A stretch of DNA of 64,000 bases from Psammoneis japonica. Its lineage: Eukaryota. The position numbers were made by a program, and so were the translations under genes. Shown here one piece after another: positions 1-64,000 of the stretch. Location: positions 62,001 through 126,000 of the forward strand of contig QPGO01000146.1 of the NCBI GenBank assembly GCA_008632985.1, given 5' to 3'. The notes under the pieces were generated by a model, which saw only the letters and a program-made list of their open reading frames with translations, was not told the DNA's origin and did not search any database. The first letter of the stretch is position 1; each line of letters begins with the position of its first letter.

Positions 1-88
1 TCTATCAACCTGACGCGGTATCGATGATTTGTATGCTCTACGCGCTGCTTTTATTTGAGCGTTTTATCATGCGAAGAACTGCAGGCTC

Positions 89-590
89 GAGAATTCGTCA
101 ATGCAACTATCTCTATCTCACTGTAGTCGTCACGATCAGTTTTGACCATGTCAAAATATTGCACTAGAAAGAAAAATCATGGCAACTCAACTGATAGTAA
201 CGACTAAAGTGACTTTTTGCTCTAAATCTCACATTGTTGCAACTCGTGTCGTCACGTGAAAGTGAAGGCTAAGACCACTCATTTCATCATGCCAAGACTC
301 GAAGTATAGAGAATTCGTCACTATGCACCTCTACTAGTTTTTCAATACAACTCTCTCTCTATTTGAAGTCGTCATTACGGAAGCAGTTTGCCCCCACGTC
401 AATCTACCTACTGCACTAGAAAGAAACAACACAGTAACTCATCTGATAAAGTACTTCTACATGCCTACTAACAAAGTAAAACTCATCTGACAGATACCTA
501 CTAAAGTGACTTTTTTGCTCTGAATCTCGCGTTGTTGCAACTCGTGTCGTCACGTACCTACTTTCCCCAATATCCATGTCTTAGACTACT
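89..590. repeat. Diverged tandem direct duplication (about 89-300 vs 309-590) just downstream of the RCC2-like gene
   Basis: Core actaaagtgactttttgctctaaatctcacattgttgcaactcgtgtcgtcacgt at 203-257 recurs with few changes at 500-555; gagaattcgtca and tgcactagaaagaaa are also doubled. Confidence 0.8.
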
Positions 591-597
591 CTTGCCT

Positions 598-2328
598 CTA
601 CTCACCGAGAGCACCACGAACCGCCTCTTCATCGACGGTTTCCAACTTGGCAATGGCCTCCTCATCTTGCTTGTCCTCTTGTAAAATACAATACACAGTC
701 GTTCCGTATCCACACGCCATGTCAAGGACACGACACTTGTCGAGTGCCGTGACAAAATCGGGTTTGGCACTGGATTTGCGATTCGGTCCAAACCCGAGTT
801 CTCCGTGCGGTCCCTGTCCCCACGCAATCGTGACGGCTTGATTGGTACAACACACTACGGATTGTGAACCACCACGCACATGTGTCACAACGTGTCCATT
901 GTTGGCCAATGCTTCCAACAAAGATGGACGCATAGTGGCTTCTCCAACGGAGCGGTGTTTGCCCCAATAATAGACATGACCATTTTGTGTCAAAACCATG
1001 CCACATTGGGCTCCCGCTGAAACTTGTACGGGATTGCCGAGAATTTTGTCTGTCAAGACGCGTGGATAATACTCATCCTTTTGAATGCCGTGTCCCAAAC
1101 AACCATAATCACCACAACCCCACGAAACGATACGGCGTTGTTGTTTGCCAGAAGTAGTACGTTCCGCTTCAATGGCAATAGTATGATGTTTACCACACGC
1201 AATGTATCCCAAACGCACATCTTCTTCCAAGAGTGGTTCCACTTTAGTGTCGGTGGTGCTTGCGCTTCCTTGTAGTACTTCTTGACAATACGTGGTTCGC
1301 TTGGTAAGGATGTTACAATTCGTAAAGGCCAATTTCGATGCCGTGACAAAATATTCTCCCGTTTCACCATTGGCCAATTGTCCAAATTCCGAACTCCCAC
1401 ACGTGTAGAGTTCACCTTGATCCGACAAGGCCACTGTAAAGTGTTCTCCACACGATACTTGAACCATGTTGATGTCTTGCATTCCCACACACTTGCGAAG
1501 CAGTGGTACCGTTTCGAGAAAACTCTTGATGGAACATTGTCCCAACTTGTTGTACCCACACGACCACAATTGACCGTCTTGATCCAATAATACAGAATGC
1601 GACTTGCCCACGGCACCCGAACAAATCACCGCATCCACATCGATACGTGTCGGGAGTGGCACGTTTTTCGGTAACTTATGTGTCAATTGACTCGCTTCAT
1701 TCCGACCCCAACCATAAACATGTCCTTGTGTCGTTATAGCAAACGCATGTGCCGCGTTGCATCCCGTCACTACAGATTTGATTTTTAGAGAGGTAGAAAG
1801 CACTGTGGGAACCATGAGATCGACATTTGGATCGAGTTGTGCCGCACGCTTTCGACCAATCGTGGTGGAATCCAAAGTACCCGATTGAACCAAGATACCG
1901 GAACGTGGTGGATTGGGTTTTTGTTTTTTCGATAGAGGTTTGGAATCATCATCATCTGTAGCAGAAGAAGTTGATTCAAACCACGGCATGTTTAACGGTA
2001 ACTTGTATTTTGCCGTCTCCTTGTCAACATCATCATCCTTGACGTCATCATCTTCTTCTTCTTCACCCATGCCTTCTTCCTTCATAAAATCTGCCCACGC
2101 CGTTGATACAGCGGCGGCTGGCTTTTTATCGTCTTCATCGTCATCATTCTGTCCACGAGATGATCGTATTCCACGTCCACGACATTCCATAATGGCAACG
2201 ACCGTTTGCTGGGATAGCCCAAGTTCTTGACTGAGTTTTTCCACGTCCTTTTGGGTACCAAAACCAGGACTTAGTACGATTGGATCACGGATACGAGCCG
2301 CCGAACGAGAAGAGCGACGAGACGTCAT
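598..2328 (-). CDS. RCC2: RCC1-repeat beta-propeller protein, RCC2/TD-60-like
   Basis: 576-aa ORF with multiple RCC1 repeats (VYGWGRNEASQL, VSCGEHFTVAL, SWGCGDYGCLGHG, AWGQGPHGELG, KSSAKP). Confidence 0.85.
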   Translation of the reverse strand: MTSRRSSRSAARIRDPIVLSPGFGTQKDVEKLSQELGLSQQTVVAIMECRGRGIRSSRGQNDDDEDDKKPAAAVSTAWADFMKEEGMGEEEEDDDVKDDDVDKETAKYKLPLNMPWFESTSSATDDDDSKPLSKKQKPNPPRSGILVQSGTLDSTTIGRKRAAQLDPNVDLMVPTVLSTSLKIKSVVTGCNAAHAFAITTQGHVYGWGRNEASQLTHKLPKNVPLPTRIDVDAVICSGAVGKSHSVLLDQDGQLWSCGYNKLGQCSIKSFLETVPLLRKCVGMQDINMVQVSCGEHFTVALSDQGELYTCGSSEFGQLANGETGEYFVTASKLAFTNCNILTKRTTYCQEVLQGSASTTDTKVEPLLEEDVRLGYIACGKHHTIAIEAERTTSGKQQRRIVSWGCGDYGCLGHGIQKDEYYPRVLTDKILGNPVQVSAGAQCGMVLTQNGHVYYWGKHRSVGEATMRPSLLEALANNGHVVTHVRGGSQSVVCCTNQAVTIAWGQGPHGELGFGPNRKSSAKPDFVTALDKCRVLDMACGYGTTVYCILQEDKQDEEAIAKLETVDEEAVRGALGE

Positions 2329-2549
2329 TGTCTGTGAAGTGATTTTGATGAAAAGAAGAAGTCAGTTTGTACGGTGATTTGTACCAGAATCTACGTGGAC
2401 TGGGGGTATCCAAAGATACCTCCGGGTGATGCAAACGGACAGACTGACTCCTCGGATTTGATATTTGAATATCCGGGTTTTCGATTCCACGTGGAAGCAA
2501 ATTCGATTTTTCGGAAATCACACACAAAAAAACACAGCGAGAAAGCACC

Positions 2550-4370
2550 ATGACGACGCTACTACTCTTGTTAGTATTGTTTGCTTTCGTGTCATGCTTG
2601 ACTGTAACAACAGAGGCTGCAGTACCGTTTTGGAATAAATCATCATCCTGGACGTCGTTTGCTCGCAGCAGACAACAACAACAATACAAAAGATGGTTGC
2701 CAGCACGATTGCGTCGTCTCAACACAAAAACTGCTACAAAACCGACGGCTCTTGCCTCGAGTAGTGCAAAGACGACAACGACAACTACTCTAGAATCTAC
2801 ACCACCAGCAGCAGCACCCCTGGAAAACATACGTTTGAACGAATCCTCCTCCTCCTCCTCCAATTTCAATGCCAACAATAGAATGAGCACTCATCATCAC
2901 AACAATCACAATAATTGGAAATCCCTGTCGACCATGGTATTATCACAATTGGTTCAAAAATACGGTCGTGCCATTCTCTTTAGTGTCCAAGTGGGATTGG
3001 GTTGGTTTTTACTTTCCAAACTCGTCAAGGAATTATTCAATGAGGAAGAAGATTTGTTTTGCCATGCCGTGTCCGACGATCGAATCAAGCGATTGGCGGA
3101 ACGATTGGTACAAGCGGGCATGCCCATGCAGTTGACTGACGGGTAGCATCCATTCCGTCGAAACCGTCTTGAAGAAGATTACAAGAAAACAAGCACAAAT
3201 GTTGGAACGTATCTTGTATACTCCTTCGGATGATGATTGGAAGGACATTGTGGGTCATGATGCCATTCAAGAATCACTTTTGGATATTGCGTGTTTGTTC
3301 AAGTCCAATCATACCTCATCATCTTGGTCCAAATTGATTCAACCACCCTCGGGTATCATGTTGTATGGTCCACCGGGATGTGGCAAGAGCATGTTGGTAC
3401 GTGGATTTGCTTCCATGACTCAAATTCCAACACTGCTTGTCAGTCCATCCCGATTGCTGGACAAGTACATTGGTGAATCCAACAAGGCGGTACGAACCTT
3501 GTTTGAGCTAGCTCATTTACTCAGTCCCTGTATGATCTGTATTGAAGAATTGGATGGACTCTTTAAAGAACGATCATTACAAGAACATGATGTTACGCGA
3601 GAGTTAAAAACGGAATTCTTGTCTCTATGGGATAATAATCATGATGGTGATTCGAAAATTGTTATTGTCGGAACAACCAATCGTCCGTTTGATGTCGATT
3701 CGGCCGTGTTGAGACGAATGCCCGTTTCGTATTTTGTGGGTCTACCGGATGCACAAGCACGAGGTACTCTGATTCGCACGTTGCTACAAGACATTGCTCT
3801 CGAACAACATTCTCCAACATGCAACAATTATGCACCCAACGTTATCAAGATTTAGTACAAGAAACGCAACATTATTCGGCAAGTGATTTGCATCAATTGT
3901 TGCGTACGGCCGTCACGATGGGACCCGTACGAGACGCACGACGCATGAATATGTTGTCCAACAAGAATCACAAGCCACTCGTACTACGACCACTGTCTCG
4001 AAATGATTTGGAACGTGCCTTGCAACAAATACGACCGACACCATTGACACCACAGTATCAACAAGCACTGCAAGACTTTGCCAATAAAAGAACGAATGCT
4101 GGTGGAATTGGGTATAATAATAACAATGATGCTACGACGTCGTCGGGTGAACAACAACAACAAGAGCAAGAGCAGGTCTTTTACAATATGGGAACACTCC
4201 ATGCACCCTACTTTGAGAATGCTCACGATGCTGCTACAACCGAAAAAACCAATACCAATGCGGACCAAGAAGAGCAAGACGAGTTTTCGTCCATGGAAGA
4301 CGATGATGATGACTTTTGGACCGAGGAAGACTATGATGATTTTTCACAAGATTTCGAGGAAGAAGAATAA
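2550..4370 (+). CDS. AAA+ ATPase, Msp1/ATAD1-like, with N-terminal hydrophobic segments; split over three frames by two apparent 1-bp indels (about 3143 and 3835)
   Basis: Walker A GPPGCGKS, Walker B ICIEE, sensor/SRH GTTNRPFDVDSAVLRR, AAA lid YSASDL in the third frame, acidic C-terminal tail. Confidence 0.8.
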
Positions 4371-4499
4371 CAACAGGGATTGCGGCCCTCTCTCTCTAGA
4401 GATATATAGAGAGAAGGGGTTTTTAAAAAGTTATAGATGTGCATAATATGAATATGTAGATGAATTTCGCGAGCGTTGTAGGTGATTGGTTTGGCTAGT

Positions 4500-7400
4500 T
4501 CGTGAAGAGTGGGTATCGTCCTGGATCAGTTGGTTCGTATTCGCTAGGAGCTGATCGTGCATTGACAAATCCGCATGCTTTGGAGTGTGGCCTTTGCCAT
4601 TTGTTTGATGTCTTTCTGGACATCTGACATGGGAAGGCTTGTGCTTCCTTTTCAATCAGGCCATCACACGAAACCACTGCAGGAGAGAAGTGACGGCATT
4701 GCTCAAGACATGGCTTGAGACACCCTCACGATTCTTTTCTTTCTCATGGTCCAGCAAGACTTGTTTGGGAGTCTTGGAAGTGCAGGAGGACAGAGCATCA
4801 ATGTGTCAGCCACTCCAACATCCTCCATCATCAAGTCTGTGCTTCTGTTGAACATTCCTCTGGCTGAAAGGTCTCCACAGTCACCATCTCTTGACTTTCT
4901 GCCAACAGTGACTGGGCTTGATGGGCCATTTGGTTGACTTGTGGTGGTTGGGCTTCTGGAGGTGCAGCCAGTGGGGTTGACAAGAGGTTCATTGCACACT
5001 GTGGAGGGCTTGAGTGCCAAAGTGCACAGGGTGGTGATGGCCAAGCTCATCTTGGATCTTGTTGTGTTGAGAGACAACTGGTCTGCTCTTCTTGTGTTGA
5101 AGGGCATGTTGCATGGAGAACTTGCAGTTGCAACCATCACAAGCCTTGGGCATGTTGGGGGGCTCTTTGCCACAGCACAAGAAGAGGGCATCTCAAAATT
5201 CGTGACACGAAAGTTTGGTGCACCATTTAGTGTGTGTGGGTGCACCTGGCAGCCAAGCACCAGTTTTGGTGCTGTGCCATGCTGCATGGGCTTCAAGATT
5301 GGGTGGAGTGCTGAGGGTGGATTTGAGTGCATCCCCGTGCTTTTGGATTTCCTTTCAGTGACTGTTGCTTTTGCCTTGTGCACTGTGTCCTTGTGGACTG
5401 CTGTGGCAAATTGTGCACAGCCATGGAGTGGGTCAATCATGTGAGAACATGTGAGAGTGCTTGTGTCACAGCTCTGCTTTGCTGACACTGTTGAACATTG
5501 GATGGATGGTCCTGCCAATTTGATTTGTGGGATGGCAAGGGCTGGCCCTCTTGGGTTGTCGTCTGTCAGAGTCTTGCCAACAAGAAGTGTGCCAGTGGGA
5601 ATTGGCATTTGATCCCTTCTTCCACATCAGCAAAGGAGTCACCACAGTCATTTGCCATGCATGAACACATTGACACTTGTGTTGCAAGGACTTCTGCAGA
5701 CCTGCACAGGCTGTCTGTGGGTGGTGGGCCACCATCTTGGCCAGTCCCTGAATGACCAACATCCACTTTTTGGTCTTCTCTGCCATCCGTTCATCAAAGG
5801 CTTGCCTTTGCTTCTCCTGCGAAGCCTCCCAGCTGGCAGCTTCCAGCTTCAATGGCAAAGCCGAGGTCTCCGGGGCATTTCCTGGCATTCTCCAAGCTGT
5901 GTGCTGGCACTGCTGGGACGTTCTTGGAGTTGTTGGCAGGGTGGCATCCATGCCTGGGTCCATTGGCTCGTGGAGTCAAGAAGAAATTTCACAGGAAATG
6001 AGGTTTCTCTGCTCCTGCAGAGTCATCGGCGTGCCACGGAGTGAAGGCATCATCAGGGAAATGCTTGCTCATCTCTTGGGTTGGTGGGAGAAGTCCCAAC
6101 CCACATGCAACCATGCTCAGTGGATTGCCTTGCACAACACCTTCCTTGCGGTGAAAAGGAGTGTGTGCGTGCTGAGGTCATCATGGATGATCAAGATGCT
6201 CCAGTGCTTGTGCAACAGCTGAAGGTGAGCTGAGTGCCAAAAGGCCATTCATGCCTGGCCATGAAGAGCATGAGCATCCTGTTCTTCTCATTGAAACAAT
6301 CAGAGGCATTGACAAAAAGGAACCCACAGTCATCCTTGAATTTGTGTTGTTCCCAGAGCAAGTTCATTGCATGAACGCTGCCTTCGATGCCTGTTTCCAA
6401 ACCAGCACACAGCTGATCAGCTCCACAAGCTTCTTTGGCTTTTGCTCCAGAACCAGGCAGATGCCCAGATTTTTGCCCAGTGCAATGAGTCTCTTTGCCA
6501 TGAGAGCCCAACAGGCTGCCCAAGGGGGTGACTCATTTGCTGGCCAATTTGTGAACATGCGTGATGCATCCTGAAGCAATCCGCTGGCTTTCCCATGATG
6601 GAGAAGCCACCCCAAAACCATGCTGGCATCGGATCTGCCAAGTCCTGTGCTCCCTGAAAGTCTTCGTGCAACAGCATCAATGGTGCTGTTGGCAATGATT
6701 GCATCTTGGAGTTCAGGCTGTTTGCAACAAAAATTGGGAAATTGGTTTTCTTTTGGGATCCTTGAGTTTGGATGTTTTGGTTCAAAGACTTTAAAAACCA
6801 TGTCCTCAGTCTTCTTGTTGATGTCATCTGGTGATGGAACTCCACCTTTTTTCCTCTCATCAATGCACCTGGCTGCACCTTCTGGGTTTCCTCCTGGCAC
6901 CATTCTGTTGAATTTTTTGGGGCACACTGCTTGGGCATCTTGTCCCTTTGAATGGATTTGAGATTGCCAACAAGCAACCACTTGGCAGATTCAACCAGCA
7001 TTTTGTGTTTGTCTGCACCCCAATCATCCATGTGCTGAGTGAGAAGTGATCTGATGTCCTGTGCTCCTTTTGCGTCTGAGCTCCATTTTCAGCATCTTGA
7101 CCCCATGCAGTGACTCTGCTGGGAATGTGTTTGGTGGGGCACTGGCCGGCACCAATGCTCTTGCCAAGTTGAGTCATTCACAACTCCGCCATCCTCAGAT
7201 GAGTGCCGTCATTTAGATTGTGTTTTTTGCTGCATGCCTTGCAAATGAGTCACTCTGCATCCATGTTGAAGCCATTGGGTGTGTCATTGGTTTCAACCTG
7301 TGACAGGATTTTGACTCCCTCTGATTCTCCTTCAATCCTTTGCTTGTGCTCTTCCACTTGAGGCAGTGTCAACTTCCTCACCAGCTCTGCCCTCATCAGC

Positions 7401-7650
7401 ATCCTTTGCTTGATTGTTGGGCATGGTGGTGTTTTCCTTGTTGGCATTGGTGGTGGCCTTGTCTTTTGCTTGTTTGTTGGCAGCATCAAAGGCATCGTTG
7501 ATGAATTGACAAATTTTCAGCTGTGATGGACTGGAATCTGGAGAGGTCAGAAGTCTCTGTGACTTCTCATCCAAGCTCTTGTTGCTTGAGCTGCAAGCGG
7601 GAAGTCCTTCTTTGTTCTTGCACTTGTGGCTGGCAGCAGACACAAGAGGC
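4500..7650 (-). mobile_element. Degenerate non-LTR retrotransposon with RT and C-terminal restriction-like endonuclease (CRE-like clade); ends approximate
   Basis: Minus-strand remnants QLCAGLETGIEGSVHAM, FLFVNASDCFNE, EGVVQGNPLSM, PWHADDSAG (YADD box, 6022-6033), CDGCNCKFSMQHAL...HNKIQDEL zinc finger, GDLSARG...DVGVADT RLE motif, CGFVNAR near the 3' end; many frameshifts. Confidence 0.8.
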
Positions 7651-9133
7651 GCATGTGTGGTCGGTCATGTTTGAAGCATGAACAACCACACGTTTGGTGG
7701 GTTGACCACAAGGTGCAACTGCAGCATGTCTCTCTGCTTGATTGCTGCTCCAGACAATTTTTTTGTAATTTCTTGTGCAGGTGGCAGAGAATTGTGTTGT
7801 GTGTCTTTTTTGATTGCCACATCCACGCCATTTTTCTGGAAAAAAGGAGCAAAACGACAGATGACAATCACATTTGCACATGTGTCGCAGAGACTGCAAG
7901 ATGACCAGATGGGTCCACTCTGCTGGCTCTGCTCTCTGGCAGCCACTCTAGAGTGGAGGGCCTGCTGGTGGAGAGATGACATGCAAAGTGTTGTTGTTCT
8001 CTTGGTTGGGGAAACCAGTGCATGTGCTTGAGAATGTTGCCTGCGTGGATGTGTCAGTGCCACACATCACACTCTGAGCACTGCACAGCCTCACACCAGG
8101 AATGGCCCTGACACACAATGGCCAAACCCGGATGGTCTAATTTTCATTGACTGCCAAAAGCAGTCTCCACGAGGAAGTGTGTGTGCCAGAGCAACAGACT
8201 GCTCCGGGTCAGCAGTCTTGGAAAATTGAAGCCGGCTCGTCCAATCTTCCAAAGCTGCTGCTTGCTGCACAATTTTCTGCATGCAGCAGGGGGACAAGTG
8301 GCTGGAACAATTCAACCAAAAACATCTTTTTTGCTCATTTGTCTGCCATCCACATTTCTCATGCTTTTTGAGTTGATGCAAATGCCTGGTGTGGGCCATC
8401 GTGGTGAGTGCACGGGCGGCTGCCAGGTCGTCAATGTTGATGTGGGAGATTGCATCATTGCACAAACATCTCTGTTGTCCCTGTTAGAAGGCATCTGTGG
8501 CATGACACAACTTCCCAGTTTTGGCTTGAGAGTGGGCATCTTGGCTCCCCTCACTCTCTCCTCTCAATGAGCATCACTTTGCTGTTTGCTGCCGCTGCTG
8601 CCACGAAGGTGCCCAAGACCTCACTGGCACCACCAGAGAGGCTCATGACAAGGTTCACTCATTCATTGAATGACTCGATGTCAACAAAGGTGACTTTGAT
8701 GGTGTGATCCCCAGAAAAAATGTCCTGGGCAGTGGGTCACAACAGAGGGATCGAGCAGCTCCTCCTTTGCATCCCTGGCATGCTCCGCGCTTTGGCAAAT
8801 TCCCACAATTTGGCCGCACATCATTTCATGTTGCATGTGGGCACAGCACCACACAGAGAGAAAACAAAAAAAGCTCACAGTCAGCAAAAGACAAGTGACA
8901 TCTGCCAAGCGGTGCTGGTGACGGCTGCTCCGGAGGGTGTTGCAAACATGAGGAGGGCGCAGCCACAGCGAAGGCACCAGGTCCTTCGTGATGACAGAGA
9001 GCTTGGATGCCGCAAATGGAACAAAGCAGTTGAAGTGCAAACTTCAACGTCTGTGTTTCCTCCTGCACCCAAGAGAGCCAACTCTTTCACTTCCAAAGCA
9101 CGAGCTGTGCTGTGGTCTTTCCCATGCATGCAT
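4550..9133. other. TpA-depleted hypermutated domain A
   Basis: About 7 TA dinucleotides seen by eye in roughly 4.6 kb, mostly TTAG/TTAA/CTAG/CTAA; flanks have normal TA frequency. Confidence 0.9.
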
Positions 9134-9783
9134 GTAATTATTTGGAAAAAATGCATTGCCCGCCTACGTACGATAGAGATCTTGCTTTTGCGCGATTACT
9201 GGAGCACAGTAACTTGAAGTTCAATATGAGATGACGTGGATTACCAAGCGCGTGGAAATCTATGTACGGACATTCGAAATTCTCATAGAGACAGTGACGT
9301 GTCAACAATTTGACAAAACATGAGAATCCTGGGATTCTGTCCTGAACAGAAATATTACCTAGTCTACTGTACCTTTCTACAGTGATACGGCACGTTCTCT
9401 GCGAAGGTGGAACAAATGCGAATTCTGACGTCCCGGAGAACAAGTCATTAAGTAATTTCCATGACGCACCCCATATTTCTAGATAACAAATGACATTGAT
9501 TTGCGAATTATTTAGATAGAAAGAAGTTATTCTTCGTGTCAGTCAAACGTCAGTCAAAAAGAGATAGCCAATCAAAACGCACGTCGCTCGATGCCGCTGT
9601 TCTTCACTCCGCAAAAGCTGCACCCTGCGACTTTTCTACGACACTTTTATACGGAGGAGCGACAGTAGATCGACGCTCAGCTTCAAGTTTCGCCCTTCTC
9701 ATTTTTCCCCTTTCGCTGCGAATCGCTTGAGAAGAAGGCCACTCTCATTTATTCCAAATCGCACTTGAACATCGCGATCACTC

Positions 9784-11041
9784 ATGATCTTGATTCACCA
9801 AATGCCCCCAAGTCCACAGTTTCGTTCCACGGCCGGCAATGGATCGACTGCTGACAAGAAAAACGTGAATTTCTCTGCGACAGGCTCCGACGGAGGAACG
9901 AGCAGCGGCGATGACCTTCTACCTGCTCCTCCAGCATTCGTCGTGAGCAATCCAACCGCATCCAACAACGTGATGCTGGTGGATCCTTCCAGTCAAGTAC
10001 AACAAGATCTTTCAGCGAATGCTCTTGTTCAGCAGTATGCGCTGGTTGCACTGTATCAACAACAGCATCAGCAACAACAGGCATCGTTACTACCTCCTCC
10101 TGTTTTTGTTCCTCCCCCGCCGCGTCCTCCTCCGTCAACCTATCGAGACTACTCTGGCGTAAAGGCCCCTGAGCAAAGCGAGGAGTCACTTCTTGAGACT
10201 AGTCTCAGGGAACCCACCTTCCCCGTCAAGCTATACAACATCCTTTCAAACCCAGAATATCAAGACATTGTATCCTGGCTTCCTCATGGACGTTCGTGGC
10301 GAGTGAAGAAACCCGTTGCGTTTGAAGAAAAGGTCATCCCTCTCTTCTTCAATCACAAAAAGTACTCATCGTTCAAGAGACAAGTCAACGGATGGGGTTT
10401 TCAACGTGTGACGGAGGGAGTCGATCACAATTCGTATTACCACGAGGTAAGAACTCTTATACAAGTTGAAGTTTTTCTTTATATGAGAAGAAGCAATATA
10501 TATTCTGACGATTATTTTCTTTCCATACTCTTATTGATTACAGATGTTTCTCCGTGGTATGCCACATCTCTGTCGAATGATGCGTAGGTCATCGACAGTA
10601 ATCAAGAGAAATCGTCTAGTGCATGTGATGCAACCCGAAAACCCGGATTTCTACAGAATCAGTGAGGTTGCTCCACTACCCGGCGATTGCCAACAACAAC
10701 AACAACAACAACAACAACAAGACAGCGATAGCAAGCTCCCTGCTGCTCAAGTTGTTGCTCCAGAAGAAAACCAAGAGACGCGATTGTCTCAACCCACAAC
10801 AAGTCCGACTGTTGTGGCTTCATCACCTTGTGTCAATCATGATGTTACCACCCAAGAACCTGCTGGTTTCGTCAGCAATAACGAGGCTCTGGAGCTTCTA
10901 GTGACGGCTCCATCCCCGGCCCCGCAACTTCTTGGACCTGAGCAGTCACAACGAGAAGCTAACAATAATGTCACGGACAATAGCATGCCTACTAACCTTA
11001 CCGCGGAGGAAACTGCCCTATACAAGTTTTGGGACAACTAA
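9784..11041 (+). CDS. Heat-shock factor (HSF)-type transcription factor, 2 exons (intron 10447-10543)
   Basis: FPVKLYNIL...IVSWLPHGRSW...YSSFKRQVNGWGF...YYHE|MFLRGMPHLC joined by a GT..AG intron; poly-Q tract from a (CAA)n repeat at about 10691-10720. Confidence 0.9.
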
Positions 11042-11420
11042 AATCGATACCAATGGAAAACAAGAAAAAATTGTACAGTTCACATTGTCTATATCCCAGC
11101 ATCACGCCAGGTTCGAAAAAATTAAGCAATCTCGCTTACCCAAATCAATTTTGCAATTCTGTAAATAATATTGTAAATTCATTCAATAGCAGATCTGAAA
11201 CAAAACAATACTATTCTCAATCATTTTTAATCCTTTATTGAACTTGTCTTAACCTATCCATTCAAACACATGATCGAGCTAGAGCTGTGGACATGTCACT
11301 CTTTACGAAACAAAACCTTATGTCTTAACCTATCCATTCAACACATAATGATCGAGCCATATCTGGGGACATGTCACTGTCGTTGGTCGTGTGTAGATAT
11401 AGAAGCCTTGTTTACGCATA

Positions 11421-12194
11421 TTACTTTTTGTTCCCCTTTACCTTGGCCAAGGCTGCCTTTTGAGCCGGCGTCAGTTCCCTTTTCTTTTGTGGTTTTGATT
11501 TTCGTACATCCTTTCTACTACTACTAGTATTCATGTCCCACCCAACCTTGTCGTCTGCCCCAACGGCACGTTTGGCTTCAAAAAGGATATTGCACGGTGA
11601 TATTGGAGGAACAAGCTCGTCTTTGTTATCGGATTTCGACTTGTCATGTTTGGAAGTGTTTGCAATTCCCAGCGACGCTCCGCTCTTGGCCAGTCGATTG
11701 ATCCATTTCGGATACGATTCTAATCGAGCACTAGTCGAGTCATCGTCGGTGACATCGGCCAGTTTGTCATGCAACAAGAGACTTGTGGCAAAGGTTTCTG
11801 TAAAGTGGTTGCAATTTCGATACACCAAATGATAGGACGTTTTTGTAAAGAATTGCTTGCTCAGCGTCGAGACAATTTCATTCACTCTGCCAGAAGCCAA
11901 TTTACAAAATCCGAGCGAAATGGTTTCTTTGAAAACCGCATTGGCTGGAACGCCGACATTGGATGACTTTGTCTTGATGATACCGCCTCCTCCCCCACAA
12001 AAGGTGTAATTGTAGCCACGAAATCCAATCGAGGTATGATAAACACCCATGCCCATGGGTGTCAACATGCGAGCAAAAAACCCCGTCATGGATCGACTAG
12101 TAGTACTACTACTACTACTCTGCTGTTGACTATAATCGTCAGGGTTTAATTCATAGACTCGGAGAACGACATCGTCGTCTGGAGCGGAGATCAT
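11421..12194 (-). CDS. PPPDE/DeSI family peptidase (deSUMOylase/deubiquitinase-like)
   Basis: VVLRVYEL, GVYHTSI (catalytic His), YHLVYRNCNHFT (catalytic Cys), PKWINRLA. Confidence 0.85.
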   Translation of the reverse strand: MISAPDDDVVLRVYELNPDDYSQQQSSSSSTTSRSMTGFFARMLTPMGMGVYHTSIGFRGYNYTFCGGGGGIIKTKSSNVGVPANAVFKETISLGFCKLASGRVNEIVSTLSKQFFTKTSYHLVYRNCNHFTETFATSLLLHDKLADVTDDDSTSARLESYPKWINRLAKSGASLGIANTSKHDKSKSDNKDELVPPISPCNILFEAKRAVGADDKVGWDMNTSSSRKDVRKSKPQKKRELTPAQKAALAKVKGNKK

Positions 12195-12439
12195 GGTCGA
12201 TCGAAGATAACAGCGCGCTCCAAAGAAAAAAAAATGGCAGGACACGGAACGACATTGCGCACTCAACGCTATTAATTTAGCTACATGAATGGAGACGTTA
12301 TAATATCTGCGTTCTCTCTCAGAGACTTCCCTCCACTACCGGTATTTTGATTTTGATTTCTTTCTCTGCTCGCCGTTGTGTTGGTTGGTTTTAGAGCTTT
12401 TCAATCCATCTCCTACTTCTTTGTCGAAAAACATACAAC

Positions 12440-13267
12440 ATGTCGACCGAAGAAACTACTTTTATCATTTATGGCATGCCGGGTTCTCAATACACGGCCA
12501 AGGTGTTGTGTGCGTTGGATTCTAAAAAGATTCCTCATTCAGTCGTGTTTGTCGACCTGGATCCATCCAAACGTCAACTGCCATCGGGTGGAACCATGGT
12601 TCCAGAATTGCAAGTCTTGCACAACAACAAAACATCCATTGCCATTGTACCCGACAGTGAATCAATTTTGCATTGGTTCCAAGACAACTTGTCAAATATT
12701 AACTTTTTTCCAACGCCTCAAACCAGTGACGTGTCGCTGCGTGCGGGAAACGGAGTCTTGGCGGGTGCCGTCTTGTATTACAATTGGGTCCATCCAGAGG
12801 GATACCAACAAAGCATGCACGTTTCCTTGGGAAAGGCCTTGCCGTCGTTTGTGTTTGTGTTTCGGTCCTACATTATTGACTACTTTGCAAGGGATGCGAG
12901 AAGGTCCTTTCGAATCAAGTCTGCCGAGTTGCTAGGCTTTGATTTGAACGACACGAAACAGAGGGAACAATTTGAAAACGAAAGTGTGGTTCATACAATG
13001 CTCGTCAAGGAACTGGAGTACTTTCAATCGCTCCTCTCGAGTAACGAGTCGTCGTACATGCTGTCACAAAAGGAGCCGACGGCAGCCGACTTTTCCATTT
13101 ATGCTCAAGTGGAACGTCTAGTGGGAACCATGGGTGACGTCCATGTCCCATGTTCCTTGCCGTCTCTCAAAATTGAGCCATCTTTGAAGCAATTCTGGAA
13201 ATGGCTCGAGGTGATGCAGCAAGAGCATCCAATACGATTCAAGGGAAAGCGAGCAAAAAAGATGTGA
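12440..13267 (+). CDS. Glutathione S-transferase-fold protein
   Basis: N-terminal thioredoxin-like SQYTAKV...MVPEL...DSESIL and C-terminal EPTAADFSIYAQV motif. Confidence 0.75.
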   Translation: MSTEETTFIIYGMPGSQYTAKVLCALDSKKIPHSVVFVDLDPSKRQLPSGGTMVPELQVLHNNKTSIAIVPDSESILHWFQDNLSNINFFPTPQTSDVSLRAGNGVLAGAVLYYNWVHPEGYQQSMHVSLGKALPSFVFVFRSYIIDYFARDARRSFRIKSAELLGFDLNDTKQREQFENESVVHTMLVKELEYFQSLLSSNESSYMLSQKEPTAADFSIYAQVERLVGTMGDVHVPCSLPSLKIEPSLKQFWKWLEVMQQEHPIRFKGKRAKKM

Positions 13268-13319
13268 CGATGCGCTGAAACTATAGCACAACAAAACGCA
13301 AGTCAAGCACTTTCTATAT

Positions 13320-14147
13320 TCAAAAGAAATCATCTTCCAAATCCTTCTTGTTGCTTTTTTGCATTTCTTTCCAATCGTCGTCATCTTGCAAGACTTGCAG
13401 AAATTGACTTCGTAACGGTTCCTGATGAAGCAGCTCGGTGTGCACATAGAGCGGAACACCCTTGGCCAATATATTGCAAAAGGGACGAATCGATGTCGAA
13501 GGCGGCTTGGACAAGTCCGTGCTGGGATCAAACACAGTTTCGACAACCATTCCAAAGACATTGCGTGTGGTGGCCTTGATGAGGCATTTCTTTTCAACAA
13601 TCGTTGTTTCTTCGTCTTGTTTCAATTCGGGGTCGTCTGTACTACTATGTTCCTTTACATAATGACATTTTCGAACTACAACCTTCTCCAACGTGTGTAC
13701 ATACGGAGAAAAGCAAAAACTCATGGCAAGGGTGGAACCGGTTGCCGCCAAGAGTGCTGTACCACCCACGAGGAATTGTCCCGACACGGGTACTGTGCTG
13801 GCGGCGGCATTGACACTCATGACGGCGGGAATCCCAACCAGACTCACAAGGGCCGTCGATATCGATACTCGCTTGAGGCGCAAAGTCAATGTAGCAAAGG
13901 GTCCTTCGTATAGAATTTCATTTTCGGTGCTGCTCGAGTAGTTATCGGTACCAAAGCGACGAATAATCGCTGGGTATGATGATACTTGCGGTCGGGGACT
14001 GCTCCAAAAGCACGGGCGAGCAGTGGGAAACGAGGCAAAACTTGTTGGGCGTGTCTCGATGGCTCTCAATCCCAGTCTTTGCATACAGCAAGAATAACCC
14101 GATATTCTTGTACCTTGTCGAGCGATAATCATTGTGGTTGTAGCCAT
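13320..14147 (-). CDS. TMEM70-like mitochondrial membrane protein
   Basis: Arg/Ser-rich presequence, LYEGPFATLTLRLKRVSIST, two hydrophobic helices followed by PYVHTL. Confidence 0.6.
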   Translation of the reverse strand: MATTTMIIARQGTRISGYSCCMQRLGLRAIETRPTSFASFPTARPCFWSSPRPQVSSYPAIIRRFGTDNYSSSTENEILYEGPFATLTLRLKRVSISTALVSLVGIPAVMSVNAAASTVPVSGQFLVGGTALLAATGSTLAMSFCFSPYVHTLEKVVVRKCHYVKEHSSTDDPELKQDEETTIVEKKCLIKATTRNVFGMVVETVFDPSTDLSKPPSTSIRPFCNILAKGVPLYVHTELLHQEPLRSQFLQVLQDDDDWKEMQKSNKKDLEDDFF

Positions 14148-14579
14148 TGTAGCAGTTTCTCAAAGCAAAACAGTGCAATTCCGCAACGGACGGCTCCGCC
14201 TCATTTTTGTTGGCGCAAGCTTTGTGGCGCGCGTGGTGACCGAGCTTGTTTGCTTGCGCCAAACACAGCTGACGTCACCAAAGAATCAGTAGAGTACAAA
14301 AATCTAAACGCCATAAATGATTTTTCTTGCGTCGTCCCCCCGTAGAAAGCAACGTGATTTTGTACCACGACATGGGTCAGCTGTCGGCATTCGTTTTCAT
14401 TTTCGGCGGGGCGGTGTGACACCTCATTCATGTCATTCTTGACAGCAGCCAGCGACATGACAAGAGGTGAAGGATAGCAGGATAGCCATGGGCACTCCAA
14501 CTATACTCGCTCGAACAAATGGCCGTATGGTATCAAGGCGTTTCTACTTGCGCTTGCACTGACCGCTACAAACAATTCA

Positions 14580-15764
14580 GTGTGCGCATTTGTTCCCTGT
14601 GCTGACACCAAGTTGCAAACAACTGTTCCCATTCCTACAACCATCTCCAGTACACGAGAGAATGATCAACGAGGCCGACACAACTCCTTATGTGCTTCGA
14701 ATGATTTTCGAGAGCCCGCCGGTGCGGAATCTATATTTTCCATTCGACGGAGGAACAAACGGCGAAAATCAAAATGGCGTAAACGAATCCGAAATTTGCT
14801 TCGTCGAAGAAACAAGTGTGTTGAGGATGAGGATGAGCTTTATTGTTGGGACGACAATGACGATGTGCAACAGACACGAAAACAACTTGTTCTTCCGTCC
14901 TGGGCATTTACAAGCGCGGAAGAAGAGCAGCGATTGGCAGCCATGAAATACTTGCTTCAAGATGATTTAGAAGAACTCGTCGACTCCAAGCTGGTGCTTG
15001 TCAATGGCAAGTCGGTTCCGGTTCGGACGGCTTTTCCCGATGTCTATAGTGATTTTAGATTGTTGAGATTTCTTCGCAAAGATCGCAATCAAGAGCCGGT
15101 ATCCGCCGCAGCGCGGTATCGGAAATTCCTAAAGTGGAGAAACAAGTACAAGGTGGATGAACGGGTCCGTGCCTTGGTGCAAGAGGCTCCCTTTGAGCCT
15201 CCACCAAGAATCAAAATTGTGGGTGACTACATCAAGACGGACTTTAACGTGCAAACATTGCATGAAAATGACGAAAACGGTGAGACGATTCCTGCGTTGC
15301 TGCTTGTGGGTGAATGGGATATGGCTGGCATTACCAGAATCATGAAACAAGGAGAAATGTCGTTGGACGAGTTTCTGCAGTACTGGACGTACATGTATGA
15401 GTCACTCCATGCCAAGTTATACAAGGAATCCATGAAGCGCAAGAAAATGATGTATATTGATGAGATTTGTGATTTGACCACATCCCATCTTGGGCAGCTC
15501 AGTCCTGGCTTTTTCTCGGTCGTCATCAAGCCGTGGATTACCATGACCCAAGCCAACTACGCCGAAACCGCCAAGCACATTTGCTTTTTGAATCCACCAC
15601 GAATCTTATCCATTGGATGGGCCTTGGTGGCTCCTCTTGTGAATGCCAACACGGCGGAAAAGATCCGGTTGCATCCCAATTTTGACGGAGATTCTCACGA
15701 CTTTGTCAAACAAACAACCAGCGAGCACCGGGGGAGTGGGACCGTACTATCTTATGAAAAGTAG
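14580..15764 (+). CDS. CRAL-TRIO/Sec14-like lipid-binding protein; true start probably slightly upstream
   Basis: DFRLLRFLRK...YRKFLKWR N-domain; ICDL, QANYAET...FLNPP...WALVAPLV...TAEKI; in-frame upstream FLLALALTATNNSVCAFVP resembles a signal peptide with an AF cleavage motif. Confidence 0.8.
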   Translation: MCAFVPCADTKLQTTVPIPTTISSTRENDQRGRHNSLCASNDFREPAGAESIFSIRRRNKRRKSKWRKRIRNLLRRRNKCVEDEDELYCWDDNDDVQQTRKQLVLPSWAFTSAEEEQRLAAMKYLLQDDLEELVDSKLVLVNGKSVPVRTAFPDVYSDFRLLRFLRKDRNQEPVSAAARYRKFLKWRNKYKVDERVRALVQEAPFEPPPRIKIVGDYIKTDFNVQTLHENDENGETIPALLLVGEWDMAGITRIMKQGEMSLDEFLQYWTYMYESLHAKLYKESMKRKKMMYIDEICDLTTSHLGQLSPGFFSVVIKPWITMTQANYAETAKHICFLNPPRILSIGWALVAPLVNANTAEKIRLHPNFDGDSHDFVKQTTSEHRGSGTVLSYEK

Positions 15765-16050
15765 CTTGTTTGAGCAAATAAACTAACTCATACGTAACAT
15801 AGGCTCCTTCAAACGCAGTGTGTTTGTTCGTCAGAATAACAATGGAGCCTTGCCGCACGAGCACTTAAATCCAACCGCCTAATTCTGAAAAAAGAGCACA
15901 GCTCGATGAAACTCGGAAGATCACAAAAAGATTCGCGCTCGCACAAATTCAAGATACCCTTGACACCTTTTCTGAAGATTTGAAGACTGGAGGAGAGGAG
16001 GCTAACCAAGCACCATCGGTCTTCGATCCCTTACTTTTATGCATTTCAAC

Positions 16051-17090
16051 ATGACTCGCAGCTTCTTGATCCTCGCAGCTCTTGCCTTGGCCGGCATGGC
16101 GAGTGCAAAAACGCCAACGACGTTTGTCCCGCGCACTTCTTCTGTGAACAACAAGGCGCTTGCGGTGCGAGGTGGAGGTATCGACCCTGCCGACGTTGCC
16201 AAAGCGGGAACGCTTCTCGCTGGTACCCATGCAACCCTGACTCTCATGTCACCCTCTCGAACGGCTGGCTTGTATGGAGTGGAAAGCACCCCCATGACTG
16301 ATTTTCTTTCGCAGTGGCAGGGCATTGTAGTCTTGGGCTTTTGCCTTCAAGCTTGGGAAATGATTGTGAAGGGTTCGGAATTCAAAAAGGCTGTAGCGAT
16401 CAGTCAAATTCCATCGTAAGTGTACTATAATTTGTCCATACTTTATTATTGTTACACTATCTCACAGGCGTTGCTCTCAACAGTTTCATTATGCAGTACA
16501 AGACTTTCTGGAACGAGGATCATAAGAAGCTTGGATACAAGCTGGGTCCCCAGTTTATTGGAGCGATCCTTTGTCCCCTTGTTCTCTATGTTGCTACCAA
16601 CGATGGGCCCTACACGGATGTCGTTCTCAAGCTTGTGGCTGTGTACGGTCTTATTTCAGGCGTACTGTCAGCGTTTGCTCCAGACACAGCCTGTGATGGA
16701 TACGGAGTGGAAGCCACACCCGAAAACAAAGCCAGCTTGAAGTATCTTGGGTATCTCTGTCTCGGTTCTTCCTTGTTTTACGCGCTCAATCTATTTACTG
16801 ACGTGGACACAATCAAGGCGTTTGGTAGGTGTCTCTTGGATTTAGTCTTTTCGTCTCTTGCGTGCATCTCACGAGTTTTTCGCCTTTGCCGTTTTCATCA
16901 TGTCCACAATTCAGGTTATTCGTGGATTCCTGTCTTGATTATGCAGGTTAGCAACAACTTTATCACCAAAGAGAGCCATGCCAAAGGTCCATCCTATGCT
17001 TGGATGCTTGTCGATGCTATTATTGTAGGAGTATGTGGATTCATGAACTCGGGTGGCGGAGCTGCTCCACCCGTCACGCCGTCCGCATAG
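16051..17090 (+). CDS. Signal-peptide, multi-pass membrane protein of unknown function, probably 3 exons
   Basis: MTRSFLILAALALAGMASA signal, LAVRGG motif, two related halves (TAGLYGVESTP and ACDGYGVEATP); candidate introns near 16416-16467 and 16825-16914, phases not fully resolved. Confidence 0.6.
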
Positions 17091-17529
17091 ACTTGTGGTT
17101 GGTCAAATTCGGAAGAAAAGGGATTGAACGGGATGAACTGCTTTTGGGGACACCGTCTTTATTGTTGTAAAATGTTTTACGAATTGGACAATAGTGTAGT
17201 TAGTATCGTACAAACTTCCCGGCGCCCATTACTTCTACTTCTCTCAAAGCTATGCGTAAAAAACGTTGTTGGTAAAAGTTATTGGACATGGGAAGCAAGA
17301 ACGTCATCAGCGAGATTTTCAATCTGACATTTCAAATATTTCAGAAAAAAATGCTAACGAGCATGCTCGTGAATGAGGAAGGGTGGGAGCTCCGTGTCAC
17401 GTAATGTCATTACGCATGATTTCCACAATTTTACAGTCGAGACCTTCTCTGCGTCGATCAGAGTTGTCAATTTTCCGAATCGAGAAGCTCTGAGGAACTA
17501 AACACATTTACGCAAGTTTCAGCAATGTA

Positions 17530-19908
17530 GTCTTCCATGGCTTGCCTGTGTTTGCCTCATTGCAGTGTTTTTTTGTCAAAGGAAGAGATGTGAGTTGACC
17601 ATGCTGGAAACTGCTTTCCACCATTGGAGTGGCAACCAGTGTGGATGTCAAGTGCTTCATTTGTCAAGTGGAACCCCAGATCAAATCTTCGTCCTCTTTC
17701 TCATGAACAGTGCTGGTGTGAACCATCTTGAAACACACAGAGAGCTGCGAGCCGGGAAATTTTTCAAGTTGGTGCAGTTGGAGCTGATGCCTCAACTGCG
17801 CTGTGTGTGCTCAATGTGAGCTCGTGGAAGCTCTGAGTTGACAAGCTTTCCAAAAAGCAGAGACTCCCTTGTTGGTGAAAGGATTGTCACGTGCCCAACC
17901 TGCACCAATGCAAGCTGATCCTTGTGCTGCAAAGCCGGCTGTTGACAGCAATGTCAACTTTCCATGTTTGCAACACATGCTCTTGCTTTGGACAAGAACA
18001 AGATCCATCAACAAGAGTCAAAGTGCTGTTCAGAAGAACAAGGTGACATGAGGTCACCACGGCAGCACAAGATTGACCTTGCAATGCCCAACAACAGCTC
18101 TTGAAATCTCATCTGGGGTTTGCCAGATGTGCTGTCAGCAATGTCCTCTGCTGCTGGCAGTTGTCAGGTTGGCAGTTGGTGCCACCATCATGGGATCCTT
18201 TCACTCTGGAGTTGGGAAACTCAAGTTTGCTGCTGCCAGGCAGGAATGAGGCAACATGGGAGTGCAACACCACACAACCAGTCTTGCAGTTCCCAACAAC
18301 ACCTCTCAAAAGTGCCACCTGAGGTCTGCCAGATGCTGCCAACAAAATCCTCAGCTTGCTGTTGTTGGGTTGGTTGGTGGGACTGGTGCTCCTCTCGTGG
18401 GGTCCTCAGACTCTGGAATTTGGAAACTCAAGTCTGCTCCTGCCAAACATGGCTTGCATGTGCATTTGCCTTGGTTGCAACTCTTTCATTGAATGAAGAG
18501 ATTTGAGTCACCCATGGTGGGAAGTGCTTTTTTCCCTTTCGGAGTTGCAGCTGGTGTGGATGTCAATCATTGCATTCATCAAGTGGGGCATCAAATCTTT
18601 GTTGTCTTTCTCATGAACAACACTGGCGTGAACTGTCTTGAAAGAGCATGCTTGACATTTTTCCAAGTTCAGCACAGTTGAGAGTCAATGCCCCAACCAT
18701 TGTTTGTGTGTTCAACGCAAGCTTTTAGAATCTCTGTGTTGACAAGCTTTCAAGAAAATGCCCTTGGGGCTAAAAAGATTGTCAGCTTCCCAACCTTTAA
18801 GCCAACAATGCAACATGCCAGCCAGTCTTTTCATTTTGCAAAGCCAGCTGCTGACAATTGACGACGTCACGTCCAGACACCACCAGGAGATTCTGGCTGT
18901 TTTCTGTTCATGCTGGACTTTGTGTTGTGGACAGCATGGGCAATGCTGATGTTGTGAAAGCTGTCAAGTTGACATTGAGAAAACACTGACAAGGCCAAAG
19001 AGTTGCCAAGCTTGGTGCACACAGCACAAGGCACCGTTGCCAACTTTGAGGCAATGCAAGTTTTTTGGACCCAAGCTGGACAAGCACTGGCTGTTCTTTT
19101 GGTTCAAAAGAGGGGTGTGTTCCAAACAGTCTGACACTTGACAATTTGCAAGACCTGACAGTGACCTTTGGGATCCCAGGCTTGATGCCATGATGGCAGG
19201 CTGCGATGATGCAACGATGCTCTCTTTTTGCACAGGGGGGGCAGGAAGAGCAGCACGTGCCTTGCTTGTGAGTCCCAAGGCTGTCTTTTTTATGTTGCAG
19301 AAGCACCTCCCAGTTTGCAAAGCTTGGCACTGGTGCAGTGCTTCCTCCTGCCTGACACTCTTTCTCTTGCTCTCTGCTCCACCAGCATGATGCAAGGAGA
19401 CAATCAGCTGCCAAATTGTTCTTGGTGTTCACACCCGATCGCCGATCTCGCACGAAAACGAGAACACCAAGCACAGTGATCAAAGCATGACGATGATCAC
19501 AATCATCAACATTTCTCAAAAATGCAGCATTTCATGCACAAACTTTTCATGTGTGTGAGATCTTTGATGCATGAAGAGCACAAAACAATGAGAGTTGGTG
19601 TGCGGACTGCCTCCGTCTCACAGTCTTGTGGCTTGCTGTTTTTCACCACGGTGAAGCACAGTGAAATTCAGGAAAAATGATGCAAAAAACAAGCTGTTTG
19701 GCTGAATTCGAGCTGAAAATGTGGCAGCCGACCATCCTCAAGTGGTGCACATTTGTGTTGCGCTGCTTTTTGTGCTTGTTGTTGACTTGCAAAGGTGTGT
19801 GTGACACAGTGCCCGCAAGCAAATTGTGGTTGTCATTGGTGCTGTGCACACACACACAGAAGTTGGTCTTCTTGTGGGGCCCTTCTGCTCTGCCGGTGCT
19901 GTGCTCTG
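17530..19908. other. TpA-depleted hypermutated domain B, with internal diverged duplications; origin not identified
   Basis: About 4 TA seen by eye in roughly 2.4 kb; 17641-17890 resembles 18557-18784, and 18195-18240 resembles 18402-18447. Confidence 0.85.
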
Positions 19909-20802
19909 CTCTACTCTAGAGCAGCTACGGCAGCTGGCAGCTAACTAGAGTAGAGAGCAGAGAGAAAACTTGCTGGCATGCGACTCGTTCGACCAGACTC
20001 GATTCTCGCCGATAATGACGTCGCTCTCGACATTTTTGGTAGGAACACACACGCACGACCAGTCAGACAACAAAATTGGCAGATCCACATCGGCGCGTCG
20101 ACGTTAAATTCGCTTTCAGAACGGTATACAAATTTATATTGTAAGTACGTTGTAGCTTGCCGTTGTGCCACAAGAAAAGCCCGCCCAAAAAATCAGAAAA
20201 ATAAACTATTTAGCCACAAATATATTAAAAATCAATTATGGAAATAGACATCTTCGTTGGGTTTAATGTATCATATATTTTCAGTATGGTTCAACAAGAT
20301 GACAAACATGGGAATAACAGCAACAATTCTCCGTTGAAAATCAAACAGTAAATCTGCATCCTCCCTTTCAACCATATTACATTTTTTAAATTATATTTAA
20401 CTTTATTCTCGAATACGTTGAATAGTCCGGCAGGTATGCCAAAATTCCGAAAACCATCGAAATCACGCCTCCCACAAACACCCCACTGCCACGTTGTTCA
20501 CTCATTTACTTCTCATAATCCAGACGCACCTCTCATTTTATCAGTCTCAAGAGGTGAGTAAGGGTCTGCCAACATGGCTTGATGCCTCATGGTTGCACTT
20601 GTGCATTATCCATTCTGTCTCTTGCGTGGGATCAGTGGAGGATTGGGAGAGCTGTGGGAACGGCGACGGCGTTTGCGGAGAGGTCATGACGGTCATGGCG
20701 AGCGCGCACCTCTCTGCTCAGGTTGAGAACTTTTGTGGATTGAAGAATACTTGACCTCACTGATGTTTCTTGTTGCCTCTCATTCTCCTTAGAAATTACA
20801 AA

Positions 20803-21063
20803 ATGAAGTTGTCAATTGTATGCATGATGGCGTTGATCGCCGCAGTTATGGGAGTCGAAGATTGCAGGAGAAGCGGCCCAGCTGAGAGGGGCGGACAGCC
20901 CTCTGTTGAGAGAGGTGAGTGGACGATGTTGTATCGATTCCAAGGAGGTACTGTGCGATGCTAACATGTTTGCTTCTTCGTCTTTTCTCCGCAGTTGGTT
21001 GAAGAAGACGCTCAGTTCTGGGACCGAATGTTGGATAGCCATGTTTCGATGTCCATGTCGTAA
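20803..21063 (+). CDS. Probable small secreted propeptide ending FWDRMLDSHVSMSMS; intron 20915-20994; exon 1 needs frame correction
   Basis: Signal peptide MKLSIVCMMALIAAVMG; donor GTGAGT, branch GCTAAC, acceptor TTTTCTCCGCAG; exon 2 reads LVEEDAQFWDRMLDSHVSMSMS then TAA; probable 5' UTR intron ending at 20792. Confidence 0.5.
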
Positions 21064-22205
21064 GCGGATGTTTTGTGGCGTGTTAGAGAATATCAATTAC
21101 TTTTGGTTAGAGGACTTTTGGTTGGAGGACTTCTGTCGTGAGGAGGGCTCTGTCGTGAGGAATGCTGCTGCAAGCAACTGTTCCGACGTGCATCCTTTGT
21201 GCAACCTTACGAGCAGGATCAATGTGAACGAGTGGACAGCGTTAGTTGTTTCACTCTGTATCTTTCACTAAACTGTGGCTGCTCGCTTTAGGCGAGTAGA
21301 ACGCGAGAGTCTTATGTAGATTCTGAACTTTTGAAATGTGTATTATCTTTGGACTGTTGATCTCCCCTAGATAGATTAGTTTGGCACGGGGTTCACTCCA
21401 CTCGTATCTCAATGTTCGATTCAGCTACAGTACTTCTATTCTCGAACTATCGTAGTCTAACTGCCATAGCGAGCAGCGGAAGATTGCGGCCGGATGGTAG
21501 ACTAACAAGACTCGATGATGTGCCGGTGAGCGAGAGTGTGCATGCGTGTGTATGCACCGTGCTCGCGTCACCAACAAATGCGGTATTCGGATCTGTTCGT
21601 TTTTCATGTATTCGTCATGCATACGTCATTCGCATTGTTCAGCGGGCGGCCGGCGGGCGGGGGGATGGAACCGTGCGTGGTTTCAGGTACATAGAAGTGC
21701 GCAGAACATACAGTGCATGCTATTGCTTAGTCTAGTTAGCAATTGTAAGTAGCTACTCTTCAACTACATGCAGAGGGCTAGCTGATGGTTTCGTTGTATC
21801 CATAGCTGGTGCAATGAGCTTTATCTGCACAGCATGCAGGCGGTCATAATTTCAAATGACAGACTACTAAAGGAACTATTCAGGGATCAGTCCGAAATGG
21901 GCACTTTTTCCTCTCTCTTTAATGCTTGTTATCTCCAAGAATATCTCAACCGTCACTATACAAAATACATCACAAATCTGCTCCCGGCAGCAACACTCGT
22001 GCAATTTGTCGCTTTTGAGCTCTTGATAGTAGCACTCTTGCCCACATCATCCACCATTCCATGCATCTGTACTGGGCTTGTGACGTCGACGATAGGCTCA
22101 CAATAAAGGGAACTACAAACCTTGTAGAACCCAGATGATATTGACCGTTCAAGCAACCGGAGGGTTCAATAACGGTGAAAACCTGTTGAATGCCGTTCCT
22201 TCAAT

Positions 22206-23169
22206 TCATCTAGTTTTGTTGTTTGAGAGACACATGACGGTGGTTATAGGCCGTTCGCACTTGAATCGAACCAGATCCATGCATGTAGGAAAGTTTAAAA
22301 CCTTTCCATCCTGAACAAATGTTGAGGAACCGCCGCCATCCAGATTAATGGCGTGTTGCGCGCCCAACGATACGAACAAGGCTGCCAACTGTGATATTGT
22401 AAGACCTCTATGTTTGGCACAAGACTATGGCGAGGAGAAAAATTAGAGAAGAACTCTTTACAAATGAGGGAAATTCTGAGTACCAAAAGTATCTGCATCA
22501 CGTACCATCGTTCACAACCATCGACTACCAAAATCATAACTTGTCCCTTTTCGTCTAGTCCGATTGCAGTTCTTGCAGCTTTTTCCGCGCCAGTATCGTT
22601 ATCTTTTATTGGTACAGCTTTTCCATTGTAAACTAGCCAACCAAAGCCAGTCACAAACTCCTGTAAACCCAAAACTTGAGTAGCTTCTGTTTGATTCTCA
22701 ACTCCACCGAGAATCCACTCTTGTGGAGAACGCCCAAATCCAATCAGGGACGATGAGAATTGAGATGACACTACGTTATCGTTGGACACGACACCACCAA
22801 AACAACCACCGTGTATATAACTTTGAAAGGGTCCTCCATTGGTGGCAACATGGCACGAATTACGTCGAGCTTGTACAGACGTTTTCTTGACAGCGTTGCA
22901 CGTAGTTCCGTGCGGTACTAGACACGACCACGAAAAAGGATTGTTACTCGTCACCAAGTAACCCGAAGCTTTTGATTGTCAATCTCTAAATTGTCAAGTA
23001 CAGTCACGTTAATGTCGGTTGCCTCTGGTGTTGTTGGCAGAGGAACCCTGACCAATCGTGGAGGCGATGATGAAACGTCATGTCGTCTTCGTAGCGAAGT
23101 CGTCGGTCGAAATTGAAGCAGGCCCAGAAAGAACAAAAGGAAAATGTACAGTTCCCTTCTCTCAATCAT
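22206..23169 (-). CDS. Phosphodiester glycosidase family (NAGPA-like) secreted protein; one intron near 22410-22505 and an apparent frameshift near 22955
   Basis: ATNGGPF, AARTAIG...ILVVDG, AINLDGGGSST, CERPITTVMC; N-terminal signal peptide in ORF 22951-23169. Confidence 0.8.
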
Positions 23170-23400
23170 GTTTGTCTTTATTGTGTAGCCTCAAGATGTT
23201 TTGTGATATTTCGATGCGGGATGCAATTCACCATCTCATTGCGGAGCCGCGGCAGAAGATGACCCTCGCAGATCGCAGAATTTTGAAACTGTCAAATCTC
23301 CCTCCAACAGATATACTGTATACAGTATTTAATATTTTTGATACAGGAGCTTGCGCCTCATTTTTCTTTCCAGAGGCTACGCTTCTTCAAGCGTGACAAC

Positions 23401-23952
23401 ATGGCGGCGGCAGCAGCAGCAGCTCCAGAAACGTGTGCGGCGAGACCACCCAGTTTACATGTACTTCGTCTACACGAGAGTCCCATTCGAAACGAGGATG
23501 ATTATGAGCGCTTCTCTTGGCAATGGATTTTAAAGAACAACAATAATCAAGATACCACCACGATTCAACCAGGTGATTTGTTGTGCTTTCCCGAGCTCTT
23601 TTCCGGCGCGGGTGAATTTGAAGGTTTGCGATTTGTCGGAGCTCCAAATGATGATGATCAAGCGGATGATGAGTTGCCTCTTTGGAGCGCGGGTATTGAA
23701 GCACCCGTCTTTCCAGCACGAATTTTAGAGATGCAACCCGAAGGAACAACGCTACGAAACAATTATGAGGGGCACTTCAATACCGTGTTGAGTGAATATC
23801 ATGGCGGAATGTCTCTGGAGGATTTGTTTGGAGGAGAGGACGTTGTGGAAGAGTTTTGGCAATCGCCCGACTTGGCTCGTCGTAAGAAGGCAAGCGAAGA
23901 AAAGTGGTACATCCCCTTGGAACAGTGTACCATTGAAAAGAGCTTCAACTGA
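23401..23952 (+). CDS. Hypothetical protein (about 183 aa)
   Basis: Uninterrupted ORF from ATG 23401 with ordinary composition; no motif recognised. Confidence 0.55.
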   Translation: MAAAAAAAPETCAARPPSLHVLRLHESPIRNEDDYERFSWQWILKNNNNQDTTTIQPGDLLCFPELFSGAGEFEGLRFVGAPNDDDQADDELPLWSAGIEAPVFPARILEMQPEGTTLRNNYEGHFNTVLSEYHGGMSLEDLFGGEDVVEEFWQSPDLARRKKASEEKWYIPLEQCTIEKSFN

Positions 23953-24291
23953 AATGGTCTATGAACACAGTGAACTATAAAGTTGCGAGCTAATGTTACT
24001 ATCCAAAGTTAGAATAGTTATTGCAGTACAATAAACTTGATATGCTCGTTTTGCGCAAAGTTTGACGGAATGCCAAATGCATGATACGATCATACCAGCC
24101 ATTTTTTCTCCAGGTAGGAGAAAGCCTCATCTGAGCTCCAGGGCGCTGTGTTCCGGGTGGATTTGAAACCTTTAAAGTGACTCGTTCAATGCTAGGTTCC
24201 TCTACCGGTAGGCATTTATATTGCTTTTCCTTCGTATTCGTATGACTGTTTGTGCGACTTGCGCCTTACTAGATTGTACGAAAGTTCCCTA

Positions 24292-24630
24292 ACAATTCAA
24301 TTGCTTGCGATTTCTATTATTGGACCTCTATCTTGTTGCAAAATTAGAACTCTATCTGGTTGCTACCTTTGCGCTTACCATCTTGTGATCGCTCATCGGA
24401 ATATACGCCATCCTTGCTAGTCATGTTCGAAGCAAAGTCCTGAGTCTTCATTGCTGTGGAGCTGTGACTTAGTAGCAGTTAGATGAACGCACTCGACAAT
24501 TCAATTGTACGAGGTTTCTATTTCGAGTTCTATCGTGTTGCTAATCTCATACTAACCATCTTGTGGTGATCGCTCACCGGAATTGACGCCATCATTGGTA
24601 GTCATGTGCGCAGCAAAGTCACGTGTATCA
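24292..24630. repeat. Diverged tandem duplication of the last codons and 3' flank of the DUF6824 gene
   Basis: accatcttgtgatcgctcatcggaatatacgccatccttgctagtcatgttcgaagcaaagtc (about 24377-24440) vs accatcttgtggtgatcgctcaccggaattgacgccatcattggtagtcatgtgcgcagcaaagtc (about 24555-24620); acaattcaattg precedes both. Confidence 0.75.
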
Positions 24631-26033
24631 ATCGTCACATCCATGCTCTCTTCGTCCATACCGCTGATTTCACTCAGTATGGATCTTGTGGAGACGTTAC
24701 CAATCTTTCTGGATAAGTCCGAAATGATAGAGTTATCGGCATCGGAAATCTTGGACAGTCCAGACATGACGGATCGTCGGCTCCCGCCACCAAACACTTC
24801 CGCCACAGAGGGCACCTTGGAGTGATTGTCTTTGCTTGGTTGCTCTAAAGACATGCTTGACATGAATGACCCCACTTCCGAGTACGACAGAGCATCGCCT
24901 AGACTCCGACCTGAAGTTTGAATTCGTCCACTCCCACTAAACTTCCCGGATGCGGGTCTCTCATACTTCATCTTTGCAAATACTCCACGGCGATCCACCT
25001 TGGCGGGTAATGTTTCAGATTCACTGTCACTGTCTTGAGGTGGAAACGGTCTTGGAGATGCTGCATCGCCTAGCTGCGAATTTATTCTGGATGCCGCATT
25101 ATTTGGATTAGATGCCGTGGGCGAGTCCATAAATGTGTTGGCATGCAGCAAGGTTTGTTGTGAGTCGCCCAAATCTCCTCCCCCGATTTGCAAGTCGCCT
25201 CGAGAATTGTTAAACGAGGTGTGCAATAACATTTGCTGTTCATCATCATCCAGCGATAATCGTTGCATGTATTCTGGCGAACTGATATCCCATGCTGGTC
25301 GACGCGGTGGCATATTATGACCGTGACCCATACCGCTCATACCGTGAAAACTACCGTCCGCTGGAGGCATGCATGCAACCGGTTGCGATGCGGACATGTG
25401 CTGTGATGGGTATGCACTCGGTTGGGACGCTGCCACAACAGCAGCGGCTGCTGCCGCTTGTTGAGATTCAAATGATGCAGAGCTGCCTCGTCCATGGTGA
25501 AAGTTGGGGTTGCTACCGGTGAATGCTCCCTGCGCCCCCGGAAATTGTGATTCCAACAGAGCCGCAGCTCCGGCTGCCCCACCACCCAGTTCCACTATTT
25601 TTTGTCTCAACTTGGGCTGTCCCTCTCTCAGAGCTTGTGACGTTTTCTCAACAGCTTTCTTATCGCCAATGTCATACCATGTGCCCTTCTCTGCATTCTT
25701 TTCGAGGAATCGTCCGTTTTGCTCTCGTATAGCACAAACAATAGATCTTGATATTTTGAGCTTCTCCGCTTTCAGACAGGTAATATACAGACCCTTATTC
25801 AAATGAACAAGTCTTCGGTAGGTTTGATTCCCAGGATGTCTTAGTGCTGCTCCTCCACGTCCGCACAAGACATCGGAATCGGATGGTTCTTCAATACCGG
25901 TTACGGGGAGATGTGGGTTGCTCAGCATGGGTGAAGCCTCTCCGACTCCATCTCCAGTATTTGATGGAACAGTATTTGGCTCCGCTTTATGTGTCGTCAT
26001 AATGTCCTGTAATTCTTGCATTGAAAGCGACAC
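24552..26033 (-). CDS. DUF6824-domain protein (diatom-expanded family); 5' end uncertain
   Basis: DVLCGRGG...HPGNQTYRRLV...KISRSIV...GRFL...WYDIGDKKAVEKTSQALRE signature followed by a long low-complexity tail. Confidence 0.8.
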   Translation of the reverse strand: MSLSMQELQDIMTTHKAEPNTVPSNTGDGVGEASPMLSNPHLPVTGIEEPSDSDVLCGRGGAALRHPGNQTYRRLVHLNKGLYITCLKAEKLKISRSIVCAIREQNGRFLEKNAEKGTWYDIGDKKAVEKTSQALREGQPKLRQKIVELGGGAAGAAALLESQFPGAQGAFTGSNPNFHHGRGSSASFESQQAAAAAAVVAASQPSAYPSQHMSASQPVACMPPADGSFHGMSGMGHGHNMPPRRPAWDISSPEYMQRLSLDDDEQQMLLHTSFNNSRGDLQIGGGDLGDSQQTLLHANTFMDSPTASNPNNAASRINSQLGDAASPRPFPPQDSDSESETLPAKVDRRGVFAKMKYERPASGKFSGSGRIQTSGRSLGDALSYSEVGSFMSSMSLEQPSKDNHSKVPSVAEVFGGGSRRSVMSGLSKISDADNSIISDLSRKIGNVSTRSILSEISGMDEESMDVTIDTRDFAAHMTTNDGVNSGERSPQDG

Positions 26034-26899
26034 CTACTCCTAGGCCACAGAGATGATTGTACAGCGACGGGTAAATCAACCTCTGATGAAAAGGTATGGT
26101 AGCTTCAGCGGGATGCACAAACTGCTTCAGAAAATATATTATCTGGTTGGAGTTAGCCACTTGGTGCTCTTACTCTCGATGATGGTCCTATGGAAGCCAG
26201 GACTCGTGATTGACATCAACTCGGAAGACACAAACAGCAACGACAGTATGTAACAGACATCCAAGACCCAAACAGATGAGGCATGAATCTGAGGGGGTGT
26301 GATGCAGGCTGGGGTCTGCGTGTCCTGAATAATTTTCTTTGCGAACAAATTGATAATCAACAAAAGCTAAAAACTCGACAACAGAAGAGATTCATTAAGT
26401 AATTCTAATCCAATATATATAAACCTGTATAAGGATTAATACCTACGATCGACCGGCGCAGGATCATTATGCCTCTGAATGACTTGTCTAAACGATTGGC
26501 ATTTACTGAGCCCCTTTTTACTTCTTAAGTGAATGAATAAATAGGGAATGCTCAGGGCGATGTTGGTCTTATCCACGTCATGAGGTGGTTGGAAAATGAC
26601 TGCATAGGGGCTATTGACATATTAATGACTCTCCAGCACGAATAAGTTTAAATCCAAATTGGGTCTTGTTAGGACACATGCGGTAGCGTTTTTCTGTCCT
26701 AAAGAATGTTGAGCATCCTACGTGGATGGGATTGAACAATTTGATCATTAACAGCCCACCCGCCTTTGTCATTTCGCTGCCTTGACAAATCGGCATGTCC
26801 ACTGTCATCAAAAAGTGAATGATGATGCATTGTGTTGCTGTGCAATCACAATCACACATTTCTCAGTGTGGTCCGATTTGATTGTACATTTTTCTACTC

Positions 26900-28150
26900 A
26901 GCTGTGTGTGCATTTTCACATGATGAGCTGCCCCCTGAGCAGATGCTGCTGCACAGCACACAGGGCAAAAAAATGGGACTCTGGAGGGCCTTGCAGATGG
27001 GTGGGGGGGATTCTCTCTTTTTTCCAGAACAGCAGTGGAGCCACTCACAAAGTCAAAGTGCTGCTTGGTGCTGGAGCTCAGATTTTCCCCAAGAAAGTGT
27101 GAGAAAAAATTGAGCTCCTCCCAGCAGGGTGCGCCCACACACCTTTGTGACTTGTTGCGCGCACAATGTGGTCAAAGCTGCAATGTTTGGTCACTCAACT
27201 TTGTTCACAACACATGCTCTGTTGCTCAAAAAACATTTGCACAATGCACTCTCCAAAGCACACACAGCACTGCAGCAATTGTCACCAAAATTGCTCAATG
27301 TGCCTCTCTGTGATGTTGCTGCAGTGCTTGCCCAAGCTGCTTGGCACAAAGCATGAGCATCATGATCCCTTCCAGCAAGCGGGCATTTGGTTTGTCATCA
27401 TCTTTTGGTTGGCTCTCCATGCAGGCTCTCAACAGAAAAAAAAGCCAGTTCATTTTGCTGGCTGGAGCCCCAAACATGTGCAGGCTGCCCTGGCTTCAAA
27501 ACAATCTGATCTTTTTCATGGCAAATGTTTGTTTTGTGCCCCCCACCTCAAACACACACCCAGACCAGCTTGAGCAACTCTGTTCCCTCCCACCTTGTTT
27601 TCCATCACAGCTTGAGCAGCAACTTTGTTCCTCCCCACCTTGTTTTCCATCGCACACCACCTTGGGGTGTGGCCAAATCTGGGGAGCCCCACTCCACATT
27701 CTCACAGTCTGTTTTTCATGAGCAGTCATCCACCCCAAACCATGGTGACAGGAGGCAAGCATGGCAAGAGAGCCCATCAGCTTTCAGCAATGCCAGGCCT
27801 CCCCAGCACTGGGTGCTCACCTTCCCCTCCTCCAGCATCTGATGCTGCATTTTTGCCTGCATTGGCATGTTCTCCTGCGCCAGCTCTTCCCCGAGCAGCT
27901 CCTGCTTGCTCCAAATTGCAAAGAAATGAACAACAAATCCCCTTGGCTTGTCATCCAGTCTCTGTCCGCTTCCTGCAAAATTGTTTTGCTGTGGATTTCG
28001 GCAAAGTTTTGGGTTTTGAGGGGAACATGGAAATCTCGCAGTCTCCGAGAGAACGCCCCTGTTTGCCACATGCTGAGCATTCGACAAGGTCAAAACAACA
28101 AGTCTCAGTGCTTTAGATCACTGCAACCTTGAGATTGGACATGTTCAAGG
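26900..28150. other. TpA-depleted hypermutated domain C
   Basis: Only one TA (TTAG near 28113) noticed in about 1.25 kb; contains a 2-copy 42/45-bp tandem repeat at 27566-27653. Confidence 0.8.
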
Positions 28151-29614
28151 GAACTATCATCGCCAGGCGCACTACATCCCGACGGTGTACGCACTCTTGT
28201 GCACCAGCCTTTTTTCAGCACCACTTGGAATGTGTGATGCGTGTTCCACCACAAAATAGGAGAGGTTCCTCGCCCAATCAATGGGGAAACTTCAATTCAG
28301 CAAGCCTGACGTTCAAGCCAGCTCGAGGGATTCGAGAAAGTCGCAGGCATCCGTGCCCAAGACTCAACTTTTTGTTTCAGTGCGCACCGAGCCTTGAGGA
28401 TGCCAGGCAATGGGAAGAGAGCTTTTGTCGTGGAAAGATGTTAATGGAGGAAAGGATGTCTTTTCGTAAACTCGGCAGCTTCAATGTTCCTCAAGTGTAT
28501 GAGCAACATGCAATGTCGAGAAAGACAGCTTTCACCTCTGAAATGTTGAGAACGATAAAAGTTGATCCTGTGAGAGAAAAGCGAAGAATGTGCTTCGAGG
28601 CGACACCGCACTTAGCGTTCCTAAAACTGCTGACGATGCAAGAGATTTTCTTTCTAAGACAATGAACCTCGACCTTCCGGAACTTCTCAAGGTTGTGTTT
28701 TTGTCAAAAGCATTCAAGAAGATTAAATTTTGTGAAACCACAGAGCCACCGTTTCCCCTCTTTGTCAATGTGGAAAGCTGTTCTTATGATGGCTGGGGGG
28801 ATCGTTTTAAGAAGAGTATCGATTTGACTAAGATCCGCAATTGTGCCTATTCTGGCGGGATGCGGATAAGTAACTATTCTGGTGCTGCCAGCTCCCCTTT
28901 TTGGCTTTTGTCGACGGTAGAGCTACAAGCACTCGGCCATTTTTCCGACGCGTTGTCGAGACATGCAGTAAATTATCCCGAGATAGTCAAACAACTTGTG
29001 TTCTTGCTTTCCTGTGATGACAAATGTCCACAGAAGCAGTATCTACTGAACCACTACCACTTCTGGAACTGTCCACAGAATATTGGCTCCGTTGACGAAC
29101 TGGCAGAAGTTGCGCGACGAAACGAAACAGATGACACGTGGCCCCCAGCGTGGGAAACAATGCAACCGAGGCAGCTCTTGAATGTTTTACGGAAGAACGA
29201 GCGGATGCGACACTTTGGACCACTCGAGACATATAGCCACTTGGACTTGCTGCCCGACGATGGGCAGCTCCAAGTTCTTCGGACAAATCATGAATTCTTG
29301 AAGCAGGTTCCGACCTAAAAAACTGTGCGGCATCCTATGTACGCCATGTGAGAAACAAGTGGCTTGTACTTGTGCTTCTAAGAGATGAAAGTGGAAAGCC
29401 TCTTGCTCTTGGTTCCCACCCCCTATTCGGATCATGGTCTGAGCGAGGATGGTCTCAAATATACGAGGCTTGCAACAAGCCCCCATCAAGTGAAGTCGTA
29501 GCAAAATTCACGCATTACTCAAGAATATTTCGACCATGGCATCGGGATGTATTCTCGAAACTGCATCTCTATCCGAATCGCCACGGTGAGTCATCTGGAG
29601 GGAAATTTGGGTAA
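28129..29614 (+). pseudogene. Interrupted ORF cluster of unknown function (longest piece 28590-29318)
   Basis: Three consecutive same-strand ORFs in different frames directly following domain C; no family recognised. Confidence 0.35.
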
Positions 29615-29856
29615 AGCGACGACTTGATCGAGTTGATGGATCGTACCAGAAAAAACGAGATGAGTCCGTTTTCTTGCAAAATGTTGAATGGCTCTTTTTC
29701 GTACCATGTTGGCTTTAAACAGACCATTTCTGAATGTGTTCTATCTTTCTTCCTTTCAATCGAAGGTCTTTGATGACGCTACTGTCGTGCACTCCGAGTA
29801 ATACCTTTGGAGTAGAATCATGCAACAGCATTGTAGTCATTGTTGATACAACACAA

Positions 29857-32136
29857 TCATTGGTTTTTCTTCTCACGTGACACCAAAGGCTTTTCATACT
29901 TCTTTCGTACTCGAAGGCCACTCGCTTCTACAGCTCCATGCGCCAGTGAACCAAACAGAAAAAGCAGCGGGAGAAGGTAAAGATTGTATTTGCGCATGAG
30001 AAAGGCAACGTTGCACCACCCATTACGTGACTGCGCACACTGATTCTTTGTCCCATGCTGACATAACTGTGTATACCCATGCGCGACCAGCTGCTTCTTG
30101 AGACCTAGTAGTCGGTCGTCATTGCCAATCTCAGCAAGATAGTATCGAGCGAACCGTCGGTACCAATACTTTTCTGGGAGCACAAAGATGCTTGTTGTGT
30201 TTGCAAACTCGGTACCGGGAATAGCTCGATTCCAATCAGTGTCCAATCGAGTAAAGTCATAATGATAGAGCTTGGCTCGAATCTTGACAAGGTTGCGTCC
30301 GCGTAGCTCTGGGTCTCCAACCAAGTTCTGGACCACCGCACAGCCATCTAGTAACTTTACTATAAGATTCAGGAACCAGGGATTTGCCTGTGGGGTTCCG
30401 AGTGCGGCAAACCACATTTGCCAGTCTAATCTGCATGCGTAGCGAGGGTTCAACGCCATTGCGAACATGAGCACGTATGTTACCAAAAAAAAATCATGAT
30501 ATGACTGTATGAGCACATACCTTGGTTGATGAGGAGCTACTTGCTGCGGCATGCGATACTCGTTTCCCGGCTTCCACCGAAAACTCAATTCAGCCCACTG
30601 TTCCTCTCCGTCAAACAAACCTTCCAAAATGATCTCTGGTCGATGTACTATGGACGGCGGTTGTCCTGCCCACCCTCCATCACCCCCTAAAGGTCCCACA
30701 CCGGTCATGTGTCGAAACAAGCCATAGCCATTAACCACCCGATAAGGTTGAAAACGTCGATAAATCGGAACAAAGAATCGCTTCAACCCCCAAAGACTAT
30801 CTTGTTGTAGAGAACGTGTCAATGAACAAAGCGGCAGCGCCGTTACACCAATTGCCACGAAACAGACCAGAGTATGAATCAACACAGCAAAGCGAGGACC
30901 CTTGTTATTGGTTGTTTTCTGGAAGCTTTTAGTCCCTTCCCACAGTACGTACAGCAAACATGCAACAATCACTCCTGGGAGAACTGCCTCCGATAGCGCA
31001 TCGCAGTCAGCCCTGGAGAGTTTCAAGGAAATGTTTAGATCATACCACCAGTTTTGTAATGGCACACGCTTCATTTCAAACATTCGCGGAAAGGATAGAA
31101 CGAAAAACATGCAAGTAGCGATTCGTTCGAGAGCAATCTGCGCTCGTGCCAACGAGTTTATCGAAGAGAAGATGAGTCAGAGTTTCTTGAGCGACTTTGA
31201 TCTCATAACACACGGTGATGTCGAACCAAGACGTACCGCTTTTCTACTCTGCTTGGATGCATCTAGTTCAAGGCATGCTAGGCAGAGCACAATGGTCAAT
31301 AAGTTGAAGAAATTGTAGTTGCCGGTCAGAATTATTACAATCTGGAGAAGAATCTGAAGAACGACTCCGATCCTCACCACTTGTACAAAAGGAGGTAAAA
31401 GCAACAATACCGCACCAGGTATTTCAATCCATAGAGTTGCTGCAACTGAAAATCGTAACAGAAAGGGATGCAGTTGATGGAAATGCCACGCAAGCGGAGC
31501 CGGAAGACATTGAGTGGCAAAGTGGTACTCGAGGGCCGTCAAGTTTCTCCAGGTTGGACATTCCGATTGAATCTTGACCACGCCACTCATGTACATGAGC
31601 TTGAAAAGAAGAAAACGAAGTGGCCATGCTCCCAAAGTAGTAGTACAAGAAGAAGAACCTTGGGGGCGTAGCCGTGCCCACGGTGCATAGCAGAGCGCCG
31701 TCAACGTCCCCGCTTCGACAAGGAGCGTATCCCACTGAAACGAATAGAATGTTCCACCAGCTCGAGTGAGCACACTGTAAACACTTGTCATTATAACAAA
31801 GAGTAGACCGTGCTGCATCCAGCCACTGGCGACTATGCATGATACAAGCATTCCAAGTAGAGCAGCAAGCTCACAGAAGGAATCCGCGTCGATGCGATTA
31901 GTCGCAATAAGATTTCGATGAATGGATGGAGTCGCAAAGGGCATTATTCTTCCGACAGGCTCTAGCCCCGAGGAGGATATTAGACCGGGAAATGAATTAT
32001 AGCAAGACCAAAACGCAATCAGGAAGATGGTTCCCATCGCTGACAACACGTTGACACGAAGAGAAGCCTCTTTTTTGCTTCCTCCTTCGCCACCCTGATT
32101 CGTCATCGACACAATATTACTACTCGCAGAGTCCAT
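29857..32136 (-). CDS. Lipase maturation factor family protein (LMF2-like), about 3 exons
   Basis: FYSFQWDTLLVEAG, RFLLFKLMYMSGVVK, WRNLTALEYHFATQCLP, TGNYNFFNLLT, NGYGLFRHMTG, RPEIILEG, APHQPR|LDWQMWFAAL. Confidence 0.9.
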
Positions 32137-32493
32137 CCTCAAATAAGGTTGGATTGACACGCCCCATCGAACTCTCAACCTCTTGCCTCTTCGATTGGCT
32201 GCGAATACCTGCGATGAGATCTTTTTCGGATCTCGTCTGGTCGTTGGTCGTCGTTTTTTTGCCGCCACTTTTCGTGCGATCTAAACACGACACAATTCGC
32301 GACCAACCGCACACGTCACAACGGATTTTCGAAATTTTCTCCTCATCGCACATCATGCGATGCATTATGATATCAGATATTGCACATCCAGAGGACTTCT
32401 GGCTTCTGTGACAAGTCTTAGCTATAGAAGTACTTCGAAGTAGTGCACAGATCGCCATACGGCGGGTGGCGGATTGTTGTTTCAACGTTCGTG

Positions 32494-33573
32494 ATGAGAA
32501 ATTCGAGAAGGATGTGGTCTCTCTTGCTGGCTTTTAACTCGTACTACAAGGTTCACTCGTTCCTTTACACAAACAGCAATAAGCTGGTGGGATTGCACTG
32601 TAGCAATAAGCCCGAGATACGGAGACTTCTTGCTCAAGACAGCGAAAGCAACAAAGAGCCACCACCAATAGTAAGCTATCAATCTCGGTCCACAGTGAAT
32701 CCAGATCCCACTTGTGACTTTCACCATGGATCTCAGGACCGTCAGAATCAACTGGATCAAGCTCTTTTCGACTTGGGCATCAATGCAACATCTGATCTGC
32801 TTTCAGACCCCCAACTCAAGGGTTCTACTGCACTGAGGACGTATAGCTCTTTTGTCTTACCCAAATCAAAAGGGGCTTTTGCCATGACACAGCAACCACA
32901 ACGAGCTTCTGTTGTGGCGAATCAAATTTCCTTTTTACTCCGAGAACACCGTTCTCATCAAGAATCGTGGTTACGAAATCACGATAAGAGTTTGCAAGAA
33001 GCACAAGAATTGTTTCAACAACAAGAACGACATCCAATCTCCATTTTGCTGGACGATGTTCGTTCGGCACACAATGTAGGCAACATATTGAGATTGGCCG
33101 AAGCGGCGCGTGTCAACAAGGTGTATCTGTGTGGATCCATGACACCGTCACCTCCTCATCCAAAGGTTTTAAAAACAGCATTGGGTGCAGCGGAATATGT
33201 TCCCATGGAAACCACCAAACGATCGACACTAGATACGGTTCGACAATTGCGACAAGAAGGCATTACAGTGTATGCTGTCGAAACTACGTCGCGATCGATA
33301 CCACTTTGGAAGGTGGATTTGTTTGGTAATTATCACAAAGACGATAGTATGGATGACTCCAGCATGGACAGAAGCAGCAAAGGCGTTGCTTTTGTGTTTG
33401 GCAACGAATTGGTAGGTGTCGACATACAAGTGCTGGAGGAGTGCGACGGAAGCATCATTGTTCCAATGCATGGGATCAAAAATAGCTTGAATGTGGCAAC
33501 GTGCGCGTCCGTTATAACTTGGGAAGCTCTGCGACAATGGGACCAATTTCGAGAAGGGAAGGATGGTTCATAG
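32494..33573 (+). CDS. SpoU/TrmH-family SPOUT RNA 2'-O-methyltransferase with N-terminal extension
   Basis: LLDDVRSAHNVGNILR, KTALGA, FVFGNELVG, IVPMHGIKNSLNVA. Confidence 0.9.
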   Translation: MRNSRRMWSLLLAFNSYYKVHSFLYTNSNKLVGLHCSNKPEIRRLLAQDSESNKEPPPIVSYQSRSTVNPDPTCDFHHGSQDRQNQLDQALFDLGINATSDLLSDPQLKGSTALRTYSSFVLPKSKGAFAMTQQPQRASVVANQISFLLREHRSHQESWLRNHDKSLQEAQELFQQQERHPISILLDDVRSAHNVGNILRLAEAARVNKVYLCGSMTPSPPHPKVLKTALGAAEYVPMETTKRSTLDTVRQLRQEGITVYAVETTSRSIPLWKVDLFGNYHKDDSMDDSSMDRSSKGVAFVFGNELVGVDIQVLEECDGSIIVPMHGIKNSLNVATCASVITWEALRQWDQFREGKDGS

Positions 33574-33661
33574 CTCTTAAAAGGTTCATTATTCAGCACT
33601 GAGAAATAAGAGAGTCTGCTACTACCAAGTATGATGCTAAAGATATCTAGCTTTTCACGTT

Positions 33662-36098
33662 CTATGATACCATGGCATCCGCCATGCCAGAGGGAACGAC
33701 GCATTCTCCTGCACTCGTACTCAAGGGTGAACCCTTGTATGTGGCAACACCTTTGTCATTCGTCTTGAGGTCGGGAAATATGTCATTCAACATCTTCTTC
33801 TTGTCAAGTTGATTGGGCGTAGACGGATCACCGGGAAATCCATCTACAAAAACCCGTTCACCTATTGCGGCATCCGGAGGTGGCTCGACAAATTCAACAG
33901 CCTTGCCATCCGCAGCGGACGCACACAAGACCATCCCATGGGACGGAAAGCCAACGAGCTTTCGAGATTTCAAATTCGCCAACACAAGTACCCTTCGTCC
34001 AATCAAGTCATCCAGTTGGTAGTGCGCTCGCAGTCCAGATGCAATCTGCCGCGGGGTATCCTCCCCAATGTCAATCTCTTCGCAAAACAGTCGTTCCGCC
34101 TCGTCGTGTTCCCAGGCTTTTGTAACGACCCCGACTCGAATGTCCAACCGAGACACGTCAACCTCGGCGCTCAGGTTGGCTTGCTGTTGCTGCTGCTTAT
34201 TCTTTTGTTTCTGCTTCTTTTGTTTCTCTTGCTTTTGCTTCTTTTGCTTTGCGGCCGCATCTTCGGGTACTTCAAACCGAGGAAAGACACTGGTAGGCTG
34301 CTGCATGGAAGCACCGGGAACAATTGGGCTGGTTTCCAAATGAGCAAATGTTCGCTCATCCTTTGGGACAGCAATTTGATCCAAAATTTTGTTGGCTGAC
34401 TCGGGGATGAGAGGCTGGTACAAAATGGCGGCATGCCGAATGACTTCCATCAAAACATAAAGAACAGTCGCCATACGATCTGTGTCAGTCTTTTTCAGCT
34501 GCCATGGCTCCATAACATCAATATATTTGTTGGCATCCCATACCAAGGAGATGATTGCTTGTGCATATTGATGAATAGCTTGGTTCGAGATCGCTTCAGA
34601 GGCTTTTTCTCGCAAAGCCTTGGCTGATGCTAACAGCGCTTCGTCCTCTTCTGTAAGCGGGCCCGGTTCTGGCACAGCTTGATTGCAATTCTTGTAGACA
34701 AGCGTGCACACTCGTTGGCAAATGTTTCCCAGTTCGTTTGAAAGATTCGCATTGCACTTGTAAATCATGGCCGTGTCTGAAAAGTCACCGTCGTTACCAA
34801 ACGGAACCTCCGCCATGAGAAAGAAACGAGTAGGATCCACGCCGTACTTGGCAACCAAATCAACTGGATCAATCACATTGCCCAAGGACTTGGAAATCTT
34901 TTCTCCTTCCTTAGTCCACCACCCATGCGCAAAGATTCGCTTGGGAACTGGCAAGTCGGCCGCCATTAAAAAGGCCGGCCAGTAGACGGCATGGAATCGA
35001 AGAATATCCTTTCCTACCAAATGAGCGGCAGCTGGCCAAAATTTGCAAAAGTTACCGTCCGGATCCTCACTGGGATAACCCAAGGCCGACATGTAATTTG
35101 CCAGAGCATCAATCCAAACGTACATGACGTGCTCCTCATCACCAGGGACAGGGACACCCCACGAAAAGGAAGTTCGGCTGACAGACAAATCTCTCAATCC
35201 GCCCTTGACAAAGGAAATCACTTCATTTCTTCGCGAGGTGGGAGCAATCAAGTCTGGTTGAGAATCGTACAACTCTAACAGCTTGTCCTCAAAGGCACTT
35301 AGTTTGAAGAAATAGGATTCTTCCTTTGCTACCCATTCCACGTCAGCACCTGTCGGGGCTTTTCCATCTACCAATTCCGACTCGTTGTAAAAGCATTCGT
35401 CACGAACCGAGTACCAACCCGAGTATGTCCCCTTGTAAATAAAACCCTTATCAACCAAGACTTTCCATAGATGCTGAACAACGTAATGAGGCAAGTTGTA
35501 ATGCGTGAGAAAAGGCTAAAGTCTAAGACAAGGAAACTCATGGCTATAATGTTCATCAGCGCCCAGCACGAATCTCGCATCGTTATCTTACCTGCACAGC
35601 CGCTTTGTGCTCTGCCGAAGTGGTTCGTACAAAGTAATCATTGGAAATATTCATCAAGTTCAGTAAATCACGAAACGTCTGGGATACTTCGTCGACAAAC
35701 TCTTGCGGATCGACACCCCGTTTGGCCGCCGACTGTTGCACTTTTTGTCCATGCTCGTCGGTCCCACTCAGAAAAAACACGTCTCGTCCGCTGAGTCGCA
35801 TAAAGCGGGCCAAGACATCGCAAGCGGTCGATGTGTAGGCGTGACCAATGTGGGGCTTGTCATTGACGTAGTAAATCGGAGTTGTAATTTGAAATGGTGA
35901 GACACCATCGTCAAACGACGTTGGGGTTGTACCCAGAATTGCGCTTGTATCCGTGGTGGTGGTGGTGGACGACCACTGCCGAGTAGAAGAAATTTTCGAA
36001 GAACGGGGACGAAGGGCCGAAAAGGAGGCTACAGGAACCATCCATCGGGTCGACGTTGTCGTGACGAGCAAGCAACGAAGTGCCATGGACAAATTCAT
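33662..36098 (-). CDS. Methionyl-tRNA synthetase, organellar type, with C-terminal tRNA-binding OB (EMAPII/Trbp111-like) domain; intron 35474-35591
   Basis: ITTPIYYVNDKPHIGH (HIGH), GTDEHGQK, YVWIDAL, GKDILRFH, KISKS (KMSKS); LDIRVG...RQIASGL...SHGMVLCA; N-terminal targeting-like peptide with ASF. Confidence 0.95.
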
Positions 36099-37286
36099 GC
36101 TACACTTTTGTGATTCCAAAGATTCTCACAAAGCTGGTAGGAAAAAATGAGCAAGAAAACTCGTAGCCGGCGACCTGAATGAAAAAGTTGAAGCAGAAAA
36201 CTAGATTCCTTGTCAATGGGAGAACGATACAAGCACAAAGTGTGCTTAAAGAGTATCGATAACAGTTTGTTAGCTGGTTGCGTTAACACAATGAATAATA
36301 GTACGTGCAGTGAGATAGGTTCGTTTTGCTCAGCTTTTGGACGACTGACGGTTGTCCTGCGTCAGTCCGAGCGCAAGACACCCGCGTGGACGTGCAGACA
36401 CAACATGATCCCGAACTACTACGCTACGGTAATCGGCACTCACGTCTCATGAACAAACACCGGCCGTTGAGAAACTACGCAATGATACTACTCATTGCAT
36501 GGCTACCAAATAGCACTACCTGTAGTCGTTTGCTACCGTTTGCTAGATTCTTGGGGACTTGGGGACTGAAAGTGTGCGAAGGAAGGAACCTGCTGCTTTG
36601 CAAAGCTCATCAAAGCAGCTCCACTCTCCAAGGTGTTTAAAGCAAACCTTTCTATCAAAAACATTGAGCTGTCACATATATTATAAATCTACAACATTAT
36701 GTTCCAATGATGAACGACTTTGATGTCAAAAAATGAACTCTCTAGAGAGAGAGTATACCGTAGCAGCGTAGACGCGACGACGTGTGGGGATGTCGGCATC
36801 AAGTTTTGGCGGGTGACGTCGCCAGCCAATCAGATTGGCGAATTCAAACATGGGAATCCGGGATCTCAAATAGTAACTGTTTGATAAGATACGTAGAATT
36901 GATACTAAAGACTACGTGTGACGTAGAGTTGATGCCCATTTCGTTCTCCATCTCCAACATTGACAGCCGGAGTTCGGGACTGTTAAGCAAAAGTTCAGAA
37001 CTTGACGTCATGTATTAAGTGATGAAATGCTTGCCCGAACCCTAATTCAACCGCCGATGTCAAGCTATCCGAACGCATTTTCAAAATCGTAGGACTCCGT
37101 AGAATTCTACAGCCATCAGTACGCACATCCGCAACCCTCCGATGAAAGCTCCGATGAAAACTGCGTAGAAATCTACGTGGTCGCCTTGCTGACAGCACTC
37201 ACAAATTGTTCTTTTGTTTTTCTCAACAGCGATCAACGCAAGTTGAACCTACTAAAACCACTTGTGATCGGCATTTGGCAAAAGCC

Positions 37287-38400
37287 ATGATGCAAGTTAG
37301 TGCTATAGACGATGAGAAGAATGTCTCATTGAGAGAGTCACCTCCGCCGTTCTCGTTGGACGGAGGCGCGGAGCTAAAAAACAACTCTGTAAACACAATT
37401 GAAGCAAGTCCGATTTTGGAGAAATCCTTAGATACCGAACACCGTGATGCTGCTCTTTTACTAGCTGTAGCGGCAATTGCCACCAAGGAAATCCATGTAG
37501 ATGGATCTCTGAATACCCAAGGGGCCAAGTCTCTCTCGGTCCCCAACATTTCAAAGTTTGAGGACGGTAAGAACCTACCGCTTACGCTCACACCCCGTCT
37601 CTCGAGTTTAGTCTCTGTATCAGAGATGGATTACGAAAGCGAGGGCCTAAGTCCTTCTACAACCGCCTTATCAGACGGCTGGAATAGAATCCGTGCCGTC
37701 TCCATGGACGAGGAGCGCAGCAACTCGCCGATTGTGGCGGTTGCTTCGTCGGGAGCCGCAATCGTGTCTCCCCTCAACTCCCCCGTTTCCTCCGCTCGAT
37801 CCATTCGTAAGCCTTCGGTGCGTGCATCCTGGACGACTCGTCGTAAGCGTGCAACAAGTACCGGCAGCAACGGATCATCATCGTCGTCGCGACGCCCTCT
37901 ACAGCCTCACGGGGTGCCTCCGGGCCATCCCGTCAAGACGATTCTTCGCAAAAAGTTTTCTTGGAAGAACTATCCCGAGGTAAGCACTCAATCGTGCGGA
38001 CGCGCCATCAAACAGTCTTGTATGAATACGAGTCTCACAGCCTTTTCTCTTCATCACTCCTCTTTGTTCAGCTCGAAGCCTTTTTGATTGCCAATCGCGA
38101 AGAGTATCTTCGTCACTCGGCTCTCAATTACACGGTCCAGCAAAAGCAGTACAACAATCGCCTCACCGAGCGTCTCCTGGAACTGGCCGCCGAACACGGG
38201 TACGTGTTTGACGAGGAGGCCTTTAGCTTTGTTACCGTGAGGGATCGAATTCGCTGTTACTTCAAGTCCTACGTCCATCGGCCAAGAAGCGGGGTGTCAT
38301 TATTGGGTATGCCGCTCGCAAGGCTGGTCTGCTGAGTCGCGATGAATTAACCAAGAGCTCCCATACGGCTGGACGAATTGTTTGCCCTAAAAGGCGCACT
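37287..38400 (+). CDS. Conserved-domain protein of unknown function (RKKFSWKxYPELE...LRHSALNYT family), paralogue 1; intron 37980-38071; apparent 1-bp deletion near 38278; end approximate
   Basis: ILRKKFSWKNYPE|LEAFLIANREEYLRHSALNYTVQQKQYNNRLTE...VRDRIRCYFKSYV, then SAKKRGVIIGYAARKAG in a shifted frame. Confidence 0.75.
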
Positions 38401-38779
38401 ATACATGTCTCTCTCTCAAGCACTACCATCCTCCACGCAGCCGAGTTCCAGTGTACTCAATGTTGTGTTTCCTACGTATCTCCCTTTTGCTCCTTATGGT
38501 GCATATTATACATCACGTTCTGTTTTTGAGCAAATGTTGCTCATTCCATGGAGATTCTTTATGCAATCTCTTCCACTCGTCCTTATGACACTTTATCCAT
38601 ATATTATACATCATTCGTGCATGCTCTTATGCATGCTTCATCTCTCTACCTTAGCTATTTTCATTGGTGCATTCAAAAATTAATCGGGATAATTATATAA
38701 TGAATTTTCTTTGATACTCGACTATCTCTAGCTAGCTAGAGAATAGCTAGAGTAGAATAGAAGTGGCTTTTCCGAGTAT

Positions 38780-39050
38780 AGTGGTCCTTAAGGTGACTAC
38801 CCTCCTCAGTCGACCGCGCGGAACAGAACGCGACTAAGGGACCAGTGCTGGCTCTGCGCAAGCATGCTTTATCTCTACTTCTTGATCGGGACAACTACTC
38901 GTAGAAGTAACTACAGAGTGTTGTTGACCTCAGTTGGTCCTTGAGGTTGTGACTAGTCGGCCGCGTGAAACAGGAAGCGACCAAGGGAGCATAATAAGAC
39001 TGACGCAGTACTGGCTCCTGCACAAGCAAGCTAGATCTCTATTCTCTACT
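38780..39050. repeat. Diverged tandem duplication (about 150-bp period) in intergenic DNA
   Basis: tggtcctt.agg...gtgacta...agtcg.ccgcg...aacag.a.gcgac.aaggg...cagt.ctggctc...caagca.gct..atctcta occurs twice. Confidence 0.7.
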
Positions 39051-39206
39051 TTGGCTATGCATTGAAGCATTCAAAATTGATCGGGATAACTATAAAGTGA
39101 ATTTTCTTCCTAACTATACATTTTTCTTTGGTTCTCCTTGAAGTAACTCTTCCACTCCTCCTCGTTCGACCAAAAACACAACAACTCTCCTTTGACTGAC
39201 TCACTT

Positions 39207-39782
39207 TTAGGACAACCACTGGGTCGGGTGGGAGGTGTCGCGTTCCCTCTGGCGTAAATCCGCAACCACGTCGGGATACTGGGCACATTGCTGAGGGAGA
39301 GACTTGACACGAGTCATGTGATGAGAAAGCTGCGTGCAAAACTCCTTGGTAAACTTGGCAGGGTCTTCGTCCTCATCTGTCACAAAAACGAGAGAGAGCA
39401 AAGCCAAGAAGAAGGAAATGAGTACTCGATGAATACACAGTCGAGAGCATCGGAACAGGAAGCAAAAGTAGGATCGTACCTAGATAAGACTCCTCTGCAA
39501 TTCGTTACCATTGTTCGAGATCCGACCAGATGGGGAACATAGAAGTAGATAGGACCAAAATAATGTGAGTAAGTTGTGACAGAATAAGGAGCAAGACGCA
39601 AGATGCAAGTGCAGCAAAATCGTGGTGCAAAAGCCATGGCGGTTTGAAGAAGCAGAACGACACGACCCATTCTCTCGGAGAAAAACTTACGCAAAAGATC
39701 CACCTCGTTCTTGGCCGAGAGACGCCTGCAACGTTGAAGCCTTGGCGTGAAGGGAGAGCTGGGCGTTGTTGGGGTTGGACAT
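39207..39782 (-). CDS. Possible small spliced or frameshifted gene of unknown function
   Basis: ATG near 39782 and protein-like pieces (RLSAKNEVDLLR; DEDEDPAKFTKEFCTQLSHHMTRVK); structure unresolved. Confidence 0.25.
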
Positions 39783-40157
39783 GGTTTAGATGCTTCCTAC
39801 AAAAGGCCGAGAAGAATTAATGAACAAAGTGGTCTTGCAACTTGTGAGAAGAATTTGGGAAGAAATGAACCTTGAAGAACAAAAACGCAAAAAAGATTTC
39901 GAATTTTGACGCCCACTTTCCGCGGACCAAAGTGTTCCGATTTTGACACTTTCCATTCGTTTTTGGTGACACTTGCTGACGTGGCGATTTTTTCTTCAAG
40001 TTCGCGCTCGAAACTGGGAAGGCAAAGGGCCTCTTTGGTCCTCGACAAGCGGGCCTCTCCAACTGTGTTCAAAACACAGGCCTATTTTGCTTTCTAGTTC
40101 CTAGAAATGACGAATGAATGAGGTGAATGCTTCTTTGTAGAAATCAAAAATACCTAG

Positions 40158-42568
40158 CTATTTATGTTTTGTTGAGTGGAACATGCATTTGGGCGATTCC
40201 CCCGCCCTATGAATGTTGATCTTCTTGTGGAACAGCTTCGCCATCCTGTGTCTGGCTTGCTTCTCCCTCGGCGCCACGTACTGTGGGTTCAGGAGTTGTA
40301 TCATCCTCGACATTTGCTGCCTCTTCGTTTGGTTCAGCGGCAACAACTGCCTCTTCTTCCTTGCTTCCGGCTGGAGCAGCTGAACCGTCTCCAGCCACTG
40401 AACCTCCTGAGGTACAGTCTCCTGCGGTACAGACTCTACCGGTTGCTCGTCTTGGGCGCTGGCTTCGTCTTTGCGTGGCTTTTTCGTGGTAGTGGGCGAC
40501 TTGAGTCCAGGAAACGAAATGCCTCGCTTTCGTGCGGTTTGAACGTAGGACTTGTAGTAGCAGCGTATTCGATCACGCACGGCCACAAAATTGAACTCGG
40601 CTGGATCAAATTCATAATTGTGCTGTGCGGCAAGTTCCAACAAACTCTCCGTCAACCAATTGTTGTACTGCTTTTGTTCCGCTGTATAGTTGAGAGCTGA
40701 ATGACGCAGGTACTCGTCGCGATGAGAGACAAGGAACCGTTCCAACTGCGCGAGCGAGGAAATGGACGGATTGGTGTGAGCAGAGGAAGAGGCGGCCATA
40801 GATGAATCTGGTTCTTTCTCGTAAACTTACCTCTGGATAATGCTTCCAAGAGAATTTCTTTCGAAGTATTACTTTCTCATCCAGTTGCGGTTGCTGGACA
40901 TAGGTGTACGGTTGGGGATGTTCCGGCTGCTGCTGCTGAGCAGGAGTGGGGTGCTGATGATAGCGCACGTCTTGATGTTCGTGCGGAAAGGGTGGTGGTC
41001 CTTGATGATGATGATGCGAGTATGGCCTGTGATGCGGTGGGGCGGAATACGGTCCCTGACGATATTGGCCTTGAGGATAAGGAGCCTTGTAAGCGCCCGG
41101 ATGTCCTTCGTACTGTGGAGGTTGTTCCCGCCAAGCATAGTAGTCTTGTTCCTCGCCGCCGTAGGCTTCGGGTGGAGGATAGCGTGCATATCGAGGCGGC
41201 GGCGGCGGCGGTGGTCCCTCCTCTTCATATGACGGCGCCCTGCCAATTGCATGGGGATACTCCTCAGGATAGCGCTGAGGATAGGCTTCCCTGGCTCCCC
41301 AACCCGATGGGTCGGACGAAGGTGGTGGCCCGCCACCACTTCGATCCCAACCTTGAGGTTGTGAATAATACGATGCTGGAGGTTGAGCTGCACCACGGTA
41401 AGACCGTTGAGGCGAGCCAGTGCGTTGCGGCGGTGTAGCAATGTGTTCCATGGTGAGGTAGTCGGGTGGTGCATACTCGGGTGTAAGGCCACCAGGATGC
41501 GGATAGGGAGAACGCGCAGCACCGGGGGTGACGGGACCTTCGGCAAAGCTGGTCCAGCGTTGATGGTAGAGACTATCCACGCTGCTGTGTCGACGGTGAT
41601 GACGAGGAGTCATGGTTGTCGGGACACTGCTCGCCGGCGTAATCATTGGGGGAGTAGCATGGACGTGCGGTGTCCTCAAGATACCACTCCCACCGCGTCG
41701 ATGCCTGGGAGATGCGTTTGATGCCTTGGGAGTCCAGCACTCGGGCGAGACTGGACTAGCGTCTTTTGCTTGAGGTGCCACCAACGGTGAGGCGGTTGGC
41801 ATTCGCTGCTGAGGCGGTGAGGTAGGGCCTTCCGGTTGTTTTCGCTCGGGAACTCGTTTCTCCTCATCTTTCGTCTTTTCTTCGCCCGGGTTGTCTTCGC
41901 GATCCGAACCCTTCGGACTACCCTGAGGACTAGTTTGAATATCGAACGAAACCTTTGCTAATAACGAAAGCGCATCCTTGTCCTTTTTCTCCTTTTCCTT
42001 CTTGCTGTCTGAAGCTTCAGATGCCTTTTCTTTCTTGGGCGGAGACTTGGGTGGAGATGGAACGCCGCGCAACGGATGAGAAGGCTGGCGGCGGTGCACG
42101 TTGGGGCGAAACTGAATGCGAAGCGAGGGTGGCGGCGGCGGTTGCGGAGGCCCATCAGGCTGAGGATACTCTTGCATTCTCATTTCCTCGTGAAGCGGCA
42201 TGTAGGGTCGTTCCTCTGGCACTCGGTACGGCGGAGGAGGCAACGCTGCTGTTGGGTGGGACGTGGAGGCGATGTATGACGCTGTGGTTGTTGCTGTTCT
42301 CGCCAGCCCCCGCGTTCGTAGTATGGAGGACCTCCGCGCACGCCTTGTTTATAGCCTTCACTGGGAGTTACCGACGATAGTCAACAGGTGGTGGGCGCGA
42401 AATTCGGTATTGAGGTGGATAAGGAGATGTTGGTGCGCTCCCACCTCGATACGGTGGCTGTTGCTGTTGTTGCTGCTGCCGGGATTCGTAGTACGATTGA
42501 TTCTCGCGCCACTGACTCCCACCTTGATGATGAGGCGGCTGTTGCCAATCCATTCCTTGCGGGGGCAT
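40158..42568 (-). CDS. Pro/Gln-rich protein with the same C-terminal domain, paralogue 2; intron 40746-40830; apparent frameshifts in the 5' and 3' parts
   Basis: ILRKKFSWKHYPE|LERFLVSHRDEYLRHSALNYTAEQKQYNNWLTE...VRDRIRCYYKSYVQTARKRG; ALSLLAKVS motif; long disordered N-terminus. Confidence 0.75.
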
Positions 42569-44062
42569 TCAAAACTGCTGTTCAAATAAGATTCCGGTGT
42601 ATGTCAACGTTGCGATTGTGAACCGAACACATGCACCTTTCCTAACAGACTTTTCATGCGCAATGTGTTTTCAAACGAGTGTTAGTATCGCACGACCAGT
42701 ACCTCGTGATGCCTCTTTTTGCTTTCTCGTTTGTGTTCCCTCCGCGTCAGTCTTGTCCAATCACGTTTGGCGCGCAAATCAACGTTACGCGGGCAAAATA
42801 TTTCAATAGTTAAAAATTTCGAAATTTCAATCTATGTATTAAGCGATATATGATTAGTATGAAAATGCGAATTTTTTAACGGGGAGTAGTATTACCATGC
42901 CTGCTACTGTTGCTTGAAACTTTCATTGACTATTCATGATATATTTATGGAGGTCTTTCACATTTTTTCTTTATCAGCCATACTCGTTTTCCCGCCAAGT
43001 CTTTCTGGCATTGATACTTTTAGTATCCTAAAAAAAGAGGCACATTTGCCGCGGCTATCGCTCAAAACGACCCGATCCGGGACATACTTCTCGTGCAATT
43101 TCACGGCATTCTTCGATCGTCGTGACACCCGGGTTCCGACATTGGTGTCTATCCATCTCACATGACATGGACGGTTAACGCTGCATTAACGTTGATTGTG
43201 TTCAATGAAACATACTGAGCGAAGTCGCAGCCGATACTCCGATGTGTACGACACGTACTTCGGAATGGCACATGGTTCATCTGCAAGTACCGGTACGCTG
43301 GGCTGCACGTAAAACTGTTTCACCTGCCACCTCTTATTCTAAACCCAAAATTGGTCAAATTAAAATTTTGAGCACACCTTACATCCAAAATCGACCATTT
43401 TCTTTCGATCTGTCGGCGGACCTAATGCGAAAAACGATCAGAAAGTCGATTTTTCGACACAGCTGGTTTTCGAAAACTCAAAACAGACCCATTCTGCTGA
43501 TTTTCGAGAATGGGTCCGCCGACAGTTCATTTCCTTATTGTTTTTAGTACAAATATGCGCAACTATCGACCGAAAATTCCAAGTATTTGGTTTCGAATAA
43601 GCACTTTAGTCTTATTCGCTTTCGCCCGTAGGAACCATACTGTTTCCTACTGACGGTGTCTCTGAACGCACGAAATGACCCCGTTATGTACATCCTAAAT
43701 GTCATATATAAATATATGTACACGTCATTTCATATGAATACCTACGTAAAATGTACATCACTTCAACTTTGATCGTTTCTAGTTCACTCTAAACATCTAC
43801 CAGAGACCACGGTAAAGGCACCGTTGGAAAGAGCAGATTCTCAGCTTTCCATCGATGTGCCGTTTGTTCCCTGCGTACGATTTGAGCTGGAGATACAGTC
43901 GTGGCAGTCCAAGCGGTTTTATGTCCAGCACAGCGTAAGCGGTAACGAACAGCAAACCAAACGCCAACCTGAAGAAAAGAGATGGATGATCCGAATCAAG
44001 AATCAAGAAGCCGCTGCTGGAAAATGTAAGAAAAGCCAAATCTGTGTTTCTTCTAAACAACT

Positions 44063-44926
44063 TCAAACCGTCCACCGTCCAACAATGTCGCTTTTCAGAT
44101 CCGCCCTGGATTTCATCAGGTGCATCAACAAATTGCAAATGTTGCGACAATCATCAATGCCAGAGTGATGATGGCCTGCCAATGGCAAGTTTTCCTTGGC
44201 AAGCATGCTTTTCATGCCCCCGCCCTTGCGAAAGGGCGGCAATTGCGCAAAGGTCCGTTCAATGTTGATCCATGCGTGATGGACGGCGGGAACCGTCACC
44301 ATTCTGGCCAACTGCAGCTGTTGAGGAAGGCACGTTGCAAGATCCCAGTCGCCGCAGGTTGCAATCACGACGGAATGCAGTGGTTTGCCATGTGGATCAC
44401 CGTCTTTGTCAACGCAGGACGCCAGCCAGTGAGCGTGTTCCTGAAGCGCTTGAGGAAAGGGTGCTCCGCGTTGATTGATGGTTTCTTGCATGATGCCAGT
44501 CAGTTCAGTGCAAAAGGGATGCAGTTTCGGATGGAGTGATGGTTTGCAATGGCGCTGAAACTCAGCCACGACGGTGGCGTTCTGGGCTCCACCCCGCACA
44601 TCCAGCAACACAGACGGCAGTTCAATCACTTCCTGTTGCGATCTGGGCACGTTGCCGCCACAGGTGGCTTCGAAATCCAACACGCAATAAAAGTCCACAT
44701 GTCTTGTAGAGTTGGTGCCGACGTGTTGGGGAAAGCCCCAAGACGGCGGCGATGGCCACGCCTGAAAATCTTGCGGCACACGGTTCATCCAGTTTGGCGG
44801 TGCTCCCGCTACGATTGGTTTCTTCTTGGCGGCGGATGCCTTGTTGCCGCCTTTTCCCTTTGTGGCACCTCTCCTTTCCTTTTCTTTCTTTCCGTGTTGC
44901 TGCTTTTGTGCTTTGTGTTCGTCCAT
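44063..44926 (-). pseudogene. ERI1/ERI3-like DEDDh 3'-5' exoribonuclease, ORF open but hypermutated
   Basis: VLDFEATC, EVIELPSV, FCTELTGIMQ, TCGDWDL, WINI, GHHHSGIDDCRNI; only one Tyr in the 350-aa ORF; GIMQ and GHHHSG depart from the usual GITQ and GRHHSG. Confidence 0.75.
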
Positions 44927-45127
44927 GGTGCTTGTTCTTTGTGCAGATTGTAGATTGGAAGTCGAGAAGCTTGTTCTCAGCGTGGGTTGCTTTTTGATGT
45001 TTTGTGGCGAGAGTGGTGAGGTCGCACGATGAACAACTGGCGCACGTCTGAATCTTGCTGCGCACTCAAAGGTGGCGCGAATGAAAGAACAAACAAGAAG
45101 TAGAGTCGCTTCCACAGAATGACACCA

Positions 45128-46500
45128 AGCAGAGACATTTCATGTTTGGTTTGTGTCTGCAAGTCACGTTTGTGCCAGAGGGCGTGAAAACTGCGCCTCC
45201 CATCAATGCTGCAAATTCTGACAAACGCAACCCGTGAACTGCACTCTAGCTAGAGTGCGCTGTTGCCAAGGTTTCATCTGATGTGCGTCATGCATTGCGA
45301 ACGCACCAGATCTTGAGTCTTGAGTCTCGATGATTCCCGCCTCTGTGTCAGAGTCTCTGTTGTTTTGAGCACGTTCGCTGCCTCCCCCCACTGGGAAATG
45401 TCAAGTGAAACTCGTCCAATTGATTGATGAACAGAGCATGCATGAAGATTCGAGTCCAATCTGACACAAATCCAAAACCCCTAAATGCCTCCATCACATG
45501 TTCCAACTGACCCCACTCAACTTGGCCACTTCTTGGATTCAATGCAAAACCAAAAGCACACGGCATCTGAGAAATGACAAACCAGCACTCCACAATCATT
45601 GGAGATTGAGACATGATGGTGCCGCATCCGGCGTGATGTCCTCCTCGAGTTGTCACAACATTGAACATTTGGAGAATCTTTAGAACTGGGAGACTGTTCA
45701 CTGCATTTCCAAGTTTTTTCAGACACCAAAAGTTGGGATGGACGATCCGCATGAGTGTGACAGTGGCAACTGATGGGAGCGTTGAAATGCACAGAGGCGT
45801 CATGAGGCTGGCTCCGGGTCGACGGCCAACATTGACAATGGGGGCCAGCCATGTTTGAAAAATGTGTGGAGAGTCAGAAAACAGAGAAAGGTGTGTCCAA
45901 ATTGCTGCAAAATGCCCAAGGCATCGGCAAGGACATGAAAGTGAAGCTAGATCTGACTGTCTTGTTCAGAAGCAAACAAACAAGATTGACAACTGGCATC
46001 CCAAACAAGAGCTTCTTGAATGAGCGCGAAAGCTTTCCACTCATTGCACAGGCGTTTTGGTCAACACACTGTCAAGAAAGCAATGAAACTGCCACACCAC
46101 CCCAGATCAAAAGTCTTTTGGTTGTCTCACTTGCAACAATTGCAGCTCCTCAAAACTTTGGAATGAGAAAATTGCGAAGGTGATTCCGACGATGCAATCA
46201 CTCATCATCATCACCGCGAGTGTTGTGAGTTGTTAAAGAAGCACGACTTGTGGCTGATTGTGCAATTGCTCTTGATTTCGTTCATGTCCATCACCAAGAA
46301 GATGCAAAGCAGCTTTCAGAGATCATCCTTGTGTTGTGCGCCCATGTTGACTCAGAGTTTGCTCCTGTTCCAACCACGTCAGCCAGCCTGGCAATCAGGA
46401 TTTCACCACCTCACCAAACAGCATCAGATGAGAAGGAGGCTCAACTCTTGACCCAGCACCACCAGCCTTGGGCAACTCATGCTGTGTCCACTTGCTTCCA
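45128..46500 (-). pseudogene. Hypermutated, frameshifted duplicate of the locus at about 57037-58370
   Basis: Colinear similarity over about 1.3 kb, e.g. MTPLCISTLPSVATVTLMRIVHPNFWCLKKLGNAV vs MTPLYVSTFLSVAAVILVRTVHPNFWCLRKLGNAV. Confidence 0.95.
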
Positions 46501-48089
46501 GACCCAATGACCTCAATGTCACTTGGGTCACTGGCCCAAGATCTCATGGTGTGGTGGACTTTGTGGGCCTCACTGCACCACTCCAAGGTTCATGTGCTCA
46601 CACCACACCCTGTGCAAAGAAGCCACAAACCTCCACCTGCACATGCTGCCACACTCCACCCACCCACCTGGAGTGCTGTCTGGCTTGACACAGTGAGTGT
46701 GCTCTTCTGCTTTGAGCACCCCCTGCTCTGACGCCACTGGTGCAGAGACACAAAGATGAAGCTGCTGCACTCTCACCTCCAAGCACACACAACCTTTTTT
46801 TTGTCAACCTTGCTGTTTTCCTTTGTGCACCCTGCCGCCCAAGTGGCTTGTCATCCGGCAAGCTTCAGAAGCTTTGGAAAGCAGCCACGGCCTGCCCACC
46901 TTGCTCACAACCTTTCTCCCACATTTGCAACCATGTGCTCAACAGCAAGCCGGGCTGGGCCAAACAGTTGTCTGCCACAGCCAACCCCACCACCTTGGCG
47001 GTCCTTTGTCTTTTTTTGCAACCTGACAGCACATCTCCAACAGCCCCCAATTTCATCCTGTGGTGCTGCCAACATGGAGGCTGCCAAAAGGGAGGGAGAC
47101 AGAGAGAGAGAGAGACAAAGTGCACAGCACATGAGCCCAAACACATGAAGTGTGCATGCCCTGCAGCCACTGCAACTTGGATCTTTTTGACACAACAGAT
47201 TCAATCATGTCAACAACACTGAACAGCATCATGGCTTCTGATTGAGCCACTGCAAAAGTCTTGCTCCCAAGGACTTTGGCCAATGCCGCTGCACTTTCTG
47301 GCGCATCTGTGTGACTTCAACAAATGCCCAGCTGGCCGCTGCTGTGTTGTGGACTTGTTCCAGACTTCTTGGGTGTGCACATTTGCAAAAATGCCCCCTT
47401 TTGCATGAAATGTGCAGTCCAAACTTTCAGCACAATTTTCAGCAGTCAAAACATGACAATTTTTAAGTGTGCCATGGGTCCATTGGTCGCCAAATCACGC
47501 TGCAAGATGAGAGCTTGGTTTTCTGTTGTGCAATGTTTGTGGTTGCAGCCATGTGCAAAGAGAAAGACACAAATCAATGCAAACAAAACATTCACAGACT
47601 GGTGAGTTTCAAAAAATGTGAGAAGAAGTGAAGCTCAGCCCATGCAATGGCATTGACTTCAAACCCATTTTTGCTGCTTTGTTGGCATGAACGACTGGTG
47701 CACCTGTGCCTGTCAACACCATGGAGGAAATGCACATGGCGACAGAAAAGAAATGGCTCTCAGAGGCAAATTGTGAGCACATTCATTGTTGCCATTGATG
47801 CCACAGACACTGAGTGTCAAATGTGCTGCGGAGGTCCTTGTCATGACATTCAACTTTTCACGAGGTTGAAAAAAGCAGGCCACCATGGATGCTGAAAGCT
47901 GCAGCCATTTTGGCTGTGAGTTGGTTTGAATTTCATCTGTTTTTTTTCTTGCAAGCTTCCAATGTGGTCAATTTGACAAAAGAATGTTGCGCCAATGTTG
48001 AGCAAAGCAGGGGACATTTGTTTTTTGTGTGAAAAGGGGCACGCACGTGGTGCCACCCAAGTCTGGAACAAGTGTGTGGCTGCTTGCTT

Positions 48090-48710
48090 GCTTTTCATTT
48101 GCCTTGCAATTGACAGATGACAAAATTGACCTCAAGCATGTCCAACTCACAGCACACAAGATCTTTTTGATGCAGAGGCAGCTGTGGGAGGGGGCGCCAT
48201 AGAAATCATGTAGAGACGAATTTTCTTGGATCAAAACGAGAGTTGCCGATGTCGACAGAGGGTGTTGCGGCGGTCTTAAAATGGGGGGTGACTTTTTCAT
48301 TTGCCTTGCATTCGTCGTTGATGAGATCAATGAAGTGACCGCCATTTTCCCGTGCTTTGCCATGCAGTCACGACTGAAAATGTCTCGATTTTTCTAAAAT
48401 CCTGCCGTCACTCGTTTGCAGTTTTGGAATGTTGCTGCAACTTTTGTCATGCCAATGCTGGCCAATGTCAAAAGCAGAGGCTCTTGCGTCTCTAACAACG
48501 CATCTCTGCCAAGTCACCTGACTCCGCAGTTGGAAAGAACGTGAAATGGTGCTTTTGTTGCTTTTGCCGCACTTCACCGTGCAATCACGACTGAAAATCC
48601 TTGATGTCTCGTTTGCAGTTTTGGAATGACATTGCGGCTGTTGTGATGCCAAAAGTGACTGACATCAAAAGCAGAATCCATCACATCTCCAATGATGCAT
48701 CTGCCACTTC
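48090..48710. repeat. Degenerate tandem repeats of about 200-220 bp
   Basis: ttttcatttgccttgca at about 48092 and 48294; tcacgactgaaaat...ctcgtttgcagttttggaatg...tcaaaagcaga...gcatct at about 48368 and 48585. Confidence 0.6.
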
Positions 48711-48859
48711 AGCTGTCTCTGCAGTTGCAGAGAATGATCAATGGCATCTTTCTCTCTTTCGCCACACTTCGCCATGTGCAAAAATCCACCGAGTGCCAAT
48801 GCACGCCCATTTCGCGGTGGAACTGAGTTCTCATTTCAAAGCACAATGAGCTCTGCCAT

Positions 48860-49530
48860 TTTGTTCTTTCTGCTTGTCTGTTCAGGACATGATTCTTTGC
48901 AGCTTCTGATGTTGGTGTTGGCAGAGGCGGTTCGATGGCAGGTTTGGAGATGACTTTGTCATGAGAGAATGCAAGGCGTGGCTTGTTTGCAGGTTTGCCA
49001 TGGGGCTTCCAAGGCAGAGGCAAGCCCTTCTTTCTGGCATCAATGCGTGCTCTTTTGAACGCTGTTTGCTTTAGCATCTCGTCTGTCTCATCCTCGGTCT
49101 TGTTGAGTGCAAAATTCTCGCATGGCACCCTCGTGTCATCATCCAATTCATCAACAGCAAGCACTTCCTTCGCATTCATGACACCAAAATCCATTCCAGA
49201 CTCAAGGATTGCGTGATTCAAGAACACGGCATGAATTGATTCGCGGATTTTTGTTGCTCCTCAGAATCCAAACGAAAGGTTCGAACTGCCGCCGACAACC
49301 TTTGCACGCAGACATTGTTCCTTGACAGTCTTTGTTTTTTGCGTCAACAAAGTCGACTCACAGTTGGCGTGTTCCTCCATGCCGGTGCCAACCGTCAATG
49401 CATTGGGATTGCACACAATGTCTGCGCCCACTTCGTGCATGTCACATGAGCGCTTGCATGTCCAAACCTTGTCCTCCCAGGTCGCTGCTTGTCCTTGTTC
49501 GTCAAATGCCATGACTGCTGCCACAGCACC
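48860..49530 (-). pseudogene. METH: Fragment of cobalamin-dependent methionine synthase (pterin-binding domain), inactivated
   Basis: KHGAVAAVMAFDEQGQAAT...KRSCD...NPNALTVGTGMEEHANC...GGSSNLSFGF*GATKIRESIHAVFLNHAILESGMDFG..NAKE; in-frame TGA at 49261-49263 where FRG is expected; internal deletions. Confidence 0.85.
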
Positions 49531-50126
49531 GTGTTTCTCCAACCATGTCCAACCCCCCACTGCTTCCACAACATGCCTCTCAGTGGCGATCTTCCTGTTG
49601 ACATGGCTGAAAACGCAGTGTTGGAATGCTTGTTGCTTGTCGTGAACTCGGAATCAATCGCGAGCCTGAGAGCCCAAAAATCCTTTTCTCAGAGCTTTCA
49701 TCATGACAGCAAGTTGTTTGCTGACAGATTGAGTCTCTGTGGTCTTCATTTCCAGCATGCGACAAAACTGTTTCTCGTGAAGGTGCCATTTGGATGACGG
49801 CATGATGTTCAGATGAGATGTGAGGTCATTCGCAGACATTTCAAAATTGCTCGATGAAGCTGCCACCAAAAATCATGCTTTGGAGCCCCTTGCCCAATTC
49901 GACAATGGCGGACATGATGGCATCAAATGCACATCTTTTTGTGTTGATCCTGAGGGCACGAAAGCGATGTGGTGCAAAACGGCATGTTTGTTGGTCAGGC
50001 ATCGACATTGTTTTTAACATCTCAACCAAATCATTGTTCGAGACAGCCCCTCGCAGCATTCCACCCAATGAGATGATGGCGGATGCAGCACTTTGAAGGG
50101 GCTGTCTGAAACAGTGATTCTGAGGG

Positions 50127-50400
50127 TGACAGAAATTGAAGGCAAATGGCAAGAACTCAAACAATGGCTCCTTGCTGCTGTCTAAATGGCAGATGAGTCT
50201 CCACTCAGAGACCGTTGCAGGAGCCGAAAGACGTGCAAGTCGGCACAACCGGGCTGCTGTCATCATTCTTGTGAGCCTTGTGGCTCAAAAGCAAACTGCA
50301 TCGCGCGCAAACACACGGAACTAAAGCACACAAAACCGTGCGCGGCAAACTGTGCAGTGTGCGACATTTCGCGCACCCAAATCCTGCTCAAATCCTGTCA
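50127..50400 (-). repeat. 3' LTR (274 bp)
   Basis: Matches 53699-53975; begins TG and ends CA. Confidence 0.9.
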
Positions 50401-50944
50401 CTCCCCAGTTTGCTTGAAGAGTCACAGAAACAGATTCAACTTTGGATTGACTAAAGAACTTTGGAGTCAAAGCACCAAAACATGAGGAGAAAAGAAAGGA
50501 TCAGGATCCTGGAGCAACGCTGCATTCTCCAAGTGGGTCATCTTGAGATGAGCTGCGTCTCCCCAATTGTAGATGCCGTTGTGCTTTTCAAAGCTCAAGG
50601 CACACTTGGGATCTTGTGGGATTCCACATCCGCACTTGCAATGGAAGGAGCAAAGCTTGGTCTGGTTGACAATGTTGAACGGCGGGGCAACATCGCAGGA
50701 CAATGCAAACAAGTTGACATCGCCTTCACTTCCTGAGCGAAGGTCGTAAAGACTGATGGCCGTCTGTTGGTTCTTGGAGTGGTTGCCACACTGGGTTGCT
50801 GCCAGAAAAACAGAGCAGTGCTCATGCAGGGTGGCATGGCATTTGCATGACTTGGGGAACAGAGCAAGCATGAGTTCAAAGGCACAAGCGGTGGTCTTGT
50901 GTTCCACCAATCCGATTGCAAGCTCAGCTGCATCTCCTGAGAGA

Positions 50945-51935
50945 CTGATCCAATTGGAGAAACGAGTCTCAAGGTGCAAGCCTTCGGGGATCGGATTGGA
51001 GCAAGACATCTTGTGGTGCAAGGCTGCAGATGTCTGATTGGGGCAACCAGTCCCGTGCTGCAAGACTTCTGGGATCCAAAAGGACTTGCCAGTCTTGTGA
51101 CACGAGTCTTCGGGGATCCAATCAGGAGGCCAAGTCTTGAGGTGCGAGACTTGGGGGATCCAATCAGGAGGCCGAGTCTCGTGGCGCAAGACTTGAGGGA
51201 TCCAATCCGGAGGCCGAGTCTTGAGGTATGAGACGTGGAGGATCCAATTGGGAGGCCCGGTCTCGAGGCACGAGACGTGGAGAGTCCAGTTGGGAGGCCT
51301 GGTCTCAAGGCACGAGACTTGGGGCATCCGATCAGGAGGCCCAGTCTCGATGTACGACACTTGGGGCATCCAATCAGGAGGCCCAGTCTCGAGGCACGAG
51401 ACTTGAGGCATCCAATCAGGAGGCCCAGTCTCGAGGTGCGAGACTTGGGACATCCAATCAGGAGACCTGGTCTCGAGGTACGAGACTTGGGGCATCCAAT
51501 CAGGAGGCCTGGTCTCGAGGTACGAGACTTGGGGGATCCAACCAGGAGGCCCAGTCTCAAGGCACGAGACTTGAGGCATCCAATCAGGAGGCCTGGTCTC
51601 GAGGTACAAGACTTGGGACATCCAATCAGGAGACCTGGTCTCGAGGTACGAGACTTGGGGCATCCAATCAGGAGGCCCAGTCTCAAGGCACGAGACTTGG
51701 GGGATCCAACCAGGAGGCCCAGTCTCGAGGCACGAGACTTGAGGCATCCAATCAGGAGGCCCAGTCTCGAGGCACGAGACTTGAGGCATCCAATCAGGAG
51801 CCGTGGTACGAGACTTGGGGCATCCGTCAGGAGGTGGCTCAAGGCACGAGACTGAGGCATCCAATCAGGAGGCCTGGTCTCGAGGTGCGAGACTTGAGGC
51901 ATCCAATCAGGAGGCCTGGTCTCGAGGTACGATGC
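50945..51935. repeat. Tandem array of roughly 23-24 units of 42 bp (14 codons, PPDWMPQVSxLETG on the minus strand)
   Basis: Unit ccaatcaggaggcccagtctcgaggYRcgagacttggggcat; homogeneous at about 51120-51930, degenerate toward 50945. Confidence 0.95.
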
Positions 51936-53683
51936 TTGGAGGATTCGAAGACAATGAAGCTGCTTGGATGTCCTGAACTCCCCATCTGATGAACCGGTTG
52001 AACTGTTGTGAACAGATTCAATGACGGGAAAAGGAGGCTCCCCATCAGGAGATGCGAGAAGCAAGTTGTCATCTCCATCACTTCCCAAACGAAGACTGTG
52101 AAGGGTGACAGTGGTCGACACGTGGAGGTTGGCAGCACGTGGTTTGCGGGGTGCAAAAACTGCAGCTTTGGAAGCCATGGGTGGAGTGTCCCAACTGGTC
52201 TCGAAGTGCGGGCCTGCGCAAGGGCTGCGGTCCTGCACTGGGCCGAGGTTGCTTGCAGGCAGGTTGGTCAAGACATGCGGGGCGCGACTGACACCACTTC
52301 TGGGGGACACCTGAGTGGTGGCACAGTGCAAGGCTGGTGTCAAAATGGCACTGGGTTCACCTGGTTTGGATGGCAAGGGACTCGGCACAGGTGCGGAGGG
52401 TGCTGCGCCAGTGGCCAGAGAGGTCAAGCAGTCCGGACCAAGGTGGCAGTTGCGAAATTCGTCGGGTGTGAGCAACTGGGGTTCATTGGTCACATCATCA
52501 CCATTGCAAACTTTGACAAAGTAGAAGCTGATCAAAGCTGCCAGGAGGTTTCTGTGGGTCCGTGGCAAAGGCACTGCATTGGCGCCGTCTCTGTGAGTGA
52601 GGGCGTCAATTTGGGTGGGTGAGAACGTGAACAATTCCTCACACGATTCAATCCCATTGATGGACAGGGCAGAACAAAGAGGGCTGTCATTGTCTTGATT
52701 GAGCACAGTGCCTAGAATGCATTTGAAGCTTTCGATTTGTTGCTGTTGCGTGAGAACCGTGACGGAGGACGGTGCAGCAGAAACAAAAGACAGGAGCCAA
52801 TCTAAAGCGCGATCTTGACTCGGAGTTTTGACTTGGAACTTGGCTTGAAAAAGACTTGACTTGAAATCTTGAACTATCTTAAAATCAGAAGTCGCCGGGC
52901 TGTGGTGTCCCGTTCGTTGTTGAGTGCTAAACTTCCCATCCGGTCCGCAGAGTTGTGCCGGCACGTCCGAACCCGAAACTGGCGGCGCTTTGGGTTGCTT
53001 GCGAGCGGAGCAGCGGGTTGTAAACCCCTGCAGGCAAGCTGACTGGAGGTGGACAAGACCCCCGAACCGTTCTTATTTTGTGTCGGTTGGATTTCCCGAT
53101 CAGGCTGGCCAGTTGACGCAGGCGTTGGGCGCTGTGGACGAACGAACAAACGCGGGAAAATACCCTTGCCCCAACGTAGGCTGCAGTCACGGCTGCTTGC
53201 TCTCACAGTCGTCCTCGTGGACCTAGCAGAATTGTAGAGCACCAGTAGTCTGGGGTAGATCAGGTACAATAGATTCGGCGTGCTTGTAGAGTGGCAGCAA
53301 AGCCGTGGTCCAAAGAGTGGGTTCAAGTTCTTGGCCGTGAAGATGTGTATATATATATGTCTTCAGCGACGTAGACCCTTGAATATGTAGGGTTCTTGAC
53401 CGTTAACCGTTGAATGCGTATATCAAGGGATGAGGATCAAGGATAGACTTGGATATAACCGTTGAATGTATGTCTCGAGCGATGAAAAGTAAGTATAATC
53501 AATCCAGACATGCAGCGGTAAGGAGACTTGACGGTGACGTTAAATTCCTGCCGATGCCTGGTATTGAATGCGCGTAGACTTGCCGATGTACGTAGAACAT
53601 ATACGGAGGTCCACGCAGAATTGAAATGGCGTCGTCGGTAAATCAACGACGACGATGGCGGTTGCTCAATGGGTTGACAATGA

Positions 53684-53698
53684 GCAAGACTGTTAATC
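53684..53698 (-). other. Candidate primer-binding site complementary to a tRNA-Asn(GUU) anticodon arm
   Basis: Plus strand GCAAGACTGTTAATC abuts the 5' LTR; GA-CTGTTAA-TC has the form of an anticodon loop with GTT; no TGG-type PBS present. Confidence 0.5.
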
Positions 53699-53975
53699 TG
53701 ACAGAAATTGAAGGCAAATGGCAAGAATTCAAACAACAACTCCTTGCTGCTGTCTAAATGGCAGATGAGTCTCCGCTCAGAGACCGTTGCAGGAGCCGAA
53801 AGACGTGCAAGTCGGCACAATCGGGCTGCTGTCATCATTCTTGTGAGCCTTGTGGCTCGAAAGCAAACTACATCGCGCGCGAACGCGCGGAACTAAAGCA
53901 CACAAAACTGTGCGCGGCAAACCAAATGGTGCGCGACATTTTTGTGCGCACCCAAATCCTGCTCAAATCCTGTCA
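53699..53975 (-). repeat. 5' LTR (277 bp)
   Basis: Matches 50127-50400; retains more CG and one more TA than the 3' LTR. Confidence 0.9.
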
Positions 53976-54845
53976 GAGGGCACGAAAGCGATTTGGTGAG
54001 AAACGGCAGTTTGATTTGGTGGTCGCTCAGCGAACGTTGTGGCGGGAGTTGGAAGCCCGGCCTTGCGCATTGTGGCCGCACGTCGAGTCTTGTAAGTCAT
54101 GGTGATGACACTTTTTTTTTGTCACGACGTTGACGACCGCCACGCCATGGTCTGTTTGGGCAGAGAGGTTGATTTCACTAAAAAAAACAGCACCTGCGTG
54201 ATTTCTGCGGCGTCCCCACCCATGGCAGCACTCACCATGTCAACAACAGCAGTTGGCTGGGCTGCTGACAAGGCCAGCACCACCTCAAAAGTCTCGCTCC
54301 TGACTTTGGCCCACAACATTGTGCCTGCCACACCTGTGCAGCTTGGCTAGAGCAGGATTCATTCGAGTTAGTTCGTTCGTTCGAGCAAGAGAGACATTCG
54401 TTCGTGCGAGTGGAGGTTTAGATGCATGGCCACCAGCTGCCGCCGGCCACCTGCACACAATCCGAACCCTGCCCTGTACCGGTATGATACGGTAGATAGA
54501 CACGACTTCAAAAAAAATAGAGAAAAGACACATACAATTCTTTTTGCACACAAAAATGTATGTGTGTTGTCATAAAAAAATGTGTCTTTTCTACAGTGTA
54601 AAGTAGTATCGGTACTCAACATTATGTCTGCCATTAATTGACTGTTGCTGGCAGGCGCGATTCGCGCCAAAAATGTCCCAGTAAAGACACGAATTTCGAC
54701 GCAGAACCATATCCATATCTCCAAAAAAGATTTTGTCCCAGTCCCGACATCACATCACATGTGAATTATTCGGCGAAATTGCGAAGCCTAAATCTCCATA
54801 TCATCACACAATCGCGGTCCATCATTGTAGAACGACGCTGCAGCA

Positions 54846-56803
54846 ATGAAGCTTTATCATCTTGGGCTGCTGCTTTTCTTCTTCAAGAGGACTTGTGGCA
54901 ATGAGCTACGCGGAAAGGATTCCCGTGAACTGTCCCCGGATCCTTTTGTGTGGCAACCCTATCAGTTCTTCGACTATTTCGTTGGATACGGTTCTCTTGG
55001 TCGTCGCGATCCTTCCGTGACTGTCCTTTGGAGGGCGACAGGTGATGGTTGCGAACTCTGTTGGGCGGAGTCGGGGGGATCCGCCACTTGTTCTACAGCG
55101 GTAGCCGGTCCTTTGGGAGCTGACCACTACCAACATCCCATCACTGGCCTCGCCTTCGACACGGAATATGAGTACACCGTGACTTGTTCGGGTACACCTC
55201 TCACTGGATCGTTCAAAACGCCTCCCGTGGAACCTACAGATTCCAGTCCCACTAGTTCCACCAAGGTCCTTGCTTACGGCGATTCTCGCTCTGATACTAC
55301 AAAGCACGACCTTATTGCTCAGCAGATGCTTTCTGGTGACTGGTATGGAGCCTTAATCCTTCACACCGGTGACCTTGTCAACAATGGTGAATGTATTGGT
55401 AATTGGGATGATGACATGATGAATCCGCTCTATCCAAACCTTAGAGAACTCATGAGCAACGCCTTTATGAATGCATGCCGTGGAAACCACGAGAACGGCA
55501 TTGATTGCGGAGCGCAAGCGCCATGGTACACGCTGTACGACAAGGTTTTTCCCTACCCGTTTGTAGACTTTACTACCAACGAGCCTGCGAGTGGTACCGA
55601 TACTCCAGGTGCGCTTTCCTTCTCGGGGGATTATGGCAACATTCATTACACCATTATCGATCAGTATACCGGGTCCAATGCAGCATATGACCGCACTTCC
55701 ACCTCATATGGCTACTGCGCCAATGACTATCCGACTTGCACTTTGTGTTCTCCCCACTACGAGTGGCTCAAACAGGACCTGATTGGCGCCAACAGCAGAG
55801 ACATCAGACCATTTCTCGTCGTTGTCATGCACGAGCCATTTTACGCCGTCGGAGGTGGCCATAGCAACGAGATCGAGCCATGCGTCGAAAAGCTGTTTGA
55901 AGAACACAGGGTAATATCGTGGTCCTCGCCGGGCACAACCACTACTATTCGCGTGCCGAAAAGAAGAATCCAAACGACCGAAACAAGAAAACGTACTACA
56001 TTACCACGGGCGGAGGTGGCTATTGCTGCTACACTCCCGATTTACCAGTCACCGATTGGCCTCACGTCCGCAAGGCCGTTAAGGCCAATCATTACAGTAG
56101 AATGGATTCACACACCTTTACTGATGATGGTCGTTACCTGTGCTTTGAGGCATTTGATATCAACGGCCAAATGATTGATTTCTTTGATTTTGGAACGCGT
56201 CCCGATGGTTACGGTCATTGCAAGTGCGAAACGGATCTTTCCTGTGACGACAGCCACTTTTGCAATGGAGCAGAATTGTGTGATGTTGCTAGCGGAGAAT
56301 GTATGGCGGGCAATTTTCCCTGTGCAGCCGGACAAGTCTGTACGGAAGGGAGTTCTGGGGGGCTTTGTGGTTGCGAGAGCATAAAGAACAAAGGAGATTG
56401 CGAGCAGATGTCGCCGTACTGTAGACCAAGGAATGGAAAAATCAAGTGTGAATCAACGGGCACTGATTTTCCGACTGGACCTGAGAACACGGATGACTTC
56501 TGCGGTGATTCGTTGGACAATGACTTTGACGGTCTGATTGATTGTGATGACCCTGATTGCAGTGCCACTGCAGTCTGTGGTGGCGATGGTGGTACTCCGT
56601 CTCCTACTTCAGCTCCATCCCAGGCGCCCACTGCAACGCCGACTACGACCCCAGCGCCCGATCCACCGTCTACTCCAGCTCCGACACCACCTACACCTAG
56701 TCCCGCTTGTTTGGGCTGGAAAGTCCAGTGTGATCCCGATGATGACATGTGCTGTGCGGGGTACACTTGTACAAGACAGGGAAATAAAGATGTGTGCAAG
56801 TAA
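54846..56803 (+). CDS. Secreted purple-acid-phosphatase-like metallophosphoesterase with Cys-rich and Pro/Thr-rich C-terminus; apparent 1-bp deletion near 55914
   Basis: YGDSRS, HTGDLV, RGNHE, MHEPFY, LAGHNHYYSR, YITTGGGG; CDDSHFCNGAELC and CGDSLDNDFDGLIDCDDPDC modules; signal peptide. Confidence 0.85.
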
Positions 56804-57205
56804 TAAGCACGGCGTACATAGTTAATTAAAAGCAGATATGCATCTTGTACGACTTCATTTCTATTGGTAGCTGTTGTTCCTTGTATGATATCTTGCTAGA
56901 TGGGCGACCGCAAGCCCCGCAGTCTGCCGTTGGATAGCCACTTCTGGGACGATGTTATAGGCCAGACAACGCAATGTGACATAAAAGCCTTTGGCATGGC
57001 AAATGAGATACAAACTTTGAGTCGTTAATTTACAAGAAGTAGAGACATTTCATGTTTGGTTTATATCTACAAGTTACGTTTGTTCTATGAGGGCGTGACA
57101 ACTGAGACTCTATCAATGCTGCAAATTCTGATGAACGTACCCCGTGAATTGCACTCTCTAAAGTAGACTAATACTAAGGCTTCATGATCTGAAGTACGTT
57201 CTGCA

Positions 57206-58039
57206 TTACGAACGCACCAGATCTTGAGTCTCAATTCCCGCCTCGGTGTCAGAGTCTCTGTTGTTTTGAGCATGTTCCCTACCTCCCCCACTGGGAAATG
57301 ACAAGTGAAACTCGTCCAATTGATTGATAAATAGAGCATGCATAAAGATTCGAGTCCAATCCGACACAAATCCAAAATCCCTAAATGCCTCCATCACGTG
57401 TTCCAACTGACCCCACTCGTCTTGGTTGCTTCTCGGGTTCAATGCAAAACCAAAAGCACATAGTATCTGAGAAATGATAAACCAGTATTCCACAATCATT
57501 AGAGATTGAGACATGATGGTGCCGCGTCCGGCGTGGTATCCTCCTCGAGTCGTCACAACATTGAACATTTGAAGAGTCTTTAGAACCGGGAGACAGCTCA
57601 CTGCATTTCCAAGTTTCCTCAGACACCAAAAATTGGGATGGACGGTCCTCACGAGTATGACAGCGGCAACGGATAGGAATGTTGAAACGTATAGAGGGGT
57701 CATAAGACTAGCTCCGGGTCGACCGCCAATGTTGATAATGGGAGCAAGCCATGTTTGAAGAATGTATGGAGTCAGAAAACAGAGAAAGGTGTGTCCAAAT
57801 TGCTGCAGAATACCCAAGGCATCGGCAAGGACACGAAACTGAAGTCGGATCTGACTATCTTTCAGAAGTAAACGAACAAGATTGACAACTAGTATCCCAA
57901 ACAAGAGCTTCTTGAACGGATACGAAAGCTTTCCACCTATTGCACAGGCGTTTCGGTCGACATGCTGTCGAGGAAGTAATGACACCGCCACAACTCCCCA
58001 GATCAATAGTCTTTTGCTTATCTCACTTGCAACAATCAT
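57206..58039 (-). CDS. Multi-pass membrane protein of unknown function; intact template of the copy at 45.1-46.5 kb
   Basis: 277-aa open ORF with several hydrophobic helices and normal TA and Tyr content. Confidence 0.7.
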   Translation of the reverse strand: MIVASEISKRLLIWGVVAVSLLPRQHVDRNACAIGGKLSYPFKKLLFGILVVNLVRLLLKDSQIRLQFRVLADALGILQQFGHTFLCFLTPYILQTWLAPIINIGGRPGASLMTPLYVSTFLSVAAVILVRTVHPNFWCLRKLGNAVSCLPVLKTLQMFNVVTTRGGYHAGRGTIMSQSLMIVEYWFIISQILCAFGFALNPRSNQDEWGQLEHVMEAFRDFGFVSDWTRIFMHALFINQLDEFHLSFPSGGGREHAQNNRDSDTEAGIETQDLVRS

Positions 58040-58486
58040 ATTCAGAAACTCTGCAATGCGAAATTTGCGAACGCGACGATGCGATCACTTCGCCGCGTGT
58101 GGTGAGTCGTGAAAAAAGCACGACTGATGGTCGCGCGATCGCTCTTGATCTCCTCATTCTCATCGCCAAGCAGATACAAAGCTGCGCTTTCAGAGTGATT
58201 TCGTGCCCATGACGACTCGGAGTCTACTCCTATTCTAAGTGAGTCAATAAGCCTGCCAAGCAGGATTTCGCCACATCACCAAAACAGCATCGGATGAGGA
58301 GGACATTCCATTGATCCGACAGCCTTGAGCAATGCATTACATCATCCCATTGTTTTTCTAGGACGTCAATGTTCCATAATCTTGTGATATAGATGACTGA
58401 AGGGCAGGAGATTAGAGTCACTTCTGTATCTCTTCTGCTGGTAGAGTGTGCGTTTGATTATTTGGTGCTTCGTCACACCACTGACA

Positions 58487-59323
58487 CTATTGATGACTCG
58501 CTGGCTTCTTCATTCGGTACTTTTCTGGATTGGACGTGTGCGGCAGTTTAGGACAGGGGACGCCATCTCCATCTCTATCCAATTTGGCAACATCCCCATA
58601 GTAGGGAACGTATTTCTCATAGTATGAAAGCGCATCTTCGTATGTCGCAAAATCCGAACATCCAACTGCGTCTCCTGGATTGTTCGGAATGACGGATACT
58701 GAATCTGTCATGATTTCTTCGAACTCTGCCACAAATTGGGGCTGGCCATCACTATCCCTGCATTGTTGAAAGATACCAAGTCCCTTTTGAACGGCTTGGT
58801 CCTGTAAGGCTTGCAGCGATCCCGTTGGCAATTCGTGTTCCGCCAAATTATTGTTTCTCACTTTGGCAAACCCCGCTCTTACTAATTGTTCATTGACCAC
58901 CATGTCATCTTTTACAAGGATAATAATTGCTTGTCCCTTTCCAACTAGCTGTACTTGTACCGGAGTTTTGGGAGGCAAGAGCTGCTTCAGTTTAAACTCC
59001 GGGGAATAGTTGAAACACGGAGGAAACTGGTAGCCAGAAGTTGCAGAAGGAGTCGTGACTCCTGCGAGTGATAAAATGCCACTGCGTTCCAACTTGATTG
59101 TGTTGGCATCCAGGACGCGGGCTACAACATCCTTTTGATAGTTGCTAGACGCAGCATCAGCGAGCCAAATTGATGCACCGCTTGTCAATGCCGAAGTACG
59201 AGAGACAGAAAGCGTTTCTGGTTGGACGGATACTTCGATCGAGACGAGACCATAAACTGTCTTTCTCACCGCCAGCAGGGGCACAACACAAGCTGTCAAT
59301 CTTATTGAACGTCGCAAGCCCAT
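58487..59323 (-). CDS. Staphylococcal-nuclease-like OB fold plus C-terminal Excalibur Ca-binding domain
   Basis: VARVLDANTIKL...LSLAGVTTP, VNEQLVRAGFA, AVQKGLGIF; CSDFATYEDALSYY...LDRDGDGVPC. Confidence 0.75.
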   Translation of the reverse strand: MGLRRSIRLTACVVPLLAVRKTVYGLVSIEVSVQPETLSVSRTSALTSGASIWLADAASSNYQKDVVARVLDANTIKLERSGILSLAGVTTPSATSGYQFPPCFNYSPEFKLKQLLPPKTPVQVQLVGKGQAIIILVKDDMVVNEQLVRAGFAKVRNNNLAEHELPTGSLQALQDQAVQKGLGIFQQCRDSDGQPQFVAEFEEIMTDSVSVIPNNPGDAVGCSDFATYEDALSYYEKYVPYYGDVAKLDRDGDGVPCPKLPHTSNPEKYRMKKPASHQ

Positions 59324-59576
59324 GGTCAGCAATCTGAAAACGTTTTCAGTTTTTGATAGCTGTCGAAAAAATGAGGTGGCGTCGGGCGTCGGCGTTCGCG
59401 CGACATCGCGCGAAACTTAAACCAGCAGTTTGATGACCACGTTCAGATGTGAAGGTGCGTGGAAATGGAAACAAACTAAATCTCAAACCTGTGAATCGAG
59501 TAGAGACATTCTATCTTTGGCTCATCTACAAGCAAAGTTCTTGCAAAGGTGCGAAAAACTAGCAATCGACGCAATC

Positions 59577-62500
59577 TTAAATGGCCGACTTTTTCTCTTC
59601 AACGCACCCCGTTGCATCGACTTCGCTTTTTGCACCTTTGCTCCGTCCACGGACAATCCGGCGTGCCATAGCCAAGCATTCATTTAGCAAAGTCCGCATT
59701 TCCTTGCTGTACTCGCTCAAATCAGTTTCTATTGGTTTCCCAGTGAATTCCGAAATGTCTTCAGTCTTTACTACTCTCAGTCCATCTTCTCCCATCATTG
59801 ACACCAACACACGCTGCACGGACTGGAGAGATTCTGCAAGCTTGGGATCCTTAGGCTCGCAATGCTTGGCAGGCCACGAGGGAGAATTCTCCACCTTTGC
59901 CATGCAAAACTTATCGGTATAGCGAACATTCGTCCATACCTCCGTGCTGGTAACAAACGACGTTTTGGGTGGATTCTTGTTGGAAGCTTTGGCACCTCGA
60001 GACCGTTTCAACCGCTCCTCTTCTTTCTCCCATTTCTTGAGTGCGTCATACAAAGCCTCTTCCTCGCCTTGGATCTTATTCAGAAGTTCCTCGGCATTCT
60101 TGACAAAAGCAAACACAAGCGCGGCAAATCGTGAAATCGTCTTGCATTCCTTTACCCCATCAACCCAGTCAACGCGATTGGCATTCTTATCGCCCTTGAG
60201 GCTACCAGTAATCATCATGGCTTCCCCACTCAACAACGACTCGTCGTTTGCTTCTTCATCCTTGTCTTCTTTTGGGTCTTCCTCCGCGCCAGAATCATCT
60301 CCGCTCTCGTCATCTTCTGGGTCATATCCACCATGACGAGCTAGAGTCTGCAGAGCAGCAGATTTGCATTCGCCGGCGGCATTGGGGTGATGCAACAAAA
60401 GCGCCGAACGCAATTCTGCAACCACACTGCTCAAGTGAGCTTTACGAGCAGCAGCAATGGCCTCCACGAGAACCTCGCGGATTTGACCATACCGACTGGT
60501 CGGAATGGACACCAAGGAATAAATCTTTTTCTTCCACGCAACCTTCTCACGGTCTTGGTCATTGTCGTCGTCTTCATCATCTTCGTTTGTCGCCACGGAC
60601 ATGTTGTCATCCGCCTCGTCAGCCTCGCGTGTCTGCATGGCTAGACCAGTGACTTCAAAGACTCGCTCTTCCAACTCCAACAAGAGCGGCTGCTCAAAGA
60701 TGGCGACAAGAAGATGGATTAGAAAATGCATGAGCGAAATATAGCGTTCTAAATTCAAGCAGCAGGATCGTACCTTTAGCGAAGCAAGTATCTGAGGAAC
60801 CGATTGGTTCGCAACTGTTACCGAAGAAAAAGAAGCCGGGCTATCAAGCCTTCTGCGTTTCTCTTCCGACCTAGGGGAGTGATCCGTTGCGCTGCGCTTG
60901 GAACCTGAATCGGGTGTACCAGGAAGCCTTGCGAGAATGTCGCCTTCGCTCTTAGGCTTCGACGGGGGACCAAGCAAATTGGGACTGGCACTATTCCATG
61001 CATGAACCAAATCTTCCAGACTGCTAATCCATGCTGAACGTCCTCCATTCGCACGCTCCCACGGCGACAAGGATTCGCAAAACTCTTCCAGCTCAAGCAT
61101 TTTCGAAACGGTTGATCCAACAATTCCTGTTCCGTCGATATTACCTGTACTCCATAGAATACTACACGGCATGGGTTTCAACTGATTCGTTTGCGCCTCC
61201 TCTCTCATTCTCCTCGTTTCACGACGCCCGGCATTGTCAAACTTTCGAAGCGCCTCGAGTCCCGTCATTTCTACATGATCCACCACTTTGGGAAGTTTGT
61301 CCTCTTTAATGCGCCTTTCTACTTTTTCAATCTCGAGCTCAACCTCGGAAAGCTCAATCTGTGCCCGAGTCGCCAACCTTCCGCTTCGACGACCTCCTTC
61401 TTCCTCTTCGGCGGCACAGAAATCCTGGCATTGGCGAGTCTTCGTCGAAGTTCTTCCAACTCCTTGATTCGTCCAGCCTTTTCACTCTTTTCCTTAATAT
61501 CGTCAAACAAAAACCTTCGTAGAGAGTAGGATCCGCCAGACGGTCCCATGAGTTCCTCGTACAGGTCATTTTCTCTCTTACCACGGAGGTCCAAACTCTC
61601 GACAAACTGATCAAAAAGAGATTTGGTTTCAATCACGTGCCAACTCGATTTTCGGGGAACATACTCGACCGGGTTGTCGTTGCTATTCTTGGGCGGCGTC
61701 TTGAGAACCTCCACGTACAGCATGCTTGGATCGTGATTGAAAAAGTACACGGCATTGAAATTACGATCGTATCCAACCGGCTCTCGGCGTGCAACAAGCT
61801 TTCGAAGTCCCTTTTCATAGGCATCGTTTGCCTTGATTTGAGCCTTGGTAGCCGCGTCCTGAAGGAACACAAGCCAATCGAGCTAATTAGAAGATACAGC
61901 AAGTAACAATCAAAATGCAATAGCCAACACCACGGACTTACAAATTGTCTCTTGGAAGCCGTCGGCTTGAACTTTGCTTCCTCTTGATCGCTAACCTTGT
62001 TTCGCTACCTTGAGAATCCAGGCTCTTGCGTCCCTCGGACTTTTCGTTTTCGCCACTCTTTTCGTCTCCTCATTATTATTATTAGGCTTTGTCCTGTTTG
62101 GTCGTTTCGGTCCCTCGTACGCCAATCGGATTTTTCGAAACTGCGAATCGGCAGACCTCTTGCCTTGAGCAGCTCGTACATTTGCTCGTCCCTGTCAAAG
62201 CGAAACAAAGCAAATATATGATGAGTACGTCTTGTAAACACTGCCGGAATTCTCAATACAAATGTCCTTACCGTTGAGCAATATCGGCCGAATTTCGGGT
62301 CGGGTCGCCAAGACATCATCCGTCAGGCCCGTAGCAATGCCATGAGTTCCTCAGCCGTCAAATTCCAAGGATCCTTGGTTTCCAACTTGACAAAGGCCCG
62401 ACACAAGGCACTCTTGGCATCTCCCAGATACGACGCTCCAGTGGCACTTTCTTTTCGTCATCGTCTGACTTGATTTCGTGCTCATCCGTGAGTCCAAACA

Positions 62501-63760
62501 GATATTCGACATTGATTTGAGAACCAGGTTCGACATTCTTATCGTCACTCCCACCCGTCGTGTAGTATCGTTCCATGGCATCCATGTATTGAAAACACAC
62601 TTCTCCCCACGAGGCCGGTCCTAGTCCTTTTTCGAGCTGCGCCAAATCCTTCTTGCTGTTGTCATTGTTGGACGACAAGAGCCACTGCAGGGCCGTAACA
62701 AATAAATGCGAAATCAGCGGAGGCACACTCCTTGTCTTTTTGGAATTGCCCAAGAGCACTTCTTGCGTCGCGTGGATCAAGTGAAGCATGGTAAATTCGG
62801 GAACGGCGTTTTGATTCAAACCAAATCCGACATCGCCACAAAAAAAGTGATAGACTTGCATCATGTCCGACACGAGTCCGTGGCCGTCGTCGCTCTTCGA
62901 GGCAAAACTAAAGGGCTGTAGATTGCGTCGAGGTGTCGTGGGCGGTGTTGTGCACGCAAAGAGACTGGGCAGAACCGGTCGGCGCTTGACCGCGGCGGGT
63001 GGTTTGACTCCCAATTCCTTATCTTCCAAGTGCAGCTTGGTATCCTCCATGGGAAACCGCCGTTTCTTGATGCGCTCGGCAATTTCCTTCTTGAGACGCT
63101 CCGCTCGTTCCTTGGCCAAACGCGCCTCTTCTTGTTTGCGCAACTTTTCCTTGAGGGCGTGTCGCTCTTGATCCGTCAAGTCATTGGTGGTATCGTGTGC
63201 CTTGGCCAAGAGCAGCTTTCGCTGCTTTTCCCGGTCCGCAGCACGTTTCTTGACGAGTTCTTCTTCACGTTTGGCTTTTTGTTTTTTGGCATCTTCTTGG
63301 CGTTTGCGATTGCGTTTGCGTTCCAAGTTCTTCTGCTTTTTGGTCCATTCCGAATTAATTTTGAATGAAGCTTTTACTTTGACAAAGCGGCCCGACTTGA
63401 CACCACTCTTGAGAGCAAGACCCAAGCGAGAACGAAACACTTGGGGTGGCACTTCTTGGAGGTGTTTGTATTGTGACATAATGTACTTGGTAATGGCCAC
63501 TTGACTGGATCCGGAACGGTCCTTGAGAGCGACAATGGCCTCGTGCACCATGACGAGATAGGTTTTCTTGCTAGTAGTAGTAGAGCTCTTTGCTTTCTTA
63601 GTAGTAGCATCATCCTCTTTTCCAGCTTCTGACTTGCTAGAGGTAGGCGTCTTTTTCTTGGTGACTTTCACAGTTCCATCGGGAGACACGGCTTCCATGA
63701 CAAGGATTTTGGATCCGGTCTCTGCTAATTTTTTAGATGCGTCATCCGGCGAAACCAGCA
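59577..63760 (-). CDS. Large chromatin protein: linker-histone H1/H15 globular domain, DDT/WHIM/WSD-like motifs and PWWP-like C-terminus; several introns and apparent 1-bp indels; 5' end uncertain
   Basis: TYLVMVHEAIVALKDRSGSSQVAITKYI...LKSGVKSGRFVKVKASFKI; RFPMED; DMMQVYHFF; DPWNLTAEELMALLRA; RREPVGYDRNFNAVYFF; SLDLRGKRENDL; CMAKVENSPSWPAK. Confidence 0.75.
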
Positions 63761-64000
63761 GCAGCCACTGAAGGAGACGCCGGTGGCCTTTCCTCCTGCA
63801 TCTGTTGTGGTTGTCAGAAAACAAAGAAAAAGTGAGGCAAAATGTGAGTCCAGCTGTGTACAGAAGAAGTAAAGTGTGGTTGAGATGTGGAAGCGAGGGA
63901 GGAGGCATACAACACTCTCGGAATATTCTGTTTCTCTCGCTGCTTCTGCCCCCTCTCGTGTCGCTGCTCGATCGACTCCGTATCGTCTCTACGCAACGCG

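Follow-up and report, generated by a model that had tools for sequence, protein, structure and literature searches.

TA and CG have been lost together from the same domains of the window analysed here (the whole stretch of DNA, 64 kb), and we consider it the most probable reading, at about 0.7, that two separate mutational processes have acted in one silenced chromatin: the ordinary decay of 5-methylcytosine (5mC) and an independent, TpA-specific A>G mutator. Both losses converge on TG/CA because a single transition from either TA or CG yields TG or CA. The preliminary description of this DNA, which had proposed a TpA mutator working on methylated domains, faster than 5mC decay and possibly coupled to the repair of T:G mismatches, is partly supported: the shared domains and the difference in speed stand, while the local context of TA loss speaks against the coupling.

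Nested loss of TA and CG

The desert that holds the main finding is accompanied in the window by three others (Table 1). The pattern is nested, since all 21 tiles (of 168) with CG o/e <0.4 have TA <0.15, and CG of at least 0.4 is retained in 19 of the 40 TA-poor tiles. TA depletion without much CG loss is seen in the single-copy open gene at 44063-45139. This exonuclease frame adjoins repeats. The desert is not an assembly artefact, being shared by contigs of a short-read run (X1), possibly the sample behind the assembly, which differ from it at 21 positions over 2766 nt of desert and at 5 over 4785 nt of flank. Loss of CG remains partial because it is the slower process and because background TG/CA>CG changes keep the count from falling below about 9-16 CG per kb, to be compared with 10 per kb in the oldest block. 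A Pfam search with the window's 825-aa frame gave no match.

Table 1. Features of the window, in window coordinates, with their dinucleotide content or relationships
Feature	Position	Strand	Remarks
Second desert	4545-9135		TA and CG both lost
Third desert	17528-19912
Fourth desert	26895-28114		0 TA in 1219 nt
TpA desert holding the main finding	44054-52800		TA o/e 0.01-0.13; CG o/e 0.17-0.87 by sub-block
RNase_T exonuclease open frame, single-copy, desert edge	44063-45139	-	TA o/e 0.10, CG o/e 0.87
Dead gene copy	45127-46437	-	Copy of the gene at 57037-58303
Oldest sub-block, close to end state	46438-48177		1 TA, 18 CG in 1740 nt
Multi-copy element, 1.95 kb	48178-50126		Compared with natural TA-rich copy L050
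Captured METH fragment	48880-49549	-	From gene at G000:C59; stop at 49261-49263
Target-site duplication, left, 5 nt	50122-50126	+	Identical letters at 53976-53980
3' LTR, deleted Ty1/copia element	50127-50400	-	6-7 CG lost relative to 5' LTR
Element body	50401-52800	-	TA o/e 0.11, CG o/e 0.53
Element 5' part, spared by the two processes	52801-53698	-	TA o/e 0.78, CG o/e 1.12
5' LTR	53699-53975	-	CG retained
Intact template gene	57037-58303	-	TA o/e 0.55, CG o/e 0.95

The dead gene copy and its intact template are the two copies of this gene found genome-wide. By alignment, 3 of the 52 TA of the template were kept in the copy (25 became TG, 18 CA and 2 CG), as were 25 of its 62 CG (17 to TG, 13 to CA), and the remaining bases show background transitions of about 5-6% per base. 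With YR-to-YR sites only, TA loss (44/47) exceeds CG loss (30/55; Fisher p=6e-6), as had been claimed in calling the one almost complete and the other partial; CG loss itself differs from background (p=4e-14), and no TG/CA>TA change was found at 173 sites. The direction of change was read from 39 protein homologs of the template's open frame (57206-58084), those named by organism being from the diatom Seminavis robusta. Of the 18 non-synonymous TA-type differences they favour the template at 16, and of the 13 CG-type ones at 12, whereas the balance at other differences is only 12:10, with 3 ties. A Pfam search with the template protein gave no match.

The 1.95-kb element, compared with its natural TA-rich copy, has lost 58 of 62 TA and 30 of 73 CG. 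The METH fragment, which returned no match in Pfam, derives from what we take, by its motifs, to be the methionine synthase gene. Its stop codon had been put down to a CGA>TGA change; although the source gene has AGA at this site, eight of the nine element copies that cover it have CGA and the window's copy alone has TGA, so the change is correct for the direct ancestor of that copy.

The four template-to-copy changes and the two LTR changes quoted in the preliminary description are all present in the alignments. As further evidence it had cited the window's LTR pair, which does bear out the loss of CG (7 of 20) and, holding only 2-3 TA, carries little information on the loss of TA. Over 49 LTR pairs, the 5' LTR is the one spared, for TA (196:45) as for CG (103:58). 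TA-type and CG-type differences over these pairs are slightly negatively correlated (rho -0.25, p=0.09), a coefficient that is uninformative because TA lost from both LTRs leaves no TA-kept difference. Among 23 copies, body TA was not significantly correlated with flank TA (rho 0.35, p=0.10) or with flank CG (rho 0.16, p=0.47).

Rates and covariation of the two losses

We compared 38 copies of the copia element of the window, which are best BLAST matches and not a random sample: 22 of a young subfamily (A), chosen by resemblance to a TA-intact 5' region, and 16 of an older one (B). TA loss ranges from 13 to 87% and is correlated with CG loss across copies (rho 0.78), in line with the co-occurrence described earlier, which is seen along the chromosome as well. 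The correlation is present in subfamily A (rho 0.57) and vanishes in the near-saturated subfamily B (rho 0.18, p=0.5), an absence that we attribute, like the negative coefficient of the LTR pairs, to saturation of TA. Regional residuals of the two losses also covary (rho 0.12-0.24).

The hazards of TA and CG were 0.70 and 0.040 in the young copies and 1.2 and 0.16 in the older ones, TA loss being about 8-17 times the faster and its hazard about 160 times the local background. CG decay exceeds its own background (2 x 0.0022 in A, 2 x 0.0063 in B) by ~9-13x. The correlation and the gap in rate together therefore uphold a shared domain in which TA is lost faster. Per strand and per 1000, about 350 TA were changed against 3.2 AA, 2.5 GA and 2.4 CA, which places AA ~100-fold below TA. 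A CA>CG or TG>CG arm of the mutator was rejected, as these changes (2.4-3.4 per 1000) lie at the level of AA and GA.

Local context and alternative explanations

In copia, A>G is reduced about five-fold (x0.17 to x0.24) where TpA is immediately preceded, on the edited strand, by a CpG. The same CG-TA block is seen in four other repeat families (x0.39), although one family shows it weakly (12 allowed, 9 blocked). C at position -2 has no effect outside a CpG but is a strong inhibitor as part of one. TA followed by C or T is preferred (x3), and TAC is mutated as well as TAT. A UV photoproduct of TA and 6mA at ApT were both dropped, as they would have the wrong spectrum or context. Methyl mimicry, with T at -2 acting as 5mC, was not established: the factor in copia was x0.39 in the full model, 0.80 and 0.66 with conversions only, and x1.06 in other families.

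It is unlikely, in our view, that age and silence are all that the two losses share, with the mutator following a cue other than 5mC (a histone mark, small RNA or transcriptional silence) and sequence preference accounting for the CG-TA block. Over all 38 copies both losses do follow background divergence (rho 0.70 and 0.80), TA has been lost with CG intact, as in the single-copy exonuclease gene, the effect of T at -2 failed to replicate in other families, and the main text of a preprint on a comparable mutator in Bigelowiella natans (10.64898/2026.01.13.699255) holds no methylation data and 0 occurrences of "CpG". However, a partial correlation of 0.52 (p=0.001) remains after control for background transitions, neither loss significantly follows background within subfamily A whereas each follows the other, and inhibition by C at -2 is confined to CpG. 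The sole difference between this alternative and two processes in one silenced chromatin is whether 5mC is a cue or a passenger.

The coupling proposed in the preliminary description, taken here to mean that 5mC deamination, T:G excision and error-prone resynthesis by a polymerase eta-like enzyme would turn TA into TG/CA, seems to us quite improbable. It would account for the shared domains and has a precedent in somatic hypermutation, in which, according to PMC6423074, ncMMR with POLH makes A/T mutations at WA, with A:T transitions, a TA hotspot and domains of C deamination; the window shows the first two and presumably the third. For a short repair patch, however, the first A reached downstream of the repaired C is that of CG-TA, the least mutated one, and CpGs 3-25 nt from TA on either side give factors of 0.82-1.11, every interval including 1. 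In the test that the preliminary description had suggested, site hazard showed no dependence on the distance to the nearest CpG (rho -0.07 and 0.003), and CpG density has no effect on TA conversion; the only local effect of CpG is inhibition. A long patch restoring C would leave the CpG unmarked and, as a CpG occurs about every 13 nt, would be hidden from the distance test. Around private CG losses TA conversion was indeed slightly raised in 3 of 10 tests, by at most 0.04 in probability (in subfamily A 0.016-0.023 at 50-100 nt, with p about 0.02; in subfamily B 0.043 at 10 nt, with p=0.007), judged against a within-copy shuffle; a copy-permutation null was off-centre, with small p at O/E 1.00-1.06. 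No same-strand clustering was seen at lags of 1-3200 nt (autocorrelation -0.054 to 0.041 with no consistent sign, null sd 0.006-0.058), a measure that a low per-patch error rate would escape. WA includes AA, which polymerase eta mutates just a few times less than TA, whereas AA lies about 100-fold below TA here, and copies L156 and L159, on contig C283, separate the two losses, CG loss being normal or high and TA loss low.

That the changes stem from RNA editing (ADAR/ADAT-like), reverse-transcriptase error during retrotransposition, GC-biased gene conversion, selection or faulty base calls is barely credible and largely refuted: many of the targets are retroelements, and a 1.8-fold excess of A:T>G:C outside TA over G:C>A:T outside CG (p=2.5e-4) could be weak gene conversion, but the strands are nearly equal after the context fit (antisense x0.81-0.85), the LTRs of one element, identical at insertion, now differ, one and the same site can read TG in one copy and CA in another, the affected DNA includes a gene duplicate and a single-copy gene, gene conversion lacks TA specificity, and the desert is present in short-read contigs.

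Discussion

Diatom repeats carry CG methylation, deposited by a DNMT5-type enzyme. The first of the two processes, which takes CpG to TpG/CpA, would reflect the deamination of such 5mC, and from its excess over background the deserts would be methylated domains. In Phaeodactylum, loss of DNMT5a removes CG methylation, of which TEs are the main targets (Hoguin et al., PMC9998398); the CpG>TpG/CpA changes on both strands of copia-like elements seen here resemble 5mCpG deamination in such transposons, which would account for the CG half only. The second process turns T:A into C:G at TpA on both chromosome strands after insertion. An enzyme is presumably at work, and a DNA adenosine deaminase that targets silent chromatin is the likeliest kind, A becoming inosine, which is then read as G; the sequence alone would fit damage to A or to T equally. 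Either the 5-methyl group itself or a protein sitting on mCpG may cause the CG-TA block. A more specific version is possible but doubtful: a nuclear DNA adenosine deaminase would be drawn to DNMT5-methylated chromatin and add a second, destructive tier to the defence of the genome, editing TpA ~10x faster than 5mC decays and being blocked sterically by 5mC two bases upstream. If so, the CG-TA block would be a sequence fossil of the methylation present during editing.

The TpA mutator itself is already published, in one preprint on B. natans, and CG decay alone is ordinary. According to the main text of that preprint (Mettrop et al., bioRxiv 10.64898/2026.01.13.699255), nearly all mutations in hypermutable regions (230 of 231) are A:T>G:C, all on TpA, a spectrum that we also count against T:G coupling; de novo mutations strike integrated viral DNA at ~1000x the genome rate, on both strands and in local domains, with single-copy DNA a possible target and with long-term TpA depletion and TG/CA gain; ADAT2 is proposed but unproven as the mutator, and enzyme and targeting cue are not given. 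Here too, T/A>C/G transitions are restricted to TpA, both strands are mutated (as in the gene copy), domains are local and variable between copies, and single-copy DNA is affected, with TpA depleted over the long term and TG/CA gained. Unlike in B. natans, the host is diatom-like, the pattern is a fossil one rather than of de novo mutations, and the targets are copia, a gene-carrying element, a host-gene duplicate, the METH fragment and the edge of a single-copy gene. CpG decay in shared domains, the rate ratio, the flanking preference and the CG-TA block are absent from that main text, and neither the TA/CG rate ratio nor the CG-TA block came up in a literature search.

Two further systems invite comparison. 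Fungal RIP makes C>T changes, creates TpA from CpA and needs a repeat. The pattern described here is similar in its domain-limited, dinucleotide-specific transitions, which fall on both strands, kill repeats and are apparently tied to 5mC domains; it differs in that TpA is destroyed and that a single-copy frame, though one beside repeats, is depleted. TadA and ADAT2-3 convert A to I after U or T, with tRNA as natural substrates, and TadA-derived editors prefer a following pyrimidine; in the deserts A is likewise changed after T, with a following pyrimidine favoured. A deaminase search returned nine matches, including an ADAT2-like (L189) and a TadA-like (L186) gene, none of the nine lying inside a desert or being visibly expanded. 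These two genes look like housekeeping copies with no tie to the deserts and, to our knowledge, are expected in any eukaryote.

The territory of the TpA mutator is now tied to that of CpG decay, and T:G mismatch repair becomes an unlikely source of the former. The favoured C or T after TA, the blocked CG-TA and the spared AA form a signature that any candidate enzyme would have to reproduce in vitro, both with and without methylation of the DNA, and the two losses could serve as a two-speed clock, young insertions being dated by TA loss and old ones by CG loss. Since diatom DNMT5 knockouts exist (PMC9998398), targeting is testable, provided that the process occurs in a tractable diatom. In the present assembly, a candidate DNMT5-like pair lies on one strand of contig C76, with matches (match positions only) to a methylase at 292881-293144 and to SNF2 at 296748-297380, 3.6 kb downstream.

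Decay in the nested desert

The TA and CG decay reported for this stretch is real. In an assembly of 91.4 Mb and 597 contigs, in which the window occupies G000:C146:62001-126000, the window scan gave a TA o/e of about 0.4-0.9 in genic DNA versus 0-0.2 in four blocks, referred to here as deserts. All six base changes quoted in the preliminary description were found in the alignments, as was its near-complete TA loss with partial CG loss: the dead gene copy has lost 44 of 47 TA versus 30 of 55 CG (p=6e-6), against background transitions of about 5-6% per base. The direction from template to copy is supported by 39 homologs (those with a named organism come from the diatom Seminavis robusta, so the host is called diatom-like here), because they agree with the template at 16/18 TA-type and 12/13 CG-type amino-acid differences; at the other differences they split 12:10. 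The CGA>TGA origin proposed for the stop in the captured fragment, which from its motifs is probably METH, is borne out by eight of nine sibling copies, but the source gene has AGA. CG loss between the LTRs of the deleted Ty1/copia element was also seen (7/20), in a pair that holds just 2-3 TA. The desert is also present in contigs of short-read run X1, where 21 differences occur over 2766 nt versus 5 over 4785 nt of flank; X1 may be the same sample as the assembly. Among the rows listed (40 of 284), 25 differences fall in 44153-47534 (8 TA/TG-CA, 12 CG/TG-CA and 5 other), and this mixture indicates that both processes were recently active.

Features of the window
Feature	Coordinates	Strand	Remarks
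TA desert	4545-9135		TA o/e 0-0.2
TA desert	17528-19912		TA o/e 0-0.2
TA desert	26895-28114		TA o/e 0-0.2
TA desert with nested elements	44054-52800		TA o/e 0-0.2
RNase_T exonuclease frame, single-copy, open	44063-45139	(-)	TA o/e 0.10, CG o/e 0.87
Dead gene copy	45127-46437	(-)	source gene 57037-58303; two copies in the genome in total
Old block, oldest in the nest	46438-48177		10 CG per kb
Multi-copy element of 1.95 kb with METH fragment	48178-50126
Deleted Ty1/copia element	50127-53975		5-nt target duplication; family assigned by RVT_2

TA and CG losses share domains

For the copia family, 60 stretches were taken as best matches, not at random: the 40 best of 415 candidates for the TA-intact 5' region supplied 39, and the 40 best of 956 LTR candidates supplied the other 21. 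After dropping 8 without an LTR pair, 5 with N and 9 outside 6.7-7.5 kb, 38 copies were kept: 22 of the young subfamily A and 16 of the older subfamily B. At most TA sites both TG and CA occur among the copies, as also in the METH element, and most events were therefore independent and later than insertion. Since TA loss cannot create TAA or TAG stops, dead copies can look intact; many subfamily A copies (L128-L155, L175) have half of their TA converted, yet keep a frame of 1600-1990 aa.

Across the 38 copies, in which TA loss ranges over 13-87% and CG loss over 1.4-28%, the two losses are correlated (rho 0.78, p=7e-9), and remain so when background transitions are controlled for (0.52, p=0.001); within subfamilies the correlation is 0.57 in A (p=0.005) and 0.18 in B (p=0.5). 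Once copy and site effects are removed, regional residuals still covary, at 0.14-0.24 in A (p<=0.008) and at 0.12-0.18 in B (p between <0.002 and 0.07). Across 49 LTR pairs it is the 5' LTR that more often keeps both TA (196:45) and CG (103:58, p=5e-4); leaving out group A, where selection bias may enter, the ratios are 49:27 for TA and 76:47 for CG (each with p about 0.01). Against co-occurrence, the TA-type and CG-type difference counts of these pairs give rho -0.25 (p=0.09). Among 168 tiles over 84 kb, all 21 with CG o/e <0.4 have TA <0.15, while 19 of 40 TA-poor tiles still have CG o/e >=0.4, so that CG loss is nested within TA loss. We favor, at a probability of about 0.7, a shared domain in which the two chemistries are separate; a TA cue unrelated to 5mC appears unlikely.

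Unequal rates

The TA process is the faster, as the preliminary description held, by 17-fold in A (hazards of 0.70 for TA, 0.040 for CG and 0.0022 per base for other transitions) and 8-fold in B, which is near saturation (1.2, 0.16 and 0.0063). In the copia copies CG loss is 9-13x background and TA loss about 160x, and TA loss exceeded CG loss in all 12 pairwise comparisons in four other repeat families. The partial CG loss is lag plus floor, because the rate is slower and CG gain from TG/CA balances CG loss: at 237 TG+CA per kb the balance predicts 9-16 CG per kb, and the oldest block has 10. This gain (0.0028 per site in A, 0.0059 in B) equals A>G at AA or GA, which rules out CA as a second mutator target. 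Outside TA and CG, A:T>G:C is 1.8x G:C>A:T in subfamily A (p=2.5e-4), for which weak mutator spill-over and gene conversion are candidates.

Coupling to T:G mismatch repair

The suggestion that TA loss is coupled to repair of T:G mismatches fared poorly, the tests being against it for a short patch and probably for a long one. TA conversion did not depend on how far away the nearest CpG lay (rho -0.07, 0.003). In the copia copies, site hazard did not vary with the number of CpGs within 10-200 nt, strand-resolved factors for CpGs 3-25 nt to either side of TA were 0.82-1.11 with every interval including 1, and no strand sharing was found among adjacent TA conversions. Near CG losses private to the same copy, the extra conversion probability of TA was -0.002 to +0.043 over 10 tests, 3 of which reached p<0.05, at distances differing between A and B; this small excess fits a weak autocorrelation of 0.02 that extends to 400 nt. 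Mutation by POLH is only a few-fold more frequent at TA than at AA. Here, A>G is 3.2 per 1000 at AA versus about 350 at TA, and this 100-fold gap differs from the WA rule for A/T mutations by ncMMR with POLH, which covers AA (PMC6423074). Furthermore, two B copies on one contig (C283), L156 and L159, have lost 12.5% and 27% of CG, a normal or high share, and only 22% and 44% of TA, versus 67-81% of TA in the other 14, although L159, with a 4x background, may be older or atypical; C283 is possibly a region of weak TA mutator. A long patch that restores C, errs at TA only and does so too rarely per patch to cluster may still operate; coupling as a whole is quite improbable. All remaining explanations together deserve very little weight.

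A local block by CpG

The sole local effect of CpG on TA loss is a block, not a spur. In a context model of 163 body sites in the 22 subfamily A copies, with terms on the strand whose A changes, conversion rose 3-fold with C or T at +1 and about 2-fold with not-A at +2, and fell with T at -2 (x0.39) and on the antisense strand (x0.81-0.85). A CpG directly 5' of TpA multiplied it by 0.17 (0.10-0.29) beyond the single-base terms, C at -2 outside CpG giving x1.1, and ranked first among 60 dinucleotide terms in both A (x0.18) and B (x0.27), estimates that come from the same element and hence are not independent. Raw counts of allowed to blocked conversions in A are 380:58 at 36 sites, with 243:138 for TACC, 126:51 for TACT and 248:132 for TACA in the non-CpG comparisons. 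The four other families, which contribute 642 conversions at 239 sites, 32 of those sites adjoining one CpG, give a factor of 0.39 (0.21-0.67; 59:15), with 12:9 in one family. The simplest cause would be a 5-methyl group at -2 or a protein bound to mCpG. A plain sequence preference is a possible alternative, because the T at -2 effect was not replicated in families outside copia (x1.06).

Putative mechanism and previous reports

Two transition processes thus act on chromosomal DNA, on both strands and in shared domains, at unequal rates and with no positive local link. CG decay would correspond to 5mC deamination; DNMT5-dependent CG methylation of diatom transposable elements is described in two studies (PMC9998398, PMC12344493), and contig C76 carries a methylase match with an SNF2 match 3.6 kb downstream, a DNMT5 candidate known from match positions. 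Of the proposed TpA mutator on methylated domains, the common domains and the greater speed stand, and the CG decay suggests the methylation. C5 DNA methylase matches, several with stops, also lie within deserts on contigs C301 and C297 (L112-L114), possibly as mobile-element cargo. The TA process is probably enzymatic, since it selects among dinucleotides by a factor of 100 and has a graded preference for flanking bases, and most likely an A>I deamination, though it may be a lesion on T; the ADAT2-like and TadA-like genes of this genome appear ordinary.

The CG half is ordinary, and the TA half is a variant of a process with one earlier description: TpA-only A:T>G:C hypermutation was measured in Bigelowiella natans, where 230 of the 231 mutations across two viral inserts were of this kind, with ADAT2 proposed as the enzyme (Mettrop et al., bioRxiv 10.64898/2026.01.13.699255). 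The main text of that report, in its available part, uses none of 'CpG', 'diatom', 'mismatch' or 'context', and its Table S2 could be relevant to the CpG block. Our search, which mostly covered papers outside subscription, found nothing relevant on a CpG-TpA link; within that literature the TA:CG rate ratio, the joint sparing of 5' ends and the CpG block are new.

Other features of the window and related loci

A contig of short-read run X2 over the RNase_T frame shows 42 differences in 1130 nt and is perhaps a less mutated allele. The 1.95-kb element has at least six near-full copies (48178-50126 in the window; L044-L048), and the copy on contig C47 (L050) has largely escaped TA loss; the copia element sits near its end. 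In the METH gene at G000:C59:130171-139081 (L073, L074), a 2.26-kb internal segment occurs three times in tandem, 94-96% alike and mostly within one 1492-aa frame, a candidate for either a real duplication or an assembly error. The first open frame of the copia element contains tandem 42-nt units (50924-51944) with 8 surviving TA, mostly GGTACG. An inverted pair of 184 nt (38094-38277 and 40540-40723), 73% complementary, lies in DNA of normal composition, and more TA-poor blocks occur immediately beyond both window ends (L075, C146:56500-58500, and L076).
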